Shown here: positions 1-64,000 of the stretch, in pieces
Numbering within the stretch: the stretch's first letter is position 1
Layout of the letters: each line of letters begins with the position of its first letter
Assembly: GCA_042568575.1 (NCBI GenBank)
Contig: JBHPIO010000002.1
Coordinates: 65,447 to 129,446, forward strand
Direction: 5' to 3'
DNA from: Patescibacteria group bacterium
Lineage (GTDB): Bacteria > Patescibacteriota > Gracilibacteria > UBA1369 > PNNO01
Length of the DNA: 64,000 bases
The notes under the pieces: generated by a model
What the model saw: the letters and a program-made list of their open reading frames with translations, nothing else
What the model was told of the DNA's origin: nothing
Databases searched by the model: none
Made by a program: the position numbers and the translations under genes

Positions 1-71
1 TAGTGAAGTTTTTCCCATGTTGCAATTTTGTTAATAAAACAATAGTACATTATAGCAAATTTTGACATTTT

Positions 72-219
72 GCACAACGTCCGCGGCTTGTACGAAGTTG
101 CCGACGAGCGAGATGGTATAATTTTAAACCATCAAAGCGAGGAAGGCAATTTGGGTGAAGGCTTTCGGCTGTGCGAAGCCAGTCCGAAAAAGCCTGAACC
201 GGACAAGCCGCTGTTGTAC
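72..219 (-). repeat. attC-like recombination site 1
   Basis: gcacAAC-gtcc-gcggcttgtacg ... cggacaagccgc-t-GTTgtac; internal hairpins; closely resembles site 8. Confidence 0.85.
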
Positions 220-235
220 GATGTAGCGAAAATTA

Positions 236-499
236 TTAAGAAGTTTTGCTTGGTTTCATCCATTTAATATAACCTCTTAAATACAGAAAAAATAAAACTA
301 TGGAAGTTACACCATTTGCTATACTTCCTATTTGAAAGCTAAATATAAAACCGACTATTCCTGATATCATTCCTACGACGAAACCAATTTTTTTCTTGTC
401 TCCAAGAAGAAAAATTCCTGCAAAAACCGTTAACGTGACTATCCAATCTACGCCATAATACTGGAAAGCATAATGTTTTATTTGTTCCAGAATTCCCAT
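236..499 (-). CDS. Cassette 1: small membrane protein (PnuC/nicotinamide-riboside-transporter-like, ~3 TM)
   Basis: 87 aa, hydrophobic, YYGVDW...GDKKK motif; fills the cassette between sites 1 and 2; family call is tentative. Confidence 0.7.
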   Translation of the reverse strand: MGILEQIKHYAFQYYGVDWIVTLTVFAGIFLLGDKKKIGFVVGMISGIVGFIFSFQIGSIANGVTSIVLFFLYLRGYIKWMKPSKTS

Positions 500-538
500 A
501 GTTTTATTTTATATGAATAATGAAATTTTCGCTATTTC

Positions 539-656
539 GTACAACGTCTGCAAACTATACGAACTTTGACAGTGATATAATACGCCAAAGGCGGATCACT
601 GGCAAAGTTGGGTGAAGCGAGTGAAAGGAGCGAAACCGAATAGTTTGCTGTTATAT
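539..656 (-). repeat. attC-like recombination site 2
   Basis: gtacAAC-gtct-gcaaactatacg ... cgaatagtttgc-t-GTTatat. Confidence 0.85.
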
Positions 657-679
657 GATGTCGTAAATTCCCGACTCTA

Positions 680-1117
680 TTAATCTGATAATGTTTTAGA
701 AAATTTTGTAGAAGCTTCTTGATAACCGAGACCTTTGTAGAAGTCGTGCGCCTCTGTTCGATCTTTTCTACTTGTGACTTCTATTTTAGTAGAGCCGACT
801 TTTGCTGCCTCTTCTTCGAGCTTTTTTACTAATGTTTTCCCAATACCTTGTCTTCTGTATTTTTCTTTGACTATTAAAGTAATTATTCGAGCAGTTTTGC
901 CAGTTTCGTATAAAAAGTTGGTGATTTGTAATTGAGCAACTCCTGCAATTTCTCCTTTGGTTTCAGCAATAATTAGAATTACTTCTGGATTGTCGGTTAG
1001 TGCCTCAATTTTGTTACGAGCAAAAGTCGGCGTGTTAGGATATCCAAATTCAATTAATAATTCTGCTACGCCTTCTGCATCTTTAATTGTTGCTTCTCTG
1101 TAATTGATATCTTCCAT
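680..1117 (-). CDS. Cassette 2: GNAT family N-acetyltransferase
   Basis: Acetyl-CoA motif V..YRRQGIGKTL and AHDFYKGLGY. Confidence 0.9.
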   Translation of the reverse strand: MEDINYREATIKDAEGVAELLIEFGYPNTPTFARNKIEALTDNPEVILIIAETKGEIAGVAQLQITNFLYETGKTARIITLIVKEKYRRQGIGKTLVKKLEEEAAKVGSTKIEVTSRKDRTEAHDFYKGLGYQEASTKFSKTLSD

Positions 1118-1137
1118 AAGATCGAATTTACGATTTC

Positions 1138-1253
1138 ATATAACGTCTAGCACTATGCGATGTTTGGCGATGGTAAAATATCACGAAGTGATACCATCGC
1201 CAAATATAGGTGTAGCGACTGAAAGGAGCGGAACCGAATAGTGCTTGTTGTGC
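1138..1253 (-). repeat. attC-like recombination site 3
   Basis: atatAAC-gtct-agcactatgcg ... cgaatagtgct-t-GTTgtgc. Confidence 0.85.
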
Positions 1254-1270
1254 GATGTGTTGTGCCCGAC

Positions 1271-1711
1271 TTACTTAATCTTCTTTATGTAATGTACGAT
1301 TACGTCGTCTTTTTTGAAACCTAAATTTTTGTGAAATTTCTGGCTATCAACGTTCCTTAACTCTGCGTCTGAGCCGAGCTCTTTGCATCCCTGTTTTTTG
1401 GCCCACTTTTCACCTTGTTCCACAAGCTCTTTGGCAACTCCTTGTTTTCTGTATTTGGGCTTTACATAAATGCCTTCAACATAGCCGACTGGACTAGATG
1501 ATGAACCTTGGACATAATCGTTGCGAAGCGAAAGATTGATGAAGCCCAAATACTCACCCTTTTCATTTTGGGCCAAAAAGTTTGTGTATCTATCTGACTT
1601 TGAAAGTGCCTGAAATTCTTTTTTGAGTGTTTTTTTAGCGTGTGGCCAAAGAGCGAGGCCCATTGATAGCCACTCATTAAAGTTGTCTTCAGAAATTTCA
1701 CAAAAATTCAT
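1271..1711 (-). CDS. Cassette 3: aminoglycoside 6'-N-acetyltransferase AAC(6')-I-like GNAT
   Basis: LWP, SLRNDYVQGSSSSPVGYVEGIYV, ELGSDAELRNVDSQKFH match the AAC(6')-Ic/Iy-type pattern. The ATG at 1711 is preferred because the track's GTG (1732) lies inside the cassette terminal repeat. Confidence 0.8.
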   Translation of the reverse strand: MNFCEISEDNFNEWLSMGLALWPHAKKTLKKEFQALSKSDRYTNFLAQNEKGEYLGFINLSLRNDYVQGSSSSPVGYVEGIYVKPKYRKQGVAKELVEQGEKWAKKQGCKELGSDAELRNVDSQKFHKNLGFKKDDVIVHYIKKIK

Positions 1712-1740
1712 AGTATTGATGATTAAGGGCACAACATTTC

Positions 1741-1858
1741 GTACAACGTTCGCAAACTATACGAACTTGCGACAGGTGTAGAATAGCCGAAGGCGGACAC
1801 CTGAGCAAGTTGGGTGAAGCGAGTGAAAGGAGCGGAACCGAATAGTTTGCTGTTAGGC
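1741..1858 (-). repeat. attC-like recombination site 4
   Basis: gtacAAC-gttc-gcaaactatacg ... cgaatagtttgc-t-GTTaggc (canonical GTTRRRY). Confidence 0.85.
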
Positions 1859-1866
1859 GATGTTAA

Positions 1867-2097
1867 TTATTTTTTCCATTTTGCATATGCCCTAGCATTC
1901 AATGCTATAAGTATTATATTTAAAATTACACCAGGCCATATATGACCCATATAATTTACAGCTATCCATGCGATGTTACCAACAGTGTATATAATAAATG
2001 AATATCTTTTTTTGCTACCAACAAGGAATAGAAAAATAAGTGAACCTGCCATCCCAATCCAATCTAGTCCGTAATAATTTCCCAATATTTCATTCAT
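1867..2097 (-). CDS. Cassette 4: small membrane protein, paralogue of cassette 1 protein
   Basis: 76 aa from ATG 2097 (MNEILGNYYGLDW...GSKKR); the track's upstream extension runs through site 5. Confidence 0.75.
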   Translation of the reverse strand: MNEILGNYYGLDWIGMAGSLIFLFLVGSKKRYSFIIYTVGNIAWIAVNYMGHIWPGVILNIILIALNARAYAKWKK

Positions 2098-2115
2098 ATA
2101 AAAATAATTAATGTT

Positions 2116-2243
2116 GCCTAACGGCCATGAATAACTGAAGTTTGGTGGCGGTATAATTTGGAGCGGAGCGACATACCACCGCCAAATTTGGGAGAACGAA
2201 CGAAGCAAAGCGGAGTGAGTGAACCAGTTATTCATTGTTATGT
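2116..2243 (-). repeat. attC-like recombination site 5
   Basis: gcctAAC-ggcc-atgaataactg ... cagttattcat-t-GTTatgt. Confidence 0.85.
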
Positions 2244-2258
2244 GATGTGACAATAGGG

Positions 2259-2897
2259 TCACTTTGTTAAATGCTCAATCGCTTTTTTCAGTTGTCCGCC
2301 AAAATCGTTGTCCATGTTGAGAGCTTTTAACTTGTACTTCTTTGCTTCTTTGTCAAAAAATTGTCCATAGTAGTTGATCATTTCCGCGATCTTGTTGAGA
2401 GTTTCTTTTTCTTTTGTTTTACGAAGAATCCAGTCGTTTGGAGTTGAACTTTTCTTAAAGTCACGAACCATTTTTTCAACATCAGACTTAAAGAGAAAAA
2501 GAACGCAGAAATGTTTACGTCCGTATTTTTTAATTAGCCGAGCTGCAAGTTGTGGCGTTACATGGTAGCCCTCGACAATATAATCATTGCCATCAGTAAT
2601 TTCGCAGACGGAAAACATATCTATTGCGTCATAGCTAGACTTGGCCTGCTTAATGTAATTATTAGCAATCTGCTTTGGAGTATTGAGTGAATATGTTTCG
2701 TCATTAGTTTTGCCCTTTTGAGCATTATGTGGATAGAGTTTATCCATTTCCGCTTTAGAAGCATATTTTGAAACATATTCACGCGCTACAACTTGCAGCG
2801 TATCAGAAGCAACCCACTGAATGCCGAGCTTCTTGGACAATTTTTTGGCAAGTGTGGTTTTACCACATTTTGGCGGACCGCCGATTAAATAGATCAT
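2259..2897 (-). CDS. Cassette 5: P-loop kinase (2-phosphoglycerate-kinase/AAA-like)
   Basis: N-terminal Walker A GGPPKCGKTT, IVEG Walker B-like motif. Confidence 0.8.
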   Translation of the reverse strand: MIYLIGGPPKCGKTTLAKKLSKKLGIQWVASDTLQVVAREYVSKYASKAEMDKLYPHNAQKGKTNDETYSLNTPKQIANNYIKQAKSSYDAIDMFSVCEITDGNDYIVEGYHVTPQLAARLIKKYGRKHFCVLFLFKSDVEKMVRDFKKSSTPNDWILRKTKEKETLNKIAEMINYYGQFFDKEAKKYKLKALNMDNDFGGQLKKAIEHLTK

Positions 2898-2930
2898 AGT
2901 TTTATTTTAGCAAGACCCTATTGTTATTTC

Positions 2931-3031
2931 ATATAACGTTCGGCGCATATACAAAGTTTACATGCAGCGTAGCGGAATGTAAATTTGGGTGGAGCGACGA
3001 AGGAGCGGAACTGAATATACGCCTGTTATAT
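2931..3031 (-). repeat. attC-like recombination site 6 (shortest)
   Basis: atatAAC-gttc-ggcgcatataca ... tgaatatacgcc-t-GTTatat. Confidence 0.8.
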
Positions 3032-3046
3032 GAAGCACATTTTTTC

Positions 3047-3105
3047 GTTTGGGGGCGGCGCAGAGGGGATGGGGGTGAATGCGCCGCCCCCAAACACCTT
3101 TTTCT
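3047..3105 (+). terminator. Strong GC hairpin (16-bp perfect stem) followed by a T-rich tract
   Basis: gtttgggggcggcgca (3047-3062) / tgcgccgcccccaaac (3080-3095), then acctttttct. Confidence 0.55.
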
Positions 3106-3144
3106 TGTTTTACCTATCTGTGATAAGATTGAAAAGCGTTTTGC

Positions 3145-3173
3145 TTGACAAAACAATTCTATTTATTTATAAT
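3145..3173 (+). promoter_or_regulatory. Consensus sigma70 promoter inside cassette 6
   Basis: TTGACA-17 bp-TATAAT, exact consensus. Confidence 0.85.
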
Positions 3174-3204
3174 TCGATACCATTTACTTTTTAACCGTTT
3201 TATA

Positions 3205-3675
3205 ATGGAAACACAACAAGGAAATTCTGCCGAACAATTAGAAGGAAAATCCACTCAGGAGCTCTTGGATGCACTATGCGAGGTTCAAAAAATCGAACCT
3301 ATATTACTAGATCGAGGTCGTGCTTTTTTGAGAGATGTTTTGAGTAAAGAGGAAAATTTCCCTACAGATAGATTAAATGACTGTCGCGTAAGAGTCGAAG
3401 TAAATGACGGTGGTGGTCTCGTTGTTAGAGTGCCGGTTAATCGATTTGAGGTTGATGGTAGTACTTTAGATGCTCATCCACTTAAACTTGAAATGAAGGA
3501 TCAATGGAGTAATTTGCCCGGAGTTGCTCGTGTGGAGACTGATGGTAGTATGAATAGTGGAATAATGAATTTAGATGTTTATCTTCAATCCGATCAATTA
3601 CCTGAGCAAGATTCATCGCAAGCAGTTGAAGAAGTGCAGGAGGTTGTAGGAAAAGGTCTTAGTCAAAGTGTATAG
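3205..3675 (+). CDS. Cassette 6: acidic hypothetical protein, inverted relative to the array
   Basis: 156 aa from ATG 3205 (METQQG...), downstream of its own promoter. Confidence 0.75.
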   Translation: METQQGNSAEQLEGKSTQELLDALCEVQKIEPILLDRGRAFLRDVLSKEENFPTDRLNDCRVRVEVNDGGGLVVRVPVNRFEVDGSTLDAHPLKLEMKDQWSNLPGVARVETDGSMNSGIMNLDVYLQSDQLPEQDSSQAVEEVQEVVGKGLSQSV

Positions 3676-3688
3676 TTTCAATGGTTTA

Positions 3689-3733
3689 ATAATAGAGATC
3701 GGGATTATTTTAATAACTCCGATCTTTTTATTA
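3689..3733. terminator. Hairpin downstream of cassette 6 gene
   Basis: agagatcggga...tccgatcttt stem with A/T-rich flanks. Confidence 0.5.
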
Positions 3734-3770
3734 TGCCCCCCTCTATCAATAAAGGGAAAAAATGTATTGC

Positions 3771-3893
3771 ATATAACGTTTCGGCATATACGATGTTTGC
3801 CAGTGGTATAATACCGCGAAGCGGTTACCACTGGCAAATATGAGCGAAACGACGACTGAAAGGAGGAGTGTAGCCGTATATGCCGTGTTAAGT
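3771..3893 (-). repeat. attC-like recombination site 7
   Basis: atatAAC-gttt-cggcatatacg ... cgtatatgccg-t-GTTaagt. Confidence 0.85.
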
Positions 3894-3903
3894 GATGTAA
3901 ATT

Positions 3904-4527
3904 TTATTTTTTCTTTGCTAATACCCACCAATGATATTCGTTATCGCCTGGCTGTCCTTCATATTCGCTTTCTGTGATTTCAAAACCAGCCTGAGCAATC
4001 ATTGCCTTATATTTTTCAGGTTCATAATTGCTCCATGCCATTGGTGCTCCGACAAAATCTTTTTCTATACTTACTTCACTACTTGTACCCAATGTTACTA
4101 AAATAACCCCATTATTCTCTAACAAATTATGCATTTTATCAAACAAGGCTTGATGTTCTTCGCGCGGAATATGAAAAATAGAGTAAAAGGCGATGATTGC
4201 GTGGAAACGCTTGCCGCCAAAATCCGTCTTTGAAAAATCACCTTCAATAAAAGTTGCATCTGGTACATTTTTCTTCGCTTCGACAATATGATTGGAGGCA
4301 AAATCTATGCCGGTTACTTCAAAGCCCTTTTCAACAAGGTACTTGTCGAAAGGGATTCCAATACCACAACCCAAATCAAGGACTTTGGCGGCCTTTGGCA
4401 AGAGAACTGCCAGGCGATTCAGATATTTCTTTTCCATTTCATTAGGGTCTGAACTTACGCGGAAATGTCCAGCGTAGTCGCCTTGTTCATAACCTTCTTT
4501 AACGATTTTACGAATATCATTGGTCAT
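3904..4527 (-). CDS. Cassette 7: class I SAM-dependent methyltransferase
   Basis: VLDLGCGIG motif I, GIDF, GDF motifs. Confidence 0.9.
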   Translation of the reverse strand: MTNDIRKIVKEGYEQGDYAGHFRVSSDPNEMEKKYLNRLAVLLPKAAKVLDLGCGIGIPFDKYLVEKGFEVTGIDFASNHIVEAKKNVPDATFIEGDFSKTDFGGKRFHAIIAFYSIFHIPREEHQALFDKMHNLLENNGVILVTLGTSSEVSIEKDFVGAPMAWSNYEPEKYKAMIAQAGFEITESEYEGQPGDNEYHWWVLAKKK

Positions 4528-4546
4528 AAAAAATAAAATTTATTTC

Positions 4547-4690
4547 ACTTAACGGTTGCAAACTATACGAACTTTTTCGCGATGGTATAATAGCGCTTTA
4601 GCGCAACCATTGCAAAAAAAGTTGGGTGAGGGCTTTTGGCTGTGCGAAGCCAGCCGAAAAAAGGCCGAACCGTATAGTTTGCTGTTGTGC
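4547..4690 (-). repeat. attC-like recombination site 8
   Basis: acttAAC-ggtt-gcaaactatacg ... cgtatagtttgc-t-GTTgtgc. Confidence 0.85.
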
Positions 4691-4761
4691 GCTGTTGCGA
4701 AATCAAAATTTACCCGAAGGGTAAATAGAAATTTTGGCGACTAAATTATTTTGTCTAATTC

Positions 4762-4992
4762 TTATTTTTTCGAGGCCATAAGTTCAGTAACTGTTAGTCT
4801 TGCTCTAACTAAATTCCGAATTGTTTCTTCTTCAGGCGTTAGTGTTCCTAAGTCAGCTTTATGGGCGAGAATACTTTGTATGGCACCGGGGAGTTGATCT
4901 TCTCTGCCATCAGCAGTTTCTCTGGCTTTTCCATAACCATCTTTGTACCATCCAAAATTGCCAGATTCGGTTGGACCACCTACAGTAGCCAT
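4762..4992 (-). CDS. Cassette 8 (attI-proximal): hypothetical protein
   Basis: 76 aa ORF inside the cassette, preceded by a candidate promoter. Confidence 0.65.
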   Translation of the reverse strand: MATVGGPTESGNFGWYKDGYGKARETADGREDQLPGAIQSILAHKADLGTLTPEEETIRNLVRARLTVTELMASKK

Positions 4993-5020
4993 ATAATGTT
5001 TGATTATGAATTAAGACTAT

Positions 5021-5048
5021 ATTTTAGCAGAAGAATATTAATATGCAA
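5021..5048 (-). promoter_or_regulatory. Candidate promoter in cassette 8 pointing into the array
   Basis: Minus strand TTGCAT-16 bp-TAAAAT with extended -10 TG. Confidence 0.5.
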
Positions 5049-5089
5049 TATTTGTCGCCAAAATTTCTGTTCTTTTTTTTCGCAATGGC

Positions 5090-5126
5090 GTACAACTCAG
5101 CACTAAGCGTAGTTTACTATAGTTTA
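5090..5126 (-). other. attI-like primary recombination site
   Basis: Last gtacAAC of the array, followed by tc-agcactaagcg (like the left arm of site 3). It has no partner arm, carries a TAGTTTA direct repeat, and is adjacent to the recombinase start. Confidence 0.7.
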
Positions 5127-5188
5127 GAAGAATTTTAGAGTTTTTTTACAATGTTTTGGTACGTTCTGTGCGTATTTTAAGTTTTTTT

Positions 5189-6010
5189 ATGAGCCTTAAA
5201 AGCCAGTTACTGCTTAGGATGGAGCGCGAGATGATTATTAAGAATTATAGCCCCAGGACACAGAAAACCTATATGTACTGTATTGAGAAGTATTTGGAGT
5301 TTGATTTTGGGGCTGTGCGCAGGTGTGGTTTGGATAAAATTCGGGAATTTCTTGTGTTGAAGCAGGAAAGTGGCGTTGGTCCTGTTATGAGGAATTTGTA
5401 TCTTTGTGCCATTAAGTTTTTCTATCGAAGCGCACTGAATCGCCGTAAAACAATACCTATTCCGTATGCTAAACGACCAAAAAGCACGCCTATAACGCTA
5501 ACGCGCGTAGAGGTACTTCAGATGCTGTCCTACATTAACAATTACAAGCATAAATTGATCGTGGCATTGGCTTATGGAGCGGGTTTGAGACTCAGTGAGG
5601 TTACAAGTCTGAAAGTTTATGACATTCATTTACTTGATAAGACAATTCTTGTTAGAAGAGGGAAGGGCGCGAAACGGCGATATACGATTATTCCGGATAA
5701 ACTATGGTGGAAACTCCGTCTTTATGTGAAAAACAGGGATGCGCACAAGTATGTTTTTGAGAGTAATAGGGGAGGAAAGTTACATTCACGCACTGTTCAA
5801 AAGATTTTCAAAAAAGCTCTCAAGAAAGCCGGCATTGAAAAACAAGCCACGTTTCATTCGCTCAGGCATAGTTTTGCTACGCATTTGCTCGAAAATGGAA
5901 CAAATCTGCGATATGTGCAGGCGTTGCTTGGGCATTCAAGTATTAGAACAACTCAAATTTATACTCATGTTGATGATTGCGCAATTAAGACTGTCAAAAG
6001 CCCACTTTAA
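5189..6010 (+). CDS. Tyrosine recombinase, integron-integrase-like (N-terminal SAM-like domain, no IntI-specific insertion)
   Basis: NYSPRTQKTY N-domain; catalytic R (GLRLSE), K (GKGAK), HSLRH, LGH, Y (TQIYTH); C-terminal KSPL as in IntI-type enzymes. Confidence 0.92.
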   Translation: MSLKSQLLLRMEREMIIKNYSPRTQKTYMYCIEKYLEFDFGAVRRCGLDKIREFLVLKQESGVGPVMRNLYLCAIKFFYRSALNRRKTIPIPYAKRPKSTPITLTRVEVLQMLSYINNYKHKLIVALAYGAGLRLSEVTSLKVYDIHLLDKTILVRRGKGAKRRYTIIPDKLWWKLRLYVKNRDAHKYVFESNRGGKLHSRTVQKIFKKALKKAGIEKQATFHSLRHSFATHLLENGTNLRYVQALLGHSSIRTTQIYTHVDDCAIKTVKSPL

Positions 6011-6075
6011 ATCTTTATAAGATTGACAAGATGCATGTCAATATTATAAAGTGCATCTCCTATTAAAAATATATC

Positions 6076-6570
6076 ATGACAAGACGTCGCCCATCTGAGG
6101 GAGAAAAAGACCTGATTCAACGAGGATTAGTTGTATTAAAAGAAATCTATGAGCATCCTGAAAGTGCTAATGTCCATAGCGCGAGAGGTAGAATACTATC
6201 AAGAGTATTACTTGTAATGAATGGTCAGACAGTAGGTGATTTATACAGATTGATGGTTGTTGCAAGTTATCAGCCTACTGATGCGGACGCAATTTTAACA
6301 GCTTTAAATAGCAGTACTGGATTGCGCGAATTTGAACAATATTTGTTGGATTGCGATTCTGACGATCTGCGAGCGACTATTTTAAAAACATTTCCAACTC
6401 AAGAATCAAAGCAAGCGGCATTGGAATATTTAACTGCTGATGAAGATGGCAGAATTAGATTTCACCACAAAGGATACCTTGTTACAGAAGAACAACTTGC
6501 ATACTTAAACGAACTCTTGAGTTCAAGAGATTTACAAGAAGTACTTGAAATTCTATACAAACAAATTTAA
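6076..6570 (+). CDS. Hypothetical protein
   Basis: 164 aa ORF with TTGACA (6023) upstream; no recognisable motif. Confidence 0.65.
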   Translation: MTRRRPSEGEKDLIQRGLVVLKEIYEHPESANVHSARGRILSRVLLVMNGQTVGDLYRLMVVASYQPTDADAILTALNSSTGLREFEQYLLDCDSDDLRATILKTFPTQESKQAALEYLTADEDGRIRFHHKGYLVTEEQLAYLNELLSSRDLQEVLEILYKQI

Positions 6571-7190
6571 GTCTCCTCCATACTAGCCTTAATTCTCATC
6601 ACACCAGTGATTGCGCTTCGTTCTGCTTCGCTAAGTTTCATCGAAATGAACTTAACAGTCTCCTGGAGGTTTGGTAGGAGCATGTGTTCGAGAGCGTTTA
6701 CACGACGACGAGTCTTTTCAGTTTCTTCAGCGAGACGTTCTGCCTGACGTTCGATTTCAGCAAGTTGAATCAAGAGTGGAAGCACTTCCTGGAAGGCCTC
6801 AAGAGCCATATCAAGCTCTCCACTTGTTTGAAGGTATCCATAGTTCAAAATGTTTCCTTTCTGCTTTAACGTGAAGTTTGGGATGCGTACGCTCATCACG
6901 TTTTTTGTCTCAACTTCCAGCGATACTTCAGCGGAAGGGTAGAGGAGTGCATTCTCAAGAACTTCTGGATACATCATTGCTGATGCTTGCATAAAGTTCT
7001 TGAATGCTCCCTGCAATTTCTCTTCAACTTTCTTTCGAAGATCTCGTGCCTCACGGATGATTTCCATAAATTTCTGCATCAATCCGTCCTGTTTGTCTCG
7101 TAGCAGCTTGTGTCCCCTTTGAGCAGTTTTAATCTGCTTCTTAAGGTTCAGAAGCTCCATTCGAGTTGGATTGACATTTAGTTTTGCCAT
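6567..7190 (-). CDS. ntpD: V/A-type ATP synthase subunit D
   Basis: NVNPTRMEL, RGHKLLRDK, KTRRRVNALEH. Confidence 0.95.
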   Translation of the reverse strand: MAKLNVNPTRMELLNLKKQIKTAQRGHKLLRDKQDGLMQKFMEIIREARDLRKKVEEKLQGAFKNFMQASAMMYPEVLENALLYPSAEVSLEVETKNVMSVRIPNFTLKQKGNILNYGYLQTSGELDMALEAFQEVLPLLIQLAEIERQAERLAEETEKTRRRVNALEHMLLPNLQETVKFISMKLSEAERSAITGVMRIKASMEET

Positions 7191-7211
7191 ATCTTAGGGT
7201 CGTTTAAATTA

Positions 7212-8708
7212 TTATGATGAGAATTCAGCTTTTGCTTCTTCTTCAGTTGCGCTCTGTTCTTCTTCAGGCACCTCTTCCTTTGCAGGCATTTCTTCTTTTG
7301 CATCTTCTCCCATGTATTTAGCAATGTGTTCTTCTTTCACACGCTTTAATTCGTTTTTTGGAAGGAGCTTTAGAAGTTCCCATCCCATTGTAAGAGATTT
7401 GATAATGTCGCGATCTTCGTTTTCACTTTGACGAACATATTTATCTTCAAATTCATTTGCGAATTTCAAGAATGCAAGATCTGCATCACTTAGAGCCGCT
7501 TCACCAAGAATTACCGCAAGCTCACGAACTTCTTTTCCTCTAGCGTAAGCTGCAAAGAGCTGGTTCATCACACCTGAATGGTCTTCACGAGTTTTTCCAG
7601 GTCCGATACCTTTATCTTTCAAACGAGAAAGTGAAGGAAGTACGTTGATGTTTGGGTAAATACCTTGAGAGTGAAGGTCACGCGCTAGCACGATCTGTCC
7701 CTCTGTAATATATCCTGTAAGATCAGGAATTGGATGAGTGATATCGTCTTCCGGCATAGTTAGAATAGGAATCTGTGTGATTGAACCTTCTTTACCTTTT
7801 ACACGTCCAGCTCGTTCGTATAGAGTCGCTAGATCCGTATATAGGTAACCTGGATAACCACGTCGTCCTGGAACCTCTTTACGAGCTGCAGATACTTCAC
7901 GTAGCGCTTCACAATAGTTTGTAAGGTCAGTAAGGATTACAAGTACGTGCATTCCTTTTTCAAAAGCAAGATACTCAGCTGTTGTAAGTGCCATACGTGG
8001 AGTCGCAATTCTTTCTACTACTGGATCGTCCGCTGTATTGATGTAAAGAACAGATCGTTCGATAGCACCTGTCTTTTTGAATTCGTTTGTGAAGTATTCC
8101 GCTTCTTCAAATGTCACACCCATCGCTGCAAATACTACCGCGAAGTTTTCATCATTACCGCCACCTTCTTTAATATTCCCTTCATCATCTACTTTCACTA
8201 CTTTCGCCTGACGAGCAATTTGTGCAGCTAAACGTGCATGTGGAAGACCAGCTCCAGAGAAAATAGGAAGCTTTTGTCCACGTACAAGTGTGTTCATGGC
8301 ATCAATTGTAGAGATTCCTGTTTGATAGAAATCGTTCGGATAATCACGCGCATTTGGATTTAGCGGGTTTCCGTTAATGTCGATTTTCTTTTCAGGAATG
8401 ATTTCAGCTCCACCATCAATCGGGCGGCCCCGTCCATCAAAGATGCGTCCGAGCATGTCCTTAGACACTCCAAGCTGAAGACTCTTTCCTAGGAATCTAG
8501 CCTTAGATCCAGCTGCTCCAAGTCCCTGTGAACTTTCGAACATCTGAGCGATGGCCATTCCTTCTCTAGCTTCAAGTACTTTTCCAAGACGTACGTCTCC
8601 ACTTGCAGTTGTAATCTCTACAAGCTCTTCATACTTGATGTCCTCAACGCCTTCGATCATTACGAGCGGTCCGGCGATGGACTTTATTGTTTTATATTCT
8701 TTTTGCAT
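7212..8708 (-). CDS. ntpB: V/A-type ATP synthase subunit B
   Basis: [38 protein letters not shown]. Confidence 0.97.
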
Positions 8709-8733
8709 TGTCTATAAGAGTTAATTTAATAAA

Positions 8734-10497
8734 TTATTTTTGAAGCGACATAATCTCACGCTCTGTATCTTCCCAAAGCTTCTTGAATTCATCTTCTTTG
8801 TCAGCGCCGATGTTCTTACATTTAGTTACTCGTTCCATTACAGGAAGTGCTAGTAAATCATCGAAGTTGAAGTCTTCATGATCAATAACTTTTGATGCAT
8901 GATGAGCGACGTTCAAGATTGATTTAAGCATCCAGTATTGCTTTTTAAGCGGTGTGAAAGCATCAACTTTATCAAAAGCGTTTTGGAACAGGAAGTCTTC
9001 ACGAAGTGATTTCGCAGTTTCCAAAGTTAGACGTTCTTTTGGAGAAAGTGCTTCCATTCCAACTAGACGTACGATTTCTTCAAGTTTTGCTTCTTCTTGT
9101 AGGATACTCATTGCCTCGGTTCTGTATTCTCCAAAATCTTCAGCAATTTCGTTCTTCCAGTAGTCTTTAATGTTGTCGTTATAAAGTGTGTATGAGGAAA
9201 GCCAGTTAATAGCCGGGAAGTGACGTCTGTAAGCAAGTTTTGCGTCTAGTCCCCAGAATACTTTTGTAACACGTAGAGTGTTTTGAGTTACCGGTTCCGA
9301 AAGATCTCCACCTGGAGGCGATACCGCTCCGATAAGTGTTAGACTTCCTTCACGATCATCATCTTCTCCAAGACATTTAACGTTTCCAGATCTTTCATAG
9401 AACTGAGCAGTTCGAGAACCAAGGTAAGCAGGATATCCTTCTTCACCTGGCATCTCTTCTAGACGTCCTGACATTTCACGCAACGCTTCCGCCCAACGAG
9501 ATGTTGAGTCAGCCATAAGCGCTACATCGTATCCCATATCACGGTAATACTCAGCGATTGTTACTCCTGTGTAGATAGAAGCTTCACGAGCCGCTACCGG
9601 CATGTTAGAAGTGTTAGCTACCATCACAGTACGTTTCATAAGTTTTTCTCCAGTGTTTGGATCTTCCAGTTCCGGGAATTCCATAAGTACATCAGTCATC
9701 TCGTTACCACGCTCTCCACATCCGATATAAACGATAATTTCCGCATCACAATATTTAGCAAGTGTTTGCTGTGTTACAGTTTTTCCAGCTCCGAATGGTC
9801 CAGGAATACATCCTGCTCCACCTTTTGCGAGTGGGAAAAGTGTATCTAGAATTCGAGTTCCTGATACAAGTGGTTTACTTGGAATAGATTTATCTCTCAC
9901 TGGTCTTGGGTTTCGGATAGACCATTTTTGTAGCATTGCAATCTCATGATCTTTTCCTTCTGCGTCTGTAATTACAGCGATTATATCTTCGATTGTGTGT
10001 GATCCACTCTTAATTTCTTTAACGCTTCCAGAGATTGTTGGAGGTACCATCACTTTGTGCATAATAAGTGATGTTTCTTGAACTTCTCCTAGGATATCTC
10101 CTTCAGTCACGTTTTCACCTTTGCTCTTTATCGCTTTAAAATCCCATGTCTTTTTTCTATCAAGTCCAGGTACATCAAGACCACGAGTGATGTAATCACC
10201 TGCTTCTTTTTGAAGAAGAGGGAGAGGACGTTGGATTCCATCATAAATAGATTGAAGGAGTCCAGGCCCGAGCTCAACCTGCATAGTTTGACCTGTAGGG
10301 TAAACAGGTTCTCCAGGTCCAACTCCACCAGTTTCTTCATATACCTGAATTGAAGCTTGGTCGCCTTCAATTCCGATGATTTCACCGATAAGTTTTTTAT
10401 CAGATACACGTACTACTTCGTACATGCGTGCTCCCTCCATTCCTTTTGCAACGACAAGAGGTCCTGATACTTTTATAATTGTTCCTTGTTTTTCCAT
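8734..10497 (-). CDS. ntpA: V/A-type ATP synthase subunit A
   Basis: P-loop [28 protein letters not shown]. Confidence 0.97.
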
Positions 10498-10531
10498 ATT
10501 CTTATGTTATTAAGTGAATATATATGAGTTG

Positions 10532-10894
10532 TTATCCTCCAAATATGTCTGAACCAACAGCCTGTTCAACCATTTTCTTGATTCTTTCAAGTCCGTATCC
10601 TTTAGTTCCTCGAATTCCAGGAATAGGAATGATTGCAGGTAATGCTTCTTTAGTTAGTTTTTTGTAATCTTCTTTTGTAATTTGAGTCGCAAGATCTTCA
10701 AGTATAAAAATAATTGCGTATTTTTTTCGTGTTTCTCCTTCGCCAAGATCAATTACTTCGCTATTTAATTTGAATAGTGCTTCGCGAGCTTCTTCACCAT
10801 TGTTCGCGATAGTTGCAGTTACACCGAGTGCTTTAAACCCGAGAATTTGGTCTTTACTACCAACGATTGCTATTTTGTATGAGTCTTTGTTCAT
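10532..10894 (-). CDS. V/A-type ATP synthase subunit F
   Basis: KIAIVG..ILGFKALGV, PAIIPIPG, VEQAVGSDI. Confidence 0.9.
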   Translation of the reverse strand: MNKDSYKIAIVGSKDQILGFKALGVTATIANNGEEAREALFKLNSEVIDLGEGETRKKYAIIFILEDLATQITKEDYKKLTKEALPAIIPIPGIRGTKGYGLERIKKMVEQAVGSDIFGG

Positions 10895-10895
10895 A

Positions 10896-11921
10896 TTAAT
10901 AAAGGGTTCTGATTAATTGTCTAATTTGTTCTGGATCGATGTCGTTTAATTTGCTTACCATAATGCTTCTAATAACTAGAGCATTGTTCTTTTTTGCCCA
11001 GAAATAAGCGAATACCGGCTCAGGCCCGATTGCTATTCTCTTTGCTCTTTGAATATAGTCTGTTAAGTGGTCGTATGTAAGTTTGTCCAATTTTACGAAT
11101 GATTTCTCCTCTTCATATCCTTTGATTGCATCACGAATAATGTTTGCATAGTCAGTGTGACGCATGCTTTCAGCAAAATCGCTAACATCTTTTCTGAACG
11201 CATCAAGGAATCTGTATTTTTCCAGAGTTCCTCTGCAGATGAATCCTTTTTCAAGAAGCTCTTCTTCTCTCTTTTGGATTTTTAGACGAATGAATAGTTC
11301 AATATTTTTAAGGTCGATATATTTTTTTGTGAGTGTGATTAGGAACTCGTTCCCACTCTTTACAGCAATTTCGTTAATGATTTTGCAGAATCTTTTATCA
11401 AGAACGATATCTATTAGTTGTGGATCTTCAGATTTTAAGTAATCTGTTTCTGCAAGTTTAATGCTTTCTTTAAGGTATTTCTCGTATCTTTCTTCAAGTC
11501 CAAACCCTGCGTCTTCTCCGTCTAGAATGTATTTTTTAAGTTGAACGAGTTCGATTGCACCAAAATGAAAACAGTAATCTTTAACTTCATCAAACTCTTT
11601 TCCAGAGTGTTTTGCTTTTAGAAGTACTTTCATATTGTGGAAATCGTATCTGAACCAAAGGATGTTAAACACCCAGTTGCTTGGAGCGATTCTTTTAATT
11701 AACTCTTTTGTATCTTTAAGACCTGAATTAATTACATCCTGAAAATTTTCTACCTTCTCAATATCTCCAATGTGAGTTGAGTAATCTGTTTCATTCAAGA
11801 TTTTGTATGCGTCCACCGCGTCTTTTGCGAGAACCATTCGTTCGAGCTCGTTTTCATTAAGGAGTTTTGTCTCCAGAACTCTTATCCATGATACTGATTG
11901 TGCGAAACTTGTTGAGTCCAT
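10896..11921 (-). CDS. ntpC: V/A-type ATP synthase subunit C (d)
   Basis: IRVLETKLL, YDFHNMKVLLK, GPEPVFAY; operon position. Confidence 0.9.
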   Translation of the reverse strand: MDSTSFAQSVSWIRVLETKLLNENELERMVLAKDAVDAYKILNETDYSTHIGDIEKVENFQDVINSGLKDTKELIKRIAPSNWVFNILWFRYDFHNMKVLLKAKHSGKEFDEVKDYCFHFGAIELVQLKKYILDGEDAGFGLEERYEKYLKESIKLAETDYLKSEDPQLIDIVLDKRFCKIINEIAVKSGNEFLITLTKKYIDLKNIELFIRLKIQKREEELLEKGFICRGTLEKYRFLDAFRKDVSDFAESMRHTDYANIIRDAIKGYEEEKSFVKLDKLTYDHLTDYIQRAKRIAIGPEPVFAYFWAKKNNALVIRSIMVSKLNDIDPEQIRQLIRTLY

Positions 11922-11932
11922 TTATAGTTTAA

Positions 11933-12502
11933 TTAAGCGGAAAATATAGTTTGTGCAACTTCTAGTTCAAGATCGTCACGAAGTTGTTTGTTTAGAATTG
12001 ATTCAAATGAATTGTCGATTTCGATTTTCTCTGACACCAAAATGAAACCACCTTTTATGTCAGTGCTTTTGTCTGACATTTGGAATGATTTCCCAGATGC
12101 AGAAAGAGCGGCTCTTGTAGCGTCTTCTTTTCCTTTTGCTGGAACAACTTTCACGTCGTCACCTTTAATTGCAGAATGTTTTAGTAATTCTGTTAAGAGC
12201 TTTTCGTAGTTAGAAGAAGATACTAGTGCTTCTAGTGCTTCATCAAAAATTGCGTCCATAACTTCACGTTTTTCTTTAAGAAGCTTGTTCTTAGCCTCCA
12301 TCTTTGCGTGTGTTGCCATTTTGTTCAGAATTTTTTCGCTGTTAGCTGTAACTTGTCCGTCCATTTCTTCTTGCGCGTTTTTCATCATCTTTTCAAATTC
12401 TGCTTCAAGTTTTTTTACAGTTTCAGCATGTTCTTTGCTCATTTTATCAAGCTTTTCTTGAGTCTCTTTTTTGATTTGTTCAAGGATGTCGTTTAAAGCC
12501 AT
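11933..12502 (-). CDS. ntpE: V/A-type ATP synthase subunit E
   Basis: Coiled-coil N-terminus, IKGGFIL...IDNSFE. Confidence 0.9.
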   Translation of the reverse strand: MALNDILEQIKKETQEKLDKMSKEHAETVKKLEAEFEKMMKNAQEEMDGQVTANSEKILNKMATHAKMEAKNKLLKEKREVMDAIFDEALEALVSSSNYEKLLTELLKHSAIKGDDVKVVPAKGKEDATRAALSASGKSFQMSDKSTDIKGGFILVSEKIEIDNSFESILNKQLRDDLELEVAQTIFSA

Positions 12503-12586
12503 ATTTCTAAAGTGTTATTGTTAATTATTAACTTTTGGGATCCCCGCGATGATTTTGCAACCGCGGGAATTTTCAAAAAACAATAA

Positions 12587-13072
12587 TTATCCTACTTGTA
12601 TTCCAAAGATAAGAAGTACTGAAACTAGAAGTCCAAGTACCGCATATGTTTCTACCATCGCTGACATGATCACCGCTTTACCTGTGTTAGTCGCGTCTTT
12701 TGCTACTGCGTTAAGTCCCGCAGCAGATACTTTTCCTTGGTGAATTCCTGAGAATAGACCAGCAAGTCCAACTGGGATTCCAGCTCCGAAGAACTGCCAT
12801 CCTGTTGAAAGGCTGATTTCTGCCGCAGATCCTCCAATAAGTCCGATTTGGATTAGAATTAGAAGTGCACCTAGGAATCCGTAGATACCTTGTGTTCCTG
12901 GAAGCGCCTGTAGAAGAAGGATCTTACCAAAAAGTTCTGGTTTTTCACTGATCACACCAGTTCCTGATTGACCAGCTAGTCCAACCCCGATACTTGATCC
13001 AATGCCTCCTAGAGCAGCTGCTACTGCTGCACCGAGCACTGCTAGTGCGAGTCCTGTTTCAATTCCGAACAT
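12587..13072 (-). CDS. ntpK: V/A-type ATP synthase subunit K (c), 4-TM, Na+-type signature
   Basis: LPGTQGIYG, HQGKV, MVETYAVL as in Enterococcus hirae NtpK. Confidence 0.95.
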   Translation of the reverse strand: MFGIETGLALAVLGAAVAAALGGIGSSIGVGLAGQSGTGVISEKPELFGKILLLQALPGTQGIYGFLGALLILIQIGLIGGSAAEISLSTGWQFFGAGIPVGLAGLFSGIHQGKVSAAGLNAVAKDATNTGKAVIMSAMVETYAVLGLLVSVLLIFGIQVG

Positions 13073-13112
13073 ATTTTTTAGTTGTTAAAGAATTAAATAT
13101 GTAAAATATAAA

Positions 13113-15116
13113 TTATTTTTTCTCTGTGATAAGTATGTATTTGCAAGCTTTCTGCAAAGGTTTAAACGCTTTTCCTCCACCTTCCATAAATTTCCCGAAG
13201 AACTCAACGAACTGAAGACGACTTGAGTGGATAAACGCTCCAAGTGTCGAGATCGCTATATTCAAAGTGTGTCCGATTAAAATAACAATGATTGCGAATA
13301 CAATTCCTATATAAGGTATGCTTCCCACTAACCCAGCAATTGTATTAAATGCAAATCCAATAATTCCTGTTCCGAGCCCAAGAGCCATCAAACGTGAGTA
13401 TGAAAGTACGTCGGCGAAGTATCCAACTAGTCCGTATAGAGAAAGGACACCTGTTAAGAATTTCAAAATAATATTCTTTTGTTTTCTTCCTTGCGTAAGA
13501 ATAAGTGCTCCAACTCCGAAGTAAACAAGATACGTAATTGCTCCTGCATATTCCGGAAGGAAGATTCCTCCTTTACTTAATCCGAATAGACCCATGATTA
13601 TCAAGAAGTAGAACCAAAGGAAGCTATCGAATAATGCGTCTATATATTTTCCGTGTTTAATTTTCCAGTATCCATCAACAAGAACTCCGAATAGAACTTG
13701 AACGTATCCAAGAACTGCAGCAAGCATTAGGAATGTTAAAGGTCCACTTCCCTTAGTTGGGTTGATTATCTGCCATCTAAATGCCATTTCACCAGATTCG
13801 TCTACGTATGTTAGGAATCCAGGTGCTTGGTCTGCTGTCATTCCAAACCATCCACCGAATAGCGCTCCCAATATAAATGTAACGATTCCACCAAACATCA
13901 AAAGTTTCACTAAGTTCTTCATTCCGGCAGGAATCTTCAAGAATTTGAGTGCAAGGGCGCATATTACAAATAGAACGATTCCATATCCTGCGTCAGTCAA
14001 ACATAATCCAAAGAAGATAATGAAGAATGCTGCCAAGAATGGTGTTGGATCGATTTCACTTGGGAGCGGAAGTCCGTAAATGTTTGTTACCGCTTCAAAT
14101 GATCCAATCAAACCTTTGTTTTTAATTGCAACCGGTGCCTGTTCTTCTTCCGTCGGTTCGATTTCAAAAATTTCAAATGCGTTTGTTACTTTTTCAAGCC
14201 TTTCGTTGATTTTTTTAAGATTCTTTAAAGGAACCCATCCTTCTAACGTAAAGCTGGATTTAGTATTATAAGCTTTTTGTTCAGAATACATTTTATCTCT
14301 TTCCCAAACAAAATAGTCGTGAACAATCTGAAGATCTTCGTTTTTCTTTGCCAAAACCTTTAATTCTTCTTCTTGATTAGCAAGATCTTGTTCGATTTCA
14401 GATTTTCTTTCCTTAATCTCTTTTAATTCCGTTTTTACATCGTGTTTTCGTGATGGCAGGTCAACTTCACTTAATTTATGCATCATGAAAACCTCTTTAA
14501 CTTGAGGTTCAACTTCTTTTGCAAAAGTTAGCGCAACGTAAGTTGTGCTTTCGTCTTCGTTAATTTTATCTACATTAAGTAGTTTTGAAACTTTTTTAAT
14601 ATCTTCAACAAATTCTGCATATGCAGTTTTTTGAATAGTTCCAAGGATGGTTTTTGTTCTTTCAGTTTCGCCAATATGATCAAGTGGCATTGAAAGTGAT
14701 TGCCATGCCCCAAGTTCTTCTTGCGACATTTGAAGTGCGGCAAGTTCATTCCTTAAAGCAACCATAGTTTCTTCAACTGTGCGACACTGTTTAATAATAG
14801 TATCGAAGTTGAATTCTTTTGCTTTCTTTTTAACGTCATCGATAGTTAAAACAAGCGGACCTTGGATTAGGTTCCGGTGTTTTGCGTAAGGCTTGATAAG
14901 TTTTAGAGCGAAATCGATATTTGCAATATTAAGCTCTACTGAATGTAGCGCCTCCATTTGTTCTGGTGATTGATTGATTAGTTCTCTTTCCTCTGCTTTT
15001 TCATCTATAATTTCTGTGATTTCCAAAGCCCCTAATGACTGCAACGAGTCCAACAACTTCTGTTTATGACTTCCAGAAGCTACTAATTTGATTTTTTGCA
15101 TTGAAATGACCGCCAT
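13113..15116 (-). CDS. ntpI: V/A-type ATP synthase subunit I (a)
   Basis: EIDPTP, DVLSYSRLMALG, HSSRLQFVEFFGKF. Confidence 0.95.
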   Translation of the reverse strand: MAVISMQKIKLVASGSHKQKLLDSLQSLGALEITEIIDEKAEERELINQSPEQMEALHSVELNIANIDFALKLIKPYAKHRNLIQGPLVLTIDDVKKKAKEFNFDTIIKQCRTVEETMVALRNELAALQMSQEELGAWQSLSMPLDHIGETERTKTILGTIQKTAYAEFVEDIKKVSKLLNVDKINEDESTTYVALTFAKEVEPQVKEVFMMHKLSEVDLPSRKHDVKTELKEIKERKSEIEQDLANQEEELKVLAKKNEDLQIVHDYFVWERDKMYSEQKAYNTKSSFTLEGWVPLKNLKKINERLEKVTNAFEIFEIEPTEEEQAPVAIKNKGLIGSFEAVTNIYGLPLPSEIDPTPFLAAFFIIFFGLCLTDAGYGIVLFVICALALKFLKIPAGMKNLVKLLMFGGIVTFILGALFGGWFGMTADQAPGFLTYVDESGEMAFRWQIINPTKGSGPLTFLMLAAVLGYVQVLFGVLVDGYWKIKHGKYIDALFDSFLWFYFLIIMGLFGLSKGGIFLPEYAGAITYLVYFGVGALILTQGRKQKNIILKFLTGVLSLYGLVGYFADVLSYSRLMALGLGTGIIGFAFNTIAGLVGSIPYIGIVFAIIVILIGHTLNIAISTLGAFIHSSRLQFVEFFGKFMEGGGKAFKPLQKACKYILITEKK

Positions 15117-15146
15117 GCTCTCAGTTTCTTGTTATATATATAGGTA

Positions 15147-15473
15147 TTAATTGCTCACAAGGTGTTTCTCGAAAAATGCGACAATAAGCTTCACAGCCTC
15201 GTCTTTCTTAGCTTTTGCCTGACCAATAGCTGAGTTTCTGTCTCTTTCTCTGTCTTCAGAAATCTCTTTGAATTTTTTCATAGCATCTTGCTTTGCAGTT
15301 TCGAGAGTAGCTTGTCCTTTCTTTCGTAGCCCATCTTTATGTTCTTCAAGTTCTTTTTCTTTTTCAATCCGTTTCTCGTCGAGTTTTTTATGGTTATCTT
15401 TAAGGCTAGAAGCTATTTTCTTCTCTGCGTTAGCTTCTTCATCTTTGATTGTTTGTACTGGATCGTTAGTCAT
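15147..15473 (-). CDS. V/A-type ATP synthase subunit H/G (peripheral stalk)
   Basis: 108 aa charged coiled coil, first gene of the operon. Confidence 0.75.
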   Translation of the reverse strand: MTNDPVQTIKDEEANAEKKIASSLKDNHKKLDEKRIEKEKELEEHKDGLRKKGQATLETAKQDAMKKFKEISEDRERDRNSAIGQAKAKKDEAVKLIVAFFEKHLVSN

Positions 15474-15519
15474 AATTGCTTAAGGTAAATACTAAAGTTG
15501 AGCTTTTTTAGTCGCGAAG

Positions 15520-15548
15520 ATATTAAATTTAGGAGTGGAAAAAGTCAA
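15520..15548 (-). promoter_or_regulatory. Promoter of V-ATPase operon
   Basis: Minus strand TTGACT-17 bp-TAATAT. Confidence 0.55.
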
Positions 15549-15647
15549 TATGAAAAGGGGAAAATTAACTTTCTTTAATGAAAATGACTTGACAAAGCCA
15601 CGAAATCCTTTGTAGAATACTAGCTCTTGTATTTATTTATTAAAATT

Positions 15648-16292
15648 ATGTCTGAAGGAGATGAAGAACGCTCACAATTAGGACTATTTGCAGATCCGGT
15701 TCCGGCACTGGCAGATGTAGAGCTAGAAATTGACGAAGAGTTTGGAGAAGAAGAAGACACGTTTGAAACTTTTTTTGAGGCAGCCCTGCCAACTGTTGAG
15801 CGCTATGTTGTATACAAAATGACTAGGATTGTTGAAGAAAACTTGGAAGCGGTATCCGTTGAGTTATTATCTGTGCTTGCGAATGATCCGTCTGATATAA
15901 CTTTAGAAATGTTCCGAAATGGATTTAATAAAAATGTGAGAGGTTTGGGTGTTTGCAATTCTCCAACTGAAGAAGACAATATTATTGACTGGGAAGTTGA
16001 ACAGGTAGCTTTACACTTATTTGAGTTTTGGAAAAAAATTATTAAGGCATCCCTAGAAGGTGCAGGTCAAATTGAATTAAACGATGAGTTTTTACCAACA
16101 AATTTCAATACTTCAGAGAGTCCCGATTATCAGGAAATGCTTAACGCCGTAGATTTAGATGAAAAGCGGATTAAGGTAATACTTGGCGTACTTTCAGGGA
16201 CATTTTTGGACAATAAACCCATAAGAAAAGCCTTCGATAATATTTGGGTGCGACGCGATGAAGATAGAAAAATTTTTGCTTTTACTAAATAA
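15648..16292 (+). CDS. Acidic hypothetical protein
   Basis: ATG 15648 (MSEGDEE); upstream TTGACA-18-TAGAAT at 15589-15618. Confidence 0.7.
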   Translation: MSEGDEERSQLGLFADPVPALADVELEIDEEFGEEEDTFETFFEAALPTVERYVVYKMTRIVEENLEAVSVELLSVLANDPSDITLEMFRNGFNKNVRGLGVCNSPTEEDNIIDWEVEQVALHLFEFWKKIIKASLEGAGQIELNDEFLPTNFNTSESPDYQEMLNAVDLDEKRIKVILGVLSGTFLDNKPIRKAFDNIWVRRDEDRKIFAFTK

Positions 16293-16308
16293 TTGATAAA
16301 ATTTAAAT

Positions 16309-17496
16309 ATGTCAGAGGAAAGACCGGAAGATTCGTTTGGATGTACTGAGTTTGGTTGGTTAAAAATTCGTGAACTTGATGATGAAAGGTATGAGAAAGA
16401 TGATATCCCGGAGACTTCTGAGGAATTTTTAGAGTTAATTCGAGAAATGAATGCGCTTGAAGCGCATTTGGATGCTTATGATTCTGAAGACATAAATGCT
16501 GGTAGACAGCTTATGTTTGTTCGACGTCATTTCCATAGAGTCCTAGAGGAGAAACCAGAAATAGCTCTTCAAGTAATTGGTGAGTTGGAGAAAAAGATTC
16601 AATCTTCAACATCGGATGAAGATCCTTTTCGTTGGAGTAGCTCGTCGCCTCTTGACCTTGTTCGTTACGTTAGGCTTTCACCAATATTGAAAGATAATGT
16701 AAGGGTGTGGGGACTTCTTGAACCCATTGCCAATAATGTGAACGATTATTATGAATCACGTGATGCTTCTGATATTCCTTCTTCTATTCCAATTGAAAGA
16801 GTATGTGAAGCTATTCAGTCTTTTACAGAATTGTATCCTGATCACATTCTGGCAGCAGACACACTTGAAATGATGGAATGCGTCTTAGCTAGCTATATGA
16901 TTGCAGAGGCATCTGTTGTAACTAGTGAGGCAGATGAAACGAGAAAAAGAATTGAGCAACTTTTAGGGCTTGCTGGGGAAGCGAGTTCTCGTAGTTTTAA
17001 CTCTAACCTTGATGTAACCCTGGAGAGGGGATTCCTTCGCGAAGTTGAACGAGAGGTCGGTTTACCTGTTTTATCCATGGCTGTATCAAATGATGTATTG
17101 CATAGAAAGGCAATAAAAGAATATGTACTTTATTTAATTGAGGCAGGAGATTCAAAAAGAGCTTCAGAAATATGTGCCGAAATTTTAAATGAAGATCCGG
17201 ATTCGGTTTTGGGTCAAACTTTATATGTAAGAATATTCCTTGGTAGAGGCACTGAATTGATCCCAGAAGAAATGAGGGATTTATACACTCGTCTTGGTTT
17301 AATGTTATTAAAAGAATCACTAAACCCAGAAATTTATTATTTGTTAGGACTTCTTGATTTAAAGAATTTGGAAAATGACGAACAAGCCAGAAGCAACGTA
17401 CTTTTAAATATTGGTCATATAGATCGATGCGACCCGGAAGATAAACTTGGTTATGGGAAATTACTTATAGAAGCTTTTCAACACGTAAGTAATTAG
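16309..17496 (+). CDS. Acidic hypothetical protein, possible C-terminal TPR-like helices
   Basis: 395 aa ORF; ILNEDPDS and NPEIYYLLG are TPR-like turns. Confidence 0.7.
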   Translation: MSEERPEDSFGCTEFGWLKIRELDDERYEKDDIPETSEEFLELIREMNALEAHLDAYDSEDINAGRQLMFVRRHFHRVLEEKPEIALQVIGELEKKIQSSTSDEDPFRWSSSSPLDLVRYVRLSPILKDNVRVWGLLEPIANNVNDYYESRDASDIPSSIPIERVCEAIQSFTELYPDHILAADTLEMMECVLASYMIAEASVVTSEADETRKRIEQLLGLAGEASSRSFNSNLDVTLERGFLREVEREVGLPVLSMAVSNDVLHRKAIKEYVLYLIEAGDSKRASEICAEILNEDPDSVLGQTLYVRIFLGRGTELIPEEMRDLYTRLGLMLLKESLNPEIYYLLGLLDLKNLENDEQARSNVLLNIGHIDRCDPEDKLGYGKLLIEAFQHVSN

Positions 17497-20099
17497 TTGG
17501 ATCCAAAGCTTTTTCTTTCAATTCTCACACCTTCCGGCAATGATCTTAAAAACAGGTTGCCGTAGCTTTTTGTAACGACACGTGAATCCATGACGATTAC
17601 TTTTCCGCTATCTCGTGAAGAACGGATTAATCTACCAAATCCTTGCTTGAAGCGCAAAATCGCTCTTGGGATTTGATATTCATTAAATTGGTTTTCATAA
17701 AGCGCAGAACGCCTTGAGTGAATTGGATCATCTGGTGGATCGAACGGTAGCTTCTGAATAATTACGCAATTCAAAGCCTCTCCTTTTATATCTACACCTT
17801 CCCAAAAACTGTTTGTCCCAAAAATAATTGAATGATCTGGATCTTGCTTAAAGAGTTCAATGATTTTCCCACGTCCACCTGAAACGTTTTGGCCGAGAAT
17901 AGTTATGCCTTGTTGTTTTAATATAGGGGCAAGTGTGAGATAAGTCGCTTCAATAGCTTTTTTGGCTGTAAACAGCACGAGCATTTTCCCACCATTCTCC
18001 TCGGCGGTTTTTCTAATAATTTCACAAGACTGATCAAAATAACCGGGAGTTGCTGGTGCTTTTAAGTTGTCGTAAACAACAACTTCCACTTGGTCCGGAT
18101 ATGAGAAGTGAGAATGCAAGATACATTCCTCAAAGTGTTCATCCAATGCGAGCTGACTCCTTATGTAAGCAAAAGAGCTATCAACAGTTAAAGTTGCCGA
18201 CGTCATTATTATGCTTTCCTTTTGAGAGAACAGGCCATCCTGCAAATGAGTTCCAACATTCACTGGAGTGGATTTGATTCCAACAGTATCATCATACTTT
18301 TTATATAGCCATGTGATGTTATCTTCATCTTGCTGCTCAAGAACAACAAAAGAAAGTGCATTTATAAGTTCGAGCATACTTGAACTTTCTTGCTGAATTC
18401 TGTCATCGTCTTCTTCATGCTCTGCTAGTTCTTTAAGGAGGGCGCGTCCTTGCAGCACCACGTTTTCTGCTGAGTCAGTAACTTTTTTCCATTCAAATTC
18501 CGCCTTGAAATTCTCATTCAACATTAAATTTTGGATACTATTCGCGTATTCAACATTCTTTTGAAAGAAGATTCCAAGAAGGCCAAACAGAATACTTATT
18601 TTATCTTTTAATGATTCAATTTTATCAACAACTTCGCTATATTTTTTTACAAGATCTCTAATTGTATTTAAAGGGTGGTCGAAAATATCAACAGCAAGAT
18701 TTATTGTGAGTGCCTTTGTGGCTTCGTTTTCAATATGATGTGCCTCATCAACAACAAGGTAATTATGCTCAGGAAGTACTGCATGATTCGACATAGCATC
18801 GCTTAATAAAAGAGCATGGTTCGTTATAATCAAATCAGATTCATTTGCTCTTTCTCGAGCGAGAGAAAGGAAGCACTTCGCGTTGTATCGAGCGTCATTA
18901 TGCGGGCATTTAATTCCATCGCAGCAAACATCGTTCCAGGCAAAATATTCACGACCTTGCAGAGAAAGCTCCTCTTTATCTCCAGTTTGAGTACGAGGAA
19001 GCCAAAGCAAAATTTTAATTAGCATTGTGATTTCGTGCTCCTGGAAAGAATTCTTCTGTTTATACTTATCCAGACGTTCACCAGAAAGGTAGTTCTTTCG
19101 TCCTTTTAGAACTGTTGCAGAAAACGGAGGTGGAGCGTTTTCATCTTTTTTCAAATATAGATTGATCGCTTTTTGAACTTTTGGAATGTCTTTATTAAAT
19201 AACTGATCCTGCAGGTTCTTTGTATGAGTTGAGATAACAACTTTCTCGTTATCGTAACGACTGCGGAATGCAGAAGCCATTAGATATGCAATAGACTTCC
19301 CAGTTCCAGTTCCAGCCTCGCAAAGCAAGTGATGACTATTTTTAAACGCATCAATTATTTTACTAGTCATTTCAGTTTGAGGTTCGCGGACTTCGTAATC
19401 TGTTTCACATTTACTTAGTGGGCCATCCTCTTTATACATAGAAAGAATTTCTTCTTTGTCGAATTTGAGCGTTTCTGTATCTGCAATGATTCGAGGAGTT
19501 CTTTTAGTTGGTTTAGCGTGCTCACTAGACTTATGCGTCAAAAACAAATCTTTAAGTGACCAATTTGATCTTTTAACAAGAACTTTTATTTCTTCAAGAA
19601 TGTCATGATCGATTTCGCTAATTTTCTTTGCAAGTTGTTGGAAAAGTATTGCTGAAGCAATCGCGTCATCGAGTGCTCTGTGTTTTGCCTTATGATCTAT
19701 TTCAAGTTTCTGTGTGATCATTTCAAGGCTATATGTTGGAAGTCCGGGTAGAAGCATCTGCGAAAGTGGAAGTGTATCGTATGTGATGTTCTCAAATACA
19801 ATTCCCTTAGCTCTTAGAAAACCAAGATCAAATTGTATGCTGTGTCCGACGATAGGATAATCACCAATGAAATCCATGAACTCTTCCTGGACGTCTTCTA
19901 TATTAGGTGCCCCTTCAAGATCCGCATCGGTGATACTTGTAATATGTGTGATTAGCGGTGGCAGCGGTTCGGACGCTTTTAAGAACGTTTGGTATTTCTT
20001 GAGAATTTTGTCGTTATCAAAAAGGGTTGCTCCCAGTTCAATGATCTCGTCACGTTCTGCAGACAGGCCTGTAGTTTCTATATCGAGTGCGATGTACAT
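17493..20099 (-). CDS. dinG: DinG family helicase with N-terminal DEDDh (DnaQ-like) exonuclease
   Basis: ALDIETTGL, HRALDDA; EAGTGTGKS, DEAHH, FWEGVD, QGFGRLIR. Confidence 0.93.
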   Translation of the reverse strand: MYIALDIETTGLSAERDEIIELGATLFDNDKILKKYQTFLKASEPLPPLITHITSITDADLEGAPNIEDVQEEFMDFIGDYPIVGHSIQFDLGFLRAKGIVFENITYDTLPLSQMLLPGLPTYSLEMITQKLEIDHKAKHRALDDAIASAILFQQLAKKISEIDHDILEEIKVLVKRSNWSLKDLFLTHKSSEHAKPTKRTPRIIADTETLKFDKEEILSMYKEDGPLSKCETDYEVREPQTEMTSKIIDAFKNSHHLLCEAGTGTGKSIAYLMASAFRSRYDNEKVVISTHTKNLQDQLFNKDIPKVQKAINLYLKKDENAPPPFSATVLKGRKNYLSGERLDKYKQKNSFQEHEITMLIKILLWLPRTQTGDKEELSLQGREYFAWNDVCCDGIKCPHNDARYNAKCFLSLARERANESDLIITNHALLLSDAMSNHAVLPEHNYLVVDEAHHIENEATKALTINLAVDIFDHPLNTIRDLVKKYSEVVDKIESLKDKISILFGLLGIFFQKNVEYANSIQNLMLNENFKAEFEWKKVTDSAENVVLQGRALLKELAEHEEDDDRIQQESSSMLELINALSFVVLEQQDEDNITWLYKKYDDTVGIKSTPVNVGTHLQDGLFSQKESIIMTSATLTVDSSFAYIRSQLALDEHFEECILHSHFSYPDQVEVVVYDNLKAPATPGYFDQSCEIIRKTAEENGGKMLVLFTAKKAIEATYLTLAPILKQQGITILGQNVSGGRGKIIELFKQDPDHSIIFGTNSFWEGVDIKGEALNCVIIQKLPFDPPDDPIHSRRSALYENQFNEYQIPRAILRFKQGFGRLIRSSRDSGKVIVMDSRVVTKSYGNLFLRSLPEGVRIERKSFGSN

Positions 20100-20209
20100 A
20101 GTGCGGTTTCTTTTATTCTTTTCGTTCGGGCGTTCATTATATCAGAAAGGTTGGGCTAGGTCGTTCAAAAAATTAGATAATATCCTACAAACATGTCCAC
20201 GCTAATATT

Positions 20210-20238
20210 TTGACAAAAAAATACAAATTTTATATAGT
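20210..20238 (+). promoter_or_regulatory. sigma70 promoter of the non-coding unit
   Basis: TTGACA-17 bp-TATAGT. Confidence 0.75.
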
Positions 20239-20244
20239 GTTTTG

Positions 20245-20676
20245 AAGCTTTAAAAAAGAAACAAAAAGTTCACGAAAAAAAACACCAAAAAAAAGTTTCA
20301 AAACAAAAAATAAAAAAGTTCTTTAAAAAAAAGTGTCATAGCTAGAGAACGATGGGGAGAAGAAATTCCTCATACGAGACGATTCGTCTCAGAGCACCCA
20401 ACCTTAATAAGTTTCTGCTCCTCTCATTCTTTAGCTCAGCGATGGAATAGTGAATGACTATCATTATCCCAACCCACACAGTTGCCTGGTGATATCCTTC
20501 GTACTTCGGTACACGCGATGTCACACCCACGGGCGGTCGATGGCTCGACTGGAAACTAATGCCAAAGCTGGGCTGTAAGTTGCACTCGTCATGTTTAAAA
20601 CAAAAACAAATCTTGGACTGCCTAACATAAAAAGTAGTTGATAAGATTTCAACCCCACCTCGGTGGGGTTTTTTTG
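20245..20676 (+). ncRNA. Unassigned structured ncRNA candidate (~430 nt)
   Basis: Bounded by promoter and intrinsic terminator; boxA-like GTTCTTTAAAA; many stems with G-U pairs and a cUUCGg tetraloop; no credible plus-strand ORF. Confidence 0.6.
20651..20676 (+). terminator. Rho-independent terminator
   Basis: aaccccac-ctcg-gtggggtt followed by a T run. Confidence 0.85.
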
Positions 20677-20829
20677 TGGACAAAAATAGGCATTCTAATT
20701 ATAGTGTGCCCTCGGATTTCTTGTTATATCCAGTTTTCCTGCTAAACTTAAAAAAGATTCAGTACTTAGTACTGAATAATAAATGGCTAGTGTTAGGCAA
20801 TTAGCAATTAGTACTAAGTACTCAATAAA

Positions 20830-21417
20830 ATGATAGACACCGAATGGCTTATCGTTGTTGTCGGATGGACAATTGTCCTTATGACGCTCTCAATTACGCA
20901 CTTAAAACTGTATAGAGTTGGTGGTGGGCTTTATTCTCTCGAAGATCAGAAAATCAAAACGGAGAAGTGGATTGTTCGTAGTGTAACTTTTGTTTATTTG
21001 ATTGCGGCTTTTGCGATTGCAAGTCAGGCGTTTTTCCCGGCTTTTGATGAAATGTTTGACGTTACCAGGTACTATTTCGTTATAGTCGGAGTGATACTTT
21101 TTGCCATGGCTTTGATCTTTTTTATAATGGCAAGAGTTGCACTTGGTAGCAATTGGTCGTGGAGTGGATATCTTCTGCGTGATCGTCATAAATTAATTAC
21201 AATAGGTCCATACGGATTTATTCGTCATCCTCTATATACAGCCTATATGGTTGCGGGTCTTGCTTCCGGGCTTATTCTCACAGATTCAAGAATCATAATT
21301 TTTGTTGTTTTGCTTTCGCCAATTATTTATTGGAAAGCGCTCATCGAAGAACAGCATCTCCGAATGATTTTTCCGGAGTACAAAGATTATGAAAAAAAGA
21401 CTCGAATGTTTCTTTAA
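20830..21417 (+). CDS. Isoprenylcysteine carboxyl methyltransferase (ICMT/PEMT) family membrane protein
   Basis: LGSNWS, HKLITIGPYGFIRHPLY, EEQHL..F.EY..Y. Confidence 0.9.
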   Translation: MIDTEWLIVVVGWTIVLMTLSITHLKLYRVGGGLYSLEDQKIKTEKWIVRSVTFVYLIAAFAIASQAFFPAFDEMFDVTRYYFVIVGVILFAMALIFFIMARVALGSNWSWSGYLLRDRHKLITIGPYGFIRHPLYTAYMVAGLASGLILTDSRIIIFVVLLSPIIYWKALIEEQHLRMIFPEYKDYEKKTRMFL

Positions 21418-21432
21418 GTACCCGGTACTCTC

Positions 21433-22503
21433 TTAGAGTTGCTTAATGAACTCATCGAACAAGTAGCCAGTGTCAGTTGGTCCTGGCGTTGCTTCAGGAT
21501 GGAACTGCACAGCTCCAAACGGCTTTGTCTTATGCTTTATCCCTTCAATCGTTTTATCATTTGCATTAACAAACCATGGCTTCCATCCAGCAGGGATATT
21601 CTTTTCACGAAGAGCGTATCCGTGATTTTGAGAAGTGATATAGCAGCGCTTAGTTTCAACATCAATACAAGGTTGATTTTGAGCGCGATGCCCATATTTT
21701 AGTTTGTAAGTTTTCGCTCCCGCAGCAAGTCCCATTACCTGCGCTCCCAAGCAAATTCCGAAAGTAGGAATATTTTTTTTCAAACATTCTTTTACTATCT
21801 CCTGTGTTTCTTTTACTGTCGTTGGATCGCCTGGCCCGTTTGATAAAAATACTCCATTAAATTTCAGCTTGTTAGCGAAAATGTCGTAATTCCACGGAAC
21901 TTTAATTACTGTAATATTCCGAGCAAGCAGGCTTCTAACTATATTATTTTTTGCACCGCAATCAATTAAAACGACTTTCTTTCGTCCACGCGTGTAAGTG
22001 ATTGGGCGTTTTATACTAACTTCCGAAACAAGGTTGTCCTTGTTAGGATCGCGTAATTTGAAATTGGATTTTTTGTCGAAAACAATCTTCCCGAGCATGG
22101 TTCCTTTTTCACGAAGCTTTTGAGTTAAAGCACGTGTGTCGATTCCTTGCAAAGCCGGAATATTGTATTCAGCAAGCCATTTTCCAAGAGTCTTTTTCAT
22201 GTTCCAGTGATTCGGTTTTTCCGCGTATTCAGTAACAATAATTCCTTTTAAGTGAATTGAATTACTTTCGAAATATTTCTTAATGTTGTCTTTGTCTTTA
22301 GCGTCGCTTGGCACTCCATAGTTTCCAATTAAAGGAAAAGTCATGGTAAGAATCTGACCTTTATACGAAGGATCGGTAAAACTTTCCGGATACCCCATCA
22401 TCCCTGTGTTAAAAACAACTTCGCCATTGCTCTGCGTTTTTGCTCCAAACGAATAACCCTCGAGAGTCGTTCCGTCTTCAAGAATAAGGTAGCCTTTGTT
22501 CAT
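21433..22503 (-). CDS. carA: Carbamoyl-phosphate synthase small subunit
   Basis: GEVVFNTGMMGYPESFTDPSY, LSNGPGDP, GICLG, QFHPEA. Confidence 0.97.
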   Translation of the reverse strand: MNKGYLILEDGTTLEGYSFGAKTQSNGEVVFNTGMMGYPESFTDPSYKGQILTMTFPLIGNYGVPSDAKDKDNIKKYFESNSIHLKGIIVTEYAEKPNHWNMKKTLGKWLAEYNIPALQGIDTRALTQKLREKGTMLGKIVFDKKSNFKLRDPNKDNLVSEVSIKRPITYTRGRKKVVLIDCGAKNNIVRSLLARNITVIKVPWNYDIFANKLKFNGVFLSNGPGDPTTVKETQEIVKECLKKNIPTFGICLGAQVMGLAAGAKTYKLKYGHRAQNQPCIDVETKRCYITSQNHGYALREKNIPAGWKPWFVNANDKTIEGIKHKTKPFGAVQFHPEATPGPTDTGYLFDEFIKQL

Positions 22504-22553
22504 CTACGTAAGTTAGTAAAAATTTTCTTTTTCGATTCTACCCTTTTTTCTTT

Positions 22554-23345
22554 CTAATTTCCAGTAATCTTCCTAAGTAAATTTCTAAGTCGATTAACTA
22601 TTTCACTTCCGACAGCCAGAAGTTCCGATCCAAAAGGGGCAACTATCATTTCGTTTAAATCGTCGTCATCAGATTCAGGATGGGCTGGTAATCTATATGC
22701 GTTTTCAGCTGCTCTTTCAGCAGCAGCTCTTATACGTCTATCTTCAACTTTTTCCTTATCAACAAGTTTTTCTAGAACTTCTGAAGTAATTGCTTCTAGA
22801 CGGCTAATTACAATAAGCGTTATGTTTAATATAAATTTCTCACGTGATTCTGTAGAAACAAGACTTTCGTCAAATTCAAATTCACTTTCTCTAATCATAG
22901 TCATTATTTCTTGAGTAGTTTCTGTCTCTACGTGGTTAATTATACTCAGAACATCATTCAATTTTATTCTTTCAGCATCAATCCCTTTCCTCTCTTCATC
23001 TGTGAAAACTTCTAATTTGATCAAAAGATGCAAAGCACCTAACGTTGCAATTATCTTATCTGCTTTTAACTTGTTTTCTTCTATGAATTTTGCTGCTTCG
23101 CCATTTGCCCCGTAATCTCTTTCGATATCAGTTTTCCATTTACGCCTATCTGTATGATTTTTATGATTATCATGAACCAAACGCAAATTGTCCCAATCAA
23201 TAAGAATTTCTACAAGTTCTAGCTTTTCTTTGCCACACTTATTTACATCAATATCTTCCAAGATAATATCAGTTGAACTTTCTTCAACTAAAGTTATTCT
23301 ATCTACAATCTCTGGTGGGATATCTGGGCGTTTTTTTTCTGTCAT
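22554..23345 (-). CDS. Acidic hypothetical protein
   Basis: Long ORF; ATG 23345 (MTEKKRPD) preferred as start. Confidence 0.65.
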   Translation of the reverse strand: MTEKKRPDIPPEIVDRITLVEESSTDIILEDIDVNKCGKEKLELVEILIDWDNLRLVHDNHKNHTDRRKWKTDIERDYGANGEAAKFIEENKLKADKIIATLGALHLLIKLEVFTDEERKGIDAERIKLNDVLSIINHVETETTQEIMTMIRESEFEFDESLVSTESREKFILNITLIVISRLEAITSEVLEKLVDKEKVEDRRIRAAAERAAENAYRLPAHPESDDDDLNEMIVAPFGSELLAVGSEIVNRLRNLLRKITGN

Positions 23346-23476
23346 TTGGTAAGTATTATTCACAGGAGTACTATTATACAAAGTTCTTGCAATTTGTAAA
23401 GGGTTTTAGTATAGTGTTGCAAGGCTTAAAAATATAGTACAATGAGGGTGACGAAAATATTCTCTGATTAAAGAAC

Positions 23477-24403
23477 ATGCCGCTGAACAAGAAACACATT
23501 TTAACTACGAAAAATCTCTCCAAAGAAGAGATAGATCTGATTTTACAAACAGCCGAAACGTTTGAGCCTTACGCGCAAAAGGAGAAGCAGGGCGATATGA
23601 TGAAAGGGAAGATTTTAGCTGCACTTTTTTATGAACCATCAACTCGAACCCGGCTTTCTTTTGAAACTGCAATGAGGAGAATGGGCGGAGATGTAGTGAG
23701 TGTTCCGGATATAAACATGTCTTCAATTATTAAGGGTGAAACTTTGTATGATACTGCGAAGGTGATTTCGAACTTCGCTGACATTGTTGCTTTTAGACAC
23801 AAAGAGGCTGGAAGCGCGGAAGAATTTGCAAAAGGATCAACAGTACCGGTTATAAATGCTGGTGATGGTCCAAATCAACATCCAAGTCAGGCACTTCTGG
23901 ATCTTTATACAATGAAAAAAGAAAAGGGAACTTTAGACGGGCTTACGATTTCAATGAGCGGAGATTTGAAATATGGAAGAACTGTCCATTCGCTCGCATA
24001 TCTACTTGCTCACTATGATGTGAAACTCAAATTTGTGGCACCAAAAGAACTCGCGATGACTGACGAAGTAAAGAATTTCCTATCAGAAAAAGGAGTTGAA
24101 TTTGAAGAAACTGAAAGTATTGAAGAAGGAATAGAAAGTAGTGACATCTTGTACCACACACGAATTCAGGAAGAACGATTCGAAGATAAATCTGAATATG
24201 AAAAGCTTAAGGGTATATACGTTTTAACTCGCGAATTAGTTGAGAGTAAGAATCCTGATCTAATAATCCTCCATCCATTGCCACGTGTTGATGAGATTGC
24301 GCCAGATGTTGATGACCTTAAAGGTGCGGCTTATTTCAGGCAAGTTCAGAATGGAGTGGCGGTGAGGATGGCGCTTATTTCGATGCTTGTGGAAAATTCG
24401 TAA
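23477..24403 (+). CDS. pyrB: Aspartate carbamoyltransferase
   Basis: FYEPSTRTRLSF, HPSQALLD, HPLPR. Confidence 0.97.
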   Translation: MPLNKKHILTTKNLSKEEIDLILQTAETFEPYAQKEKQGDMMKGKILAALFYEPSTRTRLSFETAMRRMGGDVVSVPDINMSSIIKGETLYDTAKVISNFADIVAFRHKEAGSAEEFAKGSTVPVINAGDGPNQHPSQALLDLYTMKKEKGTLDGLTISMSGDLKYGRTVHSLAYLLAHYDVKLKFVAPKELAMTDEVKNFLSEKGVEFEETESIEEGIESSDILYHTRIQEERFEDKSEYEKLKGIYVLTRELVESKNPDLIILHPLPRVDEIAPDVDDLKGAAYFRQVQNGVAVRMALISMLVENS

Positions 24404-24414
24404 CCCCCAAAGTT

Positions 24415-25731
24415 ATGAAAACTTTATTCAAAAACGCGCAAGTAGTAACCAAAGAAGGGATTTCTGTAAAGGACGTTTTAGTTCACGATCGTGTAATTGA
24501 AAAAATTGCAGACTCTATAGATGCAAAGGCAGACAAAGAATATGATTTGACTGGCAAGTATTTAATGCCAGGAGCGATAGATGCTCACGTTCATTTTCGC
24601 GTTCCAGGATATGAAAAGAAGGAAGATTGGAAAACAGGTTCTCGTGCGGCTTTGGCAGGTGGAGTCACAACAGTTTTTGACATGCCTAACACAAAGCCAC
24701 ATACAACCGATTTGCACGCGCTTGAAACGAAACGCGATTTGATTCGAAAAGATACATTGATAAATTTCGGTCTGTTTTTTGGGGCGAATCTGGACAACCT
24801 TGATGAGTTAAATAAGATTAAGGGTGTGGTTGGATTGAAGGTTTATATGGGAGCGACAACAGGTCAGATAATTCAGGAAGAAGATGCTCGAATTGAAGCG
24901 CTTTTGGAAAAGTTATACTCGGATCATCAGTATGTGGTGGCGGTGCATGCGGAAAATCAAACGATGATTAAAAAGCACACGGAAACTTATAAAGATGAGC
25001 ATGACCCGAAAGTACATTCATTAATAAGGAACGATGCAGTGGCTTATGCTGCGGCTCGCACAGCAGTTCATTTAGCAAAAAAATATAATGGTCGGTTGCA
25101 CATTTGTCACATGAGTACGAAAAAAGAGCTTGAGTTGATAGCAAAATATCCAGATGAAAATATTACCTGTGAAGCGACTCCTCACCATTTGTTTTTAACA
25201 GTTGCGGATTATGCGGATCAGGAAAATTTCGTAAAAGTAAATCCACCTTTACGATCTAGTAAAGATCAGGAGCGTTTGTGGGATGGAATTAAAGGAAAGC
25301 AGATTGATATAGTTGCGACAGATCACGCACCTCATTTGAGGGAAGAAAAAGCGCAAGATTATTGGGATGCACCTTCGGGAGTTCCTGGAGTGGAGACAAT
25401 GCTTCCTTTGTTATTGAACGCTGTGAATGAAGACATGCTGGAGCTTCCTGATGTTGTTGATTTGGTTTGTACAAGGCCTGCAGAGATTTATGGAGTTAAA
25501 GGAAAAGGTGAAGTTCGCGAGGGGTACGATGCGGATTTGGTTGTTGTTGATTTGGCTCTCGAACGTCGAGTTGAAGATTCTGCTTTGTATACCAAATGCG
25601 GGTGGTCGCCATTTTCAGGACGAATTTTGAAAGGATGGCCAGTTATGACGTTTGTAAGAGGGCGTCTTGGAATGGAGAACGGGAAGATTGTTGAGAGTGA
25701 TGGATTGCATGGGAAAGAGGTTGAGGTTTGA
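24415..25731 (+). CDS. pyrC: Dihydroorotase (type I)
   Basis: DAHVHFRVPG, DMPNT, KVNPPLR, TDHAPH; operon context. Confidence 0.93.
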   Translation: MKTLFKNAQVVTKEGISVKDVLVHDRVIEKIADSIDAKADKEYDLTGKYLMPGAIDAHVHFRVPGYEKKEDWKTGSRAALAGGVTTVFDMPNTKPHTTDLHALETKRDLIRKDTLINFGLFFGANLDNLDELNKIKGVVGLKVYMGATTGQIIQEEDARIEALLEKLYSDHQYVVAVHAENQTMIKKHTETYKDEHDPKVHSLIRNDAVAYAAARTAVHLAKKYNGRLHICHMSTKKELELIAKYPDENITCEATPHHLFLTVADYADQENFVKVNPPLRSSKDQERLWDGIKGKQIDIVATDHAPHLREEKAQDYWDAPSGVPGVETMLPLLLNAVNEDMLELPDVVDLVCTRPAEIYGVKGKGEVREGYDADLVVVDLALERRVEDSALYTKCGWSPFSGRILKGWPVMTFVRGRLGMENGKIVESDGLHGKEVEV

Positions 25732-25743
25732 TGCGATAATCGC

Positions 25744-25839
25744 CTCAAAAACGGCTTCGCTCGCTTATGCTCGCTGCAGGGTGTTTTGGGGGATAAATTT
25801 TTTATAAAGTTTTTAGATTCCTCCCGGGAGGAGCTTGAC
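25744..25839 (+). repeat. Bipartite dispersed repeat, intact copy (part A 25744-25787, part B 25796-25839)
   Basis: Part A matches the reverse complement of 37448-37490; part B matches 30307-30335 and the reverse complement of 36642-36679. Confidence 0.75.
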
Positions 25840-25966
25840 ATATCCACGCTTTCCGTGTTTTAATTCGCGCAGTTATGGCTTTTGCATTGCAGCCTTTTTT
25901 TGATGAAGCGCTAACGTGCCGGCCTTTGACAATTAGGGCTGGCGTAAAAGAAAGGGAGGTGATGAG

Positions 25967-26035
25967 ATGGTGGATAGCGACTTCTTTATTGGATTTTTTT
26001 TCATTCTCGCAGGACTCATGTTGGCGTTCTGCTAA
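25967..26035 (+). CDS. Microprotein 1 (22 aa, hydrophobic)
   Basis: GGAGGTG SD; MVDSDFFIGFFFILAGLMLAFC. Confidence 0.5.
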   Translation: MVDSDFFIGFFFILAGLMLAFC

Positions 26036-26048
26036 GGAGGAAAGTGCG

Positions 26049-26159
26049 ATGGCACATTGTAATCAACCGCAAGGAAAAAACGACGACATGGTCGGATGGA
26101 TCTGCGTTGCCTTGGCAGGCATTTTGCTTGTTGGGTGCGTAGTGTCGTTACTCAGCTGA
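26049..26159 (+). CDS. Microprotein 2 (36 aa, single TM)
   Basis: AAGGAGG SD; MAHCNQPQGKNDDMVGWICVALAGILLVGCVVSLLS. Confidence 0.6.
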   Translation: MAHCNQPQGKNDDMVGWICVALAGILLVGCVVSLLS

Positions 26160-26172
26160 GGAGGAAAGCTTG

Positions 26173-26361
26173 ATGGCGAAGAAACCCGAGTTCAAGAGAA
26201 CCTACATCATCGGGCCCGACGGGAAACCGAAGGAGCTCGTTCACCATCCGGGAGAAAAGGAGAGTCCAGAATTCGTTAAGGCTATTTTTGTTGTCGTTGC
26301 TATTTTTGCTTTGATGGCGGCACTTTTCTACCTGCTGGTTGAATTGGGAGTACGGATATGA
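26173..26361 (+). CDS. Microprotein 3 (62 aa, C-terminal TM)
   Basis: GAGGAGG SD; MAKKPEF...AIFVVVAIFALMAALFYLLV. Confidence 0.65.
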   Translation: MAKKPEFKRTYIIGPDGKPKELVHHPGEKESPEFVKAIFVVVAIFALMAALFYLLVELGVRI

Positions 26362-26519
26362 TTCACGAAAAACAACTGTACCCACCACCTGACGAGGATG
26401 ACAGTTGGCAAGAAATTCCACCGGGAGACATCAGCGTCAAATTCGGTGGAGGGCTCATCATCGCTGGATTCATCCTGATTCTGGCGAGCCTTGTAGGAGC
26501 GATGACATGCGTGAACTGA
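26358..26519 (+). CDS. Microprotein 4 (53 aa, C-terminal TM)
   Basis: ATGA overlap with the previous stop, GGGAG SD; MIHEKQLYPPPDEDDSWQEIPPGDISVKFGGGLIIAGFILILASLVGAMTCVN. Confidence 0.6.
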   Translation: MIHEKQLYPPPDEDDSWQEIPPGDISVKFGGGLIIAGFILILASLVGAMTCVN

Positions 26520-26650
26520 TTGAGAAACTGGGCGACAAAGCCGGTGGCATTGTAGGATTGATTGCTATCCTGATCATGATCTCCATCGTTTTCGGGGTTT
26601 TAAACTGGATTGGCTGGTATTCCGGCTATGCTCTGGAGGGCTGCAGATGA
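26507..26650 (+). CDS. Microprotein 5 (47 aa, single TM)
   Basis: AGGAG SD; MRELIEKLGDKAGGIVGLIAILIMISIVFGVLNWIGWYSGYALEGCR. Confidence 0.6.
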   Translation: MRELIEKLGDKAGGIVGLIAILIMISIVFGVLNWIGWYSGYALEGCR

Positions 26651-26796
26651 CACAAGAACAACAAACCGAACACACCGAAGAAAATCGTTGTACTCTCTCT
26701 GAGTATGCGAAGATAGCGGATATCATCATATTCGGTGCTGTGGTCGTGATAGGATCTCTTTACGGGGTCATCTATCTCATTTGCAAATACAGTTAG
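26647..26796 (+). CDS. Microprotein 6 (49 aa, C-terminal TM)
   Basis: GGAGG SD, ATGA overlap; MTQEQQTEHTEENRCTLSEYAKIADIIIFGAVVVIGSLYGVIYLICKYS. Confidence 0.6.
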   Translation: MTQEQQTEHTEENRCTLSEYAKIADIIIFGAVVVIGSLYGVIYLICKYS

Positions 26797-26804
26797 GAGG
26801 TTCC

Positions 26805-26945
26805 ATGTACTTCAAGAATATGTTTGCACGTACTCAAGTACTGCTATGGCTCACCTTCAACCTTTCCATCTTTCTTCAGGGCTTCCCACCAACTTTACCG
26901 CCAGCCCTCCTACCTAATACATTTTTCCCTTTAGCTCACTTCTAA
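26805..26945 (+). CDS. Microprotein 7 (46 aa), less certain
   Basis: AGGAGG SD only 4 nt before ATG; MYFKNMFARTQVLLWLTFNLSIFLQGFPP...; overlaps the pyrimidine-rich pairing tract. Confidence 0.35.
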   Translation: MYFKNMFARTQVLLWLTFNLSIFLQGFPPTLPPALLPNTFFPLAHF

Positions 26946-26992
26946 TTTATGCTTAAATGGTAGCGACCAATTTTAGTATAATAAGAAATCTA

Positions 26993-27913
26993 GTGGCTAA
27001 CCTTTCAGTAAAATTTTGTGGAGTGGAATTTGCAAACCCAACGGTTCTGGCGTCGGGTGTTGTTGGCGTAACCGCGGCATCTTGGAGAAGTGTTGTCCAA
27101 AATGGTGCAGGTGCTCCCACAACAAAATCGGTTCGTCTTCACGAACATAAAGGTCATCCGAATCCAACTATTATCACAACAGAACATTGGATGATGAACG
27201 CTGTTGGTCTTCCTGATGCGGGATTGGAAAAGGCGAAAGAGGAAATCAACGAATATGTGAAAGACAAAAAAGCTCCATTGATTGTGAGCATCGCAGGTGG
27301 AAAAGCTGACGATTATGTTGCGATTGCAGAGGAAATGGCAAAACTTCCTATTGATATTTTAGAGGTGAATATTTCATGTCCGAATGTTGAAGGAGAGTAC
27401 GGTCGTCCTTTTGCATGTGTTGCGCCTGATGCAAAAAACGTTATATCGATGGTTAAAAAAGTGGCAGGCGACAAGCCGGTTGTAGCAAAGCTTTCTCCAA
27501 ACGTTACCGACATTAAAGAAATAGCGAACGCTTGTGCCGAAGGTGGTGCAGACGGTTTTTGTGCAATAAACACTCTTGGTCCCGGACTTGCAATCAATCT
27601 TGAAACAAGAATGCCAATACTTGCAAATAAAGTCGGCGGAATTTCCGGGCCAGCTATAAAACCACTTGCCGTAAAGCTTGTTCATGACATCCACACAACA
27701 ACAGGTCTGCCCATAATCGGAACAGGCGGAATCACAACAGGAGAAGATGCTCTAGAAATTATGATGGCCGGAGCAACATTGGTCGGAATTGGCTCGGCTG
27801 TTTATTACAGAGGAATAGATGTGTTTAGAAAAGTGGCGAACGAGATGAATGAGTGGTGCGATAAAGAAGGTGTTAAAGATTTATCTGAAATTATTGGAAC
27901 CGTAAAAATGTAA
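26993..27913 (+). CDS. pyrD: Dihydroorotate dehydrogenase 1B catalytic subunit
   Basis: NPTVLASG, NISCPNV, KLSPN, GGISGPAIKP; GTG 26993 is the probable start (track gives 26957). Confidence 0.95.
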   Translation: MANLSVKFCGVEFANPTVLASGVVGVTAASWRSVVQNGAGAPTTKSVRLHEHKGHPNPTIITTEHWMMNAVGLPDAGLEKAKEEINEYVKDKKAPLIVSIAGGKADDYVAIAEEMAKLPIDILEVNISCPNVEGEYGRPFACVAPDAKNVISMVKKVAGDKPVVAKLSPNVTDIKEIANACAEGGADGFCAINTLGPGLAINLETRMPILANKVGGISGPAIKPLAVKLVHDIHTTTGLPIIGTGGITTGEDALEIMMAGATLVGIGSAVYYRGIDVFRKVANEMNEWCDKEGVKDLSEIIGTVKM

Positions 27914-27916
27914 CTT

Positions 27917-28786
27917 ATGCAGAACAAAACTGAACTCCCAAAAGTTGTTAAAATAACGAAGATTGTTGATGAAAATCCAGTTGTAAAAACCTTCTATTTT
28001 GATATTTCTATCGAGTCACGGCCTGGGCAATTTGTTATGCTTTGGCTTCCTGGTGTTGATGAGAAGCCTATCTCTATTGCGCTTGATGATGGGAAGCAAC
28101 TTGCTCTCACACTTTGCTCTCGTGGAAAAACAACTCAGCAAATTGCAAAGATGAAAGTAGGCGATAGACTTGGAATAAGAGGCCCTTACGGAACGGTATT
28201 TAATTTTCAGGAAGGAGAACATTTAGCGCTTGTTGGGGGCGGATACGGCGCTGCTCCTTTGTATTTCGTGGCGCATGAAGCATTGAAAAAGAATTGCACA
28301 ATCGAATTTATTGAAGGCGCAAGAAGCGAGGAACATCTGGTGTATGTTGATCGTTTAAAAGAGCTTAAAAATACAACTCTCCATATTGCGACTGATGATG
28401 GATCGGTTGGATTTAAAGGATACAACACTGAACTTCTCAAAAAAGTTATCGAAGAAAATAAGATAGACCGAATAATGACATGTGGACCAGAATTAATGAT
28501 GCAAAAGGTAGGTGAAATCGGGGATTCAAATAACATCAACACTCAAATTTCCGTTGAGAGATACATGAAATGCGGATTTGGAGTATGCGGGCAGTGCGTG
28601 CTTGATCCACTCGGAATCAGGTCATGCGTGTCAGGCCCTGTAATGAACAGTAAAGTTTTAAAAATGCTCGATGAATTCGGAAAATATCATCGTGACGACT
28701 TAGGACGAAAACAACACTTTCTTAACCCAAAAAAAGATGCTTGCGAGCCAGGTTGCGGAAATTCTGCTCAAAGTGAATGCAGTTAA
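27917..28786 (+). CDS. pyrK: Dihydroorotate dehydrogenase electron transfer subunit
   Basis: RGPYG, GGGYGAAP, CGPELM, MKCGFGVCGQC 2Fe-2S motif. Confidence 0.95.
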   Translation: MQNKTELPKVVKITKIVDENPVVKTFYFDISIESRPGQFVMLWLPGVDEKPISIALDDGKQLALTLCSRGKTTQQIAKMKVGDRLGIRGPYGTVFNFQEGEHLALVGGGYGAAPLYFVAHEALKKNCTIEFIEGARSEEHLVYVDRLKELKNTTLHIATDDGSVGFKGYNTELLKKVIEENKIDRIMTCGPELMMQKVGEIGDSNNINTQISVERYMKCGFGVCGQCVLDPLGIRSCVSGPVMNSKVLKMLDEFGKYHRDDLGRKQHFLNPKKDACEPGCGNSAQSECS

Positions 28787-29375
28787 ACTTAACGTAAAAG
28801 AGCCTTTTACATATACGTCAGGATTAAAAGGCCCAATTTATACAGACAATCGACTTCTAATTTCTTACCCGGAGTACCGTGATGTTATCGTTGATGGTTT
28901 CATCGATATGATGGAAGAAAGAGGACTTAAACCAGAATATTTGGTAGGGCCGGCAACCGGTGGAATTCCATGGGCTGCAATAATGGCGGATCGTTTGAAA
29001 TTACCAATGATTTATGTGCGTTCAAAGCCAAAAGGTCATGGGGCAGGAAAGCAGATTGAAGGATATCTCCCTGAGGGAAAATCAGCATTAATCACTGAAG
29101 ATTTAATCACAACAGGAGGAAGCGCTTTGCGATCAGTTGAGGCAACTCGAAAGGAAGGCAAGGCAATCGTTCACGACGTATTTGCAATCTTTACATACGG
29201 AACTCAAAAAGCAGAGGACGCATTCAGAGAAGCATCATGCGCGCTATCAACACTTACAGATGTAAACGTTTTACTCGATGTAGCAGTTGAACGTGGCGAT
29301 GTATCGGAAGAAGAAGCGCAGGAAGTTCGAAATTACTTTAAAGCTCCAACGGAATGGGGACCTAACAAAAAATAA
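28737..29375 (+). CDS. pyrE: Orotate phosphoribosyltransferase
   Basis: FTYTSGLKGPIYTDNR, KGHG, PRPP loop EDLITTGGS. Confidence 0.95.
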   Translation: MLASQVAEILLKVNAVKLNVKEPFTYTSGLKGPIYTDNRLLISYPEYRDVIVDGFIDMMEERGLKPEYLVGPATGGIPWAAIMADRLKLPMIYVRSKPKGHGAGKQIEGYLPEGKSALITEDLITTGGSALRSVEATRKEGKAIVHDVFAIFTYGTQKAEDAFREASCALSTLTDVNVLLDVAVERGDVSEEEAQEVRNYFKAPTEWGPNKK

Positions 29376-29376
29376 T

Positions 29377-30312
29377 ATGAAAAACTTTGCAGATAGATTA
29401 ATAGAACAAATTCAGGCTAAAAAAAGCGCAGTTTGCGTTGGCCTCGATCCACGTCTTTCAAAAATCCCTTCTTTTATTCAAGAAGCGGCACTTAAAGAGA
29501 ATCCAAAGAATAAATTGAAGGCGGCAGCAGAGGCAATTATCGAGTTTAACAAAGGAATAATCGATGCAGTTCATGATTTGGTTCCATGTGTAAAACCGCA
29601 AGTAGCATTTTATGAGCTCTTCGGCGAAGAGGGGATGCGCGCGTATCGTGAGACAATCGCATACGCAAAAGCAAAAGGTCTTCTTGTGATTGCAGATGTT
29701 AAACGAAACGATATTGGAAGCACTGCCGAGGCTTACGCTCAAGCGTTTTTAGGAGAGACAGATGTGTTTGGCGAATCGATGTCGGTTTTTGATGCGGACG
29801 CGGTTACAATAACCCCATATCTTGGGTGGGACGGAATTAAACCGTTTCTTGAAGCCTGCAGGAAAGATGGAAAAGGTGTATTCATTTTGGTGAAGACTTC
29901 AAATCCTTCATCTGCAGATTTACAGGATTTACAAATGGAAGACAAAAATAGTGTATACGAGATAATTGGGAATTTTGTTGAATCTTGGGGATCGGACGAA
30001 ATAGGAGAAAAAGGGTACTCTTCGGTTGGCGCAGTAGTTGGCGCAACTTATCCGGACCAAGCAGGAAAATTAAGAAAAATAATGCCAACTTCAATCTTCC
30101 TGGTTCCGGGATACGGAGCACAAGGAGGCGGCGCAGAAGACGTTAAGCCTTGCTTCAACGAGGATGGTCTAGGCGCAGTCGTGAATTCATCACGCGGAAT
30201 CATCTTCGCATACGAAAAATCAGACGAGTACGACGAAGGTGATTACGGAAAAGCCGCACGAGCTGCGGTTGTAGAGATGAATGAGGATTTGGGGGCAGTT
30301 GTGAAATTTTAG
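29377..30312 (+). CDS. pyrF: Orotidine-5'-phosphate decarboxylase (subfamily 2)
   Basis: CVGLDP, KPQVAFYE, DVKRNDIGST, PGYGAQGG; ATG 29377. Confidence 0.95.
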   Translation: MKNFADRLIEQIQAKKSAVCVGLDPRLSKIPSFIQEAALKENPKNKLKAAAEAIIEFNKGIIDAVHDLVPCVKPQVAFYELFGEEGMRAYRETIAYAKAKGLLVIADVKRNDIGSTAEAYAQAFLGETDVFGESMSVFDADAVTITPYLGWDGIKPFLEACRKDGKGVFILVKTSNPSSADLQDLQMEDKNSVYEIIGNFVESWGSDEIGEKGYSSVGAVVGATYPDQAGKLRKIMPTSIFLVPGYGAQGGGAEDVKPCFNEDGLGAVVNSSRGIIFAYEKSDEYDEGDYGKAARAAVVEMNEDLGAVVKF

Positions 30313-30335
30313 ATTCCTCCTGGGAGGAGCTTGAC
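30307..30335 (+). repeat. Dispersed repeat part B, copy 2, abutting a promoter
   Basis: 28/29 identity to 25811-25839; runs into TTGACG-16-TACTAT (30331-30358). Confidence 0.7.
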
Positions 30336-30387
30336 GACAAGCATTTTTGTGCTACTATTTTGCCTAGTCAATATTAATAATTCAAAC

Positions 30388-30552
30388 ATGTCAGGTTTAG
30401 ACCAGGAAAGGGTTCAAGCGTACACTGAAGAGCTTTGTCATTATAGTTTAATGGAATTACAAGCAGCTATTGAAGGACAAAGTCCTGCTTTGGATATTAC
30501 AGAACCGGAATTACGAGAAGCGGTTTTAAGAGCGCTAGAGATGAAGGATTAA
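30388..30552 (+). CDS. Small acidic hypothetical protein (54 aa)
   Basis: ATG 30388 (MSGLDQERV) downstream of a promoter. Confidence 0.5.
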   Translation: MSGLDQERVQAYTEELCHYSLMELQAAIEGQSPALDITEPELREAVLRALEMKD

Positions 30553-30554
30553 TC

Positions 30555-31565
30555 TTAAAAAATCCCCTTCGCAACCTCCCAGTACTCTCCATTCCCGTAT
30601 TTGTATTGGTAGTACCACCATTCTACGCCCCAGACGTATGTTCGAGCGAAGTCCATGTTGATCGCGTATTGAATGTTTGCCCTAAATTGATCGATGTTCA
30701 TCGACTTGTTGAATTCTTCCGCTTCTATTTCGATGATGTTGCCGTTTGGTACCCATGGCTCTAATTGAAGTTCCATTATGAGCCTGTTTTCTTGCGGGAT
30801 TTTGTACATGTTGGCTTTCCAGTTGTAGAAAGATGCTGGTAGGGGATATCTGGAATATCCGAACCACGAAGCCCATACGACTCTGTAAACTGTTGTTCCA
30901 AAGAGGTCACCAAGTTCGGCTTCCCTATCCCATGTGGCTAATTCTCCCGATGCTGTGACGATTATTTTTCTGTCGTCTAATTTTCGTACGAGTTCGACTT
31001 CTTTTTGCAAAAATTCATAGTCTCCGTTTGGACATTTCCCAAAGAAGTCTAACAAAGGTTCGTTTTCAACTTGCCAGTAAACTATTTCTTCACGACCTTT
31101 ATAGTGATTTACAACTTCTTCAAGCATCACGAGAGTCTTTTCTTGAATCGCGCTTGTTTCAGCTTCATCTAGCCATCTTGGAGCGTGGCATTCCGGCCAT
31201 CTTGGGAGTCTCCATCCGATGTTTGCTATAAATTGCACGCCGTCTCGCTTTTTACCTTCATCAAAAATGTAATCATAATCTGTGAAATCGAATTTGCCTT
31301 CGGTTTTCTCGATGTCGTCCCAGTAAATTGGGATGCGAATGTATTTTACTTCTAGTTCGTCGAGGATTGCTGTGTAAAGTGGTTTCCATTCCAGCCCGAG
31401 TTCTTCTGTGAATTTCTTTGAGAAAGTAACGCCGAAATAGTCCTCTTTGTGAACAAGATCTATGTTTTTTGGATAGTTTTTCGCGAATTTGAATGAATAG
31501 AAGCCCCAAATAAGTAGCAGGTCGATTATTACGATAAGAATTATTATTATTTTCTTTCTGCTCAT
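30555..31565 (-). CDS. Membrane-anchored clan GH-A glycoside hydrolase (GH5/GH42-like)
   Basis: N-terminal TM; WQVENEP acid/base motif, ELQLEPW. Confidence 0.8.
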   Translation of the reverse strand: MSRKKIIIILIVIIDLLLIWGFYSFKFAKNYPKNIDLVHKEDYFGVTFSKKFTEELGLEWKPLYTAILDELEVKYIRIPIYWDDIEKTEGKFDFTDYDYIFDEGKKRDGVQFIANIGWRLPRWPECHAPRWLDEAETSAIQEKTLVMLEEVVNHYKGREEIVYWQVENEPLLDFFGKCPNGDYEFLQKEVELVRKLDDRKIIVTASGELATWDREAELGDLFGTTVYRVVWASWFGYSRYPLPASFYNWKANMYKIPQENRLIMELQLEPWVPNGNIIEIEAEEFNKSMNIDQFRANIQYAINMDFARTYVWGVEWWYYQYKYGNGEYWEVAKGIF

Positions 31566-32371
31566 AAAATGTTGTTAGATAGGCGCTTCCAGTCGTCGAT
31601 TGATAGGTGTTGCGCGCGAGCGGTTGGAGAGACTCCACTTTTCTCGATCGCCTCGCGGGCTGTATCGACATCAATATCAATGCTCCTTATAAAAGAGTTT
31701 AAAAGGGTTTTCCTTTTATGTGCAAATCCAGCGTGAACAATTTTGAAGAACTTCTCTAGGTTTTCTTCTTCAACAAGCGGTTTGTCGAACATGTCGATTT
31801 CCAAAACCGCAGATTCCACTTTTGGGACAGGATGAAAACATCCCCTGGAAACTTTTGTGACTATCTTTGGTTTTCCAAAAATTAGTACGTTGATTGCCAG
31901 GACACTTAACTTTCCTTCCTTCGCACAAATTTTTTCAGCCACTTCTTTTTGAATCAAAATCACCATCTTGGTTGGTCTGTTTTTGTTCTTGAGGAAATGT
32001 GAAATTAGTGGCGAAGTAATATAGTAAGGAATGTTCGCGACTACTTTATATTTGCCAGATGGCGGAGAAAATTTCAGAGCATCTTCGTTGATGATTTTTA
32101 CGTTTGAATAATTTTTGAGCTCACTCTCTAGTAGTGGGATTGCCCCAGAATCAAGTTCCACAGAAACGACACCCGCCCCCGTTTTTGCGAGTTCCTTGGT
32201 GAGGATTCCCAGCCCTGGTCCTATCTCGATTATACAGTCCTGCTTAGTCGCATTTGCGGCTTGAACAATTTTTTGTACCACGTTTGCATCCATCAAAAAA
32301 TTCTGCCCTAGTGACTTTTTAGGGCGCATATTATATTTGTTCAGCAGTTCTAAAATTTCGGATTTCTTCAT
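31562..32371 (-). CDS. rsmA: 16S rRNA adenine dimethyltransferase
   Basis: KKSLGQNFL, EIGPGLG, ANIPYYITSP. Confidence 0.97.
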   Translation of the reverse strand: MKKSEILELLNKYNMRPKKSLGQNFLMDANVVQKIVQAANATKQDCIIEIGPGLGILTKELAKTGAGVVSVELDSGAIPLLESELKNYSNVKIINEDALKFSPPSGKYKVVANIPYYITSPLISHFLKNKNRPTKMVILIQKEVAEKICAKEGKLSVLAINVLIFGKPKIVTKVSRGCFHPVPKVESAVLEIDMFDKPLVEEENLEKFFKIVHAGFAHKRKTLLNSFIRSIDIDVDTAREAIEKSGVSPTARAQHLSIDDWKRLSNNIL

Positions 32372-32625
32372 GAAATGATTTTTACTAATTTTAGCTGGTC
32401 ATGTTTTCCGCTAATTATATCAAACTTCTCTTTTGGCATTTCAAGTTCCTTCGACAAGAACGAAATCAGCTCTTTATTCGCCTTCCCTTTTTCCGGAACC
32501 GCCTTGATGCGAATCTTGATAGTTTCATCATCCATTATATCGACAACCTCGTTTTTTGCGCTTTTAGGAAGAACCTTTATCCGAAGATACGAAGGTTTGT
32601 TTTGTTCAATGAATTCTTTAAGCAT
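32368..32625 (-). CDS. DUF167/YggU family protein
   Basis: IKVLPKSAKN, PEKGKANKEL. Confidence 0.9.
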   Translation of the reverse strand: MLKEFIEQNKPSYLRIKVLPKSAKNEVVDIMDDETIKIRIKAVPEKGKANKELISFLSKELEMPKEKFDIISGKHDQLKLVKIIS

Positions 32626-35455
32626 CTGCGGTTTCTTTAGCCATTCTAACTCTCACTATACCTTTTCTTATCTCTTCTACAAATAGAATACTAAACGACG
32701 CTCCAATAATAATGAACCATTCATACCATTCGAGGCCGGTTGTGTGAATCCACTCCTGGAAGAAAGGTACTTGTACAAGCAAGTATACGACTCCCAAAGA
32801 TATGGCTACAGATCCAACTAAGAACAAGTTCGAGAAGAATCCCATCTTAAATACAGACTGATAACTGCTTCGTGAGTTGTATGCGTTCACCATCTGAATC
32901 ATCACTAATATGCTGAATGCGAATGTCGATGATTTCATGTATGCAAGCGAGTCAGGATCGAGTGATTGTCCCCATTGCCATCCTTGATTGTATAGCGACC
33001 ATAAGTAAGTAATTACCACAATTGCACCTATAAATAGACCTACATACACGTATCTTAAAATAAACGGTCTATCCATAATTTTCTTCTTAGGATCTCGCGG
33101 AGGTTTGTTCATGATGCCCTTTTCAGGCGGATCTATACCGAGCGCAAGCGCAGGCAAAACGTCTGTACCAATATCCACACTTAAGATTAAGATTGCTGTT
33201 AAAGGAGCCGGGAGTTGCAGCAGTATCGCCGCAAAAACCGTTATCAATTCACCTATGTTACAAGAGAATATATAGAAGATGAATTTCCTCATGTTTTCGT
33301 ATATCGTGCGTCCTTCGCGTACCGCATTGATGATTGTTGAGAAGCTGTCGTCGGCAAGAACCATGTTTGAAGCTTCCTTGCTTACGTCTGTTCCTGTGAT
33401 TCCCATAGCGATTCCAATGTCCGCACGTTTGAGCGCAGGCGCGTCGTTAACGCCGTCTCCTGTTACCGCCACAATGTGTCCTTCACGTTTTAAAGCGGAC
33501 ACAATTCGCAGCTTGTCTTCTGGTGCCACTCGCGCAAAGATGTAGTCTTTTTCCTGGTTTGCAAACATCTCATCTAGCTTTTCGTCTGAGATGTTGGATA
33601 GCTCTTTTCCGGTGATTATCTCGTGGTTGTTTTTGTGATTAATAAGGCCGATCTGTTTACCAATTGCTTCCGCAGTTAGCCCATGATCTCCCGTAATAAT
33701 GTAAACTTTAATGCCGGCTCTTTTGGCCAGCATAACCGCCTTTTTAACGTCTGCGCGTGGAGGGTCAATCATGCCTGAAAGTCCAACGAAGATAAGGTCG
33801 TTTTCAGTGTTTTCAACATGATATTTCTTCTTTTTCTCTACCTTCTTATAAGCAAAACTAATTACACGAAGCGCTCCCTTTGCCATCTCTTCGTTCTGCT
33901 TGAGTATCTTCTTGCGTGTGTCTCTATCAAGTAGAATCACGCGTCCATTCATTAATATATGTGAACATTGATCAAGAACCGAATCAGGTGCTCCTTTTGT
34001 ATATACATGATAGTCGCCTGTTTCCTTCTCCTTATATACAACACTCATTCGCTTTCGAGTTGAATCAAAGGCAAGCTCGTATTTTTTCTCATATTTATCG
34101 AAGAATGTTTTTGTGTCGAATCCTAACTTTAACGACATCGTTAATAGAGAGCCTTCTGTTGGATCGCCCAAAATTGAATATCTCTTTTCGTGATGCTCTT
34201 TTTCGATGCTTAACTTTGCATTATTACAAAGCGTGCCGATTCTGCTCGCCATTTCCAGCGAGTTATATAAAGGAGTAACATCCTTTTCAAATTTTGATAG
34301 TTTCTTTTGCCGCAGAGAGAAATCCTCTTCACGTGAATCAATATCACCAATTGTATGAGTTTGACCTGCATTTGTTTTAATTAGAATTGGCCCCCACGGT
34401 TTATATCCTGCTCCTCCAAGTTGAGCTGCATATTGATCAACATAAAGCTCCTTTACGGTCATCTGGTTTTTTGTGAGTGTTCCTGTTTTATCGGTACAGA
34501 TGTGGCTTGTTGATCCCAATGTCTCAACAGATGCAAGCTGCCTAACAATCGCCTTTTTACGCGCAAGTCGTTGAACTCCAAGTGCGAGCGCGATGGTAAC
34601 TGTGGCAGGAAGTCCTTCCGGAACGGCCGCTACAGCAACAGAAGTTGCAAATAGGAAAGTATCAACAAATTCCTGTTTTTGAACGAAATATCCAATCGCA
34701 ACAAGAATCGCCGATATAAAGAATGTTATTTTTCCAACAAGCACACCGATTCTAAATAGTTCCTTTTGTAGAGGGCTTTTATCTTTTTTAGTAGTGGTTG
34801 TTAAATTTGCAATGTTACCGAACTTGGTATCCATTCCTGTATGAACAACAACCGCTTTCCCGCTTCCATGAACCACATCAGTTCCCATGTAAACGAAGTT
34901 TGAACGTTCGCCTGCGGTTATCTCTTTTTGTGTTTCAGCATGTTTGGTAACAGGCATTGATTCGCCTGTTAAAGCCGCTTCCTGCGTTTCCAGTTCGCTT
35001 TCTTCAATGATTCTTGCGTCTGCAGTAATTCGATCTCCTTCGCTTAAAACAATTACATCTCCTGGCACGAGCTCTTTCGCGGAAATCTCCATTTCCTCGC
35101 CGTTCCTTATTACACGAGCAGTAGGCGCGACCAGTTTTTTCAGGGCTTCAATCGCTTTTTCCGCCTTATATTTCTGAACAAAACCAATAATCGCATTAAT
35201 TAATACGATGACTAGAATTACGATGGCATCCCGTATTTCGCCTGCAAATCCTGCAATAACAGCAGCGAAAATAAGGATGAGTACCATTAAGTCTGTGAAC
35301 TCTTTAATAAAATGAATCCACCAAGGCGTTTTTCTTTTTACTTTAAGCTCGTTTGCGCCGTACTTTTTTAGTCTAAATAACGCTTCTTTTGCCGATAATC
35401 CGTCTTTTGACGTTTTAAATTCCTTTAATATGTCGTCTGTGGCTTTTCTATGCAT
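32618..35455 (-). CDS. P-type cation-transporting ATPase (type II, Ca2+-like)
   Basis: TGES, VPEGLP, DKTGTLT, KGAP, TGDGVNDAPALK. Confidence 0.95.
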   Translation of the reverse strand: MHRKATDDILKEFKTSKDGLSAKEALFRLKKYGANELKVKRKTPWWIHFIKEFTDLMVLILIFAAVIAGFAGEIRDAIVILVIVLINAIIGFVQKYKAEKAIEALKKLVAPTARVIRNGEEMEISAKELVPGDVIVLSEGDRITADARIIEESELETQEAALTGESMPVTKHAETQKEITAGERSNFVYMGTDVVHGSGKAVVVHTGMDTKFGNIANLTTTTKKDKSPLQKELFRIGVLVGKITFFISAILVAIGYFVQKQEFVDTFLFATSVAVAAVPEGLPATVTIALALGVQRLARKKAIVRQLASVETLGSTSHICTDKTGTLTKNQMTVKELYVDQYAAQLGGAGYKPWGPILIKTNAGQTHTIGDIDSREEDFSLRQKKLSKFEKDVTPLYNSLEMASRIGTLCNNAKLSIEKEHHEKRYSILGDPTEGSLLTMSLKLGFDTKTFFDKYEKKYELAFDSTRKRMSVVYKEKETGDYHVYTKGAPDSVLDQCSHILMNGRVILLDRDTRKKILKQNEEMAKGALRVISFAYKKVEKKKKYHVENTENDLIFVGLSGMIDPPRADVKKAVMLAKRAGIKVYIITGDHGLTAEAIGKQIGLINHKNNHEIITGKELSNISDEKLDEMFANQEKDYIFARVAPEDKLRIVSALKREGHIVAVTGDGVNDAPALKRADIGIAMGITGTDVSKEASNMVLADDSFSTIINAVREGRTIYENMRKFIFYIFSCNIGELITVFAAILLQLPAPLTAILILSVDIGTDVLPALALGIDPPEKGIMNKPPRDPKKKIMDRPFILRYVYVGLFIGAIVVITYLWSLYNQGWQWGQSLDPDSLAYMKSSTFAFSILVMIQMVNAYNSRSSYQSVFKMGFFSNLFLVGSVAISLGVVYLLVQVPFFQEWIHTTGLEWYEWFIIIGASFSILFVEEIRKGIVRVRMAKETADA

Positions 35456-35534
35456 TTTTGTGTTATTAGAAAAAACGGGCTCTACACGTTATAACATTAT
35501 ACCATAGCGGCTTGTTGAAAGGAATTCTTTGTGT

Positions 35535-36182
35535 TTATTTCAAGTGTTTCTTCCTCCACTTTTTAATTTCCGCATGATTTCCACTTCGCAAAACTTCCGG
35601 AACTTTCAACCCTTTAAACTCTGCTGGTTTTGTATAATGAGGATATTCTTTCTTGCCTCCAAGTCGTCTTGAAAAGCTATCTTCTTCTACTGAATCGTCG
35701 TCGCCAAGCACGCCTGGAATGAATCTGGAAACTGCATCTACGAAGGTCATTGCAGGTATTTCGCCACCAGTTAAAACGTAGTCGCCGATTGAGACTTCTT
35801 CGTCTACCAAAAGATCGCGTATACGTTGATCTATGCCTTCATATCGCCCGCATAGGAGGATAAGTGAGTCGTTGGTTCGTGCGAATCTCTTAACGCGTGT
35901 ATGGGTCAATTTTGACCCTTGAGGCGTCATGAAAATTACAGGTCCTTTGTTCTTCTTTTTAACTGCAGTAATACAGTCGAATAAAGGCTGCGGAGTCATC
36001 AACATACCAGCGCCACCGCCATACGGAGTGTCGTCCACTTTCTTATGTTTATCCTTACTAAATTTGCGAATATCGTGAAGGTGAATTTCGAGAAGGCCTT
36101 CATCTTGCGCGCGTTTCAAAATACTTTCGTTAAAATAGGACGAAAACATTTGGGGGAATAGAGTTAGGATGTCGAATTTCAT
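35535..36182 (-). CDS. trmD: tRNA (guanine37-N1)-methyltransferase
   Basis: VDDTPYGGGAGM, CGRYEGIDQR, IGDYVLTGGE. Confidence 0.97.
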   Translation of the reverse strand: MKFDILTLFPQMFSSYFNESILKRAQDEGLLEIHLHDIRKFSKDKHKKVDDTPYGGGAGMLMTPQPLFDCITAVKKKNKGPVIFMTPQGSKLTHTRVKRFARTNDSLILLCGRYEGIDQRIRDLLVDEEVSIGDYVLTGGEIPAMTFVDAVSRFIPGVLGDDDSVEEDSFSRRLGGKKEYPHYTKPAEFKGLKVPEVLRSGNHAEIKKWRKKHLK

Positions 36183-36193
36183 AGGTTATTTGA

Positions 36194-36625
36194 TTATCGT
36201 ATTTTTTCCATGATGTATTTATGTCCTTTCTTTTTTGCGACTTTATAGCCAAGTTTTTTATAAAAATGATATGCGGGATTATTATCCCAAACTTGTAGGG
36301 TGATCTTTTTATAACCAAGCGTTTCAAAGTATTCCATTAAGAATTTCCCTATACCTTTATTTTGATATGTAGGAGTAATAAAAAGTCTATCTATATCGAG
36401 AGTATTTTTTAATGATGTGATTGAATAAAGTCCAATTCTTCTTTTACCCTTCATAAGAATAGTCATTTCTTTATATTTATTTGCAAAAGTATCGTCGAAC
36501 ATTTTTTTATCAATTGGAAAATATTCAGCAATAAAATGAAAGAGAGTTTGTTTTAATAACTTATAAACAAAATCATAATCTTTCTTTTGACAGCGTTTTG
36601 TTGTTATACCAAATGGATTTTTCAT
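36194..36625 (-). CDS. GNAT family N-acetyltransferase
   Basis: YQNKGIGK, NPAYHFYKKLGY. Confidence 0.88.
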   Translation of the reverse strand: MKNPFGITTKRCQKKDYDFVYKLLKQTLFHFIAEYFPIDKKMFDDTFANKYKEMTILMKGKRRIGLYSITSLKNTLDIDRLFITPTYQNKGIGKFLMEYFETLGYKKITLQVWDNNPAYHFYKKLGYKVAKKKGHKYIMEKIR

Positions 36626-36641
36626 GTTACAGCGGTAATTT

Positions 36642-36679
36642 CTCCTCCTAGGTGGAATCTAAAAACTTGATAAAAAATT
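36642..36679 (-). repeat. Dispersed repeat part B, copy 3
   Basis: 34/38 identity to 25796-25833, including a compensatory CCCGGG->CCTAGG change in the palindrome. Confidence 0.7.
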
Positions 36680-36707
36680 CATTAAGATCCCGGGATCGCA
36701 TTTACCT

Positions 36708-37337
36708 TTAACCACAATTAGTACAGTCATCTCCTTCGAAATTTTGATAGTAAGGTTCTAGCATCATCATGTCGTCTATGGTTACAGTTTCCCAAAGTTG
36801 CCATTCTTTACATAATTCATCGCTGTTGCTTTCGTGGCAGCTAAAACCAATAGAGTCTAACGTATCTATTAGTGATTGGCTTGGATAATCTACAAGAAGT
36901 ATTGTTGAGCCAAGTGTATAATTGTCTCCGTCCACGCCAAATAACTGACTAACACGTTCTGAACCGCAGGTGTATGCTGTAAATAATTGGCCAAGGAATC
37001 CGATATTTGAATATTTTGGGTCGATTGGATAGATATCACGCCCAATATCCGTTGTAGTTGGAGAAGCCGTACATAAGTTAGAAGAAGTCACTTCGCTGGT
37101 TTCCATATAGTCTATGAGACGATCAAGCATTACGGCAAGCTCGGCTCTGTTGACGTTATTAGTAGGGCCAAATGTGCCATCTTCGTATCCTTCAATAATA
37201 CCTTTATCTGACAGGCTTGCTACAGCTTCTGAATACCATGTATCCGCAGGTACATCAGAGAAGAATTTTGAAGCCGCAAAGGCTACGGTTGATCCCAATA
37301 GCGCTCCCACCAAAATCAACATCAATGTTTTTTTCAT
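36708..37337 (-). CDS. Secreted S-layer homology (SLH) domain protein with Cys-rich C-terminal domain
   Basis: Signal peptide; FSDVP..WY...GIIEGYEDGTFGP...NRAELA. Confidence 0.9.
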   Translation of the reverse strand: MKKTLMLILVGALLGSTVAFAASKFFSDVPADTWYSEAVASLSDKGIIEGYEDGTFGPTNNVNRAELAVMLDRLIDYMETSEVTSSNLCTASPTTTDIGRDIYPIDPKYSNIGFLGQLFTAYTCGSERVSQLFGVDGDNYTLGSTILLVDYPSQSLIDTLDSIGFSCHESNSDELCKEWQLWETVTIDDMMMLEPYYQNFEGDDCTNCG

Positions 37338-37447
37338 TTGTATGTAGTTAGATTGTTAAATAGATTATATATACATTTCACAAAATTTCATACGACAATT
37401 CCTGGATCGCATTCAAGTTATACCAAAGAGATAGGGTTTTTGTCGAA

Positions 37448-37490
37448 AAAACACCCTGCAGCGAATGAAATGAGCGAAGCCGTTTTTGAG
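37448..37490 (-). repeat. Dispersed repeat part A, copy 2
   Basis: Reverse complement ctcaaaaacggcttcgctcatttcattcgctgcagggtgtttt matches 25744-25787 except in the central loop. Confidence 0.75.
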
Positions 37491-37499
37491 ACAACATCT

Positions 37500-37922
37500 C
37501 TATCTCTTACTGAACTGTGGAGCTTTTCGCGCTCTTTTAAGACCACATTTCTTACGTTCCTTGCTTCGTGAATCGCGTGTCAAAAATCCTGCTTTCTTTA
37601 GGACTGCGCGAAGCATTTCATCGTGCTCTAGAAGTGCTTTTGAAATTCCGTGCCTTATTGCACCGGCTTGTGAATTCCATCCACCACCTTGAACTTTTAC
37701 AGAGATATCAAAAGTTTTAGCAAGTCCTGTAAGTCGCAATGGAGCAACAATACAATCTTCCTGTACTTTAACTTGAACATACTCTTTTAAAGGTTTTTCA
37801 TTAACTGTGATATCGCCTTTTCCACCTGGGTACAAACGTACTCTGGCAACAGACTCTTTACGTTTTCCATTAGCGTACATATATTTATCGTCTTTCTTTT
37901 TAGCTTTCGGCTGTGCTGGCAT
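37500..37922 (-). CDS. rpsI: 30S ribosomal protein S9
   Basis: GKRKESVARV, FLTRDSR, PQFSKR. Confidence 0.98.
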   Translation of the reverse strand: MPAQPKAKKKDDKYMYANGKRKESVARVRLYPGGKGDITVNEKPLKEYVQVKVQEDCIVAPLRLTGLAKTFDISVKVQGGGWNSQAGAIRHGISKALLEHDEMLRAVLKKAGFLTRDSRSKERKKCGLKRARKAPQFSKR

Positions 37923-37929
37923 AGTTTAA

Positions 37930-38355
37930 TTAAGTTAACGGTTGAGGTTGTTGTGCTTCATGAGGATGTTCTCCTCCAGCATAAATTTTAAGTTTTTCCA
38001 TAACTTCTTTTCGGAGTTTGTTTGGTGGGATCATTCCTTTAATAGCTTTCTTTAAAGCTTCGGTAGGTTTTTTCTCAAGCAAATCCTTTAATGGTTGTTT
38101 TTTAAGACCACTTGGGAATCCGCTATGTCTGTAGTACATCTTATCTTCTAATTTATTCCCAGTAACATGGATTTTTTCAGCATTGATAACTACAACGAAG
38201 TCTCCACAATCAACGTGTGGAGCAAATTGAGGTTTATCTTTTCCTCGTAGCTTCACAGCGATCTTTACAGCGATTCGCCCTAGTGTCTGGTCTTTTGCGT
38301 CAACAATATACCAATTTCTTTTAATCTCCGGTTTTTTAGGTGAGTAAGTTTTCAT
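37930..38355 (-). CDS. rplM: 50S ribosomal protein L13
   Basis: [25 protein letters not shown]. Confidence 0.98.
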
Positions 38356-38401
38356 AGCTTTAATTAATAGGGGGGAATGTCGCTCGCTTCGCTCGCGACT
38401 G

Positions 38402-38755
38402 TTATACTAGTTCAATAAGTACCATAGGTGCCGCATCACCTGCACGATGACCGACTTTTGTAGTTCGAGTATATCCAGAAGTTCTGTCTTTATACTTATC
38501 TACAAGTTGTTCAATAATTTTCCGAGCACAACTTTCATGATTCACTAGACGATCAAGTTCTCTAATAACATGAAGTTTTCCGTCCTTCTTTCCAACATTA
38601 ATCAATCTGTCGATAAATGGAACTACAGCATTTGCCCTTGCTTGCGTAGTTTTAACCTTTTCGTGAATGATTACATTCATTGCAAGGTTTCGAAGCAAAG
38701 ACTTTCTGTGAGCCTTACTAAATCCTATTTTTTTGATTCTCTTTTGATGTCGCAT
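38402..38755 (-). CDS. rplQ: 50S ribosomal protein L17
   Basis: MRHQKR, GYTR, GDAAPM. Confidence 0.98.
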
Positions 38756-38842
38756 TGTTGGTTGCTAATTATTGGTTACTGATTATAAGGTATAAGTAGT
38801 AAAATTCCTAAAGAAAATGCATGTTTCGCATTCGCGAAACTG

Positions 38843-39820
38843 TTATTCCTCCGAAAGGTTAAGTCCTTTCTTTTCAAGCGCTTCGCTAACTTCAGTTAGT
38901 GCTTTCTTACCAAATCCACGTAGGTTAGATAGCTTACTTTCTGTACATTTAGATAGCTGTTCAATTGATCCGATTCCTCCATTGATAAGCGCGTTAAGCG
39001 TTCTTGGAGAGAATCCTAGAATTTCAATTGGTGTATATGATTCTTGAACTGGCTTAGCCTGCTCCTGTTCTTGTTCTTTCTGTGCAATCTTTGCAAAGTC
39101 ACTCATAAAGCCAGCCTCAACCATCACACCTTCCTCATTAAAGAGGCTGAAGTATGAAACGACGATATTAGAACTGAATTTCAGAGCATCTTCAGGACTG
39201 ATTGTCCCGTCAGTCTGAATTTCAAGTGTCATTTTATCGAGGTTTGTCATTTGACCTACACGAGTGTCTTCAACATCGTATCGAACCTTGATAACTGGTG
39301 TGTAAATTGAATCAAGAACGATCATGTTTGGATCTTTTTCTTCTTTAATACGTTGTGCAGCTGGTACATATCCAACTCCTTTTTCAACGCGCATTTCAAT
39401 CTTTAACTTTGTGCTTTTTCCTTCAATAGTAGTGATGTACAAATCAGGGTTCATGATTTTAACGTCACTTGAAGTTTTGATGTCTTTTGCAGTTACAACT
39501 CCTGTCTTTGAAACATTCAATTCAATAGTAGATGGTTCTTTTGTTTCTTTCTGAATGTGAAGCTTCTTTAAATTCAACGTAATATCGAGGATGCTGTCTT
39601 TCACTCCTTTGATAGTAGAATATTGGTGAGTAACACCTTGAATCTTTATGCCAGTTACACATGCTCCTGGAAGCGATGAGAGAAGAACTCTACGAAGGGC
39701 ATTACCAACAGTCATCCCATATCCCGGAGGAAGTGGCCCGAGTGTAAATACCATGTGGTGATCACCCTTGCTCTGAGACTTAAACTTTGGAATACCGATC
39801 TCTTCTTGTATTTGGTGCAT
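38843..39820 (-). CDS. rpoA: RNA polymerase alpha subunit
   Basis: GYGMTVGNALRRVLLSSLPG, alpha-CTD. Confidence 0.98.
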   Translation of the reverse strand: MHQIQEEIGIPKFKSQSKGDHHMVFTLGPLPPGYGMTVGNALRRVLLSSLPGACVTGIKIQGVTHQYSTIKGVKDSILDITLNLKKLHIQKETKEPSTIELNVSKTGVVTAKDIKTSSDVKIMNPDLYITTIEGKSTKLKIEMRVEKGVGYVPAAQRIKEEKDPNMIVLDSIYTPVIKVRYDVEDTRVGQMTNLDKMTLEIQTDGTISPEDALKFSSNIVVSYFSLFNEEGVMVEAGFMSDFAKIAQKEQEQEQAKPVQESYTPIEILGFSPRTLNALINGGIGSIEQLSKCTESKLSNLRGFGKKALTEVSEALEKKGLNLSEE

Positions 39821-39856
39821 ATTTAATAATATTAAATAACGTGAGAAATAAACTTA

Positions 39857-40483
39857 TTACTTTGAGTAGTACTCAACTATAAGCTGAGCTTCGATGATTT
39901 GCTCTAGATCGTCCCTTCCTGGGTCCCTGATCATTTCGCAATTCAATCCTTTTAGGTCAACCTTAAGCCATTTTGGTGCCCTAGGTTTTCTTGTCTTTAT
40001 TGTTTCAAATAGAGGTGATCCCTGTAATTTTTCTCTTACTTCTATTTTGTCTCCGATTTTCAATTCAATAGATGGGATATCAACTCTTTTTCCGTTTAGT
40101 TTAATTAATCCATGAGTTACAATCTGACGAGCTTGTCTTCTTGTGTCAGCAAGGCCTGCTCTGTAAACAACATTATCTATACGTTTCTCAAGGATAGTTA
40201 ATAGTGCAACGTGAGTCGCAAGTTCCGCAGAATCAGCTTTCTTGTAGTATCTTCTGAACTGTTTTTCAAGAATTCCATAAATACGTTTTGCTTTCTGCTT
40301 TTCTCTTAATTGTTTTCCGTACTCAGATTGTTTAGAGAAACTACCTTTTTTTCCTTGAGCTCCGGGAGGATAGTTCTTTTTTTGAGTAGCTTTTAATAGG
40401 CATCCTTCATAATTACCGAATGCAGCAATTGAAATACCTTCTCTTCTACAAATTTTACTTAATGAACCTCTGTGTCGTGCCAT
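39857..40483 (-). CDS. rpsD: 30S ribosomal protein S4
   Basis: SEYGKQLREKQK, IVEYYSK. Confidence 0.98.
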   Translation of the reverse strand: MARHRGSLSKICRREGISIAAFGNYEGCLLKATQKKNYPPGAQGKKGSFSKQSEYGKQLREKQKAKRIYGILEKQFRRYYKKADSAELATHVALLTILEKRIDNVVYRAGLADTRRQARQIVTHGLIKLNGKRVDIPSIELKIGDKIEVREKLQGSPLFETIKTRKPRAPKWLKVDLKGLNCEMIRDPGRDDLEQIIEAQLIVEYYSK

Positions 40484-40513
40484 GAAATGAACTGGTTACT
40501 AGATTGATTATTA

Positions 40514-40909
40514 TTAGTTTCGTCGTTGCTTTTTAGGACGACATCCATTGTGTGGAACTGGAGTCATGTCGCTAATTGAAAGGATCTGTAATCCTGCTGA
40601 ATTTAATCCTCTAACTGCTTGTTCTCTTCCTGACCCAACTCCTTTTACAAACACTCTTACTTTTTCTGCCCCATATAATTTAGCCTTTTCTACTGCGCTT
40701 TCAGCAGCTACTTGAGCTGCGTAAGGAGTAGATTTGCGAGCTCCTTTGAATCCGTTTGCGCCCGCAGTAGACCATGCAATCACATCACCGCTTGGTTCTG
40801 TAATTGTAATAATAGTATTATTATATGATGCCTGAATATAAACGTTACATTCTGGGCACACTCTTCTTTTAACTTTTTTCTTGGTTGTCTTCTTTTTAGC
40901 GTCAGCCAT
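40514..40909 (-). CDS. rpsK: 30S ribosomal protein S11
   Basis: [21 protein letters not shown]. Confidence 0.98.
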
Positions 40910-40941
40910 TATTATTAATGGTTATTATTAATTATTAACGA

Positions 40942-41316
40942 TTATTTCGCAGCTATCTTCTTACCAGCAATTGCAACACGTTTACCTTTCTTAGTACGTG
41001 CATTTGTCTTAGTTCTTTGCCCACGTACAGGAAGTTTTTTTCTATGTCTAAATCCTTTGTAACTTCCGATATCTTGCAAACGTTTAATATCCATGCCTAC
41101 TTTTCTTCTAAGGTCACCTTCTGTCACCATTTTTCCAATGTGCTCACGAAGTTTTCCAACTTCAGCTTCTGTTAAATCTTTTACTTTAGTATTAAAATCA
41201 ATTTTAAGTTCAAGCAATATCTTCTTGCTCACTTGTCTGCCGATTCCATATATAGAAGTAAGTGCAACTTCTATCCTTTTTTCTTTAGGGAGGTTAACTC
41301 CAGCGATTCTTGCCAT
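40942..41316 (-). CDS. rpsM: 30S ribosomal protein S13
   Basis: [23 protein letters not shown]. Confidence 0.98.
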
Positions 41317-41341
41317 TATTATTAATGATTATTATTAATGA

Positions 41342-41455
41342 TTAACCTTGTCTTTGCTTATGCTTTTTAGTTTGACAGATAACACGGATTACACGTTTTC
41401 GACGTATTACCTTGCATTTATCGCAGATTTTTTTTACTGATGCTCGTACTTTCAT
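41342..41455 (-). CDS. rpmJ: 50S ribosomal protein L36 (below ORF-track cutoff)
   Basis: Manual translation [37 protein letters not shown]. Confidence 0.97.
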
Positions 41456-41467
41456 AATCCTGGTGTG

Positions 41468-41812
41468 TTATTCGTTAGATGGTGCTTCTTCAGCTTTTTC
41501 TGTTTCTTCGCTTTCTTCCTTTTCCTTTTGCGCTTGTGCCTCTTCAGCTTCTTTCTCTTCCATTACTCTTTTTGCTTCTGCAGGCGATTTGTATCGGAAT
41601 GTAATTCTCCCCTTAGTAAGATCATAAGGAGTTAATTCAATCGATACTACATCTCCAGGAACAACTTTGATGTAATTAACCCTCATTCGACCTGAAAGAT
41701 GCGCAAGCACCGTATGGTCCGGGTAGTTTTTGTCGATCAATTTGACTTTAAAGGTAGCATTAGGAAGAGTTTCAACCACTTCTCCCATTACTTCGATTAC
41801 CTCTTTCGCCAT
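41468..41812 (-). CDS. infA: Translation initiation factor IF-1 with acidic C-terminal extension
   Basis: [27 protein letters not shown]; ATG 41812; upstream TTGCAT-17-TAGAAT (41871-41899). Confidence 0.96.
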
Positions 41813-42073
41813 AGATTTAATGGTTTTAAAAAGCCTTTTTAGCAAATATTATTTGCAAAAGAGCGATAGGATTCTACCTTAGGAAATAAGCTAATGCAAG
41901 GGATTTTGGAGAATATTTTCCAAATTATTAAAAAGGTGTTGCGTGAAAAGAAAAAACATTGCCATATATATCATTTTTGGAAACCCAAAATTACCGTTTT
42001 GATACCCTCGGTGGTTGTTTTGTTCGCTTTGTTATGCTAGAATAATAAGAATTAAATAAAAATTGCGCGCGTT

Positions 42074-42973
42074 ATGGAAGATAAGGATAAAAAAAGAAAG
42101 ACGATTGCGCTTGCTCTTGGAGGCGGTGGTGCGCGAGGTTTCGCTCATGTAGGGATGCTTGAAGTTCTTGAAAGAGAAGGCATCAAGGTTGACTATATTG
42201 CTGGTACAAGCATGGGGGCTATTATGGGTGGAATGTATGCATCTGGTTATCCTATTAGTAAAATAAAGGAAATAGTGAGGAACTTCAAGAATCTGAATAT
42301 TATTCCGACTCAGTATCTTAATGTACTTCATGAGAGTATGCTGAAGTCTACTTTTGTAAAAGAGGCGCTTGAACAAATATTTCAAGATAAAACATTTGAA
42401 GAATGCAAAATCCCTTTTTATACACTTGCAGTTGATTTGGAAAGTGGAAAAGAAGTGATTTTTAATTCAGGTTCACTTAAGGATGCGATTCTGGCTTCGG
42501 CTTCAATCCCTCTTATTTTCCCCCCAACTTTCCATAAAGATAGATATTTGATTGACGGTGGTGTGTTAAACAATGTGCCGGTTACATGTTTACGGGCATT
42601 GAATCCAGATATTCTTATAGGTTCAAAAATTGTGAACTACACTTCGCGTCAGTATATTTCTGGAATGGTATATGCCAAGTATCATCAAAAGAAATACAAG
42701 TCTCTATTTAAACGGGCGAATTTTTTAAAGAGCTTTGTGAAGAATACGAAGGAAGATTTGCACTTGATGGTGGGTATTGCTCTACGAGCTATGGATATTG
42801 CGGCAAAAGATAGTACTGATAGACGTATTGAAGAAGCGGCTCCGGATCTTATGTTAGAGCCAAATATTCAAATTGGTCTTCTTGAGTTTAGTAAGGCGGA
42901 TCAAGCAATTGAAGAAGGAAGGCGCGCTATGGAAGAGGCGCTTCCGAAGCTAAAAGAGATATTGGACAAATAA
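42074..42973 (+). CDS. Patatin-like phospholipase
   Basis: GGGGARG, GTSMG nucleophile elbow, DGG. Confidence 0.93.
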   Translation: MEDKDKKRKTIALALGGGGARGFAHVGMLEVLEREGIKVDYIAGTSMGAIMGGMYASGYPISKIKEIVRNFKNLNIIPTQYLNVLHESMLKSTFVKEALEQIFQDKTFEECKIPFYTLAVDLESGKEVIFNSGSLKDAILASASIPLIFPPTFHKDRYLIDGGVLNNVPVTCLRALNPDILIGSKIVNYTSRQYISGMVYAKYHQKKYKSLFKRANFLKSFVKNTKEDLHLMVGIALRAMDIAAKDSTDRRIEEAAPDLMLEPNIQIGLLEFSKADQAIEEGRRAMEEALPKLKEILDK

Positions 42974-43057
42974 ATTTATTCTGCACAGATCTTGCATAAC
43001 CTTTTTAAATATGTTTTTATTTATAGAGGAGTTTTAATTAAGTAACATTTTAGACAT

Positions 43058-43264
43058 ATGGTTAGACTTGGCAGGGCTGGAGAATGTGATCCTGCATTGG
43101 AGAGAGAGATTACCCCAGATATGATGAGGCTTTTGGAGGAATTGGATAAGCAATACTTGGCTGACGATATAACTCTTCACGGAGCACAGGCTGCTTTGGA
43201 TGCAGCTTTGGCAGAAGTAAATGAGGTACATGAATTATTTGGATTGGTAGAAGTTCCGGAATAG
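43058..43264 (+). CDS. Small acidic hypothetical protein
   Basis: 68 aa ORF; start uncertain. Confidence 0.5.
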   Translation: MVRLGRAGECDPALEREITPDMMRLLEELDKQYLADDITLHGAQAALDAALAEVNEVHELFGLVEVPE

Positions 43265-43338
43265 TAATCTTGCAGCGCCTATTGACAAAAACAAAAGAAT
43301 TCATTATAGTATCGCCTTGATATTTTTAATGATCTAAA

Positions 43339-44721
43339 ATGGGATCTGATTTAGATAGACAACCCGAAATTGATACACCTACATTGGATGATGCGCTTGC
43401 AGCGACTCCTGTCTGCCATGAAGTTGTGGAGGATATTGATAGCATACGTTTTGCCTTTGCTGAAGTGGAGGAAAGGAAGCGTGAAGGTCTTGCTAGTGAC
43501 CCGAAAGCAATCAGGAAGTTTAAAGATCGTCTGTACCATTTATGGGGAGATTGCGATGAAGTCCCTGCAATCCCGGTTGAGACTCCTTATGAAGAAATGA
43601 GGAGAAGTATTAAATTTGTACCTATTGATAGCCAGGGGATGTTTATGGTTCTTATTCAAACTGAGTATGATGATGATACTCCTGAGACCCACGAATTACT
43701 TTCATTATGGGAAGCTCTAGTTTTATCTTCTGAAGAGAGTATAGGAAATGAAATTGAGCTAATTGAAAAATTTCGACAAAGAATGCCTGAGGCTTTGCGC
43801 GGGTATAAGACTAGAAAGCCAAAGGAGGAGGAGGCTTGTCATAGGATTGTTGTTCCGCGTGAACATTTTGATCGCTCCCTGGAAGAATTAGTAAAGATAG
43901 AGATGCTTGAGGAGTTTGAAGCTCTTATTAGAAAAGGAAATGATAGGACAAGGTTTGAATCATCATGGTTTTACGCATATCTAGAGATGTATGGAGAAGA
44001 AATGATGGATATAGCCAAGATTAGAGCAGCTATTTCTGAGAATGTTAGGCTACATCCTGGTAGTTTTCTTGCGGCGGATAAGTGTGATGACTATTCGGAC
44101 GATGATCCAGGGGTTGTTTTGCCGGAGCAAGAAATGCCGGAATCAAATGAAGGATTAAGAGCTTTGTGTGTTAGGGCGGAATTTTTCTCAATTGATTCGA
44201 TGGATCTTTCGTTGGAACAAAGATTGGAAAGAATTCGGTTGCAGCAAAAATTATCGCATGAATTGGAGTTACTTACTGAGAAGGAAAATGATCGAACAAG
44301 AGGGGAGTCAGATTGGTTTTATTATCTTCAAACAGTGATTGCTGAACTAGAAGTTGAAGTTGAAGAGGATCTGTTGATTGATTTATGGAATGAATCCGAA
44401 GATGTAAGAACAATTACTATTGAAGGTCATTATTCAATTAAAGAGCTGCCCGACGGACTTTTATTGTTTAGGGATGGGAATGCATGTGAGTTATTAAATT
44501 TAAATGCTGCTGCAAAGAAACTTCAGGCAGATAATGTGATTGAAGCTATTGAAAGTGAGATTGATCGTATGAGAATAGAATCTGAGAGACTAAAAGCTGA
44601 GAAGAGAGGAATGAGGAGATATGCTGAAAGGATTGATGAATTAGGAAGATCAGGGCTAAGACTTCAAGGCCAACGTACATTAATTGAAGGGATTGTATCT
44701 CGAGCATCAGTTGCTTCATAA
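43339..44721 (+). CDS. Acidic hypothetical protein with internal repeat
   Basis: 460 aa; TTGACA-17-TATAGT at 43282-43310; NDRTRxESxWFY occurs twice. Confidence 0.75.
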   Translation: MGSDLDRQPEIDTPTLDDALAATPVCHEVVEDIDSIRFAFAEVEERKREGLASDPKAIRKFKDRLYHLWGDCDEVPAIPVETPYEEMRRSIKFVPIDSQGMFMVLIQTEYDDDTPETHELLSLWEALVLSSEESIGNEIELIEKFRQRMPEALRGYKTRKPKEEEACHRIVVPREHFDRSLEELVKIEMLEEFEALIRKGNDRTRFESSWFYAYLEMYGEEMMDIAKIRAAISENVRLHPGSFLAADKCDDYSDDDPGVVLPEQEMPESNEGLRALCVRAEFFSIDSMDLSLEQRLERIRLQQKLSHELELLTEKENDRTRGESDWFYYLQTVIAELEVEVEEDLLIDLWNESEDVRTITIEGHYSIKELPDGLLLFRDGNACELLNLNAAAKKLQADNVIEAIESEIDRMRIESERLKAEKRGMRRYAERIDELGRSGLRLQGQRTLIEGIVSRASVAS

Positions 44722-44786
44722 AATTGACAAGTGTTTGGCATTACTATATAGCTTTTGTGGAGATATTAATTAATTAATTTATTTAT

Positions 44787-45032
44787 ATGTTAGAAAGAAT
44801 GTTGAGAAGGGCTGAAGCCGCAGCAAGTGGTGCAATTACTGCAGCTTTGAATAGATTTAAAGATGGAAATCCAAGCTTAGTTGATGCGGTAGAACGTGAT
44901 GAGCAAGCTGAAGGAGAAGTTGAAGTTCCAACAGAAGAACCTACTCAAAAAGTTGAAGATAGAGAGTCTGACGAATACGTTAGAATGATGCACGAAAAAT
45001 TTGCAGATGTTTTTAGAACTGGTCTTTTATAA
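44787..45032 (+). CDS. Small acidic hypothetical protein
   Basis: 81 aa; TTGACA at 44724 upstream. Confidence 0.6.
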   Translation: MLERMLRRAEAAASGAITAALNRFKDGNPSLVDAVERDEQAEGEVEVPTEEPTQKVEDRESDEYVRMMHEKFADVFRTGLL

Positions 45033-45036
45033 TCCA

Positions 45037-45786
45037 CTACTTAGTTAGAATTTCCGCGCCTGTTTTGGTAACTACAATTGTATGCTCCCACTGACATGCA
45101 GGGAGTTTGTCGGCTGTTACGATTGTCCAGCCGTCTTTTAGTGTGTTGATTTTGCCGCTGCCCATTGCAACTATTGGTTCTATTGCAAGGGTCATGCCGG
45201 CTTTTAGTGTTGGTCCCTTGCTGTATTGTTGATAGTTGCAGATAAATGGATCTTCGTGAAGTTGCCTTCCTATTCCATGACCTGTTAATTCACGAATAAC
45301 GGTGTATCCGTGTTGGCCTTCAACAATTTTCTGTACTGTTTCGCCAATTACATTTAGTGATACTCCTTCTTTAATTCTTGAGATTACTTCTTTGAGCGTT
45401 TTTTTGACTACAAAAACGAATTCCTTAGTCTTTTCAGGAACATCTCCGATGAATAAAGTGCGTGCGCTATCTGAGTGAAATCCTTTATGTAGTACGCCGC
45501 AGTCGATTGTGAATATATCTCCGTCTTTAAGAACTTTATTTCCCGGGATGGAATGAACGACTTCTTCATTAACAGATGCACAGATGATTCCTGGAAATCC
45601 TTTGTAACCTTTAAAAGATGGCTTTACGTTGTGTTTTTTCATTAGTGAAGCAGCATAATCGTCTACTTGGCCAGTTGTTTTGCCGACTTCAACATAATTC
45701 TCTAGTTCAGTTAAAATACTAGAAAGAATCTTCCCACCTTCTCGCATGAGTTCAATTTCTTCCGGACTTTTGATTATAATTGCCAT
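45037..45786 (-). CDS. map: Methionine aminopeptidase type I
   Basis: SVNEEVVHSIP, GHGIG, HEDP, EHT. Confidence 0.97.
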   Translation of the reverse strand: MAIIIKSPEEIELMREGGKILSSILTELENYVEVGKTTGQVDDYAASLMKKHNVKPSFKGYKGFPGIICASVNEEVVHSIPGNKVLKDGDIFTIDCGVLHKGFHSDSARTLFIGDVPEKTKEFVFVVKKTLKEVISRIKEGVSLNVIGETVQKIVEGQHGYTVIRELTGHGIGRQLHEDPFICNYQQYSKGPTLKAGMTLAIEPIVAMGSGKINTLKDGWTIVTADKLPACQWEHTIVVTKTGAEILTK

Positions 45787-46425
45787 CTATTTATAAATGG
45801 GATCTAAAGTTTTGAAAAGCTCTTGTGAAACTCCTTCGATGCTCTGTTCTCCATTGATTCGAATAAGTTTATCCTGTTCTAGATACATATCAATAACAGG
45901 CATTGTTTCTTCAAAGTAAGCATTAATTCGTGTTTTGATGCTTTCAGGATTGTCGTCACTTCGAGTTATAAGCTCGCTATTACATCTTTCACACATTTCG
46001 TTTTCATAATCTGCTGGATATGCTGTTTTACATTTTGAACAAATTCTTCGTAATGTGAGTCTGTTAATTGCAACTTCCTTGGGTAAATCAAGAATCAAAG
46101 CTTTATACTCCCTGCCGTGTTCTTGAAGAAGTGCATCTAAGCTCTTAGCTTGTTCCATTTTTCGTGGAATTCCATCAAAAATAACATTCTTTCCTTCTGG
46201 AACGTTCTTTAGGAAGTCCTCAACAATTTCCATTACTATTTCGTTTGGAACTAGATGTCCTGCCTCGATGATCTCCTTAACTTTTTTTCCGAGCTTGCTA
46301 TCTTCCTTAGAAAGCCTTCTTAGTTCTGCTCCTGTTTCGAAATATGCTGTATCGTAACGATCCATTAAAAGTCTCCCTTGAGTACCTTTTCCAGAACCTT
46401 GTATGCCAAATAGAATTAAGTCCAT
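45787..46425 (-). CDS. adk: Adenylate kinase
   Basis: GIQGSGKGTQ, DGIPR, Zn-lid CxxC...CxxC, RSDD. Confidence 0.95.
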   Translation of the reverse strand: MDLILFGIQGSGKGTQGRLLMDRYDTAYFETGAELRRLSKEDSKLGKKVKEIIEAGHLVPNEIVMEIVEDFLKNVPEGKNVIFDGIPRKMEQAKSLDALLQEHGREYKALILDLPKEVAINRLTLRRICSKCKTAYPADYENEMCERCNSELITRSDDNPESIKTRINAYFEETMPVIDMYLEQDKLIRINGEQSIEGVSQELFKTLDPIYK

Positions 46426-46465
46426 GTTTTAGTTTGTTAATTGTGATGTTAGTGCTGACGCGCTT

Positions 46466-47764
46466 CTAGTAGAATTTAGAATAATCGTGCATTACCAATT
46501 GTGCATTAACTTGCCTAATAAGTTCAAGTACAACTCCAACGATGATGATCATTCCCGCACCACTAATAAGTAAAGGTACGCTTCCAAGTGCTAGTGATGA
46601 GAACATAGAACTTAAGATAATCGGAAGGACTGCGATAAACGCAATAAATAGACCTCCCCATAGATTTAATCTGCTCGAGATTTTCCCTATATAATCTGCT
46701 GTCTCTTTTCCAGGACGGATTCCAGGAACGTATCCTCCGCGTTTCTGTAAGTTATCTGCAACCTGCTCTGGGTTGAAAGTAATACTTACGTAGAAGTAAG
46801 TAAATCCAACAACTAGTAGGAAGTAAATAATAATATATAAAGGACTGTTTATGTGGAAATAAGTTAGAATTGCATCCGCAATAGCTTTTAATGCAGGTGA
46901 TTGTGAGTTTTGGAATAGTTGTGCAAGTACCCCCGGGAAACTAGCCATTGATACACCAAAGATGATTGGGATCATTCCAGCCTGATTAATACGGATAGGC
47001 AGAATAGCATGGTCACTTTTTCCTCTGGTCCCACGTCCGGCATAGACGACGGGTATTTGCCGCTGCCCTTCTGTCACCATAATTACAACAGTAAGTAGGA
47101 CAATCGTCATGAGTAGCATTAGAACAAAAGGAATAAGTCTTGATGTTTCCTGTTGTGTTAACGCGAGTGTTTGTCCGAGAACTGTTGGAATACTTGAGAT
47201 AATTCCAGCGAAGATAATAAGTGAAATTCCGTTTCCAATACCATATTCAGAGATAAGTTCACCAAGCCACATAACAAATACTGTACCTGCAGTAATTGTA
47301 AGCATAATAGGAAGAACCACAGCTGGATTTCCAATATCCGGTACAATAGGTACTGAAGCTTGTGAATTAATAAGAACAATCATTCCATACGATTGTAGGA
47401 ATGCGATAGGTACTGTAAGCCATCTTGTGTACTGATTGATTTTTCGTCGTCCCTGTTCACCTTCTTTAGATAGATTTTCGAGTCTTGGCACGATTACAGT
47501 TAAAAGCTGCATAATGATCGAAGCGTTGATGTAAGGAGAAAGCCCCATCAAGATAATTGAGAAGTTTTCCGCACTCCCACCTGTAAGTGCACTAAAAATA
47601 CCAAGTAATGAATTTTGATTGATTACACTTCGGATTGCATCAAGATTTGCCCCCGGGATAGAAACCTGAGTACAAATTCTAAAAACAACTATGATTCCAA
47701 GTGTGAAAAGTATTTTCTTTCGAAGATCTTTAGAATTCCAGATCTGTTGAATGTATTTGAACAT
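46466..47764 (-). CDS. secY: Preprotein translocase SecY
   Basis: PYINASIIMQLL, GIGNGISLIIF, PGIRPG. Confidence 0.98.
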   Translation of the reverse strand: MFKYIQQIWNSKDLRKKILFTLGIIVVFRICTQVSIPGANLDAIRSVINQNSLLGIFSALTGGSAENFSIILMGLSPYINASIIMQLLTVIVPRLENLSKEGEQGRRKINQYTRWLTVPIAFLQSYGMIVLINSQASVPIVPDIGNPAVVLPIMLTITAGTVFVMWLGELISEYGIGNGISLIIFAGIISSIPTVLGQTLALTQQETSRLIPFVLMLLMTIVLLTVVIMVTEGQRQIPVVYAGRGTRGKSDHAILPIRINQAGMIPIIFGVSMASFPGVLAQLFQNSQSPALKAIADAILTYFHINSPLYIIIYFLLVVGFTYFYVSITFNPEQVADNLQKRGGYVPGIRPGKETADYIGKISSRLNLWGGLFIAFIAVLPIILSSMFSSLALGSVPLLISGAGMIIIVGVVLELIRQVNAQLVMHDYSKFY

Positions 47765-47783
47765 GTATGATTGGCTTTATATG

Positions 47784-48338
47784 TTATTTTTCAGCTTTTT
47801 CTTCTGTAGCCTCCGTAGCCTCCTCCTTTGCAGGAGTAGCGGCTTTTTCTTTTGTCTTTTTATCTTTTTTAGGAGCAGCTTTTTCTTTCTTTTTAGCAGT
47901 TACTGTAAGTGATCCTTTTGCTTTTTTCACTTTTTCGTCCGCTGATTTAGTTGCAGCGTCTACTGTAATTGTAAGTTTCTTTGTTAGTTCACCATCTCCT
48001 AGAAGTTTAACTGGATCGCTCTTTCTTGAGATAATTCCTTTAGCAAGTAATGCTTCTTTATCAACGTTAGCATTGTCGTCGAATACATCCAATGCTCCAA
48101 CATTAACAACTTGATAGTTAACAGCATTTGGATTCTTAAATCCTTTCAATTTTGGCATACGTTGGATGAATGGAGTTTGACCACCTTCGAATCCTGGTCG
48201 TCTATTTCCACCACTTCTTGAGTTCTGACCGTTCATACCTCGAGTTGAGTATGTTCCCATACCAGAACCGTTTCCACGTCCTACTCTTTTTCTTCTATGT
48301 CGAGCTCCTTTGTTGCTCTTTAATGTTAATAAATTCAT
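47784..48338 (-). CDS. rplO: 50S ribosomal protein L15
   Basis: RVGRGNGSG, GFEGGQTP; K/E/A-rich tail. Confidence 0.97.
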   Translation of the reverse strand: MNLLTLKSNKGARHRRKRVGRGNGSGMGTYSTRGMNGQNSRSGGNRRPGFEGGQTPFIQRMPKLKGFKNPNAVNYQVVNVGALDVFDDNANVDKEALLAKGIISRKSDPVKLLGDGELTKKLTITVDAATKSADEKVKKAKGSLTVTAKKKEKAAPKKDKKTKEKAATPAKEEATEATEEKAEK

Positions 48339-48358
48339 TGCTATGAATAATTTAAGAA

Positions 48359-48952
48359 TTAGTTATCTTTAGGTTTGTCTGCTTTAGCCTCTGGCTTAGC
48401 TTCAGTTTTAGGTGCGTCCTTAGGTGCTTCAATCTTTGCTTCTGCTTTTACCTCAGCACCCTTTTTCTTTGGTGCAGTTCTTTTTACAAGCATGCTTAGT
48501 GCTTTGTAAGTTGCTTGAGTATTAGCTACACGATTGTTTGTTCCGAATGATTTACTCAAAATATTTTTGATTCCAGAGAGTTCAACTACCTTTCTTACTG
48601 CTCCTCCAGCGATAATACCCGTACCTTCAGATGCTGGCATCAATAAGATTTTTGAACTTTTTAGTTTAATTCTAATTTCGTGCGGGATAGTAGTTCCAAA
48701 GAGAGGCACTCTGATGATAGCTCTTTTAGCCTTTGAAATTGCTTTCTGGATAGCACCCATTACTTCAGTTGATTTTCCAATACCAATTCCAACGCGACCT
48801 TTTCTGTCTCCGATTACAACAGTTGCGCGGAATCTAAGTCTTCGTCCACCTTTAACCACACGTGTAACACGATCAATCTGAATTACTTCTTCATCAAATT
48901 CCTTTTTTTCCTTGATTGGTGATCTTCCTTTTTTATGTACTGGTTTTGCCAC
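48359..48952 (-). CDS. rpsE: 30S ribosomal protein S5
   Basis: RVTRVVKGGRRLRF, GTGIIAGG. Confidence 0.98.
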   Translation of the reverse strand: MAKPVHKKGRSPIKEKKEFDEEVIQIDRVTRVVKGGRRLRFRATVVIGDRKGRVGIGIGKSTEVMGAIQKAISKAKRAIIRVPLFGTTIPHEIRIKLKSSKILLMPASEGTGIIAGGAVRKVVELSGIKNILSKSFGTNNRVANTQATYKALSMLVKRTAPKKKGAEVKAEAKIEAPKDAPKTEAKPEAKADKPKDN

Positions 48953-48978
48953 TTTATTGAATGATTAAAGATATAAGT

Positions 48979-49317
48979 TTAAAATTTTAGTCCACCTTCA
49001 CGAGCTCCGTCAGCCAATTCTTTAACTCGTCCGTGATATTTGAACCCGTTTCTATCGAATACACAAGTTGTGATCTTTTTTTCTCCTGCTTGCTTAGCTA
49101 TTTCAAGTCCAACTTTTTTAGCTTTATCTAGCTTTTTCTCTTTCTTCATTTTCATATCAGATGCGCTTGCAAGAGTTTTCTTAGCTTCGTCGTCAATAAG
49201 TTGAGTGTAGATGCTTGTGTTGCTTCTAAATACTACTAATCTTGGACGATCTTTAGTCCCTCGTATTTTAGCAGCGATTTTTACATGCCTTCTTTTTCTA
49301 GCTTCGTATTTCTTCAT
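48979..49317 (-). CDS. rplR: 50S ribosomal protein L18
   Basis: RPRLVVFRSN, YHGRVK. Confidence 0.98.
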   Translation of the reverse strand: MKKYEARKRRHVKIAAKIRGTKDRPRLVVFRSNTSIYTQLIDDEAKKTLASASDMKMKKEKKLDKAKKVGLEIAKQAGEKKITTCVFDRNGFKYHGRVKELADGAREGGLKF

Positions 49318-49357
49318 TTTCGAGATGTTTAATTTAGATTAATAAGTTTTTTAATTA

Positions 49358-49909
49358 CTACTCAGCCTTACCTACAGCTTTACCAGCTTTACGAGCAACA
49401 TATTCTCCTTCGTATCTAATTCCTTTCCCTTTGTATGGTTCAGGCTTTCTATAAGATCTGATTTTTGATGCAACTTCTCCTACCATTTGTTTGCTTATTC
49501 CACTTACAATCACAATATTTTTCTTTTCTTTATCGAGATCAAACATGATTCCTTCAGGAGCTTTATATTCAATAGGATGTGAGAATCCCAAGTTGAGTGT
49601 AATTTTAGATCCTTGAGGTTGAGCTTTGTATCCAACGCCGATTATTTCAAGACGTTTTTCGAAACCTTTTGTTACACCTATAACCATGTTGTTGATAAGA
49701 TTTCGGCTTAGTCCGTGGAAACTTCTTGCTTCTTTGGTTTCTTCATTTCGAGTAACAATAATTTCGTTATCTTTAACTTCAACATTTATGCTGCCTTGAA
49801 TTCTTTCAGAAAGTTCACCTTTAGGACCTTTTACATGACACACTCCGTCCTTCATTTCTAAGGTTACTCCGTCTGATAAGCTAATTGGCAATTTTCCTAT
49901 TCGTGACAT
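49358..49909 (-). CDS. rplF: 50S ribosomal protein L6
   Basis: MSRIGKLP, PEPYKGKGIRY. Confidence 0.98.
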   Translation of the reverse strand: MSRIGKLPISLSDGVTLEMKDGVCHVKGPKGELSERIQGSINVEVKDNEIIVTRNEETKEARSFHGLSRNLINNMVIGVTKGFEKRLEIIGVGYKAQPQGSKITLNLGFSHPIEYKAPEGIMFDLDKEKKNIVIVSGISKQMVGEVASKIRSYRKPEPYKGKGIRYEGEYVARKAGKAVGKAE

Positions 49910-49939
49910 TTTTAATTATTAAGTTGGTAATTATAATTT

Positions 49940-50329
49940 TTAGTATACTTCGCAGATAATTTCTCCTCCTAGGTTTTGATTATAAGCTTCTTCACCACTC
50001 ATCAAGCCTTTTGATGTTGAAACTACAAGCATTCCAAGTCCACTTCGTACCCTTTTAATATCTTTGCCTTTTACATAGATCCTCTGACCTGGTTTGCTGA
50101 TTCTCTTAAAATGTGGGTGCTGTTGATCATCAGTCTGTTTCAAGGTAACAAGAAGTTCTTTGAATTTTCCTGACTCCTGAACTTTATACTGTTTTACGAA
50201 TCTTCTTTCAGCAAGCACTTTAGAAAGCGCTTCTTTCACTTTTGAGTAAGGTATAACAGTGCTCTCGTGTCCTGCTTGCGACGCGTTTCTTACTCTAGTT
50301 AGATAATCTGCAATTGGGTCGGTATTCAT
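49940..50329 (-). CDS. rpsH: 30S ribosomal protein S8
   Basis: DPIADYLTRVRN, SKPGQRIY, GGEIIC. Confidence 0.98.
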   Translation of the reverse strand: MNTDPIADYLTRVRNASQAGHESTVIPYSKVKEALSKVLAERRFVKQYKVQESGKFKELLVTLKQTDDQQHPHFKRISKPGQRIYVKGKDIKRVRSGLGMLVVSTSKGLMSGEEAYNQNLGGEIICEVY

Positions 50330-50387
50330 ATTTTACAATTAATTTAGTATAAATTATTATTGGATGATCCACGCTGCGCGTGAATTT

Positions 50388-50612
50388 TTACCATGAAGAC
50401 TTTGTTACTCCGGCAATTTTCCCTTGTGAAGCTAATTCTCGGAAGCAAATTCTGCACAGATCGAACTTTCTCATATATCCACGGTTTCTTCCACAAGCAT
50501 TACATCTGTTATATACACGGGTAGGAAACGTAGGCTTTTTACCCTGCTCCAAAGCCCTTGTGTAGCCTTGTTGTTTTTTCTTAGTTTTTACGATTAATGC
50601 TGTTCGAGCCAT
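50388..50612 (-). CDS. rpsN: 30S ribosomal protein S14 (Zn-binding type)
   Basis: RCNACGR...[12 protein letters not shown]. Confidence 0.97.
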
Positions 50613-50627
50613 TATTGTTATTATTAA

Positions 50628-51191
50628 TTATTTATTACTTGGTTTCTTAAATGGAAATCCTAGTGCTTTGAGTAACGCAAGACCTTCTTCGTTATTCTTT
50701 GCAGAAGTATTAATGCATACTTGTAATCCATGAATCTTAACAATATCGTCTGCGTTGATTTCTGGGAAAACAATGTGTTCTTTAATTCCAACTGAATAAT
50801 TTCCTTTTCCATCGAATGATTTTGGAGAAATTCCACGGAAATCTCGAGTTCGAGGGAATATAACTGAAACTAATTTTTCAATGAAGTCATACATTCTTTC
50901 TCCTCTTAGTGTAACCATTATTCCGTTTGGCATTCCTTCTCTAATTTTAAAGTTAGAAATCGCCTTCTTAGCTTTAATGATTAATGGTTTTTGTCCTGTG
51001 ATAGCTGAGATATTTGCTGCAAACTCTGAGAAATCTTTACTTCCACTTGTGTACAAACTTCCAAGTCCAGCATTTACAGTTACTTTAGTCATTTTAGGTA
51101 TAGCGCTTACATTTTTAATACCTAAATCTTTTTGCAACTGCGATGCAATTTCTTTTGAGAACCTATCTTTTAATTTCGTTGCTTTTGCCAT
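50628..51191 (-). CDS. rplE: 50S ribosomal protein L5
   Basis: ITGQKP, FKIREG, FDGKGNY. Confidence 0.98.
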   Translation of the reverse strand: MAKATKLKDRFSKEIASQLQKDLGIKNVSAIPKMTKVTVNAGLGSLYTSGSKDFSEFAANISAITGQKPLIIKAKKAISNFKIREGMPNGIMVTLRGERMYDFIEKLVSVIFPRTRDFRGISPKSFDGKGNYSVGIKEHIVFPEINADDIVKIHGLQVCINTSAKNNEEGLALLKALGFPFKKPSNK

Positions 51192-51210
51192 TATTTACTT
51201 TAATTAGTGA

Positions 51211-51534
51211 TTATTTAGTAGTAGCTTTATCCAATGATTCGTTACATTTCTTACATATTCGTTGCTTCTTTCCTGTTTCTAGCTTTGTATATCCTACTCG
51301 AGTTCTTTTTTTACATTGAGGGCATACAACCATAACGTTTGATACAGGCATTGGTGCCTCAAATGTAATTTTGCTTCCTGCTCTTGTTTGAGTTTTTTTA
51401 ACGTGTTTAGTACGCATGTTCAATTTCTCAATAACAACTTTGTCATCTTTAGACAGGATTCGCATAACCTTTCCGGTTTTTCCGCGGTCTTTTCCTGTGA
51501 CTACTAGCACATTGTCATTCATTTTAACTTTCAT
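51211..51534 (-). CDS. rplX: 50S ribosomal protein L24
   Basis: KOW motif VVTGKDRGKTGKV. Confidence 0.97.
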   Translation of the reverse strand: MKVKMNDNVLVVTGKDRGKTGKVMRILSKDDKVVIEKLNMRTKHVKKTQTRAGSKITFEAPMPVSNVMVVCPQCKKRTRVGYTKLETGKKQRICKKCNESLDKATTK

Positions 51535-51553
51535 GATATTTCTTGTTTTTAGG

Positions 51554-51922
51554 TTAGATTACTTCTGGTGCGAGAGAGATAATTTTTTGGTAGCCTTTGT
51601 CTCGTAGCTCTCTTGCTACTGGGCCAAACACACGAGTTCCTTTTGGTTGTCCGTCAGTACCGATAATTACAACAGCGTTTTCATCGAATCGAATGTATGA
51701 TCCGTCTTTTCTTCCAATTTCTTTTCTTGCTCTTACAACTACTGCACGTTGTACAGATTTTTTCTTAACGATACCTTTTGGCGCAGCCTCCTTTACTGAT
51801 ACTACGATAAGGTCTCCAATTGATGCGTAACGTCTTTTTGATCCACCAAGCACTTTGATGCATTGTACTAACTTTGCACCTGTGTTGTCTGCGACCTTTA
51901 ATTTAGTTTCCGGTTGAATCAT
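51554..51922 (-). CDS. rplN: 50S ribosomal protein L14
   Basis: [22 protein letters not shown]. Confidence 0.98.
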
Positions 51923-51924
51923 AA

Positions 51925-52182
51925 TTATTTATTAGCAGTTTCTTTAGTAGTGTTTTCAGTTGGTTCAACTGTTGTCCATCTCTTTAGCTTACTCGTTGGC
52001 TTTGTTTCATAAATTGTGATTTTATCACCAATTTCGAATTTTCCTTCTGGCGCGTGTGCATAGAACTTTTTAGACACACGATATCTTTTCTTATATTTAG
52101 GATGAGATTTGTATGAGTGAACTGTCACAACTATCGTTTGATCCATTTTCGTACTAGTGATTGTTCCTTTTTTGGTTCTCAT
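51925..52182 (-). CDS. rpsQ: 30S ribosomal protein S17
   Basis: [20 protein letters not shown]. Confidence 0.97.
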
Positions 52183-52203
52183 AGTTTGAGTTAGTTTAAA
52201 TGG

Positions 52204-52485
52204 TTACTTTTTAGCTTTTTCAGCTTTCTCTTCTTCTTTCTTTTCTGTCTTAGGTTCTTCAACTACTTTTTGATCAGTGAATTTCTTTTGTTCAGATGCT
52301 TCAATATCTTTTCTAACTGTTTTGATGTTCGCTCTGTACTTCTTCAAGTTTCTAATTTGATGACTTGCCTTTGAAGATCCAGTGTTAACTTCAAAACGGA
52401 TTTTAAACAGATCTTTTGTTGCTTTTGCAAACTCTTGATCCAGTTCTTTAAGCGATAATTTTTTAAGTTCTTCTAGTGATAACAT
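52204..52485 (-). CDS. rpmC: 50S ribosomal protein L29 with charged extension
   Basis: L29-type pattern and position between rplP and rpsQ. Confidence 0.9.
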   Translation of the reverse strand: MLSLEELKKLSLKELDQEFAKATKDLFKIRFEVNTGSSKASHQIRNLKKYRANIKTVRKDIEASEQKKFTDQKVVEEPKTEKKEEEKAEKAKK

Positions 52486-52500
52486 AGTTAATTTTGAGTA

Positions 52501-52926
52501 TTATTGACCGTGATGCTTATATTCAACGAATTTACATTTAATTGGTAGTTTGTGTGCTGCTCTTCTTAGAGCTTCTTTTGCAACCTCTTTGCCTACACCA
52601 TCCATTTCAAAGATGATTTTCCCTGGCTTTATAACGTCTACGAATTTGTCGACATTACCTTTACCTGATCCCATTGGTACTTCTGCACCTTTTTGAGTGA
52701 TAGGTTTATGAGGGAAAGCTCTAATCCAGATTTTTCCTCCACGTTTTATGTAATGAGTGATTGCTCGTCTTGCTGCTTCAATTTGTCTTGAAGTGATCTC
52801 TCCAGCTGATATAGCTTTTAGACCATACTCCCCAAAGCTCATGTAGCTTCCGCGGATTGCCTTTCCTGTAAGGCAACTTCGGCGTCTAAACTGCTTTCTA
52901 TATTTTTGCTTTTTCGGTGAGAGCAT
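52501..52926 (-). CDS. rplP: 50S ribosomal protein L16
   Basis: [18 protein letters not shown]. Confidence 0.98.
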
Positions 52927-52945
52927 AATTCTTTAAATAATTAGA

Positions 52946-53698
52946 TTAGTTCTTATGAGTAGGTTTTTTTCCCTGTCCTCTTGAGTTTCCTCTTGGAGGT
53001 CTTTGCTTATGTCTTCTTGGAGCACCTTGATCTTCTCTTGGTGCTTCTGCTGTAACAGCTGGAACTTGTCCCTTGAATACATCTCCTTTATAAATCCAAA
53101 CTTTTACACCAATTTGTCCGTAAGTAGTTGTTGCAGGTAGATACGCGTAATCGATATCTGCCCTGAATGTATGAAGTGGAATTTTCCCATCTGAGAAGAA
53201 TTCATTTCGTGCGATTTCTACTCCATTTAGTCGTCCTGCTACTCTAACTTTTACTCCGATCGCTCCTGCTTCTCTTGATCTCTGAATTGCCATTTTAGCA
53301 GCTCGTCTATATGAGATTCTTCGTGTTATTTGTTGAGCGATTGATGCTGCAACAACTTGAGCGTCAAGGTTAGGTTTCTTAATTTCAAGGATATTTACAC
53401 TAAATTTGTTATCAAACTTCTTTTCAAGTTCTTCACGGAGTTTTTCTATTTTTTCTCCGCCTCTACCTATGATAAGTCCAGGTTTTGCTGTGTGGATGTT
53501 GATCGATACAGCATTTGCAGTTCTAAGAATTTCAACTTTTGAGATTCCTGTATCTTTTAGTTTCTTACTTATCTCTTTCTGAATCGCTAGATCCTGATGA
53601 AGAGTTTTCCCATATTTTTTCTTGTTTGCATACCATTTTGAATCCCATTGACGATTAATACCGATTCTTATACAAACTGGATTTACTTTTTGTCCCAT
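52946..53698 (-). CDS. rpsC: 30S ribosomal protein S3
   Basis: MGQKVNP, PLHTFRADIDY. Confidence 0.98.
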   Translation of the reverse strand: MGQKVNPVCIRIGINRQWDSKWYANKKKYGKTLHQDLAIQKEISKKLKDTGISKVEILRTANAVSINIHTAKPGLIIGRGGEKIEKLREELEKKFDNKFSVNILEIKKPNLDAQVVAASIAQQITRRISYRRAAKMAIQRSREAGAIGVKVRVAGRLNGVEIARNEFFSDGKIPLHTFRADIDYAYLPATTTYGQIGVKVWIYKGDVFKGQVPAVTAEAPREDQGAPRRHKQRPPRGNSRGQGKKPTHKN

Positions 53699-53707
53699 AG
53701 GGTAGCT

Positions 53708-54127
53708 TTAAGATTTAGTAGTTTTAGGTTCAGGCTTTTCAGCTTTAACTTCCTCTTTCTTTGCAGTAGCCTTAGTTTCTTTAGCCGGCTTTTCTTCTTC
53801 TTCAGGTAGCCCGACAGTTACAGTAATGTGTGATGTTCTTTTTAAGATTGGGTGCATACGTCCTCTTGATACTGGAACACTTCTCTTTAAAGTAGCTCCC
53901 TGTGTCACAATTATTTCTTTTATTACTAATGCATCTCTCTTTTGCTTAAAATTGTTTTCTGCGTTTGCCATTGCGCTATGAAGTACTTTGTAAAGGATTG
54001 GAGCAGCTTTCTTAGGTGTGAACTTTAAGATACTAAGCGCTTCCTCAGCATTTTTGTTGCGAATAAGTCCTGCAACAAGATTTGCTTTTTTTGGTGATAT
54101 CCTTATGTGTCTTGCAATAGCTTTCAC
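53708..54127 (-). CDS. rplV: 50S ribosomal protein L22
   Basis: RISPKKA, SAMANA, KRTSHITV. Confidence 0.98.
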   Translation of the reverse strand: MKAIARHIRISPKKANLVAGLIRNKNAEEALSILKFTPKKAAPILYKVLHSAMANAENNFKQKRDALVIKEIIVTQGATLKRSVPVSRGRMHPILKRTSHITVTVGLPEEEEKPAKETKATAKKEEVKAEKPEPKTTKS

Positions 54128-54144
54128 GTCTTTTTAGTTAAGTG

Positions 54145-54414
54145 TTATTTAGCGAGCTTTCCGCCGTGTCCTTTAAATTTACGAGTTGGAGAGAATTCTC
54201 CGAGTTTATGTCCAACCATGTTTTCTGTTACGAACACTGGGATGTGTTGTTTCCCATTGTGAACACCGAATGTGTGTCCTACGAATTCAGGTGAAATTGT
54301 TGAGTTTCTTGCCCAGGTTTTAATAACTTTCTTTTGTCCTGCACCATCCATATTCTGCACTTTCTTAAGCAGCTTTGGGTCTACGTATGGTCCTTTTTTT
54401 GTACTTCTTCCCAT
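54145..54414 (-). CDS. rpsS: 30S ribosomal protein S19
   Basis: [21 protein letters not shown]. Confidence 0.98.
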
Positions 54415-54426
54415 GGTTATTTAAGG

Positions 54427-55263
54427 TTACTTCCTATGGCGTGATTTGATAATAAATTTGTCACTGTACTTTCGTTTCCTTGTCTTATATCCAAGCGCTG
54501 GCATTCCCCAAGGAGTTTTAGGATGTTTCAAACCAATTGGCTGATTACCTTCACCACCTCCATGTGGATGGTCGCACGGATTCATAACTTTACCTCTCAC
54601 TTGAGGTCTTCTTCCCATATTTCTCCTTCTTCCTGCTTTTCCAATTACGATGTGAGTGTGATCTATATTACTTACAGCTCCATAAGTTGCATAACATTCT
54701 TTGTTAACAATTCGGATTTCTCCAGATGGCAACTGTACTTGTGTATGTTTCTTGTCTTCCTGAGACATAATCTTCGCGCTTGATCCAGCAGACCGAATCA
54801 TTTGTCCTCCTTTTCCTTTGTTGAGCTCAATGTTGTAAATTGTGAATCCAACAGGGAAGTTTTTGATAAGCATTCTGTTTCCAGGTTTTAGCTTAGTTTT
54901 GTCAGCAAGGATAACTTTGTCTTCAACTTTAATGTCTTGTGGAGCAACGTGATATCTCTTTTCTCCGTCTTTATAAATCACAAGCATGATGTATGCAGAT
55001 CTGTATGGATCGTACTCAATAGACGCAACTTTTCCTTCGATATTATGTTTATCTGCTCGGTTAAAATCTAGAGCTCTATACATTTTTTTGTGTCCTCCAC
55101 CACGATGCCTAATAGTTAGACGTCCTTGGTTGTTTCTTCCTGATCTCTTGTTCAGTCTCTTTGTAAGCCTTTTTTCTGGCTTTGACACAGTTACTTCATC
55201 GAATGAAGCAATTGTCATTTGTCTTCTACCGGGAGTTGTTGGTTTGCAATGTTTTACTGCCAT
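54427..55263 (-). CDS. rplB: 50S ribosomal protein L2
   Basis: RHRGGGHK, MNPCDHPHGGGEG. Confidence 0.98.
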   Translation of the reverse strand: MAVKHCKPTTPGRRQMTIASFDEVTVSKPEKRLTKRLNKRSGRNNQGRLTIRHRGGGHKKMYRALDFNRADKHNIEGKVASIEYDPYRSAYIMLVIYKDGEKRYHVAPQDIKVEDKVILADKTKLKPGNRMLIKNFPVGFTIYNIELNKGKGGQMIRSAGSSAKIMSQEDKKHTQVQLPSGEIRIVNKECYATYGAVSNIDHTHIVIGKAGRRRNMGRRPQVRGKVMNPCDHPHGGGEGNQPIGLKHPKTPWGMPALGYKTRKRKYSDKFIIKSRHRK

Positions 55264-55577
55264 TATTTCTTCTTTTTAGATTTAGAATCTTTAAATTTAG
55301 TAATATCTATTGTTTTGCCATCTTTTATAGTGACAACAGCTTTCTTAGTCTTCCTCCTCTTTACGATAACGTTTCTTCCTCTCATCACTCTTGTTTTTGG
55401 CTGAATGTATGTCATGTTTACTTTGTCTACATCAGCGTCATAAATTGCTTTGATTGCTTTTTTCACATCAACTTTTGTTGCGTTTGACGCTACTCTGAAG
55501 ACATACTTCGCTTTATCTGAGAGCATTGTGCTCTTTTCAGTAGTGATCGGCTCGATGATTGTTGTGTGAGTGTTCAT
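55263..55577 (-). CDS. rplW: 50S ribosomal protein L23
   Basis: PITTEKS, ATKVDVK, KKAVVT. Confidence 0.96.
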   Translation of the reverse strand: MNTHTTIIEPITTEKSTMLSDKAKYVFRVASNATKVDVKKAIKAIYDADVDKVNMTYIQPKTRVMRGRNVIVKRRKTKKAVVTIKDGKTIDITKFKDSKSKKKK

Positions 55578-55579
55578 TA

Positions 55580-56266
55580 TTAATCGGTTTTATCTTCTTT
55601 AACCTTTGGAGTTGCTGCCTTTTTTGGTTCCGATTTCTTTTTACTTCCGAATACTTCTTCAAGTTTCTTTAGTGATTCACTTAGGAACATAACTTTTCTG
55701 TATTTCTGAAGGTCAGCGATATTTAAATAGTTAACAATAATAGTCTTTACATTTGGGATGTTTGCGCTTGATTTCTGTACCATTTCGTCTTTCCCTGGAA
55801 TAACTACAAGTACATTTCTATCTACAGGCAATTTTTTAACCATTTCAGCGAATGGTTTAGTCTTAACTTCTTTTGCTTCGTAATTTTCAAGTGCGAATAT
55901 CTCATTGTTTTTAGCTTTAGCCGATAGTGCCGAGAAAAGAGCTTTTCTTCTTTGTTTCTTTGGCATATCAACCTCAAAATTTCTAGTGTTTCTTGGTCCG
56001 AATATAACTCCTCCACCTTTAAGGTTAGGTGCTCTTCGTGAACCTTGCCTTGCAGATCCTGTTCCTTTTTGTCTAAAAGGTTTTCGCCCACCACCTCTTA
56101 CGTCACTTCTTTGTTTAACGTGAGCAATTGGGCTTCTTGAGTTTGCTTGTTGTCTTACTAGCCCTTGGTGAATCAAGTCTGCGTTGAATGGAACTTCAAA
56201 GAATTCCTTCGCAAGTTCAACTTGTCCTTTTTTCTCACCAGTTTGTGTGTATAAATCTGCCTTCAT
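55580..56266 (-). CDS. rplD: 50S ribosomal protein L4
   Basis: GGGRKPFRQKGTGSARQGS. Confidence 0.98.
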   Translation of the reverse strand: MKADLYTQTGEKKGQVELAKEFFEVPFNADLIHQGLVRQQANSRSPIAHVKQRSDVRGGGRKPFRQKGTGSARQGSRRAPNLKGGGVIFGPRNTRNFEVDMPKKQRRKALFSALSAKAKNNEIFALENYEAKEVKTKPFAEMVKKLPVDRNVLVVIPGKDEMVQKSSANIPNVKTIIVNYLNIADLQKYRKVMFLSESLKKLEEVFGSKKKSEPKKAATPKVKEDKTD

Positions 56267-56271
56267 ATTAT

Positions 56272-56859
56272 TTATGCTGCATGAGCTTTAATAAATATTA
56301 GTCCTTTGTTCCCTCCTGGGAGTGGTCCTTTTAATCCGATAAGATTGTTTTTAACATCAAGGTATGCAACCTCCACACTCTTTAATGTTTTCCTGTCAGT
56401 TCCCATGTGGCCGGGTAGCTTCTTACCTTTAGCTACTCGTCCTGGTTTTGCACATGCACCAATTGAACCTGGTTCTCTGTGATGATGTGATCCGTGTGTT
56501 TCAGGTCCTCTCGAGAAGTTGTGTCTTTTAATTACACCCTGGAAACCTTTACCTTTTGATGTTCCAGTTACTTCAACTCTTTTAATCTCGTTAAATTTAT
56601 TGAGTCCGATTGAATCACCTTTCTTATATTCTTCTCCTTCATCTATCCTTACTTCTCTTGAGAAATAAAATTTCTTGGTTTTTTTAGCTTTTTTCAATTT
56701 AGAAAAACCAAGGACTATCGCCGGATATCCGTCTTTTTCCATTGTTTTCACTTGAGTAACCTCGTTAGGTTCACACTGTACAATGGTGACTGGGATCACA
56801 CGGCCATCATCTTGAATGATGCGCGTCATGCCTAATTTTCTTCCTAGAATTCCCAACAT
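56272..56859 (-). CDS. rplC: 50S ribosomal protein L3
   Basis: GRKLGMT, KGKGFQG, HGSHHHREPGSIG. Confidence 0.98.
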   Translation of the reverse strand: MLGILGRKLGMTRIIQDDGRVIPVTIVQCEPNEVTQVKTMEKDGYPAIVLGFSKLKKAKKTKKFYFSREVRIDEGEEYKKGDSIGLNKFNEIKRVEVTGTSKGKGFQGVIKRHNFSRGPETHGSHHHREPGSIGACAKPGRVAKGKKLPGHMGTDRKTLKSVEVAYLDVKNNLIGLKGPLPGGNKGLIFIKAHAA

Positions 56860-56961
56860 TTCCTACATAGGTTAGAACGGTTCAAAGATCTTACTGGGTG
56901 ATTTCCTTTTAAAGGAGCCCTTAAACCGTGGAAATAACGTGCAAACTAATGTTGCCGTCTG

Positions 56962-56990
56962 AGTATAGGGAAAGGGTATTTGGAAGTCAA
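56962..56990 (-). promoter_or_regulatory. Promoter for the rplC-led operon
   Basis: Minus strand TTGACT-17 bp-TATACT. Confidence 0.7.
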
Positions 56991-57008
56991 GACTAAAATT
57001 ACATTAAA

Positions 57009-57041
57009 TTAAAAAAAGCCCCATTTTTATGTGAGGCTTTT
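57009..57041 (-). terminator. Rho-independent terminator
   Basis: Minus strand aaagcctcac...tggggcttttttt. Confidence 0.75.
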
Positions 57042-57066
57042 CGATTTGCTTATATTTTGCGGATTT

Positions 57067-57867
57067 TTATCCGATTTTTTTCAAAATGTCACTCTTGGTT
57101 TTTTTTCTGCGTGAAGCCGATGAAATTTTTGGCCAAGCAGTTGTTCCGTTGAATTGGATAGAAAAGCTAACTCTGCTTCCTGACAGAGATACTGCTACAT
57201 TAACTCCATATTTGTTTAATGTTGCGTTAAGCTTGGCTTGAATGGATGAGGCATCTTCTTTGCTATGAATCATAGCTCTAGACAATCTTCCACTAACAAT
57301 TCCTTGATAGAAATTTTGAGCAGTACGTGATTTCTTGTCTGCTTCTCTTTGAGATGAGGCACTAAATCCGGTTTCTTTGAATTTTCCTGAAGGTGCACTG
57401 CTTGCTGTTGAGCTTGCAGTCCTTTTTGCAGCAGTTCGTTCTCTTTTAATAGCGGCCATAACCGCACTACGATTTTTTCTTGTACTTAGAAATGTATGTA
57501 TTTCTTTTGCAACTTTTGAAGGGTTAACTTTTTTATTACCCATATAGTAAGCGGAAACTTTTGCTGTTCCCATCAAATTATCTTCTAGTTTATGTTGCAA
57601 TTTGGCAGTTTTAAGCCAGGCCTTAATCATTGCCTGCTGTTTTGCAGGATTTGATTTCACTCTGCTAAATTTGCTGCTACTCATTCCATTTTTACCCCCC
57701 ATAATGTCTTTAATAAGACTTACAGCAAGTGGCATCATTTTATCTTTTGGAACTTCAGCGCTTTTACTTAGCCCCGTTGGGTTGTCAGGATTACCGTTTA
57801 TAAGACGTGCTTCACGGAATGTTACGCTTGAAACGTTAAGTCCAAATAACGAATGTAATTTTTTCAT
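57067..57867 (-). CDS. Basic K/S/A-rich hypothetical protein
   Basis: 266 aa ORF followed by a terminator. Confidence 0.7.
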   Translation of the reverse strand: MKKLHSLFGLNVSSVTFREARLINGNPDNPTGLSKSAEVPKDKMMPLAVSLIKDIMGGKNGMSSSKFSRVKSNPAKQQAMIKAWLKTAKLQHKLEDNLMGTAKVSAYYMGNKKVNPSKVAKEIHTFLSTRKNRSAVMAAIKRERTAAKRTASSTASSAPSGKFKETGFSASSQREADKKSRTAQNFYQGIVSGRLSRAMIHSKEDASSIQAKLNATLNKYGVNVAVSLSGSRVSFSIQFNGTTAWPKISSASRRKKTKSDILKKIG

Positions 57868-57937
57868 TTTGGTTTTTGTTAATTTTGCATTATCTTATTA
57901 TACCGTAACTAGCCTTTAATTTCAACCATTTAGAGCC

Positions 57938-58636
57938 ATGTTGATTACAGTTAAGAAGTTGTTTGTAAGCGGATTATTAGTATTTTTCCTGATTTTGGTG
58001 GTGCTTGCCTCAATTCTTGTTCACGTTCACAATTCAACAGACAAGTTGATATTTGATTTTACGTTTAATGAAGAGGATCAAGCGGCGATTCCAGAAAAGC
58101 CAGTTGCGATCGTTTTTGGCGCACATGTAACTCCGCACAATATGCTTCCGAGCGATGTTCTTGCTTATCGGATTATTTCAGCGGTCAATCTTTATCAGGC
58201 AGGGAAGGTTAAAAAGATCATTATGTCGGGCGATAATCGTACATCTCATTATAATGAGCCAGAAGTAATGATGAAATATGCTGTTAGGCATGGTGTCCCG
58301 GAAGAAGATATTGTTATGGACTTTGCTGGCCGTCGAACATACGATACGTGCTATCGGGCAAAGAATATTTTTCAGATAGATGAAGCTTTCTTAGTCACCC
58401 AACGCTATCATTTATATAGGGCTTTATACACGTGCAATGCTTTGGGGGTAAATTCTATTGGTATGAATGCGGATAATGAACCACTCCGAGCTCAAACTTT
58501 TTACAATATACGCGAAATACCTGCCACGCTGTTAGCTGTATGGCAGGTACATATAAGTCGTCCTGAAGCTCAAGTTATGGGAGGAATCGAGGAAGTCTTT
58601 CCTGATACTACTTCCCAGGACTTACAAGCATCTTGA
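57938..58636 (+). CDS. SanA/YdcF (DUF218) family protein
   Basis: N-terminal TM; [33 protein letters not shown]. Confidence 0.9.
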
Positions 58637-58937
58637 TTTCGATATCAACACCAGCCGGTAGAGGCAGGTTTGATAGTGATTCAATAGTTTTTGGCGTGCT
58701 TTCCGTGATATCAATAAGTCTTTTGTGAGTTCTGATTTCAAATTGTTCACGCGCAGTTTTGTGTACAAATGTAGATTTATTTACAGTGTACTTCTCAATT
58801 TTTGTAGGGAGGGGGATCGGCCCGTTAATAATCGCACCTGTTTTGATAGCAGTGTCGATTATTAGTTTTGCGCTATCATCGATAACTTTATGATCGTATG
58901 CACGCAGTTTGATTCTAATCTTTTGTTTAGCAGCCAT
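58608..58937 (-). CDS. rpsJ: 30S ribosomal protein S10
   Basis: [29 protein letters not shown]. Confidence 0.98.
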
Positions 58938-59107
58938 GTAATTCGAGAGTTAAAAAATACCGGGAATTTGGTTCCCGGTTCTAAAGTTAGAACTTGTTTG
59001 AATATAAACCGGGATTTTCCGCCCATGAGGGCGAAGAAAGTCTTAAAAGCAAGACTTAACGTTTTGTTGCTACCCCATTTTAGGGATCCGGGGATGAAAG
59101 TCAAGTT

Positions 59108-59467
59108 TTATTTCTTTTTTTCCTTCTCTGATTTCTTTTTAATCTCCTGTTTTTCTTTATAACTATTCCCAGGCTTGCTTTTATTTATGCAGCTTTGATA
59201 GTTGAACAGCAGTCCTTTAGGTAAATTCTGCACCTTTTTATCCTGTTGTTTTTCGAACGCGTTGATTATTCCTTTGCAGTCCATTTTGTCGTAATCTGAT
59301 CCTTCAAGTTCTCTTGGCTGTTTTTCTTCCACGGAATTATTGCCATTTTTTTCTTGCGGAACAGGCTTTGTTTCATCCTTTTTAAAAGAGGTTAAAGCAA
59401 AGAATGCTGAGAATGATAGTATGCTCAAAATAAGCGCGCTCCATTTTATTACTTTGAGAAGTTTCAT
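59108..59467 (-). CDS. Hypothetical secreted/membrane-anchored protein
   Basis: N-terminal hydrophobic segment, 2 Cys, K/E-rich. Confidence 0.6.
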   Translation of the reverse strand: MKLLKVIKWSALILSILSFSAFFALTSFKKDETKPVPQEKNGNNSVEEKQPRELEGSDYDKMDCKGIINAFEKQQDKKVQNLPKGLLFNYQSCINKSKPGNSYKEKQEIKKKSEKEKKK

Positions 59468-59544
59468 GAAAATTTTACTAATCCAATGACTTACAAGTTT
59501 AATGAAAGTGCATGAAATATCAACAGTCTTTTTAGAAATAATTT

Positions 59545-59578
59545 AAAAAAAAGCCCCACCGGTTAAGGTGAGGCTTTT
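59545..59578 (-). terminator. Rho-independent terminator after tuf
   Basis: Minus strand aaagcctcacc...ggtggggcttttttt. Confidence 0.85.
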
Positions 59579-59594
59579 CGACTAGGACTTTCTG

Positions 59595-60788
59595 TTAATC
59601 CATAATTTTTGCTACAACCCCAGCTCCAACTGTTCGTCCACCTTCACGAATCGCAAATCTTTGACCTTCGTCCATCGCAATAGGTGTTCCAAGTTCAACT
59701 TTCATGTTTACTTTATCACCAGGCATAACCATTTCAACTTCTGCAGGTAGTTCGATCGAACCAGTTACATCAGTTGTTCGGATATAGAACTGTGGTTTGT
59801 AACCTTTAAAGAATGGTGTGTGTCGTCCACCTTCTTCTTTAGTTAGGATATAAACTTCAGCTTCGAATTTAGTGTGAGGTTTAATAGTTCCTGGTTTTGC
59901 AAGTACTTGTCCACGTTCGATTTCTTCTCTTTCAATACCACGTAGAAGGATACCAGCGTTATCACCAGCACGACCTTCGTCAAGAAGTTTTTTGAACATC
60001 TCAATTCCAGTAACTACTACTTTTCGAGTGTCTTTAATACCAACGATTTCAATTTCGTCATTAACTTTTACGATACCAGTATCAATTTTACCTGTAGCAA
60101 CAGTTCCTCTACCTTTAATAGAGAATACGTCTTCTACTGGCATTAGGAAATCTTTATCAATTTCACGTTTTGGTTCTGGAATATATGAATCAAGAGTTTC
60201 AAGAAGTTTCACAATTGGTTCTGCATCTGGTCCTGTAGGGTTTTCAAGAGCTTTAAGAGCAGATCCTCTAATAATTGGTACTTCATCTCCAGGGAATTCG
60301 TATTTAGTAAGTAGTTCTCGAACTTCCATTTCAGCAAGTTCAGCAACTTCTGGATCAGCTTGATCCATTTTGTTAAGGAAAACTACGATAGAAGGTACAT
60401 TTACCTGACGAGCAAGTAGGATATGCTCACGAGTTTGTGGCATTGGTCCATCAGCAGCAGATACAACAAGAATTGCTCCATCCATTTGAGCTGCTCCAGT
60501 AATCATGTTTTTTACGTAGTCGGCATGTCCAGGACAATCAACGTGGGCGTAGTGACGCTTATCAGTTGTGTATTCCTGATGTGAGGTAGCAATAGTAATA
60601 CCTCTTTCCCGTTCTTCAGGTGCATTATCGATTTGATCGAATGCTACTGCAGAATTGCTTTCTGGGAATTTAGCAGAAGCTACAGCTGTAATAGCAGCTG
60701 TAAGAGTTGTTTTACCATGGTCTACGTGTCCAATGGTCCCAACATTCACATGTGGCTTACTGCGGTCAAATTTTACTTGATCAGCCAT
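59595..60788 (-). CDS. tuf: Elongation factor Tu
   Basis: [30 protein letters not shown]. Confidence 0.99.
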
Positions 60789-60879
60789 TTTATAGGATTG
60801 TTAATGGTTATATGTATAGCTTGGGACGTTAATCTCAAGCGCTAAATGATTTTAGCTAACTTGCATTTCAAATGCAAGG

Positions 60880-62955
60880 TTATTTTCCTCCAGCTCTTTC
60901 TGCCACAACTTTCTCTTCAACATTCTTTGGAACTTTTGCATAATGACCAAATTCCATTGTTGAAGTCGCTCTACCTTGTGTCATTGAACGTAGGTCTGTT
61001 GTGTATCCGAACATTGAACTTAGTGGAACTTCCGCTTTAATAAATTTAACAGGGCCCCTATCGCCAGATTCGCTGATTTGACCACGCCTTGAGCTTAAGT
61101 TACCCATTACGTCTCCAAAATATTCTTCAGGAGTTACTACTTCAACTTTCATGATAGGCTCTAGCAATACTGGATTAGCTTTTTTAGCAGCATTTTGGAA
61201 TGCGATAGATCCAGCAATTTTAAATGCCAATTCAGATGAATCCACATCATGGTACGAACCATCATAAAGTTCAACTTTAAGATCTACCATTGGATATCCT
61301 GCGATTACACCTCGAGTCATTGCTTCTTGGATACCTTTGTTTACCGGTTGAATGTATTCTTTTGGAATCTTCCCTCCAGTAATCTTATCAATAAATTCAT
61401 AACCTTTACCTGGTTCTTGTGGACCAACTTTAATATGTACATGACCAAATTGACCACGACCACCAGACTGTTTTGCATATTTTTCTTCCATTGTAACTTC
61501 GTCTTGAATTGTTTCTCTGTAAGCAACCTGAGGTTTACCAACATTCGCTTCAACTTTGAACTCTCTCTTAAGACGATCAACCAATACTTCTAGGTGAAGC
61601 TCACCCATTCCCGAAATAATTGTTTGAGCAGTCTCTTCATCAGTATAAGTTTGGAAGGTTGGATCTTCTTCAGCAAGTTTTTGAAGAGAAAGACCTAGTT
61701 TTTCTTGATCTGATTTAGTCTTTGGCTCGATAGCAATCGAAATAACCGGTTCTGGAAATTCGATTGATTCAAGAATAATTGGGTTTGAATCCACACATAA
61801 AGTGTTCCCGGTCATTGTATTTTTAAGACCTACAGTTGCTGCAATGTCTCCGGCTTGAACTTCTTTGATTTCTTCACGAGAGTTCGCATGCATCTGCAAG
61901 ATACGTCCGATTCTTTCTTTCTGACCTGTACTTGCATTGTAAGCATAAGATCCAGCTTCTAATTTTCCAGAATAAACTCTGAAGAAGCATAATTTTCCTA
62001 CAAATGGATCAGTAGCGATTTTAAATGCAAGTGCAGCAAATGGTTTGCTTGCATCGGCTTCACGAACTTCTTCTTGTTCAGTTTTTGGATTAATACCTTT
62101 AATTGGTGGGATATCTAACGGTGAAGGAAGATACCATTGAACTGCATCAAGCATAAGCTGTACTCCAATATTTTGAAGCGCAGTTCCACATAGAACAGGA
62201 TAAATCTGGTTTGCAATTGTTCCTTTTCGGATCGCTTTCTTAATTTCATCAACTGTTACTTCTTGTCCTTCCAAGTATTTTTCCATCATGTCGTCGTCAC
62301 ATTCAGCTACTTTTTCTAGCATTGTTTCTCTATACTGAGCTACCTTGTCTTTCATATCTTCAGGAATGTCTATTTCAACTATTTCTTGACCAAATTCACC
62401 TTCAAATTTATAAGCTTTTTGTTCTAGTAGATCGATAACACCAGAGAAAGTTCCTTCAGCTCCAATTGGAAGTTGAATTGCAACTGCTTTGCCACTTAAT
62501 CTGTCATGAATTGAGTTGATCGACATGTAGAAGTCAGCTCCCATTTTATCCATCTTATTAATGAAAGCCATTCTTGGCACTTCATATTTGTCAGCTTGTC
62601 TCCACACTGTTTCAGATTGAGGTTCCACACCTTGTGATCCATCAAATACAACAACACCACCATCAAGTACACGGAGTGATCGTTCTACCTCAGCAGTAAA
62701 GTCAACGTGACCAGGAGTATCAATAATATTAATTCGGATATCTTTCCAGTGACAAGTTGTAGCTGCGGAAGTGATTGTAATTCCACGCTCTTTTTCCTGT
62801 TCCATCCAGTCCATGTCAGCTGCACCATCATGCGTTTCGCCGATTTTATGTTTCTTACCTGTATAGAATAAGATGCGTTCTGTAAAAGTCGTTTTTCCCG
62901 CATCAATGTGCGCGATAATTCCGATGTTCCGGAGCTTTGTAAGGTCTTCACTCAT
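60880..62955 (-). CDS. fusA: Elongation factor G
   Basis: [31 protein letters not shown]. Confidence 0.99.
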
Positions 62956-63137
62956 GCTAGTTACGTTTATCTAATTAATAAAAAAAGCGTCTTTTAGAAA
63001 AGCGCCAGGGATATTATATGTATTTAGAGAGGGAAGTCAATGGATTTGCTTATCAATATTGACCACTGCCTTGTTTTGCAGTATAATAAATTTAGGACTG
63101 GGGCACGTCTGTTGTCAACAGTCTTAATTTTCGTAAT

Positions 63138-63518
63138 ATGAAAAATGGAGATATCACAGTCCTTGTAATAGAGGATGACGAACAGCTTCAGTTTGCTTAT
63201 AAAGCTGGGTTCGAAGCATTTGGTTTAAATGTGCTGCAGGCATTTAATGCAAAGCAGACAATGGAAATTCTGAAAGTTTCAAAACCAAATGTGATTCTTA
63301 TGGATGTTTTGATGCCGGAAATTAACGGCAAGGAACTTTTGGCAAAGCTAAAGAAAATGCCAAAAGTTAAGTCTATTCCTGTGCTTATTACTTCCAATTC
63401 TGTTAAGGAGGAAGACATCAAAGAAACGAAGGCGCTTGGAGCTGATGAATACATTGTTAAGTCTAATATAAGTATTGAAGACTTGATCAATAAGGTTAAG
63501 AAATTCGCAAGCAAATAA
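63138..63518 (+). CDS. Single-domain response regulator (CheY-like)
   Basis: VIEDD, ILMDVLMPEING, YIVK; TTGACC-17-TATAAT at 63059-63087. Confidence 0.92.
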   Translation: MKNGDITVLVIEDDEQLQFAYKAGFEAFGLNVLQAFNAKQTMEILKVSKPNVILMDVLMPEINGKELLAKLKKMPKVKSIPVLITSNSVKEEDIKETKALGADEYIVKSNISIEDLINKVKKFASK

Positions 63519-63523
63519 GTGTC

Positions 63524-64000
63524 TTATTTTGCTAACGGAAGTTCTATATAGAATTTTGTTCCTTTGTTGAGTTTGCTTTCACACCATATTTTCCCCTTTG
63601 AAGATTCAACAATAATTTTTGCCAGGTATAAGCTAAGTCCAATACCTTCTGTGTTGCAAACGTTAGCGTTTTCTCCGCGCATAAATTTAAGGTAAATTAT
63701 TTTCAAATCATTTTTTGAGATTCCAATCCCAGTATCCTCAAAAGAACAAACAACTCTGGTTTTTTTCTTTTTGATATCTACTTTAATGCTTCCGCCTTTT
63801 TTGTTGTAACGAACTGCGTTGTCGAACACAACATCAAAGACTTCTTGTGTTTTTTTAGAATCCACGTGCATTTTGAGAGTTTTCTTCTTTAATGAAGGAA
63901 CTTTTACTTTAAGCTTCTTTTCTTTTATTTCGATTTGCTTGCTCTGTATGGTTTTCTCCAAAATTTCTTCAAGGAAAATATCTTCTTCGGATAGGCTTAT
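63524..64000 (-). CDS. Sensor histidine kinase, C-terminal HATPase_c domain (partial, starts beyond window)
   Basis: DNAVRY, DTGIGI, GIGLSL, GTKFYIELP; frame open to the window edge. Confidence 0.9.
   Translation of the reverse strand: MSLSEEDIFLEEILEKTIQSKQIEIKEKKLKVKVPSLKKKTLKMHVDSKKTQEVFDVVFDNAVRYNKKGGSIKVDIKKKKTRVVCSFEDTGIGISKNDLKIIYLKFMRGENANVCNTEGIGLSLYLAKIIVESSKGKIWCESKLNKGTKFYIELPLAK

What the first reader, a model, noticed from the sequence alone, without database searches (positions are those of the whole stretch)
1..6010. Non-canonical integron-like gene-capture system in a CPR-type genome, driven by a short recombinase lacking the IntI-specific insertion
Seen: the overall layout is that of an integron. 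A recombinase is divergent from an attI-like half-site, followed by at least 8 compact one-gene cassettes (375-840 bp) separated by related foldable AAC...GTT sites. The cargo is typical of cassettes (GNATs, AAC(6'), methyltransferase, kinase). Known: IntI enzymes have an extra segment (I2 helix region, e.g. IntI1 ...RKYP...WVF...DPRSG..RRHH) that recognises folded single-stranded attC. Seen: this 273-aa protein runs directly RLYVKNRDAHKYVFESNRGGKLHSRTVQKIF, with no such insertion, and the sites do not have the canonical R-5nt-L geometry. Inference: a parallel class of cassette system that IntI/attC-model tools could miss.
Basis: partly seen in the sequence, partly recalled or inferred. Interest (0 to 1): 0.92.

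Follow-up and report, generated by a model that had tools for sequence, protein, structure and literature searches.

The report
Integron-like cassette array in CPR bacterium
A tiny uncultured (CPR/Patescibacteria) bacterium carries a gene-cassette array that looks and behaves like an integron but sits beside a short integrase lacking the protein segment thought essential for integron recombination, and the same arrangement recurs across the phylum.

Summary
The array has 11 attC-like sites: 8 in window 61-4709 and 3 upstream on the contig. It sits upstream of, and divergent from, a 273-aa tyrosine recombinase (5189-6010).

- **Mobility:** cassette ends carry the integron signature. Each cassette's inverse core matches the GTT flank at its own start. 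Duplicated cassettes in related genomes break exactly at CGTT, one of them at the attI-like site.
- **Sites:** paired positions covary strongly (74 sites, 92% paired). The fold is a three-way junction with a 4/1-nt spacer and no conserved extrahelical base, so it is not the canonical attC geometry.
- **Recombinase:** it keeps the catalytic residues and the IntI-like SPL tail but lacks the IntI-specific insertion. It falls below the IntI family cut-off, and no genome in either CPR sample reached that cut-off (0 of 61, 0 of 151). It groups as sister to IntI with moderate support.
- **Distribution:** recombinase and sites co-occur across the phylum (both in 18, neither in 114 of 151 genomes). They are typically adjacent, in the same relative orientation.

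My reading is a distinct, phylum-wide integron variant. Recombinase activity is inferred, not shown. My paper searches found no description of it.

The parts
5189..6010 (+). 273-aa tyrosine recombinase, an IntI-sister clade member that lacks the IntI additional domain
   Evidence: Pfam PF00589 plus PF13495. NF040815 scores 221 (cut-off 220) and TIGR02249 scores 195.5 (cut-off 265), the latter in two stretches. The catalytic R134, K159, H223, R226, H249 and Y258 are invariant in the alignment with IntI1. In the tree the CPR clade scores 94/96.
5077..5130 (-). attI-like site. The junction GTT is the complement of 5094-5096, and the conserved left part is ...AAACTACGCTTAGTGCTGA|GTT
   Evidence: 18 of 23 loci show a comparable junction (judged by eye). 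G000 and G001 are alike up to the GTT and diverge after it. In G006 a duplicated cassette is inserted exactly here.
4536..4709 (-). attC-like site of cassette 1 (s8)
   Evidence: R1 105.2 bits; fold
4762..4992 (-). cassette 1 ORF, 76 aa, no family match
3760..3909 (-). attC-like site of cassette 2 (s7)
   Evidence: R1 120.3 bits
3904..4527 (-). cassette 2 ORF, SAM-dependent methyltransferase, 207 aa
   Evidence: Pfam Methyltransf_25/23/11
2920..3049 (-). attC-like site of cassette 3 (s6)
   Evidence: R1 116.6 bits
3205..3675 (+). cassette 3 ORF in reverse orientation, 156 aa, no family match. It has its own consensus promoter-like site starting at 3145 and a perfect 16-bp hairpin at 3047-3095
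   Evidence: (I23)
2105..2259 (-). attC-like site of cassette 4 (s5)
   Evidence: R1 93.7 bits
2259..2897 (-). cassette 4 ORF, P-loop kinase-like, 212 aa
   Evidence: Pfam AAA_18/AAA_33, weak; NCBIfam weak kinase hits
1730..1874 (-). attC-like site of cassette 5 (s4)
   Evidence: R1 127.2 bits
1867..2097 (-). cassette 5 ORF, 76-aa membrane protein, weak resemblance to the PnuC C-terminus
   Evidence: The 131-aa ORF listed by ORF-listing runs through site s5, so the ATG at 2097 is taken as the start.
1127..1271 (-). attC-like site of cassette 6 (s3)
   Evidence: R1 131 bits
1271..1732 (-). cassette 6 ORF, GNAT of the AAC(6') group E type
   Evidence: NF043067 160.4 bits, cut-off 140
528..672 (-). 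attC-like site of cassette 7 (s2)
   Evidence: R1 144.7 bits
680..1117 (-). cassette 7 ORF, GNAT acetyltransferase, 145 aa
   Evidence: Pfam PF00583
61..236 (-). attC-like site of cassette 8 (s1)
   Evidence: R1 86.7 bits
236..499 (-). cassette 8 ORF, 87 aa, PnuC-like N-terminal fragment
   Evidence: below the cut-offs
1..60 (-). start of cassette 9. The array continues for three more cassettes upstream of the window, to C12:64007

Best explanation
This is a sedentary chromosomal, integron-type gene-cassette platform of a Peribacteria/Peregrinibacteria (Patescibacteria) bacterium.

**Layout.** A 273-aa tyrosine recombinase is transcribed divergently from an attI-like site. That site is followed by 11 short, mostly one-gene cassettes, each ending in a 101-148-nt attC-like site.

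**Proposed mechanism.**
- The recombinase binds the folded single strand of a site. The fold has an R box formed by ...AAC/GTT..., a 4/1-nt asymmetric spacer and a covarying 9-11-bp L box. Above these sits a three-way junction.
- It cleaves at the invariant AAC/GTT core.
- It excises cassettes by attC x attC recombination and reinserts them at attI, as IntI does.
- It does this without the IntI I2/additional domain, on sites that lack the conserved extrahelical bases that domain reads.

**Shown here:** the array; the crossover position (from cassette boundaries and duplications); covariation of the stems; absence of the insertion; and phylum-wide adjacency and co-occurrence.

**Inferred:** that this recombinase is the catalyst, that the substrate is single-stranded, and which strand is used.
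For: - **Site specificity in this genome.** There are 11 sites, all on one strand, directly upstream of the recombinase. R1 finds no other site in the 64-kb window. Elsewhere in the genome there is only a decayed cluster.
- **Cassette ends match.** The reverse complement of each cassette's R'' matches the GTT flank at that cassette's own start in 90 of 121 positions. It matches the R' of the same site in only 51 of 121. In 10 of 11 cassettes no other of the 12 GTT flanks scores higher.
- **Exact breakpoints of duplicated cassettes.** In G006, the c2/c24 copies break at CGTT at both ends. The c14/c26 copies break at CGTT at their left end, and the c12/c18 copies at their right end. The first G006 cassette at attI is a 786-nt, 99.4% copy of cassette 27, bounded by GTT on both sides. 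In G048, the c1/c6 copies end at CGTT.
- **Shared cargo.** An isochorismatase cassette is 94% identical in protein between G006 and G015, which are in different families.
- **Content differs between close relatives.** G000 and G001 (same genus) are alike up to the attI GTT and unrelated after it. The recombinase sits next to the V/A-ATPase B gene in G001, G003, G006 and G007 (4 of 5 searched). No G000 cassette ORF has a homologue in the six other arrays.
- **Covariation.** Over 74 sites from 7 genomes, 92.0% of cells pair, against 65.3% in shuffles (0 of 500 shuffles reach it) and 26-43% in slid controls. The L-box helix is 98.7% paired, and all 11 of its pairs change on both sides. G-U pairs are almost absent, as expected for DNA pairing.
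- **Strand asymmetry.** The bottom strand folds more stably than the top strand in 11 of 11 sites.
- **Orientation.** Sites and recombinase have the same relative orientation in 10 of 10 loci.
- **Co-occurrence, 61 relatives.** Both present in 30, recombinase only in 6, sites only in 14, neither in 11.
- **Co-occurrence, phylum sample of 151.** Both in 18, recombinase only in 6, sites only in 13, neither in 114. Of the 17 'both' genomes other than G000, 10 have them adjacent and divergent on one contig.
- **No canonical IntI in CPR samples.** None is over the TIGR02249 cut-off in 0 of 61 and 0 of 151 CPR genomes. The same search finds 43 of 81 in a control order.
- **Phylogeny.** CPR clade 94/96, IntI clade 100/99, and IntI+CPR against Xer 91/87.
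- **A separate housekeeping candidate exists.** A XerD-like gene lies on contig C6.
Against: - **No activity data.** No run holding this DNA was listed, so I could not look for circles or excision junctions.
- **Adjacency is not universal.** Six of 36 relatives with the recombinase show no sites, including G013, a complete genome. Fourteen of 25 relatives without it do show sites. Incomplete MAGs may explain part of this, but action in trans by another enzyme would too.
- **Family score.** The recombinase just passes the XerA family model (221 against 220), so by that score it is as much a Xer as an IntI relative.
- **Tree support.** The IntI+CPR grouping is moderate (91/87, not starred). It rests on 18 outgroup rows and IntIs from one plasmid and one order.
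- **Possible bias in the pair counts.** The 74-site alignment was fitted to the model's structure, which leans pair counts towards that structure.
- **Kin are not independent,** so the co-occurrence tables overstate significance.
- **Unexplained conserved parts.** A conserved unpaired module and a TGGTATAAT motif in the sites have no role in this model.
Confidence: 0.72

Rival explanations
1. The array is a CALIN-like relic or a platform serviced in trans by another recombinase, either the genome's XerD-like enzyme or a canonical IntI from elsewhere. The adjacent short recombinase would then have another job, such as dimer resolution or inversion.
For: Sites occur without the recombinase in 14 of 61 relatives and 13 of 151 phylum genomes. 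The recombinase occurs without sites in 6 and 6 respectively. It just passes the XerA model. From recall: in classical integrons, CALINs are common and can be serviced in trans (passage in PMC9668308).
Against: Adjacency with one fixed relative orientation holds in 10 of 10 loci of the order and in 10 of 17 phylum genomes that have both. A conserved attI-like junction lies 75-230 nt from the recombinase start in 18 of 23 loci. A duplicated cassette is inserted exactly there. No canonical IntI was found in 0 of 61 and 0 of 151 genomes. A separate XerD-like gene exists, and the short gene is patchy, which does not fit a housekeeping role.
Confidence: 0.15
2. It is an ordinary integron. The protein is a normal IntI and the sites are ordinary attC.
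For: The AAC/GTT cores, the divergent layout, the attI, the typical cargo and the IntI-like N-terminus and SPL tail all fit.
Against: TIGR02249 scores 195.5, below 265, in two stretches. PRK15417 scores 130, below 435. About 41 residues of VchIntIA (chain 200-240) have no counterpart. The IntI1 segment holding ALERKYP...DPRSG..RRHH is absent. The spacer is 1/4 nt, not the canonical symmetric one, and the L box has no conserved extrahelical base: its internal position is mismatched in 39 of 74 sites and paired in 35. All 28 sampled orthologues are 270-334 aa without the segment.
Confidence: 0.03
3. The repeats are not recombination sites. They would be intergenic structured repeats (REP- or terminator-like, or an RNA element) that happen to lie near a Xer gene.
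For: They lie downstream of ORFs and fold stably. Many contain promoter-like motifs.
Against: Cassette-end complementarity and the exact CGTT breakpoints of duplicated units are not expected of terminators. The sites are confined to one array in the genome. G-U pairs are nearly absent from the covarying stems. Rfam finds no known RNA family.
Confidence: 0.03
4. Same platform and enzyme, but recombination takes place on double-stranded sites by a conventional two-strand-exchange Xer-type reaction rather than on a folded single strand.
For: The enzyme lacks the I2 helix that IntI uses on folded attC. It resembles XerA in sequence and fold.
Against: Selection for intrastrand pairing is strong. 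The L box is 98.7% paired with compensatory changes in all 11 pairs, and the hairpin helices are 82-92% paired. Sequence itself is not conserved in these stems. From recall: XerCD can use a folded single-stranded phage site (CTX phage), so I2 is not a general requirement for hairpin substrates.
Confidence: 0.07

Closest known systems
Bacterial integrons (IntI, attI and attC cassette arrays; sedentary chromosomal integrons such as those of Vibrio)
   Same: The integrase and the array are divergent, and the attI is next to the integrase. Cassettes are short and mostly one-gene, in one orientation (50 sense, 16 antisense, 13 with no ORF of 40 aa or more, of 79 units). Sites have AAC...GTT inverse cores, and the crossover is at G|TT. 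Cassettes are duplicated within arrays. Cargo is GNAT, AAC(6'), isochorismatase, HIT and many unknowns.
   Different: The integrase lacks the IntI-specific additional domain and scores below the family cut-offs. The sites fold as three-way junctions with a 4/1-nt spacer, no conserved extrahelical bases and a conserved unpaired module. The host is Patescibacteria. The canonical geometry I compare against is recalled, not tested here.
Archaeal integrons (Ghaly et al. 2022, PMC9668308; I read passages only)
   Same: Integron platforms outside the classical bacterial hosts, found in MAGs and mostly fragmented.
   Different: That paper states that archaeal IntIs carry the IntI-specific additional domain and that their attCs fold like bacterial ones. 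Here the domain is missing.
XerA / XerC / XerD chromosome-dimer resolvases (PDB 4a8e, 5hxy, 1a0p)
   Same: Length, two-domain fold and catalytic motifs match. The best PDB sequence hits are XerA (2.2e-39 and 4.1e-38). NF040815 scores 221 against 220.
   Different: There is an IntI-like N-terminal motif and a ...KSPL C-terminus in place of the Xer-type tail. It groups with IntI, not with the sampled Xer/XerA rows or with the genome's own XerD-like protein. Its distribution is patchy (24 of 151). It lies beside cassette arrays rather than a single dif site.
Xer-dependent mobile modules and hairpin substrates (pdif modules of Acinetobacter plasmids; CTX phage single-stranded attP used by XerCD). 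Recalled, not read here
   Same: Gene modules or folded single-stranded DNA are handled by recombinases that have no I2 domain.
   Different: Those systems have no attI-anchored tandem array of cassettes and no dedicated adjacent recombinase. They use dif-like sequence sites.

Membership tests
Integron (IntI + attI + attC array) | Tyrosine recombinase catalytic domain with R-K-H-R-H-Y | tested here: met
   PF00589 at 1.8e-44. R134, K159, H223, R226, H249 and Y258 are invariant against IntI1 and a Desulfuromonadales-type IntI.
Integron (IntI + attI + attC array) | IntI-specific additional domain (I2 helix region near patch III) | tested here: not met
   The IntI model matches in two stretches, skipping about positions 183-236. 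The alignment to VchIntIA skips chain 200-240. The segment is absent in alignment A3. In the AF2 model only about 19 residues lie between helices 170-180 and 200-213.
Integron (IntI + attI + attC array) | Score over the curated cut-off of NCBIfam TIGR02249 / PRK15417 | tested here: not met
   195.5 against 265, and 130 against 435. No CPR genome is over the cut-off (0 of 61 and 0 of 151). The control order gives 43 of 81.
Integron (IntI + attI + attC array) | attC sites: imperfect palindromes bounded by the inverse cores ...AAC and GTT... | tested here: met
   AACA and CGTT are invariant or nearly so in 74 sites. The stems covary.
Integron (IntI + attI + attC array) | Canonical attC geometry: symmetric unpaired central spacer and conserved extrahelical bases in the L box (definition recalled) | tested here: not met
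   The spacer is 1 nt against 4 nt. The single internal L-box position is mismatched in 39 of 74 sites and paired in 35. The fold is a three-way junction.
Integron (IntI + attI + attC array) | Detection by IntegronFinder's attC covariance model and intI_Cterm HMM | not testable with these tools
   These models are not available here. Rfam has no match.
Integron (IntI + attI + attC array) | Cluster of co-oriented sites next to, and divergent from, the integrase gene | tested here: met
   11 sites in G000 and 34 in G006. The relative orientation is the same in 10 of 10 loci.
Integron (IntI + attI + attC array) | Cassettes are discrete units exchanged at G|TT, with insertion at attI | tested here: met
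   Cassette-end complementarity is 90 of 121 against 51 of 121. Duplicated cassettes break at CGTT, and one copy sits at attI.
Integron (IntI + attI + attC array) | Recombination catalysed by the adjacent integrase | not testable with these tools
   Needs an assay. No sequencing run was listed.
XerA-type dimer resolvase (NCBIfam NF040815) | Score over the curated cut-off | tested here: met
   221 against 220, which is marginal. The genome's XerD-like protein scores 230.7 on the same model.
XerA-type dimer resolvase (NCBIfam NF040815) | Housekeeping, near-universal single-copy gene acting at one dif site | tested here: not met
   It is found in 36 of 61 relatives and 24 of 151 phylum genomes at E<=1e-40. 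It clusters apart from the sampled Xer/XerA rows. No dif site was sought.

The most novel reading that the evidence does not exclude
Patescibacteria carry their own ancient, phylum-wide lineage of integrons. Its integrase is a sister of IntI that never had, or has lost, the I2/additional domain. Its attC sites are three-way junctions without extrahelical bases. If so, folded-DNA cassette recombination does not depend on the I2 innovation, and integron-type gene capture may predate it. The sites may also each carry a promoter, which would make cassettes self-expressing.
Probability: 0.55. Interest if true: 0.92.

Novelty: new variant of a known kind. Interest (0 to 1): 0.86.

Why it matters
- **Evolution of integrons.** The current account of integron evolution holds that IntI moved from double-stranded to single-stranded DNA recombination by acquiring the I2 alpha-helix (Escudero et al. 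2020, PMC7790495; I saw the abstract only). The additional domain is also treated as defining (Ghaly et al. 2022; passage read). A large bacterial radiation that runs cassette arrays with an I2-less IntI relative would give a natural experiment on that step.
- **Detection.** Tools that require the IntI-specific segment may score these platforms as integrase-less arrays or miss them. I could not test this.
- **CPR biology.** It would identify a route of gene gain and loss in genomes of about 1 Mb that are otherwise very reduced.
- **Cargo.** The cassettes include an AAC(6')-type acetyltransferase, an APH-type phosphotransferase, DNA methylase and HNH proteins, and many proteins of unknown function.

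Tried and rejected
**Searches that found nothing**
- Rfam at gathering thresholds over the whole window gave no family. ARAGORN found no tRNA or tmRNA in the window.
- No sequencing run was listed for window 1-7000 (none was listed, and no RNA holder was listed). Read laying was therefore not used, and circles or excision junctions could not be sought.
- An exact attI pattern of 34 nt gave 0 stretches in metagenome contigs. I did not use the second scan that was allowed.

**Looking for canonical IntIs for the tree**
- I first tried five genomes reached through loci. None had an IntI. An order-wide search around G061 then supplied them.

**Ideas considered and dropped**
- That G049's 324-aa protein is a canonical IntI. 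It has an insertion at the right place but lacks the ALERKYP, W..W and DPRSG..RRHH motifs. It scores 231.8, below 265, and nests inside the short clade.
- That the ~270-aa family always has an array. G013, a complete genome, has the gene but no repeats upstream and no R1 hit.

**Method corrections**
- A first regex-based mapping of the cores failed. It was replaced by alignment columns.
- A first cassette-ORF tally that cut ORFs at site edges gave wrong ORFs. It was redone.

- Complex prediction, the protein atlas, the search of protein representatives and the listing of cluster members.

**Papers**
- Seven searches found no paper that describes integrons or attC arrays in CPR, Patescibacteria or Peregrinibacteria.
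- I read passages of PMC9668308 and PMC9024848. All other papers were seen only as search listings or abstracts.
- Supplements were closed. Supplementary tables of IntegronFinder-based surveys might list CPR CALINs that I could not see.

Full report
**What is there**

The window is G000:C12:65447-129446, from a 1.2-Mb genome in 31 contigs with 82% completeness. At 5189-6010 (+) lies a 273-aa tyrosine recombinase. Upstream of it on the other strand are eight related 113-168-nt sites. They are separated by short units, most holding one ORF.

A profile built from the sites finds three more just upstream of the window (C12:64007-65234). Apart from three weak hits on contig C1, it finds nothing else in the genome. 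The covariance model R1 finds exactly the eight sites in the 64-kb window. The array therefore has 11 cassettes, from the attI-like junction at window 5094-5096 to C12:64027.

Record titles of the closest relatives name Candidatus Peribacteria/Peregrinibacteria and 'Patescibacteria group'.

**Cassettes behave as integron cassettes**

In cassette orientation each site reads ACATCnnnyAAC-A-[L'']...[L']-RRM-CGTT-nnnnG(A/C)(A/C)AT. AACA and CGTT are invariant or nearly so in 74 sites.

- **End complementarity.** The reverse complement of a cassette's R'' matches the GTT flank at the start of the same cassette in 90 of 121 positions. It matches the R' of the same site in only 51 of 121. In 10 of 11 cassettes no other of the 12 GTT flanks scores higher. 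This pattern is left when circular cassettes are cut and joined at G|TT. The repeat finder output shows the same thing as 20-26-nt inverted repeats around every window cassette (I1, I4, I7, I8, I10, I12, I13, I14).
- **Duplicated cassettes in related arrays.** These give the breakpoints directly.
  - In G006, the c2/c24 copies start and end at CGTT. The c14/c26 copies start at CGTT, and the c12/c18 copies end at it.
  - The cassette next to G006's attI is a 786-nt, 99.4% copy of cassette 27, bounded by GTT on both sides.
  - G048 c1/c6 end at CGTT. Their left breakpoint lies at the AAC of the preceding site.
- **Shared between families.** An isochorismatase cassette is 94% identical in protein between G006 and G015, whose recombinases are about 50% identical to the window's.

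**Variation at a fixed locus**

The recombinase lies beside the V/A-type ATPase B gene in G000. The same holds in G001, G003, G006 and G007, which is 4 of the 5 relatives searched; in G010 the two genes are on different contigs.

G000 and G001 belong to the same genus and their recombinases are 83% identical. Their sequences are alike up to the attI GTT and unrelated after it. No G000 cassette ORF has a homologue at E<=1e-5 among the 57 cassette ORFs of the six other arrays compared.

Across seven arrays there are 79 site-to-site units:
- median length 616 nt, range 222-2784;
- 50 carry a sense ORF, 16 an antisense ORF, and 13 no ORF of 40 aa or more.

Cargo:

| Cargo | Note |
|---|---|
| Two GNATs | One passes AAC(6') group E: 160.4 bits, cut-off 140 |
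| SAM methyltransferase | |
| P-loop kinase-like protein | |
| PnuC-like fragments | |
| HIT | |
| Isochorismatase | |
| MFS transporter | |
| N6 DNA methylase | |
| HNH | |
| Macro | |
| APH-type phosphotransferase | |
| DUF4256 | |
| Proteins with no family match | Many |

**The sites fold, but not like canonical attC**

With DNA parameters, the bottom strand (the window's + strand) is more stable than the top strand in 11 of 11 sites. The fold has these parts:
- an R box, AAC/GTT extended to about 7 bp, then two conserved mismatches;
- a spacer of 4 nt on one side and 1 nt on the other;
- a 9-11-bp L box;
- a three-way junction made of a variable hairpin and a conserved module (top strand GGTTCCGCTCC...TCGCTTCACCCAA). 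In s1 and s8 this module is expanded into a real hairpin.

Pair counts on 74 sites from 7 genomes:
- 92.0% of cells pair, against 65.3% in shuffles (0 of 500 shuffles reach it) and 26-43% when partners are slid.
- The L box is 98.7% paired, and all 11 of its pairs change on both sides.
- Single-sided changes and G-U pairs are almost absent. That fits selection on DNA pairing.
- Caveat: this alignment was fitted to the model.

The one internal L-box position is mismatched in 39 of 74 sites and paired in 35. There is thus no conserved extrahelical base of the kind that, from recall, the IntI I2 helix reads.

**The recombinase**

- **Family scores.** Pfam gives PF00589 plus PF13495. NF040815 (XerA) scores 221 against a cut-off of 220. 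TIGR02249 (integron integrase) scores 195.5 against 265, in two stretches. PRK15417 scores 130 against 435.
- **The gap.** Against VchIntIA (2a3v), query 5-196 aligns to chain 3-199 and query 197-273 to chain 241-317. Against IntI1 and a canonical IntI, the stretch that holds ALERKYP...W.W...DPRSG..RRHH is missing. R134, K159, H223, R226, H249 and Y258 are kept.
- **IntI-like features.** It shares the N-terminal ...LRNYS..T..Y motif and the ...KSPL end with IntI. The sampled Xer proteins end differently.
- **Predicted structure.** The AF2 model (pLDDT 88.6) is a two-domain recombinase. Only about 19 residues lie where IntI has the extra segment. Its best PDB matches are XerA (5hxy) and VchIntIA (2a3v, TMq 0.70).
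- **Tree (60 rows, careful search).** Five of 65 rows were dropped as truncated or duplicate.

| Split | UFBoot / SH-aLRT |
|---|---|
| CPR clade: 28 short recombinases plus the 324-aa G049 protein | 94/96 |
| Canonical IntI clade: 13 rows | 100/99 |
| The two together against 18 Xer/XerA rows | 91/87 |

  The 18 outgroup rows include this genome's own XerD-like protein. The 91/87 support is moderate, and the sampling is limited.
- **The G049 protein.** It has an insertion at the same place but without the IntI motifs, and it nests inside the short clade.

**Association across genomes**

*Relatives (61 genomes of the same order).*
- 36 have the recombinase at E<=1e-40. In many of them the gene lies within a few hundred bases of a contig end on its upstream side. 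That is expected if variable repeat arrays break assemblies there.
- R1 finds sites in 44 of 61.
- Cross-table: both in 30, recombinase only in 6, sites only in 14, neither in 11.
- In G006, a complete genome, 34 sites form one block (C1:1183957-1208474) directly upstream of the recombinase (1182395-1183201).
- In all 10 loci with both elements, the sites lie upstream of the recombinase on the opposite strand.

*Phylum-wide sample (151 genomes, 131 genera).*
- Sites occur in 31 and the recombinase in 24.
- Cross-table: both in 18, recombinase only in 6, sites only in 13, neither in 114.
- In 10 of the 17 'both' genomes other than G000 they are on one contig, adjacent and divergent. Examples are G281, G161, G156 and G240.

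*Canonical IntI.* None is over the TIGR02249 cut-off in 0 of 61 and 0 of 151 genomes. The same search finds 43 of 81 in a control order.

Kin are not independent and MAGs are incomplete. These tables show association, not a rate.

**Results against my reading**

- G013, a complete genome, has the gene but no detectable sites.
- 14 relatives show sites without the gene.
- The XerA model is just passed.
- Tree support for the IntI link is moderate.
- No activity, circle or read evidence could be obtained.

**Mechanism proposed**

*Shown:*
- cassettes are exchanged at the AAC/GTT core;
- attI is a target for insertion;
- stem pairing is under selection;
- the neighbouring recombinase lacks I2.

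*Inferred:*
- this recombinase binds the R and L boxes of the folded strand and cleaves at the core;
- the asymmetric 4/1 bulge and the three-way junction take the place of the extrahelical bases and I2 in choosing the strand;
- resolution is replicative, as in integrons.

A double-stranded Xer-type reaction is the main mechanistic alternative.

**Known or new**

Seven searches of the paper library found nothing on integrons or attC arrays in CPR, Patescibacteria or Peregrinibacteria.
- The archaeal-integron paper states that its IntIs have the additional domain (passage).
- The IntegronFinder 2.0 paper does not mention Patescibacteria in its main text.
- Supplements could not be read.

I file this as a new variant of a known kind. 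It works like an integron, but it fails two defining membership features: the IntI additional domain and the canonical attC geometry.

Noticed in passing
window sites, e.g. 577-605, 3808-3837, 4587-4616; 74 sites in alignment A4: The otherwise variable hairpin keeps a conserved motif: TATTATACC on the top strand, which is TGGTATAAT on the bottom strand. A perfect extended -10 (TGnTATAAT) occurs on the bottom strand in 36 of 74 sites. A sense-strand TTGnnn-17/18-TATTAT pair scoring at least 9 of 12 occurs in 35 of 74 sites, against 5 of 74 antisense and 8.6 in shuffles. Each site may carry a promoter, or the motif may be a protein-binding loop.
   Followed up: partly
window sites; top strand GGTTCCGCTCC...TCGCTTCACCCAA (e.g. 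complement of window 597-640): A conserved stretch of about 30 nt lies between the L box and the hairpin and has no partner strand. In s1 and s8 it is expanded into a real hairpin. Its role is unknown.
   Followed up: partly
G000:C1:52500-54450 (L143 2062-3930): A second, decayed cluster of half-sites and weak sites (28.9-34.8 bits) lies between small ORFs, far from any recombinase. It looks like fossil cassettes.
   Followed up: partly
L040 1339-2313 (G049:C73): A 324-aa member of the CPR recombinase clade has an insertion of about 45 aa exactly where IntI has its additional domain, but without the IntI motifs. TIGR02249 scores 231.8, below 265. This could be an independent gain or a remnant.
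   Followed up: partly
window 1271-1732 (-): A cassette encodes a GNAT that passes NCBIfam's AAC(6') group E model (160.4 bits, cut-off 140). An APH-family phosphotransferase cassette occurs in G019 (L033 2893-3759). Activity was not tested.
   Followed up: no
window 3047-3095 and 3145-3675: The one reverse-oriented window cassette has a 12-of-12 consensus promoter-like site (TTGACA-17-TATAAT, starting at 3145). A perfect 16-bp GC-rich hairpin lies just upstream of that site, beside attC site s6.
   Followed up: no
window 6567-15116: A V/A-type ATPase operon (D, B, A and further subunits by ORF size) lies directly beside the recombinase. This neighbourhood is conserved in G001, G003, G006 and G007.
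   Followed up: partly
L021 / L026 (G013:C1, about 860.3 kb): In this complete genome the recombinase homologue has no array. The stretch upstream of it holds a tRNA-like sequence (judged by eye; no tRNA search was run on it).
   Followed up: no
loci L052, L053, L054, L116, L119, L124: Homologues in Absconditabacterales/SR1 and some 'Peribacteria' records are interrupted by stops under table 11. An alternative genetic code is the likely reason; I did not test it.
   Followed up: no

What the first reader, a model, noticed from the sequence alone, without database searches (positions are those of the whole stretch)
213..5096. Every cassette is bracketed by its own ~20-25 bp terminal inverted repeat with a fixed 2-nt break
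Seen in all 8 cassettes (left end / right end): gttgtacga-tg-tagcgaaaatt / aattttcgcta-tt-tcgtacaac; gttatatga-tg-tcgtaaattc / gaatttacga-tt-tcatataac; gttgtgcga-tg-tgttgtgccc / gggcacaaca-tt-tcgtacaac; gttaggcga-tg-ttaattatttt / aaaataattaa-tg-ttgcctaac; gttatgtga-tg-tgacaatagggtc / gaccctattgtta-tt-tcatataac; gttatatga-ag-cacattttttc / gaaaaaatgta-tt-gcatataac; gttaagtga-tg-taaattttattttt / aaaaataaaattta-tt-tcacttaac; gttgtgcgc-tg-ttgcgaaa / tttcgcaa-tg-gcgtacaac. The outer arm sequence differs per cassette but always pairs with the same cassette's other end, never with the neighbour. Canonical cassettes need only the 7-bp R''/R' match. Inference: the units move as circles with crossover at AAC/GTT. 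The site of a free circle would fold into a stem about 20 bp longer than the hybrid site in the array. That could be a built-in directionality switch (integration favoured over excision) or a footprint of how cassettes are created.
Basis: partly seen in the sequence, partly recalled or inferred. Interest (0 to 1): 0.88.

Follow-up and report, generated by a model that had tools for sequence, protein, structure and literature searches.

The report
Self-pairing ends of integron-like cassettes
In this small candidate-phyla-radiation genome, each gene cassette of an integron-like array carries ends that pair only with each other, so its recombination hairpin is complete only once the cassette is cut out as a circle; ordinary integrons are not known to do this.

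Summary
All 8 window cassettes, and 3 more left of the window, have own-end inverted repeats: GTTRNRYGA-TG-T plus a cassette-specific 5-15 nt arm, against its complement ending A-TT-TCRYNYAAC. A covariance model of the 87-134 nt sites between the genes finds them in 48 of 61 related genomes. In 109 distinct cassettes from 18 genomes, 79 keep the outer arm, against 2.7% of mismatched controls and 1 of 133 sites as they stand in the arrays.

Nine duplicated cassettes show that the mobile unit is gene plus one site, with the crossover inside AAC, as in integrons. The window + strand is the bottom strand.

The "2-nt break" is a conserved T.T mismatch plus a G.T wobble on that strand. In 13 of 79 cassettes a 17-65 nt insert replaces it.

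Circularising in silico stabilises the bottom-strand fold by a median 12 kcal/mol and raises the pairing probability of the crossover triplet from 0.44 to 0.97.

The neighbouring recombinase is Xer-like and lacks the IntI-specific domain.

Best reading: the repeats are an extended stem of the circular cassette's attC-like site, kept by selection. The direction of any bias between integration and excision is untested. Verdict: new variant of a known kind.

The parts
76..215 (+). attC-like site s0 (AAC 76-78 to GTT 213-215; 134 nt between them)
   Evidence: Covariance model R1 hit 64-224, 84.9 bits; boundaries
78..544 (-). Cassette 1 as a mobile unit (C of AAC, site s0, left arm, ORF 236-499 on the - strand, right arm, AA). 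Arms are 213-234 and 524-545.
   Evidence: Arms match 20 of 22 with the break at positions 10-11. The unit is defined by analogy with the duplicate cassettes. ORF has a weak PnuC/NMN_transporter match.
543..652 (+). attC-like site s1
   Evidence: R1 hit 531-661, 138.4 bits
545..1143 (-). Cassette 2 (GNAT acetyltransferase ORF 680-1117 on the - strand). Arms are 650-670 and 1124-1144.
   Evidence: The circle fold has dG -37.2 against -26.1 kcal/mol for the array site.
1142..1249 (+). attC-like site s2
   Evidence: R1 hit 1130-1258, 126.5 bits
1144..1746 (-). Cassette 3 (GNAT ORF 1271-1732 on the - strand). Arms are 1247-1267 and 1727-1747.
1745..1854 (+). attC-like site s3
   Evidence: R1 hit 1733-1863, 125.8 bits
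1747..2121 (-). Cassette 4 (small membrane-protein-like ORF within 1867-2262; the listed ORF overruns the right arm and site s4, so the true start is probably internal). Arms are 1852-1874 and 2100-2122.
2120..2239 (+). attC-like site s4
   Evidence: R1 hit 2108-2248, 83.3 bits
2122..2936 (-). Cassette 5 (P-loop/AAA-like ORF 2259-2897 on the - strand). Arms are 2237-2260 and 2914-2937.
2935..3027 (+). attC-like site s5 (shortest, 87 nt between AAC and GTT)
   Evidence: R1 hit 2923-3036, 92.6 bits
2937..3776 (.). Cassette 6. Its ORF is on the + strand (within 3145-3675) behind a perfect TTGACA-17-TATAAT at 3145-3173. Arms are 3025-3046 and 3756-3777, with an irregular break.
3775..3889 (+). attC-like site s6
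   Evidence: R1 hit 3763-3898, 111.7 bits
3777..4552 (-). Cassette 7 (methyltransferase ORF 3904-4527 on the - strand). Arms are 3887-3912 and 4528-4553, the longest at 26 nt.
4551..4686 (+). attC-like site s7
   Evidence: R1 hit 4539-4695, 106.6 bits
4553..5095 (-). Cassette 8, next to the integrase (ORF 4762-4992 on the - strand, no family). Arms are 4684-4702 and 5078-5096.
5094..5155 (.). Presumed attI-side junction: AAC followed by T, not G, then non-repeated sequence up to the integrase gene
   Evidence: Sequence; inference from position
5156..6010 (+). Tyrosine recombinase, 284 aa, Xer/IntI-like, divergent from the cassette genes; lacks the IntI-specific domain
   Evidence: NF040815 220.8 bits. 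TIGR02249 195.2 bits (cut-off 265), in two stretches. Aligns to IntI4 (2a3v) 3-199 and 241-317 only. TIGR02249 profile positions 183-236 are unmatched.

Best explanation
The array is an integron-like cassette array and the window + strand is its bottom strand.

Each mobile unit runs C, then an 87-134 nt structured site, then GTT, the left arm, the gene, the right arm, and AA. The crossover lies inside AAC.

The 'terminal inverted repeats' are the two halves of the base of the hairpin that the cassette's attC-like site forms once the cassette is a circle. They have two parts:
- A conserved 12-nt recombinase arm: 5' A-TT-TCRYNYAAC paired with GTTRNRYGA-TG-T. On the bottom strand it contains a T.T mismatch next to a G.T wobble, about 10 bp from the cleavage point.
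- A cassette-specific clamp helix, median 12 bp.

In the array each site borrows its AAC arm from the neighbouring cassette. There the clamp cannot form and the crossover helix is often weak.

I infer that selection on recombination keeps the clamp. It makes the free cassette's bottom strand fold into the recombinogenic shape almost always, so the circle is a much better substrate for the neighbouring Xer-like recombinase than the sites in the array. The T.T/G.T irregularity marks the bottom strand; on the top strand it becomes A.A plus C.A.

Shown: the anatomy, the unit boundaries, the covariation, and the conservation across relatives.
Computed only: the folding difference.
Inferred: that the recombinase uses the folded strand, and that the clamp biases the reaction toward capture and retention.
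For: - Own-end pairing: 8 of 8 window cassettes and 3 of 3 more outside the window.
- With a 12-nt probe allowing up to 2 mismatches, 79 of 109 distinct cassettes keep the arm, against 58 of 2180 non-own controls. Only 1 of 133 array sites reaches 8 of 10.
- The pairing profile uses all four bases at positions 12-19.
- 18 of 19 locus sets have at least one such cassette.
- The design recurs next to recombinases only 43-44% identical, with shorter sites: L041 has one exact 12 of 12 match after a 15-nt insert and one match by eye that needs a 1-nt bulge (its gap-free probe has 3 mismatches). L040 has 1 clear, 1 marginal and 1 absent of 3.
- Unit boundaries: in 9 of 9 duplicate pairs identity stops 0-2 nt left of the left site's AAC. 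It stops 1-8 nt right of the right AAC in 8 pairs; in the ninth it runs 32 nt, presumably because the next cassette is duplicated too.
- 95 of 115 longest ORFs lie on the strand opposite the model strand.
- G follows AAC in all 10 sites of alignment A2.
- The site's inner helices covary: 94.4% of cells paired against 72.8% in shuffles, and 23 of 27 pairs change on both sides. That alignment is fitted to the model, so it leans towards the structure.
- The break is T/A at position 10 in 48 of 66 cassettes and G/A at position 11 in 62 of 66. Own ends are Watson-Crick paired there in 19% and 8% of cases, below background.
- Folding of 110 cassettes with DNA parameters: circle minus array has a median of -12.0 kcal/mol and is negative in 108. 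The circle's bottom strand beats its top strand in 107.
- P(AAC:GTT paired) has a median of 0.968 in the circle against 0.436 in the array. It is at least 0.9 in 98 circles against 23 array sites.
- In one diverged duplicate pair, all 40 substitutions lie at positions 32-374 of 405. None lies in either arm or in the 103-nt site.
- ORF-less 100-nt cassettes also keep a 10-bp arm.
- Three class 1 cassettes of plasmid R46 show no extension: 1-3 of 10 at positions 12-21.
Against: - There is no experiment and there are no reads. Folding energies ignore proteins and single-strand-binding protein, and they use 28-nt flanks of my choosing.
- 30 of 109 cassettes fail the 12-nt test. Many of these have shorter arms, but some have none.
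- Among homologous cassettes I found only one clear compensatory change, A-T to T-A. In that family the arm sequence TTGGGCTGNTTTT is itself conserved although the proteins are only 38-44% identical. That fits a sequence-specific role, or exchange of a site-plus-arms module, as well as it fits selection for pairing.
- Mismatches outside the break show only a weak wobble bias toward the bottom strand (21 against 12).
- A more stable circle hairpin could equally be read as driving excision rather than integration.
- The genomes are relatives, so cassette counts are not independent events.
Confidence: 0.55

Rival explanations
1. The arms act in the integrated array, not in the circle. On the single-stranded bottom strand (for example the lagging-strand template) the two arms of one cassette pair across the gene. 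That loops the gene out and brings the cassette's two crossover points together. The recombinase then excises exactly that cassette, so the arms address and promote excision.
For: It rests on the same covariation and the same bottom-strand asymmetry. In the array the AAC arm is often poorly paired with its hybrid partner: inner matches of at least 5 of 6 occur in 20 of 133 sites, and median P is 0.436. The own arm is therefore the better partner. The product of excision is stabilised by about 12 kcal/mol.
Against: Pairing across 250-2700 nt competes with local hairpins. The composite site would have a strand discontinuity at the scissile position. Nothing in my data separates this reading from the circle model.
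Confidence: 0.2
2. The arms are a footprint of how cassettes are made, or of a site-plus-arms scaffold into which genes are placed. They have no present function.
For: Inverted repeats of arbitrary sequence bracket the gene. ORF-less 100-nt cassettes with arms exist. One arm sequence is shared by cassettes whose proteins are 38-44% identical.
Against: Arms and site carry 0 substitutions where the rest of the cassette has 40. Pairing persists in lineages whose recombinases are only 43-44% identical. Positions 10-11 are kept unpaired at rates below background. A neutral footprint should decay.
Confidence: 0.15
3. The arms act in RNA. Either the 5' and 3' untranslated regions of a cassette mRNA pair, or an antisense transcript does, to control expression or stability.
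For: The right arm lies a median of 24 nt upstream of the start codon and the left arm a median of 2 nt from the stop codon. The sites carry promoter-like motifs on both strands.
Against: On the mRNA strand the break is A.A plus C.A, and that strand folds less well in 107 of 110 cases. ORF-less cassettes keep the arms. The arms are continuous with the recombination core GTT/AAC.
Confidence: 0.06
4. The arms are inverted recombination sites for flipping the gene (an invertible cassette), or they are transposon terminal repeats.
For: They are 19-26 bp inverted repeats around a gene, next to a tyrosine recombinase. 20 of 115 longest ORFs lie on the other strand.
Against: Duplicate cassettes show that the mobile unit ends in AAC and includes one site on one side only. 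No target duplication is seen. In cassettes with a reversed ORF the break letters are not swapped between the arms. The arm sequence is cassette-specific, unlike a recombinase or transposase binding site.
Confidence: 0.03

Closest known systems
Canonical integron attC sites (class 1 attCs; long chromosomal attCs such as the Vibrio cholerae repeats)
   Same: - An imperfect palindrome lies downstream of each promoterless gene.
- AAC/GTT boxes sit at its boundaries and a G follows AAC.
- The crossover is between A and C of the bottom-strand AAC.
- The first bases of the integrated cassette complete its own R box when it circularises.
- The L stem covaries, and there is a branched terminal structure.
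- The recombinase gene is divergent from the array.
   Basis: passages of PMC2727003 and PMC7439510.
   Different: - Complementarity between a cassette's own ends runs 12-19 nt beyond the 7-nt R box. It includes a conserved T.T/G.T irregularity and a cassette-specific helix.
- Three class 1 cassettes checked here have none of this.
- No single extrahelical bases are predicted. A 3-nt bulge sits between R and L on the 5' arm and a 1x1 A.A mismatch sits in the L stem.
- The recombinase lacks the IntI-specific domain.
Xer recombinases acting on a folded single strand (integration of the CTX phage of Vibrio by XerCD) - recalled, not from a call
   Same: A Xer-type enzyme without the IntI extra helix uses a hairpin of single-stranded DNA that mimics a duplex site, and replication completes the event. 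The long, almost fully paired stem here looks more duplex-like than a canonical attC.
   Different: Here there are arrays of many cassettes with a dedicated neighbouring recombinase, a site that differs from cassette to cassette, and no phage.
pdif modules of Acinetobacter plasmids (genes flanked by inversely oriented XerC/XerD sites) - recalled, not from a call
   Same: Genes are bracketed by inverted recombinase-site-like repeats, with Xer-family enzymes implicated.
   Different: pdif sites are conserved 28-bp duplex sites of the form 11-6-11. Here the outer arms are unique to each cassette, a 87-134 nt structured site lies between units, and the unit boundary is in AAC on one side of that site.
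Archaeal XerA / dif
   Same: The best NCBIfam model for the recombinase is recomb_XerA_Arch (220.8 bits, cut-off 220). The closest solved structures are XerA-like (4a8e, 5hxy).
   Different: XerA resolves chromosome dimers at a single dif site. This gene sits beside an 11-cassette array, and its close relatives (63-83% identical) have the same sites upstream.

Membership tests
Integron | Tyrosine recombinase gene adjacent to, and divergent from, the cassette array | tested here: met
   Gene at 5156-6010 on the + strand; Phage_integrase and SAM_4 domains. Cassette ORFs are on the - strand.
Integron | IntI-specific additional domain around patch III (called defining in the PMC9668308 passage) | tested here: not met
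   TIGR02249 scores 195.2 bits, below the cut-off of 265, and matches in two stretches. IntI4 residues about 200-240 have no counterpart. Profile positions 183-236 are unmatched.
Integron | attC: an imperfect palindrome with R''/R' boxes (RYYYAAC / GTTRRRY) at its boundaries and a G after the bottom-strand AAC | tested here: met
   AAC, G and GTT are invariant in 10 of 10 sites. The boxes read RYNYAAC / GTTRNRY, looser than the consensus.
Integron | [quoted passage not shown] | tested here: met
   In 9 of 9 duplicate cassette pairs the boundaries fall in AAC and the site on one side is included. Resolution is to within 0-2 nt.
Integron | Extrahelical bases (typically G and T) in the folded bottom strand | tested here: inconclusive
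   Predicted folds show no single-base bulges on the 3' arm. They show a 3-nt bulge on the 5' arm and an A.A mismatch. This is prediction only.
Integron | Covarying L stem and a variable terminal structure | tested here: met
   All 9 pairs of the L helix change on both sides, with 96.6% of cells paired. The alignment is fitted to the model. On the independent MAFFT alignment, 15 of 27 pairs are compensatory.
Integron | Genes mostly co-oriented, with attC downstream of each | tested here: met
   95 of 115 longest ORFs are on the strand opposite the model strand. In the window it is 7 of 8.
Integron | The recombinase recombines the folded bottom strand of attC with attI | not testable with these tools
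   Needs an assay. The bottom strand folds better than the top in 107 of 110 cases, which is only suggestive.
Xer/dif-type modules (pdif) | A conserved 28-bp duplex site (11-6-11) in inverse orientation on both sides of the module | tested here: not met
   Only about 12 nt of each arm is conserved. No inverted partner arm lies 6-8 bp from the AAC. The outer arms are cassette-specific.
Transposon or MITE with terminal inverted repeats | The repeats are the ends of the mobile unit, with a target-site duplication | tested here: not met
   The unit extends beyond the left repeat to include the whole site and ends in AAC. There is no duplication.

The most novel reading that the evidence does not exclude
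Candidate-phyla-radiation bacteria carry a separate lineage of integrons in which a Xer-like recombinase without the IntI helix recombines a hairpin that only becomes complete on circularisation. In this reading the conserved T.T/G.T irregularity replaces the extrahelical bases as the mark that selects the strand. The cassette-specific clamp acts as a topological licence: it tells free cassettes (good substrates) from integrated ones (locked), which gives built-in directionality without accessory proteins. The shared site-plus-arms modules and the ORF-less cassettes would then be the scaffolds from which new cassettes arise.
Probability: 0.3. Interest if true: 0.85.

Novelty: new variant of a known kind. 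Interest (0 to 1): 0.7.

Why it matters
Two open questions in the integron field are how cassettes are formed and what sets the balance between capture and loss. This finding gives a natural system that bears on both.

The recombination site differs physically between the free and the integrated state, by a helix whose sequence is free to vary. That makes directionality directly testable with matched, scrambled or repaired arms.

It also suggests that single-strand cassette recombination may not need the IntI-specific domain. That bears on how integron integrases evolved from Xer enzymes.

The system is common in the order: sites were found in 48 of 61 genomes searched. It would presumably escape integron surveys that require the canonical IntI domain; I could not run such a survey tool here. 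If so, small-genome symbionts may have an unrecognised gene-shuffling platform.

My searches of the held library found no paper that describes integrons in these bacteria or an attC stem that extends beyond the R box.

Tried and rejected
- Group II intron idea. About a dozen long cassettes have a left end that departs after position 9, and I suspected an attC-targeting intron. Rfam at gathering thresholds found nothing in five such loci, and nothing in window 1-6200 at E up to 0.1. The departures turned out to be 17-65 nt purine-rich inserts at the break, after which the outer arm resumes.
- Inversion switch and transposon repeats. Rejected from the duplicate-cassette boundaries.
- mRNA pairing. 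Judged unlikely from the strand asymmetry.
- Wobble bias outside the break. Weak: 21 against 12, with 36 transversions. I do not use it as evidence.
- Distant integrase relatives. A strict palindrome scan of nine loci found nothing. A repeat search then found shorter sites in L040 and L041. The other seven loci were not followed up.
- CM search of 19 loci. It gave strong hits only upstream of recombinases 63-83% identical. The L035 hits have the same scores as hits already counted, so I did not count them again.
- Canonical control. It is limited to 3 distinct class 1 cassettes of R46. No Vibrio-type chromosomal integron was available; the control genomes hold none.
- Sequencing runs. None was listed for window 1-6100 and no RNA holder was listed.
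- My own slips. The first filter printed nothing because it was too strict. The coordinates were off by one, and I corrected them.
- Papers. I saw passages of PMC2727003, PMC9668308 and PMC7439510. Of all other papers I saw only search listings and abstract starts.
- From recall only: CTX-phage/XerCD, pdif modules, Messier and Roy 2001 (seen only as a reference line), and work on cassette excision dynamics.

Full report
WHAT IS THERE. Window 1-5096 is the integrase-proximal part of a cassette array. Between the genes, which are mostly on the - strand, lie eight related elements. Each begins with AAC and ends with GTT, with 87-134 nt between them. A 284-aa tyrosine recombinase gene follows at 5156-6010 on the + strand. 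The window is G000:C12:65447-129446 of a 1.2 Mb, 31-contig genome with 38.6% G+C in the window. The recombinase's nearest named relatives are from Patescibacteria-group, Peribacteria and Peregrinibacteria assemblies. I therefore take the organism to be a candidate-phyla-radiation bacterium; that is an inference.

CHECK OF THE OBSERVATION. All eight quoted pairs are present. Comparing each left end with the reverse complement of the same cassette's right end gives three zones. Positions 1-9 (GTTRNRYGA) match. Positions 10-11 differ: TG against AA or CA. Positions 12 onward match up to position 19-26. Outer-arm matches are 8-10 of 10 for own ends and 0-8 of 10 for the 56 non-own combinations. 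A covariance model built from ten sites finds 11 sites in this contig plus one weak hit elsewhere in the genome. The array therefore continues about 1.4 kb to the left of the window. The three extra cassettes show the same design with outer arms of 5, 7 and 13 of 14 nt.

GENERALITY. The model finds sites in 48 of 61 genomes of the same order, G000 included. I fetched 20 further stretches, beside the window and L001. The model gave 145 matches in the 22 sources, two of them from an overlap between loci. This yielded 115 cassettes, 109 of them distinct.
- At least 8 of 10 outer matches without any shift: 66 of 109 own pairs, 109 of 10562 cross-genome non-own pairs, and 1 of 133 sites as they stand in the arrays.
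- A 12-nt probe from the right arm, searched within the first 110 nt of the left side, matches with at most 2 mismatches in 79 of 109 own cases and 58 of 2180 controls.
- 18 of 19 locus sets have at least one positive.
- Own-end pairing by position is 76-80% at positions 12-19, with all four bases used, and reaches background near position 25. It is 19% at position 10 and 8% at position 11, below background, so the break is itself maintained.
- The break is 2 nt in 62 of the 79 cassettes, 3 nt in 4, and a 17-65 nt purine-rich insert in 13.
- Two more distant lineages, whose recombinases are 43-44% identical and whose sites are shorter, keep the architecture. In L041 both cassettes match 9 of 9 at the inner positions. 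One of them has an exact 12 of 12 outer arm after a 15-nt insert. The other matches by eye with a 1-nt bulge, and its gap-free probe has 3 mismatches. L040 has 1 clear, 1 marginal and 1 absent of 3.
- Three class 1 cassettes of plasmid R46 match at the R box only.

WHAT THE MOBILE UNIT IS. Nine pairs of duplicated cassettes sit in different array contexts. In all nine, identity stops 0-2 nt to the left of the AAC of the site on the left. It stops 1-8 nt beyond the AAC on the right, except in one pair where the next cassette is duplicated too. The unit is therefore C-site-GTT-left arm-gene-right arm-AA, with a crossover inside AAC. [quoted passage not shown]
- the G that follows AAC in every site;
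- 95 of 115 longest ORFs on the opposite strand;
- the divergent recombinase gene.
The window + strand is therefore the bottom strand. Both arms lie within one unit, so they meet only when the unit is circular.

THE SITE. The inner helices covary strongly. On the MAFFT alignment 15 of 27 pairs carry compensatory changes. On the model-fitted alignment of 143 distinct sites 94.4% of cells are paired against 72.8% in shuffles; that alignment leans toward the structure. Predicted bottom-strand folds of the circular form show, from the base upward:
- the cassette-specific helix;
- a single T.T mismatch beside a G.T wobble;
- about 10 bp that include AAC:GTT;
- a 3-nt bulge on the 5' arm;
- a 9+2 bp L stem with an A.A mismatch;
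- a branched top.
No single extrahelical bases are predicted. Position 10 is T against A in 48 of 66 cassettes and position 11 is G against A in 62 of 66. That is T.T plus G.T on the bottom strand and A.A plus C.A on the top strand.

FOLDING. I used DNA parameters and 28-nt flanks on 110 cassettes.
- The circle junction is more stable than the array site by a median of 12.0 kcal/mol (mean 11.3), and it is more stable in 108 of 110.
- The circle's bottom strand is more stable than its top strand in 107 of 110, by a median of 5.4 kcal/mol.
- The ensemble probability that the AAC:GTT triplet is paired has a median of 0.968 in the circle and 0.436 in the array. It is at least 0.9 in 98 circles against 23 array sites of 110.
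These are computations on naked DNA.

THE RECOMBINASE. The best family is recomb_XerA_Arch, at 220.8 bits against a cut-off of 220. The integron-integrase model scores 195.2 bits, below its cut-off of 265, and matches in two stretches. Against IntI4 (2a3v) the protein aligns to residues 3-199 and 241-317 only. Profile positions 183-236 of TIGR02249 are unmatched. The missing part is the IntI-specific domain that a passage of PMC9668308 calls defining. From the abstract start of PMC7790495 in a search listing, integron integrases are said to have gained single-strand recombination with the I2 helix. Close relatives of this recombinase (63-83% identical) have the same sites upstream on the same strand.

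MECHANISM. I commit, at about 0.55, to this reading. The repeats are the base of the attC-like hairpin of the circular cassette. They consist of a 12-nt recombinase arm with a strand-marking T.T/G.T irregularity, plus a sequence-free clamp. Selection keeps them because they make the free cassette fold into the recombinogenic form.

Three results speak for selection rather than a neutral footprint. In one duplicate pair, all 40 substitutions fall outside both arms and the 103-nt site. The design persists in distant lineages. Positions 10-11 are kept unpaired.

Four things speak against certainty. No experiment or read evidence exists. Thirty of 109 cassettes fail the 12-nt test. I saw only one compensatory change among homologous cassettes. 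One arm sequence is conserved across cassettes whose proteins are 38-44% identical, which could mean a sequence-specific role or module exchange.

The direction of the bias is open. Better folding of the circle should favour capture, but a more stable product could also favour excision. The arms could also pair across the gene in the single-stranded array and address excision (rival, 0.2). The other rivals are footprint only (0.15), an RNA role (0.06), and inversion or transposon repeats (0.03).

COMPARISON AND NOVELTY. The system works like an integron. It meets the tests for array organisation, site anatomy and crossover point. It fails the test for the IntI-specific domain, and the test for extrahelical bases is inconclusive. 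I therefore call it integron-like and do not file it as a canonical member. Six full-text searches found no description of integrons in these bacteria or of an attC stem that extends beyond the R box. The library lacks most subscription papers, and supplements were closed. I rate it a new variant of a known kind, with interest 0.7.

Noticed in passing
window 5156-6010; relatives L034, L035, L038: The array's recombinase is Xer/XerA-like and lacks the IntI-specific domain, yet sits beside an 11-cassette array. Sites of this type occur in 48 of 61 genomes of the order.
   Followed up: partly
loci of relatives, e.g. L017, L019, L022, L032, L028; also L040 and L041: In 13 of 79 cassettes the 2-nt break is replaced by a 17-65 nt purine-rich insert with GAGCG/AAGCG-type repeats on the left-arm side. 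The insert resembles the unpaired purine-rich stretch inside the sites. Its function is unknown.
   Followed up: partly
window 577-605, 3808-3837, 4587-4616 (- strand), and the first hairpin of most sites: The sites carry promoter-like motifs. TTGCCA-17/18-TATTAT on the gene strand points at the next cassette and occurs in 21 of 132 distinct sites, against 3 of 2640 shuffles. TGNTA(T/A/G)AAT on the bottom strand occurs in 59 of 132 sites, against 21 of 2640 shuffles.
   Followed up: partly
window 3145-3675: Cassette 6 carries its ORF on the opposite strand, behind a perfect TTGACA-17-TATAAT at 3145-3173 (12 of 12). There is no family match for the 176-aa frame.
   Followed up: no
L001 18560-18581 (left end of the array): The flank left of the last site ends in ATTGCACCTAAC, the same arm motif as the cassette right ends. 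It may be the other half of the original attI (inference).
   Followed up: no
window 236-499 and 1867-2262: Two separate cassettes give weak, below-threshold matches to different parts of the NMN transporter (PnuC) profile: positions 4-69 and 106-175 of 175.
   Followed up: no
G006 stretch (L014/L015): An ORF-less cassette with only 100 nt between GTT and AAC occurs three times in one array. It keeps a 10-bp outer arm and has a long (184-185 nt) site.
   Followed up: partly
cassettes in G006, G048 and G007 (L014/L015, L021, L032): Four cassettes whose proteins are only 38-44% identical (one pair 72% over 29 residues) share the outer-arm sequence TTGGGCTGNTTTT on both arms. One A-T to T-A swap is seen.
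   Followed up: partly
G000:C1:53885-54002 (- strand): A lone weak match to the site model (28.4 bits, E 0.003) outside the array.
   Followed up: no
L040 3969-4894: Seven tandem copies of a roughly 83-nt unit, spaced 102-216 nt apart, lie inside a long 'cassette' upstream of a distant recombinase relative.
   Followed up: no

Follow-up and report, generated by a model that had tools for sequence, protein, structure and literature searches.

A conserved, doubly knotted RNA of about 430 nucleotides as a candidate founder of a non-coding RNA family in Candidate Phyla Radiation bacteria

Introduction

Bacteria of the Candidate Phyla Radiation (CPR) have tiny genomes with scant room for luxury. 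In other bacteria 6S RNA, CsrB/RsmZ and CrcZ, the last with A-rich motifs for Hfq/Crc, are protein-sequestering RNAs, and to our knowledge sponge RNAs normally have no conserved doubly knotted core. OLE, the raiA motif, ROOL and GOLLD are large orphan RNAs encoded by stand-alone genes of several hundred nucleotides with many covarying helices, pseudoknots and invariant unpaired blocks, restricted to a lineage yet widespread inside it; RNAs of this kind are the subject of PMC9723947, PMC10861870, PMC11706538 and PMC12286853.

The RNA gene described here shares each of these properties and differs in others. Rfam 15 scans give no sequence or structure match between it and OLE, raiA, ROOL or GOLLD, whose hosts are Bacillota or phages, whereas the present RNA belongs to CPR bacteria of the Peregrinibacteria lineage. 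Unlike those RNAs it carries an A/C-rich repeat, has two paralogues per genome and adjoins no associated protein gene. In common with 6S, CsrB/RsmZ and CrcZ, it appears to be independently transcribed and is terminator-ended. As in RNAs of the CsrB/CrcZ type, one short motif is repeated in single-stranded form, here enriched and strand-specific, with the pattern A4-5 C A5 C/U A3 as opposed to the GGA of the CsrB type. A possible further likeness is to the PK1 region of tmRNA, where a hairpin loop pairs downstream past an A-rich linker and an A-rich single strand follows.

The RNA lies in a 64,000-nucleotide stretch of contig JBHPIO010000002.1 (assembly GCA_042568575.1), termed the window, and all positions given are those of the window unless stated otherwise. 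The genome to which it belongs (G000) comprises 1.20 Mb in 31 contigs and is 82% complete. The literature search returned nothing on non-coding RNAs of the Peregrinibacteria lineage; the supplementary motif lists of RNA surveys could hold the motif under another name. In the accessible part of the Peribacteria genome paper (PMC4736985) the word "RNA" occurs four times, never about such an RNA, and "non-coding" is absent; the same part describes a small genome with nucleotide-synthesis genes, with which the genome of the window agrees. The best explanation of the locus, to which we give somewhat better than even probability, is that it encodes a highly structured RNA of some 430 nt which acts in trans, founds an uncatalogued family and may serve as a ribonucleoprotein scaffold or sponge.

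Boundaries, strand and coding potential

The RNA gene occupies positions 20243-20676 of the plus strand, about 430 nt, and has its own promoter and intrinsic terminator. A consensus scan places a sigma-70-type promoter at 20210-20238, with the -35 element TTGACA (20210-20215) separated by a 17-nt spacer from the -10 element TATAGT (20233-20238), which together match 11/12 consensus positions. The -35/-10 pair and a TGA box 3-5 nt past the -10 element recur in the family orthologues and in both paralogues, and the -10 element plus TGAAAC is found in other families also. The transcript probably starts at or just past this conserved TGA(A/T) box, at 20243. The terminator, located by scan at 20651-20676, is formed by an 8-bp G+C-rich stem with a 4-nt loop (stem-loop 20651-20670) and a T-run, and its stem pairs covary among orthologues (510-515 with 524-529 in an RNAalifold analysis of 12 orthologues). 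A preliminary description, made from the letters of the window, had proposed both the near-consensus promoter and the terminator; each is found by scan and recurs in orthologues. Since promoter and terminator are conserved, the RNA is presumably transcribed. A search of public sequencing runs for the stretch listed no RNA run and only four DNA runs, each containing 0.04-0.11 of its words.

The plus strand of the 432 nt between promoter and terminator has a fold z of -3.67, with 0/100 shuffles as good, compared with -0.80 and 22/100 for the minus strand. This accords with the reading of the plus strand as the RNA that had been made from G-U pairs, which among the 69 distinct homologues are seen as G-U at the first pair of helix Pe in 57/69 and as U-G in helix Pa in 37/69.

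The sole long frame of the RNA region is a 113-codon antisense ORF on the minus strand (20342-20683), which is a chance open frame and not a gene. That it should be a protein-coding gene has next to no probability: the open frame exists, and against it no Pfam family is matched, alignment indels do not come in threes, and the substitutions compensate one another within RNA helices. Without a stop, the antisense strand can be read for at most 110 codons at this locus and 58 in the same-genus orthologue, where the frame is broken; elsewhere among the 14 RNA regions examined the maximum is 47-75 codons in eight and 89-134 in four. The earlier judgement that the region holds no convincing ORF is upheld by the broken frame and the missing Pfam match, and the codon-level selection on 20342-20683 that it had named as a possible objection is not seen, the frame not being kept in relatives. 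A short reading frame that opens with UUG at 20614, 3' of the A/C motif, was rejected on inspection by eye, as orthologues differ in its frame and length and the segment is a covarying stem. On this comparative evidence the RNA gene is non-coding, without a conserved reading frame.

Structure of the core

The conserved core of about 145 nt (20434-20573, plus strand) is closed by helix Pa and is described by two covariance models, R1 and R2. In a MAFFT alignment of 14 cores, which was fitted to no structure, the core structure is 80.4% paired compared with 68.5 +/- 1.0% for column shuffles and 35-42% for slid partners, and 25/41 pairs are changed on both sides. In the alignment of 69 distinct sequences (A4), 85.8% of cells are paired compared with 66.7 +/- 0.6% for shuffles and 34-40% for slid partners, with 35/41 pairs double-changed; these counts lean towards the modelled helices because the alignment was fitted to the structure. 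Covariation supports five helices, an H-type pseudoknot and a pairing between a loop and a downstream strand.

Helix Pa is a long-range helix closing the second domain and pairs GCTCAGC (20434-20440) with GCTGGGC (20567-20573); it is 88.8% paired and 6/7 of its pairs are changed on both sides among the 69 distinct sequences. Directly 3' of its 5' strand is the near-invariant GATGG (20441-20445). Hairpin Pb (20444-20469) has 8/9 pairs with double changes and is only 70% paired because of alignment slippage; its loop carries a conserved (A/G)UGAC(U/C), here ATGAC at 20454-20458. Helix Pc joins GCCTG (20484-20488) to CGGGC (20530-20534), is 97.4% paired and has 5/5 pairs double-changed. Inside Pc lies hairpin Pd (20489-20524), which is 83.7% paired with 8/8 pairs double-changed, is capped in the window by a cUUCGg loop (20501-20512) and is followed on its 3' side by an A-rich junction. 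Stem Pe pairs GGTC (20535-20538) with GACT (20547-20550), is 99.6% paired and shows C-G to G-C swaps. Three hairpins drawn in the preliminary description thus reappear as covarying helices: ggaatagtga/tcattatcc is Pb, gtgatatc/gatgtcac with its UUCG cap is Pd, and ggtcga-tggc-tcgact is Pe.

The loop of Pe takes part in the pseudoknot termed PK1 (element 20535-20564), in which TGGC (20541-20544) pairs with GCCA (20561-20564) across an A-rich GGAAAC linker in the layout of a classical H-type pseudoknot. PK1, which had been put forward as a possible pairing of the UGGC loop with a downstream GCCA, is 96.4% paired in the 69 distinct sequences, and its fourth pair is C-G in 54, A-U in 4 and U-A in 4. 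The PK1 count is unbiased by the fit because PK1 is absent from the model behind the alignment.

A second tertiary pairing, termed PK2, joins the Pb loop ATGAC (20454-20458) to GTCAT (20588-20592) downstream of the core; it was absent from the preliminary description. The partner GUCA sits ten to forty nucleotides past the core and in many relatives lies in the loop of a small hairpin, in which case PK2 would be a kissing-loop contact. Cognate loop/downstream duplexes have a mean best score of 13.64, which beats 5000/5000 permutations of the partners and compares with 10.36 +/- 0.24 for shuffled downstream sequence. Anchored on GAC/GUC, the pairing works for 64/69 sequences, and the pair adjoining the anchor is formed in 55 of these 64 (C-G 28, U-A 19, U-G 5, G-C 3). 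Three of the five unanchored sequences show, by eye, a compensating change of the GAC/GUC core itself, and the other two, closely similar to each other, show no pairing.

An RNA of this build might be a ribozyme, or might assemble into a particle of RNA only in the way of the large ornate bacterial RNAs, with the knotted core and the loop-loop contact building an active site or joining copies into an oligomer. The size of the RNA, its two covarying tertiary pairings and the near-invariant unpaired nucleotides of the core (GAUGG, GGAAAC and AAAGC) agree with such a role, as does a gene context from which no protein partner is evident, and the Pb loop could reach the downstream hairpin loop of another copy of the RNA as well as its own. 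Against this, the sequence does not tell an intermolecular from an intramolecular contact, no ribozyme or ornate-RNA family is matched in Rfam 15, and no conserved cleavage-site signature was recognized; we regard the ribozyme or RNA-only reading as unlikely. The doubly knotted core is more ornate than a simple sponge requires and is just as compatible with a ribozyme, a ligand sensor or an RNA-only assembly.

Elements outside the core

A whole-length alignment of 12 orthologues retains the promoter, leader, helices, A/C motif, 3' stem-loop and terminator, and RNAalifold on the 12 family orthologues predicts 54 pairs, 15 with compensatory double changes. The 5' leader (20245-20340, plus strand) is A-rich and G-poor with repeated A/C-rich tracts, is largely unpaired in the predicted centroid fold and varies in length among orthologues.

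The 5' domain (20341-20433, plus strand) is formed by a long helix of a purine strand and a pyrimidine strand with a variable apical part, in which TAGAGAA..GATGGGGAGAAGAAA pairs with TTTCTGCTCCTCTCATTCTTTA. In the 12 orthologues the helix corresponds to RNAalifold pairs 112-136 with 226-249, several with double changes. The preliminary description had drawn gctagagaa/ttctttagc and ggggag/ctcctc as separate closures of a first domain at 20341-20435; they belong to one long 5' helix with compensatory changes in the 12 family orthologues, and the domain holds as drawn except for its last 2 nt (20434-20435), which fit helix Pa better. The inner gagacg/cgtctc hairpin of the same proposal is present in the window and is peculiar to this species: in the same-genus genome G001 the corresponding segment reads gagatgtctc, and cgtctc is missing. 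Most other genera and families have a conserved CGCCCUAGAA box at the apex of this domain, a box that is degenerate in the genus of the window; CGCCCTAGAA is observed among the 5'-domain sequences of relatives.

Downstream of the core, the A/C-rich motif AAAACAAAAACAAA (20597-20610, plus strand) is the hallmark single-stranded motif of the RNA and is nearly invariant in the family alignment. It is followed by the 3' stem-loop (20608-20649, plus strand), in which AAATCTTGGAC.. pairs with ..GTTGATAAGATTT around a conserved AU bulge (pairs 460-470 with 493-505 in RNAalifold, 12 orthologues). In other families this stem-loop is split into an outer helix of AAAUUCC/GGAAUUU type and an inner hairpin, and its order-wide variants show compensating changes as judged by eye.

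Occurrence in related genomes

BLAST with positions 20330-20680 gives an orthologue in 11/12 other genomes of the family and a paralogous second locus in the genome of the window itself (G000:C7:21851-21984, minus strand). Most genomes of the family hold two paralogous versions that have the core and the A/C motif in common. Model R1, a covariance model of the 145-nt core built on 14 sequences with 150 positions and 37 pairs, has matches in 86/151 genomes of the order, with one or two copies in each, and its best match outside the family has an E-value of 5e-23. By family, R1 matches occur in 12/12, 21/22, 10/10 and 20/22 genomes in four families of the order and in 0/8, 1/22 and 0/16 in three others, where the RNA is either dispensable or too diverged to match. 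The broadened model R2 (87 sequences, 69 distinct) matches in 24/151 genomes of the class sample, among them 11/13, 2/7 and 1/7 genomes of families outside the order, and in 0/150 other genomes of the phylum sample. The order, class and phylum counts are counts in samples, in which no match does not equal absence.

A degenerate pattern of the pseudoknot finds 48 stretches in public species genomes, 47 of which also match the covariance model. These 47 come from metagenome-assembled genomes (MAGs) of Candidatus Peregrinibacteria, Peribacteria, Gracilibacteria or "Patescibacteria group", with one titled Bacteroidetes. The remaining stretch, from a Dokdonella MAG (L094), fails the covariance model and is taken as a chance match. 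The homologues with covariation to which the preliminary description had looked as a check on its proposal therefore exist, with compensatory base-pair changes and with copies in those 86 genomes of the order.

Relation to known RNA families

None of the 4227 families of Rfam 15 matches the 64-kb window at gathering score. With E relaxed to 10, the interval 20100-20850 yields no more than nine weak matches, all well short of the family thresholds: six are on the 3' stem-loop and terminator and three at or beyond the terminator end. At E up to 0.05 no family matches the core in 16 homologous loci. The catalogued large and ornate RNAs, ribozymes and riboswitch aptamers were rejected as identities in the same way, none of the Rfam 15 families coming near its gathering threshold. 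The covariance-model check on window, region and homologous loci, together with the covarying homologues in the order, thus bears out the original proposal of a new or very divergent large non-coding RNA.

The universal RNAs of the genome are largely found at other loci. ARAGORN finds no tmRNA or tRNA in the window, and the genuine tmRNA (RF00023) is at G000:C26:47449-47884 with 113.7 bits; tmRNA was rejected as the identity of the present RNA, which has no tRNA-like domain, no conserved tag frame and no Rfam match. RNase P RNA was rejected likewise, with no match in the window or region and the genuine gene (RF00010) at G000:C23:119243-119620 with 168.8 bits. The remark that the stretch shows no RNase P or tmRNA feature stands with these results. 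A 6S RNA (RF00013) over cut-off lies at G000:C26:55754-55907 with 51.7 bits, and as an identity for the present locus 6S RNA was rejected, there being no match here and the fold having a multi-branch core in place of a rod. Four relatives likewise carry standard tmRNA and type-A RNase P RNA at other loci, and 6S RNA is present in G000 and three of those four.

The sole universal RNA unaccounted for is the SRP RNA, of which the present RNA might be a very divergent form. In favour of this, neither the small nor the large bacterial model (RF00169, RF01854) finds an SRP RNA in any of 5 genomes, three of them 99-100% complete; the region, for its part, gives no SRP-clan match even at E up to 10, in line with the earlier remark that no SRP motif was seen. 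A 15-nt helix-8 pattern search yields noise-level counts only, about 1.3 to 2.6 times those of the reversed-pattern control. The partner proteins are missing too: SRP54-type GTPases have no real match in 5/5 genomes (Ffh and FtsY not found; controls 14/14), and an Ffh M domain over cut-off occurs in 0/151 genomes of the class, again with controls at 14/14. In the part of PMC8080830 bearing on this, SRP subunits are absent from many CPR bacteria. On the genome searches, the missing SRP RNA is explained by loss of the whole SRP pathway, and the present RNA is not linked to this loss because it is far narrower in distribution, being found in 24/151 genomes of a class sample that is without Ffh throughout. 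SRP RNA was accordingly rejected as its identity, and there is very little probability that it is a divergent universal RNA.

Genomic context

Upstream of the RNA a divergent gene on the minus strand (17493-20099) encodes a DinG-type helicase with an N-terminal exonuclease domain. About 150 nt past the terminator and on the same strand is a methyltransferase-like gene of the PEMT/ICMT family (20830-21417, plus strand), followed in the window by a convergent CarA gene. Loci of this arrangement, termed type 1, lie between the divergent DinG-like gene and the convergent CarA, with the PEMT-like gene in only some genomes; type 2 loci have a divergent gene of the F420-ligase family on one side and a convergent MscS-like gene on the other. 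Both types have a common core, motif, promoter style and terminator. Over 48 loci the upstream neighbour is divergent and the downstream neighbours are convergent (CarA, MscS-like channel) or variable, and other flanking genes include those for a PurN-like formyltransferase, serine dehydratase and shikimate dehydrogenase. None of the flanking genes examined encodes a reverse transcriptase, a nuclease, a Cas protein or an RNA-binding protein.

The intrinsic terminator and the same-strand PEMT/ICMT-family gene of the window are what a cis-acting leader or riboswitch governing its neighbour through the terminator would show, and an RNAalifold proposal in which GAUGG pairs with CCA in place of PK1 hints at two conformations. 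Covariation favours PK1 over the GAUGG/CCA pairing, a separate promoter-like site is found by consensus scan 3' of the terminator, and a same-strand downstream gene occurs in only a few type 1 loci, the others having a convergent CarA or MscS-like gene. The 48 loci share no conserved co-oriented downstream gene class, on which ground membership in a cis-regulatory leader or riboswitch class was rejected. A leader or riboswitch role is very unlikely because no gene is consistently downstream on the same strand; it is largely refuted by the synteny. No cis target is seen at these loci, and action in trans is suggested because, in both paralogue types, the upstream gene is divergent and the downstream gene convergent or variable.

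The A/C-rich motif and translation starts

The motif ACAAAAA[CT]AAA occurs 90 times on the sense strand of the 69 distinct RNAs (2.08 per kb) and 0 times antisense, compared with 0.016 per kb in the flanks, an enrichment of about 130-fold. At least one copy is present in 59/69 RNAs and at least two in 26/69, with peaks directly downstream of the core and 50-150 nt upstream of it. The motif thus provides the several copies of one short unpaired element by which a sponge is recognized. Of the few copies counted as flanking, most fall within ORF-free sequence that extends the same regions further upstream.

Hfq is the classical binder of A-R-N repeats, and Hfq (PF17209) was not found in 5/5 genomes; an Hfq sponge was rejected on that ground.

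The 13-mer form of the motif has 10 copies in the genome of the window. Two are in the two RNAs, three directly precede the ATG of ORFs, one is within the first codons of an ORF, and two lie inside ORFs on the sense strand and two on the antisense strand. The four ORFs with a 13-mer at or just inside the start match no Pfam family. Shine-Dalgarno use is almost absent from this genome, where genes start on G-poor, A-rich leaders: of 679 long ORFs, 2.7% have GGAG or GAGG within 18 nt upstream of the start codon, and G makes up 8-10% of positions -16 to -1 of the same set. A role as a general mimic of translation starts was rejected, the 13-mer preceding only 3 ORFs in the genome.

A more specific link to initiation would be a global translation regulator whose action on the ribosome parallels that of 6S RNA on RNA polymerase. 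The A/C-rich tracts would imitate leader sequences and dock 30S subunits or bS1, the knotted core would block or time release, and the two paralogues would tune initiation capacity. The motif directly before three start codons and the near absence of Shine-Dalgarno use speak for such a regulator, and the rarity of the motif at real starts speaks against it. We consider a translation regulator of this kind improbable.

The same tracts, or the CGCCCUAGAA loop of other genera, might be seeds of a base-pairing regulator acting on target mRNAs, with the structured core lending stability or sensing a signal. The invariant single-stranded tracts lie at fixed positions, promoter and terminator are its own as in trans-acting sRNAs, and the two of the 10 genomic 13-mer copies that are antisense inside ORFs represent complementary mRNA sites. 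A length of about 430 nt with a 145-nt knotted core is, on the other hand, far above that of known seed-type sRNAs, complementary sites are few, the CGCCCUAGAA box is degenerate in the window's own genus, and the missing Hfq weighs on the same side. A base-pairing regulator is distinctly unlikely on this balance.

Discussion

The RNA is best explained as a trans-acting scaffold or sponge, and we propose, tentatively and at less than even probability, that it acts through a stable ribonucleoprotein in the manner of 6S, CsrB and CrcZ. The gene's own strong sigma-70 promoter would start the transcript and its own intrinsic terminator would end it, giving, in order, an A-rich leader, the 5' helix domain, core helices Pa-Pe, the A/C tract and the 3' stem-loop. 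The core, locked by the H-type pseudoknot and the loop-to-downstream (kissing) contact, would serve to bind one specific protein or small ligand. The exposed, repeated A/C-rich tracts would capture a binder of single-stranded RNA, with ribosomal protein bS1 and the 30S subunit as possible candidates. Among the observations that stand against the scaffold or sponge, the gene context offers no partner, the neighbours being ordinary metabolic or repair genes; Hfq was not found in 5/5 genomes; several families of the order gave no match; and genuine starts seldom carry the A/C motif (3 ORFs in the genome). The odds remaining beyond the scaffold, ribozyme, base-pairing, cis-acting and known-RNA readings belong to functions that cannot be named.

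The claim of novelty is one of membership in no known RNA family and nothing more; the RNA would form a new family outside all known ones, and its mode of action may prove familiar. The models and alignments R1, R2, A2 and A4 would allow its immediate annotation in MAGs.

Many genomes of one CPR order still keep one or two copies of a doubly knotted RNA of 400-450 nt. Such conservation is the signature of RNase P, tmRNA, 6S, OLE and raiA. If the family is real, it would be a new class of large RNA with a well-defined fold for structural work, and it would give a handle on regulation in as-yet uncultured bacteria that rarely use Shine-Dalgarno sequences and in whose searched genomes the SRP pathway and Hfq are not found.

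A paralogous RNA and a hammerhead candidate in the source genome

The type-2 paralogue of the RNA in the source genome (G000) lies outside the window on the minus strand of contig C7 at about 21768-22159 (positions 1418-1809 of the extracted locus L002). The core is common to both types, scoring 92-99 bits against the covariance model, and the promoter is of the same style as in type 1 with the A/C motif and a terminator also present. The 5' domain is unlike that of the type-1 RNA. Both types occur in most genomes of the family.

Downstream of the type-2 RNA, at a distance of approximately 440 nt, an Rfam scan and sequence features place a candidate type III hammerhead ribozyme on the minus strand (L002:909-975, about C7:21259-21325), with a score of 36.5 bits (E 2.5e-4) that falls below the gathering score of 48.5. 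By sequence the candidate looks like a textbook type III hammerhead, in which CUGAUGA leads into a stem that is followed by GAAA, with stem III open.

The extended region in one group of relatives

The RNA of locus L090 is surrounded by an ORF-free region of ~1 kb (L090:3337-4353), and similar regions are seen in L103, L114, L115 and L128. In this group a start-like box (TATGAAGCTTGG) with the A/C motif after it is located ~650-900 nt upstream of the core, with more promoter-like sites between this far-upstream box and the core. Two readings fit this extension: a 5' domain of much greater length, or a tandem second RNA gene.

Other features of the window

Between the terminator of the RNA and the ATG (20830) of a PEMT/ICMT-like gene there are two palindromic boxes that follow the pattern AGTACTnAGTACT (20758-20776 and 20810-20822), which could form an operator pair for this gene. 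The first of them is, in addition, a minus-strand hairpin that the scan scores as terminator-like. An ORF at 13113-15116 on the minus strand matches the V-type ATPase subunit I domain (PF01496, E 1e-20), and this CPR genome therefore carries a V/A-type ATPase gene.

SRP components

Neither an SRP RNA nor a real match to an SRP54-type GTPase was found in any of five genomes (G000 and its relatives G001, G005, G006 and G013), with the GTPase detected in 14 of 14 controls. The Ffh M domain was above the cut-off in none of the 151 genomes of the class sample and in all 14 controls. A published study (PMC8080830) has already described that many CPR bacteria have lost SRP subunits.

Translation starts and the A/C-rich motif

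Shine-Dalgarno sequences are almost missing in the source genome, with GGAG/GAGG in 2.7% of upstream regions in a genome-wide count over the 679 ORFs that reach 200 codons or more; the 16 nt upstream of starts are A/T-rich with only 8-10% G. The A/C-rich 13-mer of the RNA occurs immediately upstream of the start codon, or just inside, in four ORFs (C12:26090-27577, C28:32084-33307, C30:27633-28268 on the minus strand and C27:17351-18844), none of which has a Pfam family. These four ORFs and the RNA might have a common regulator.
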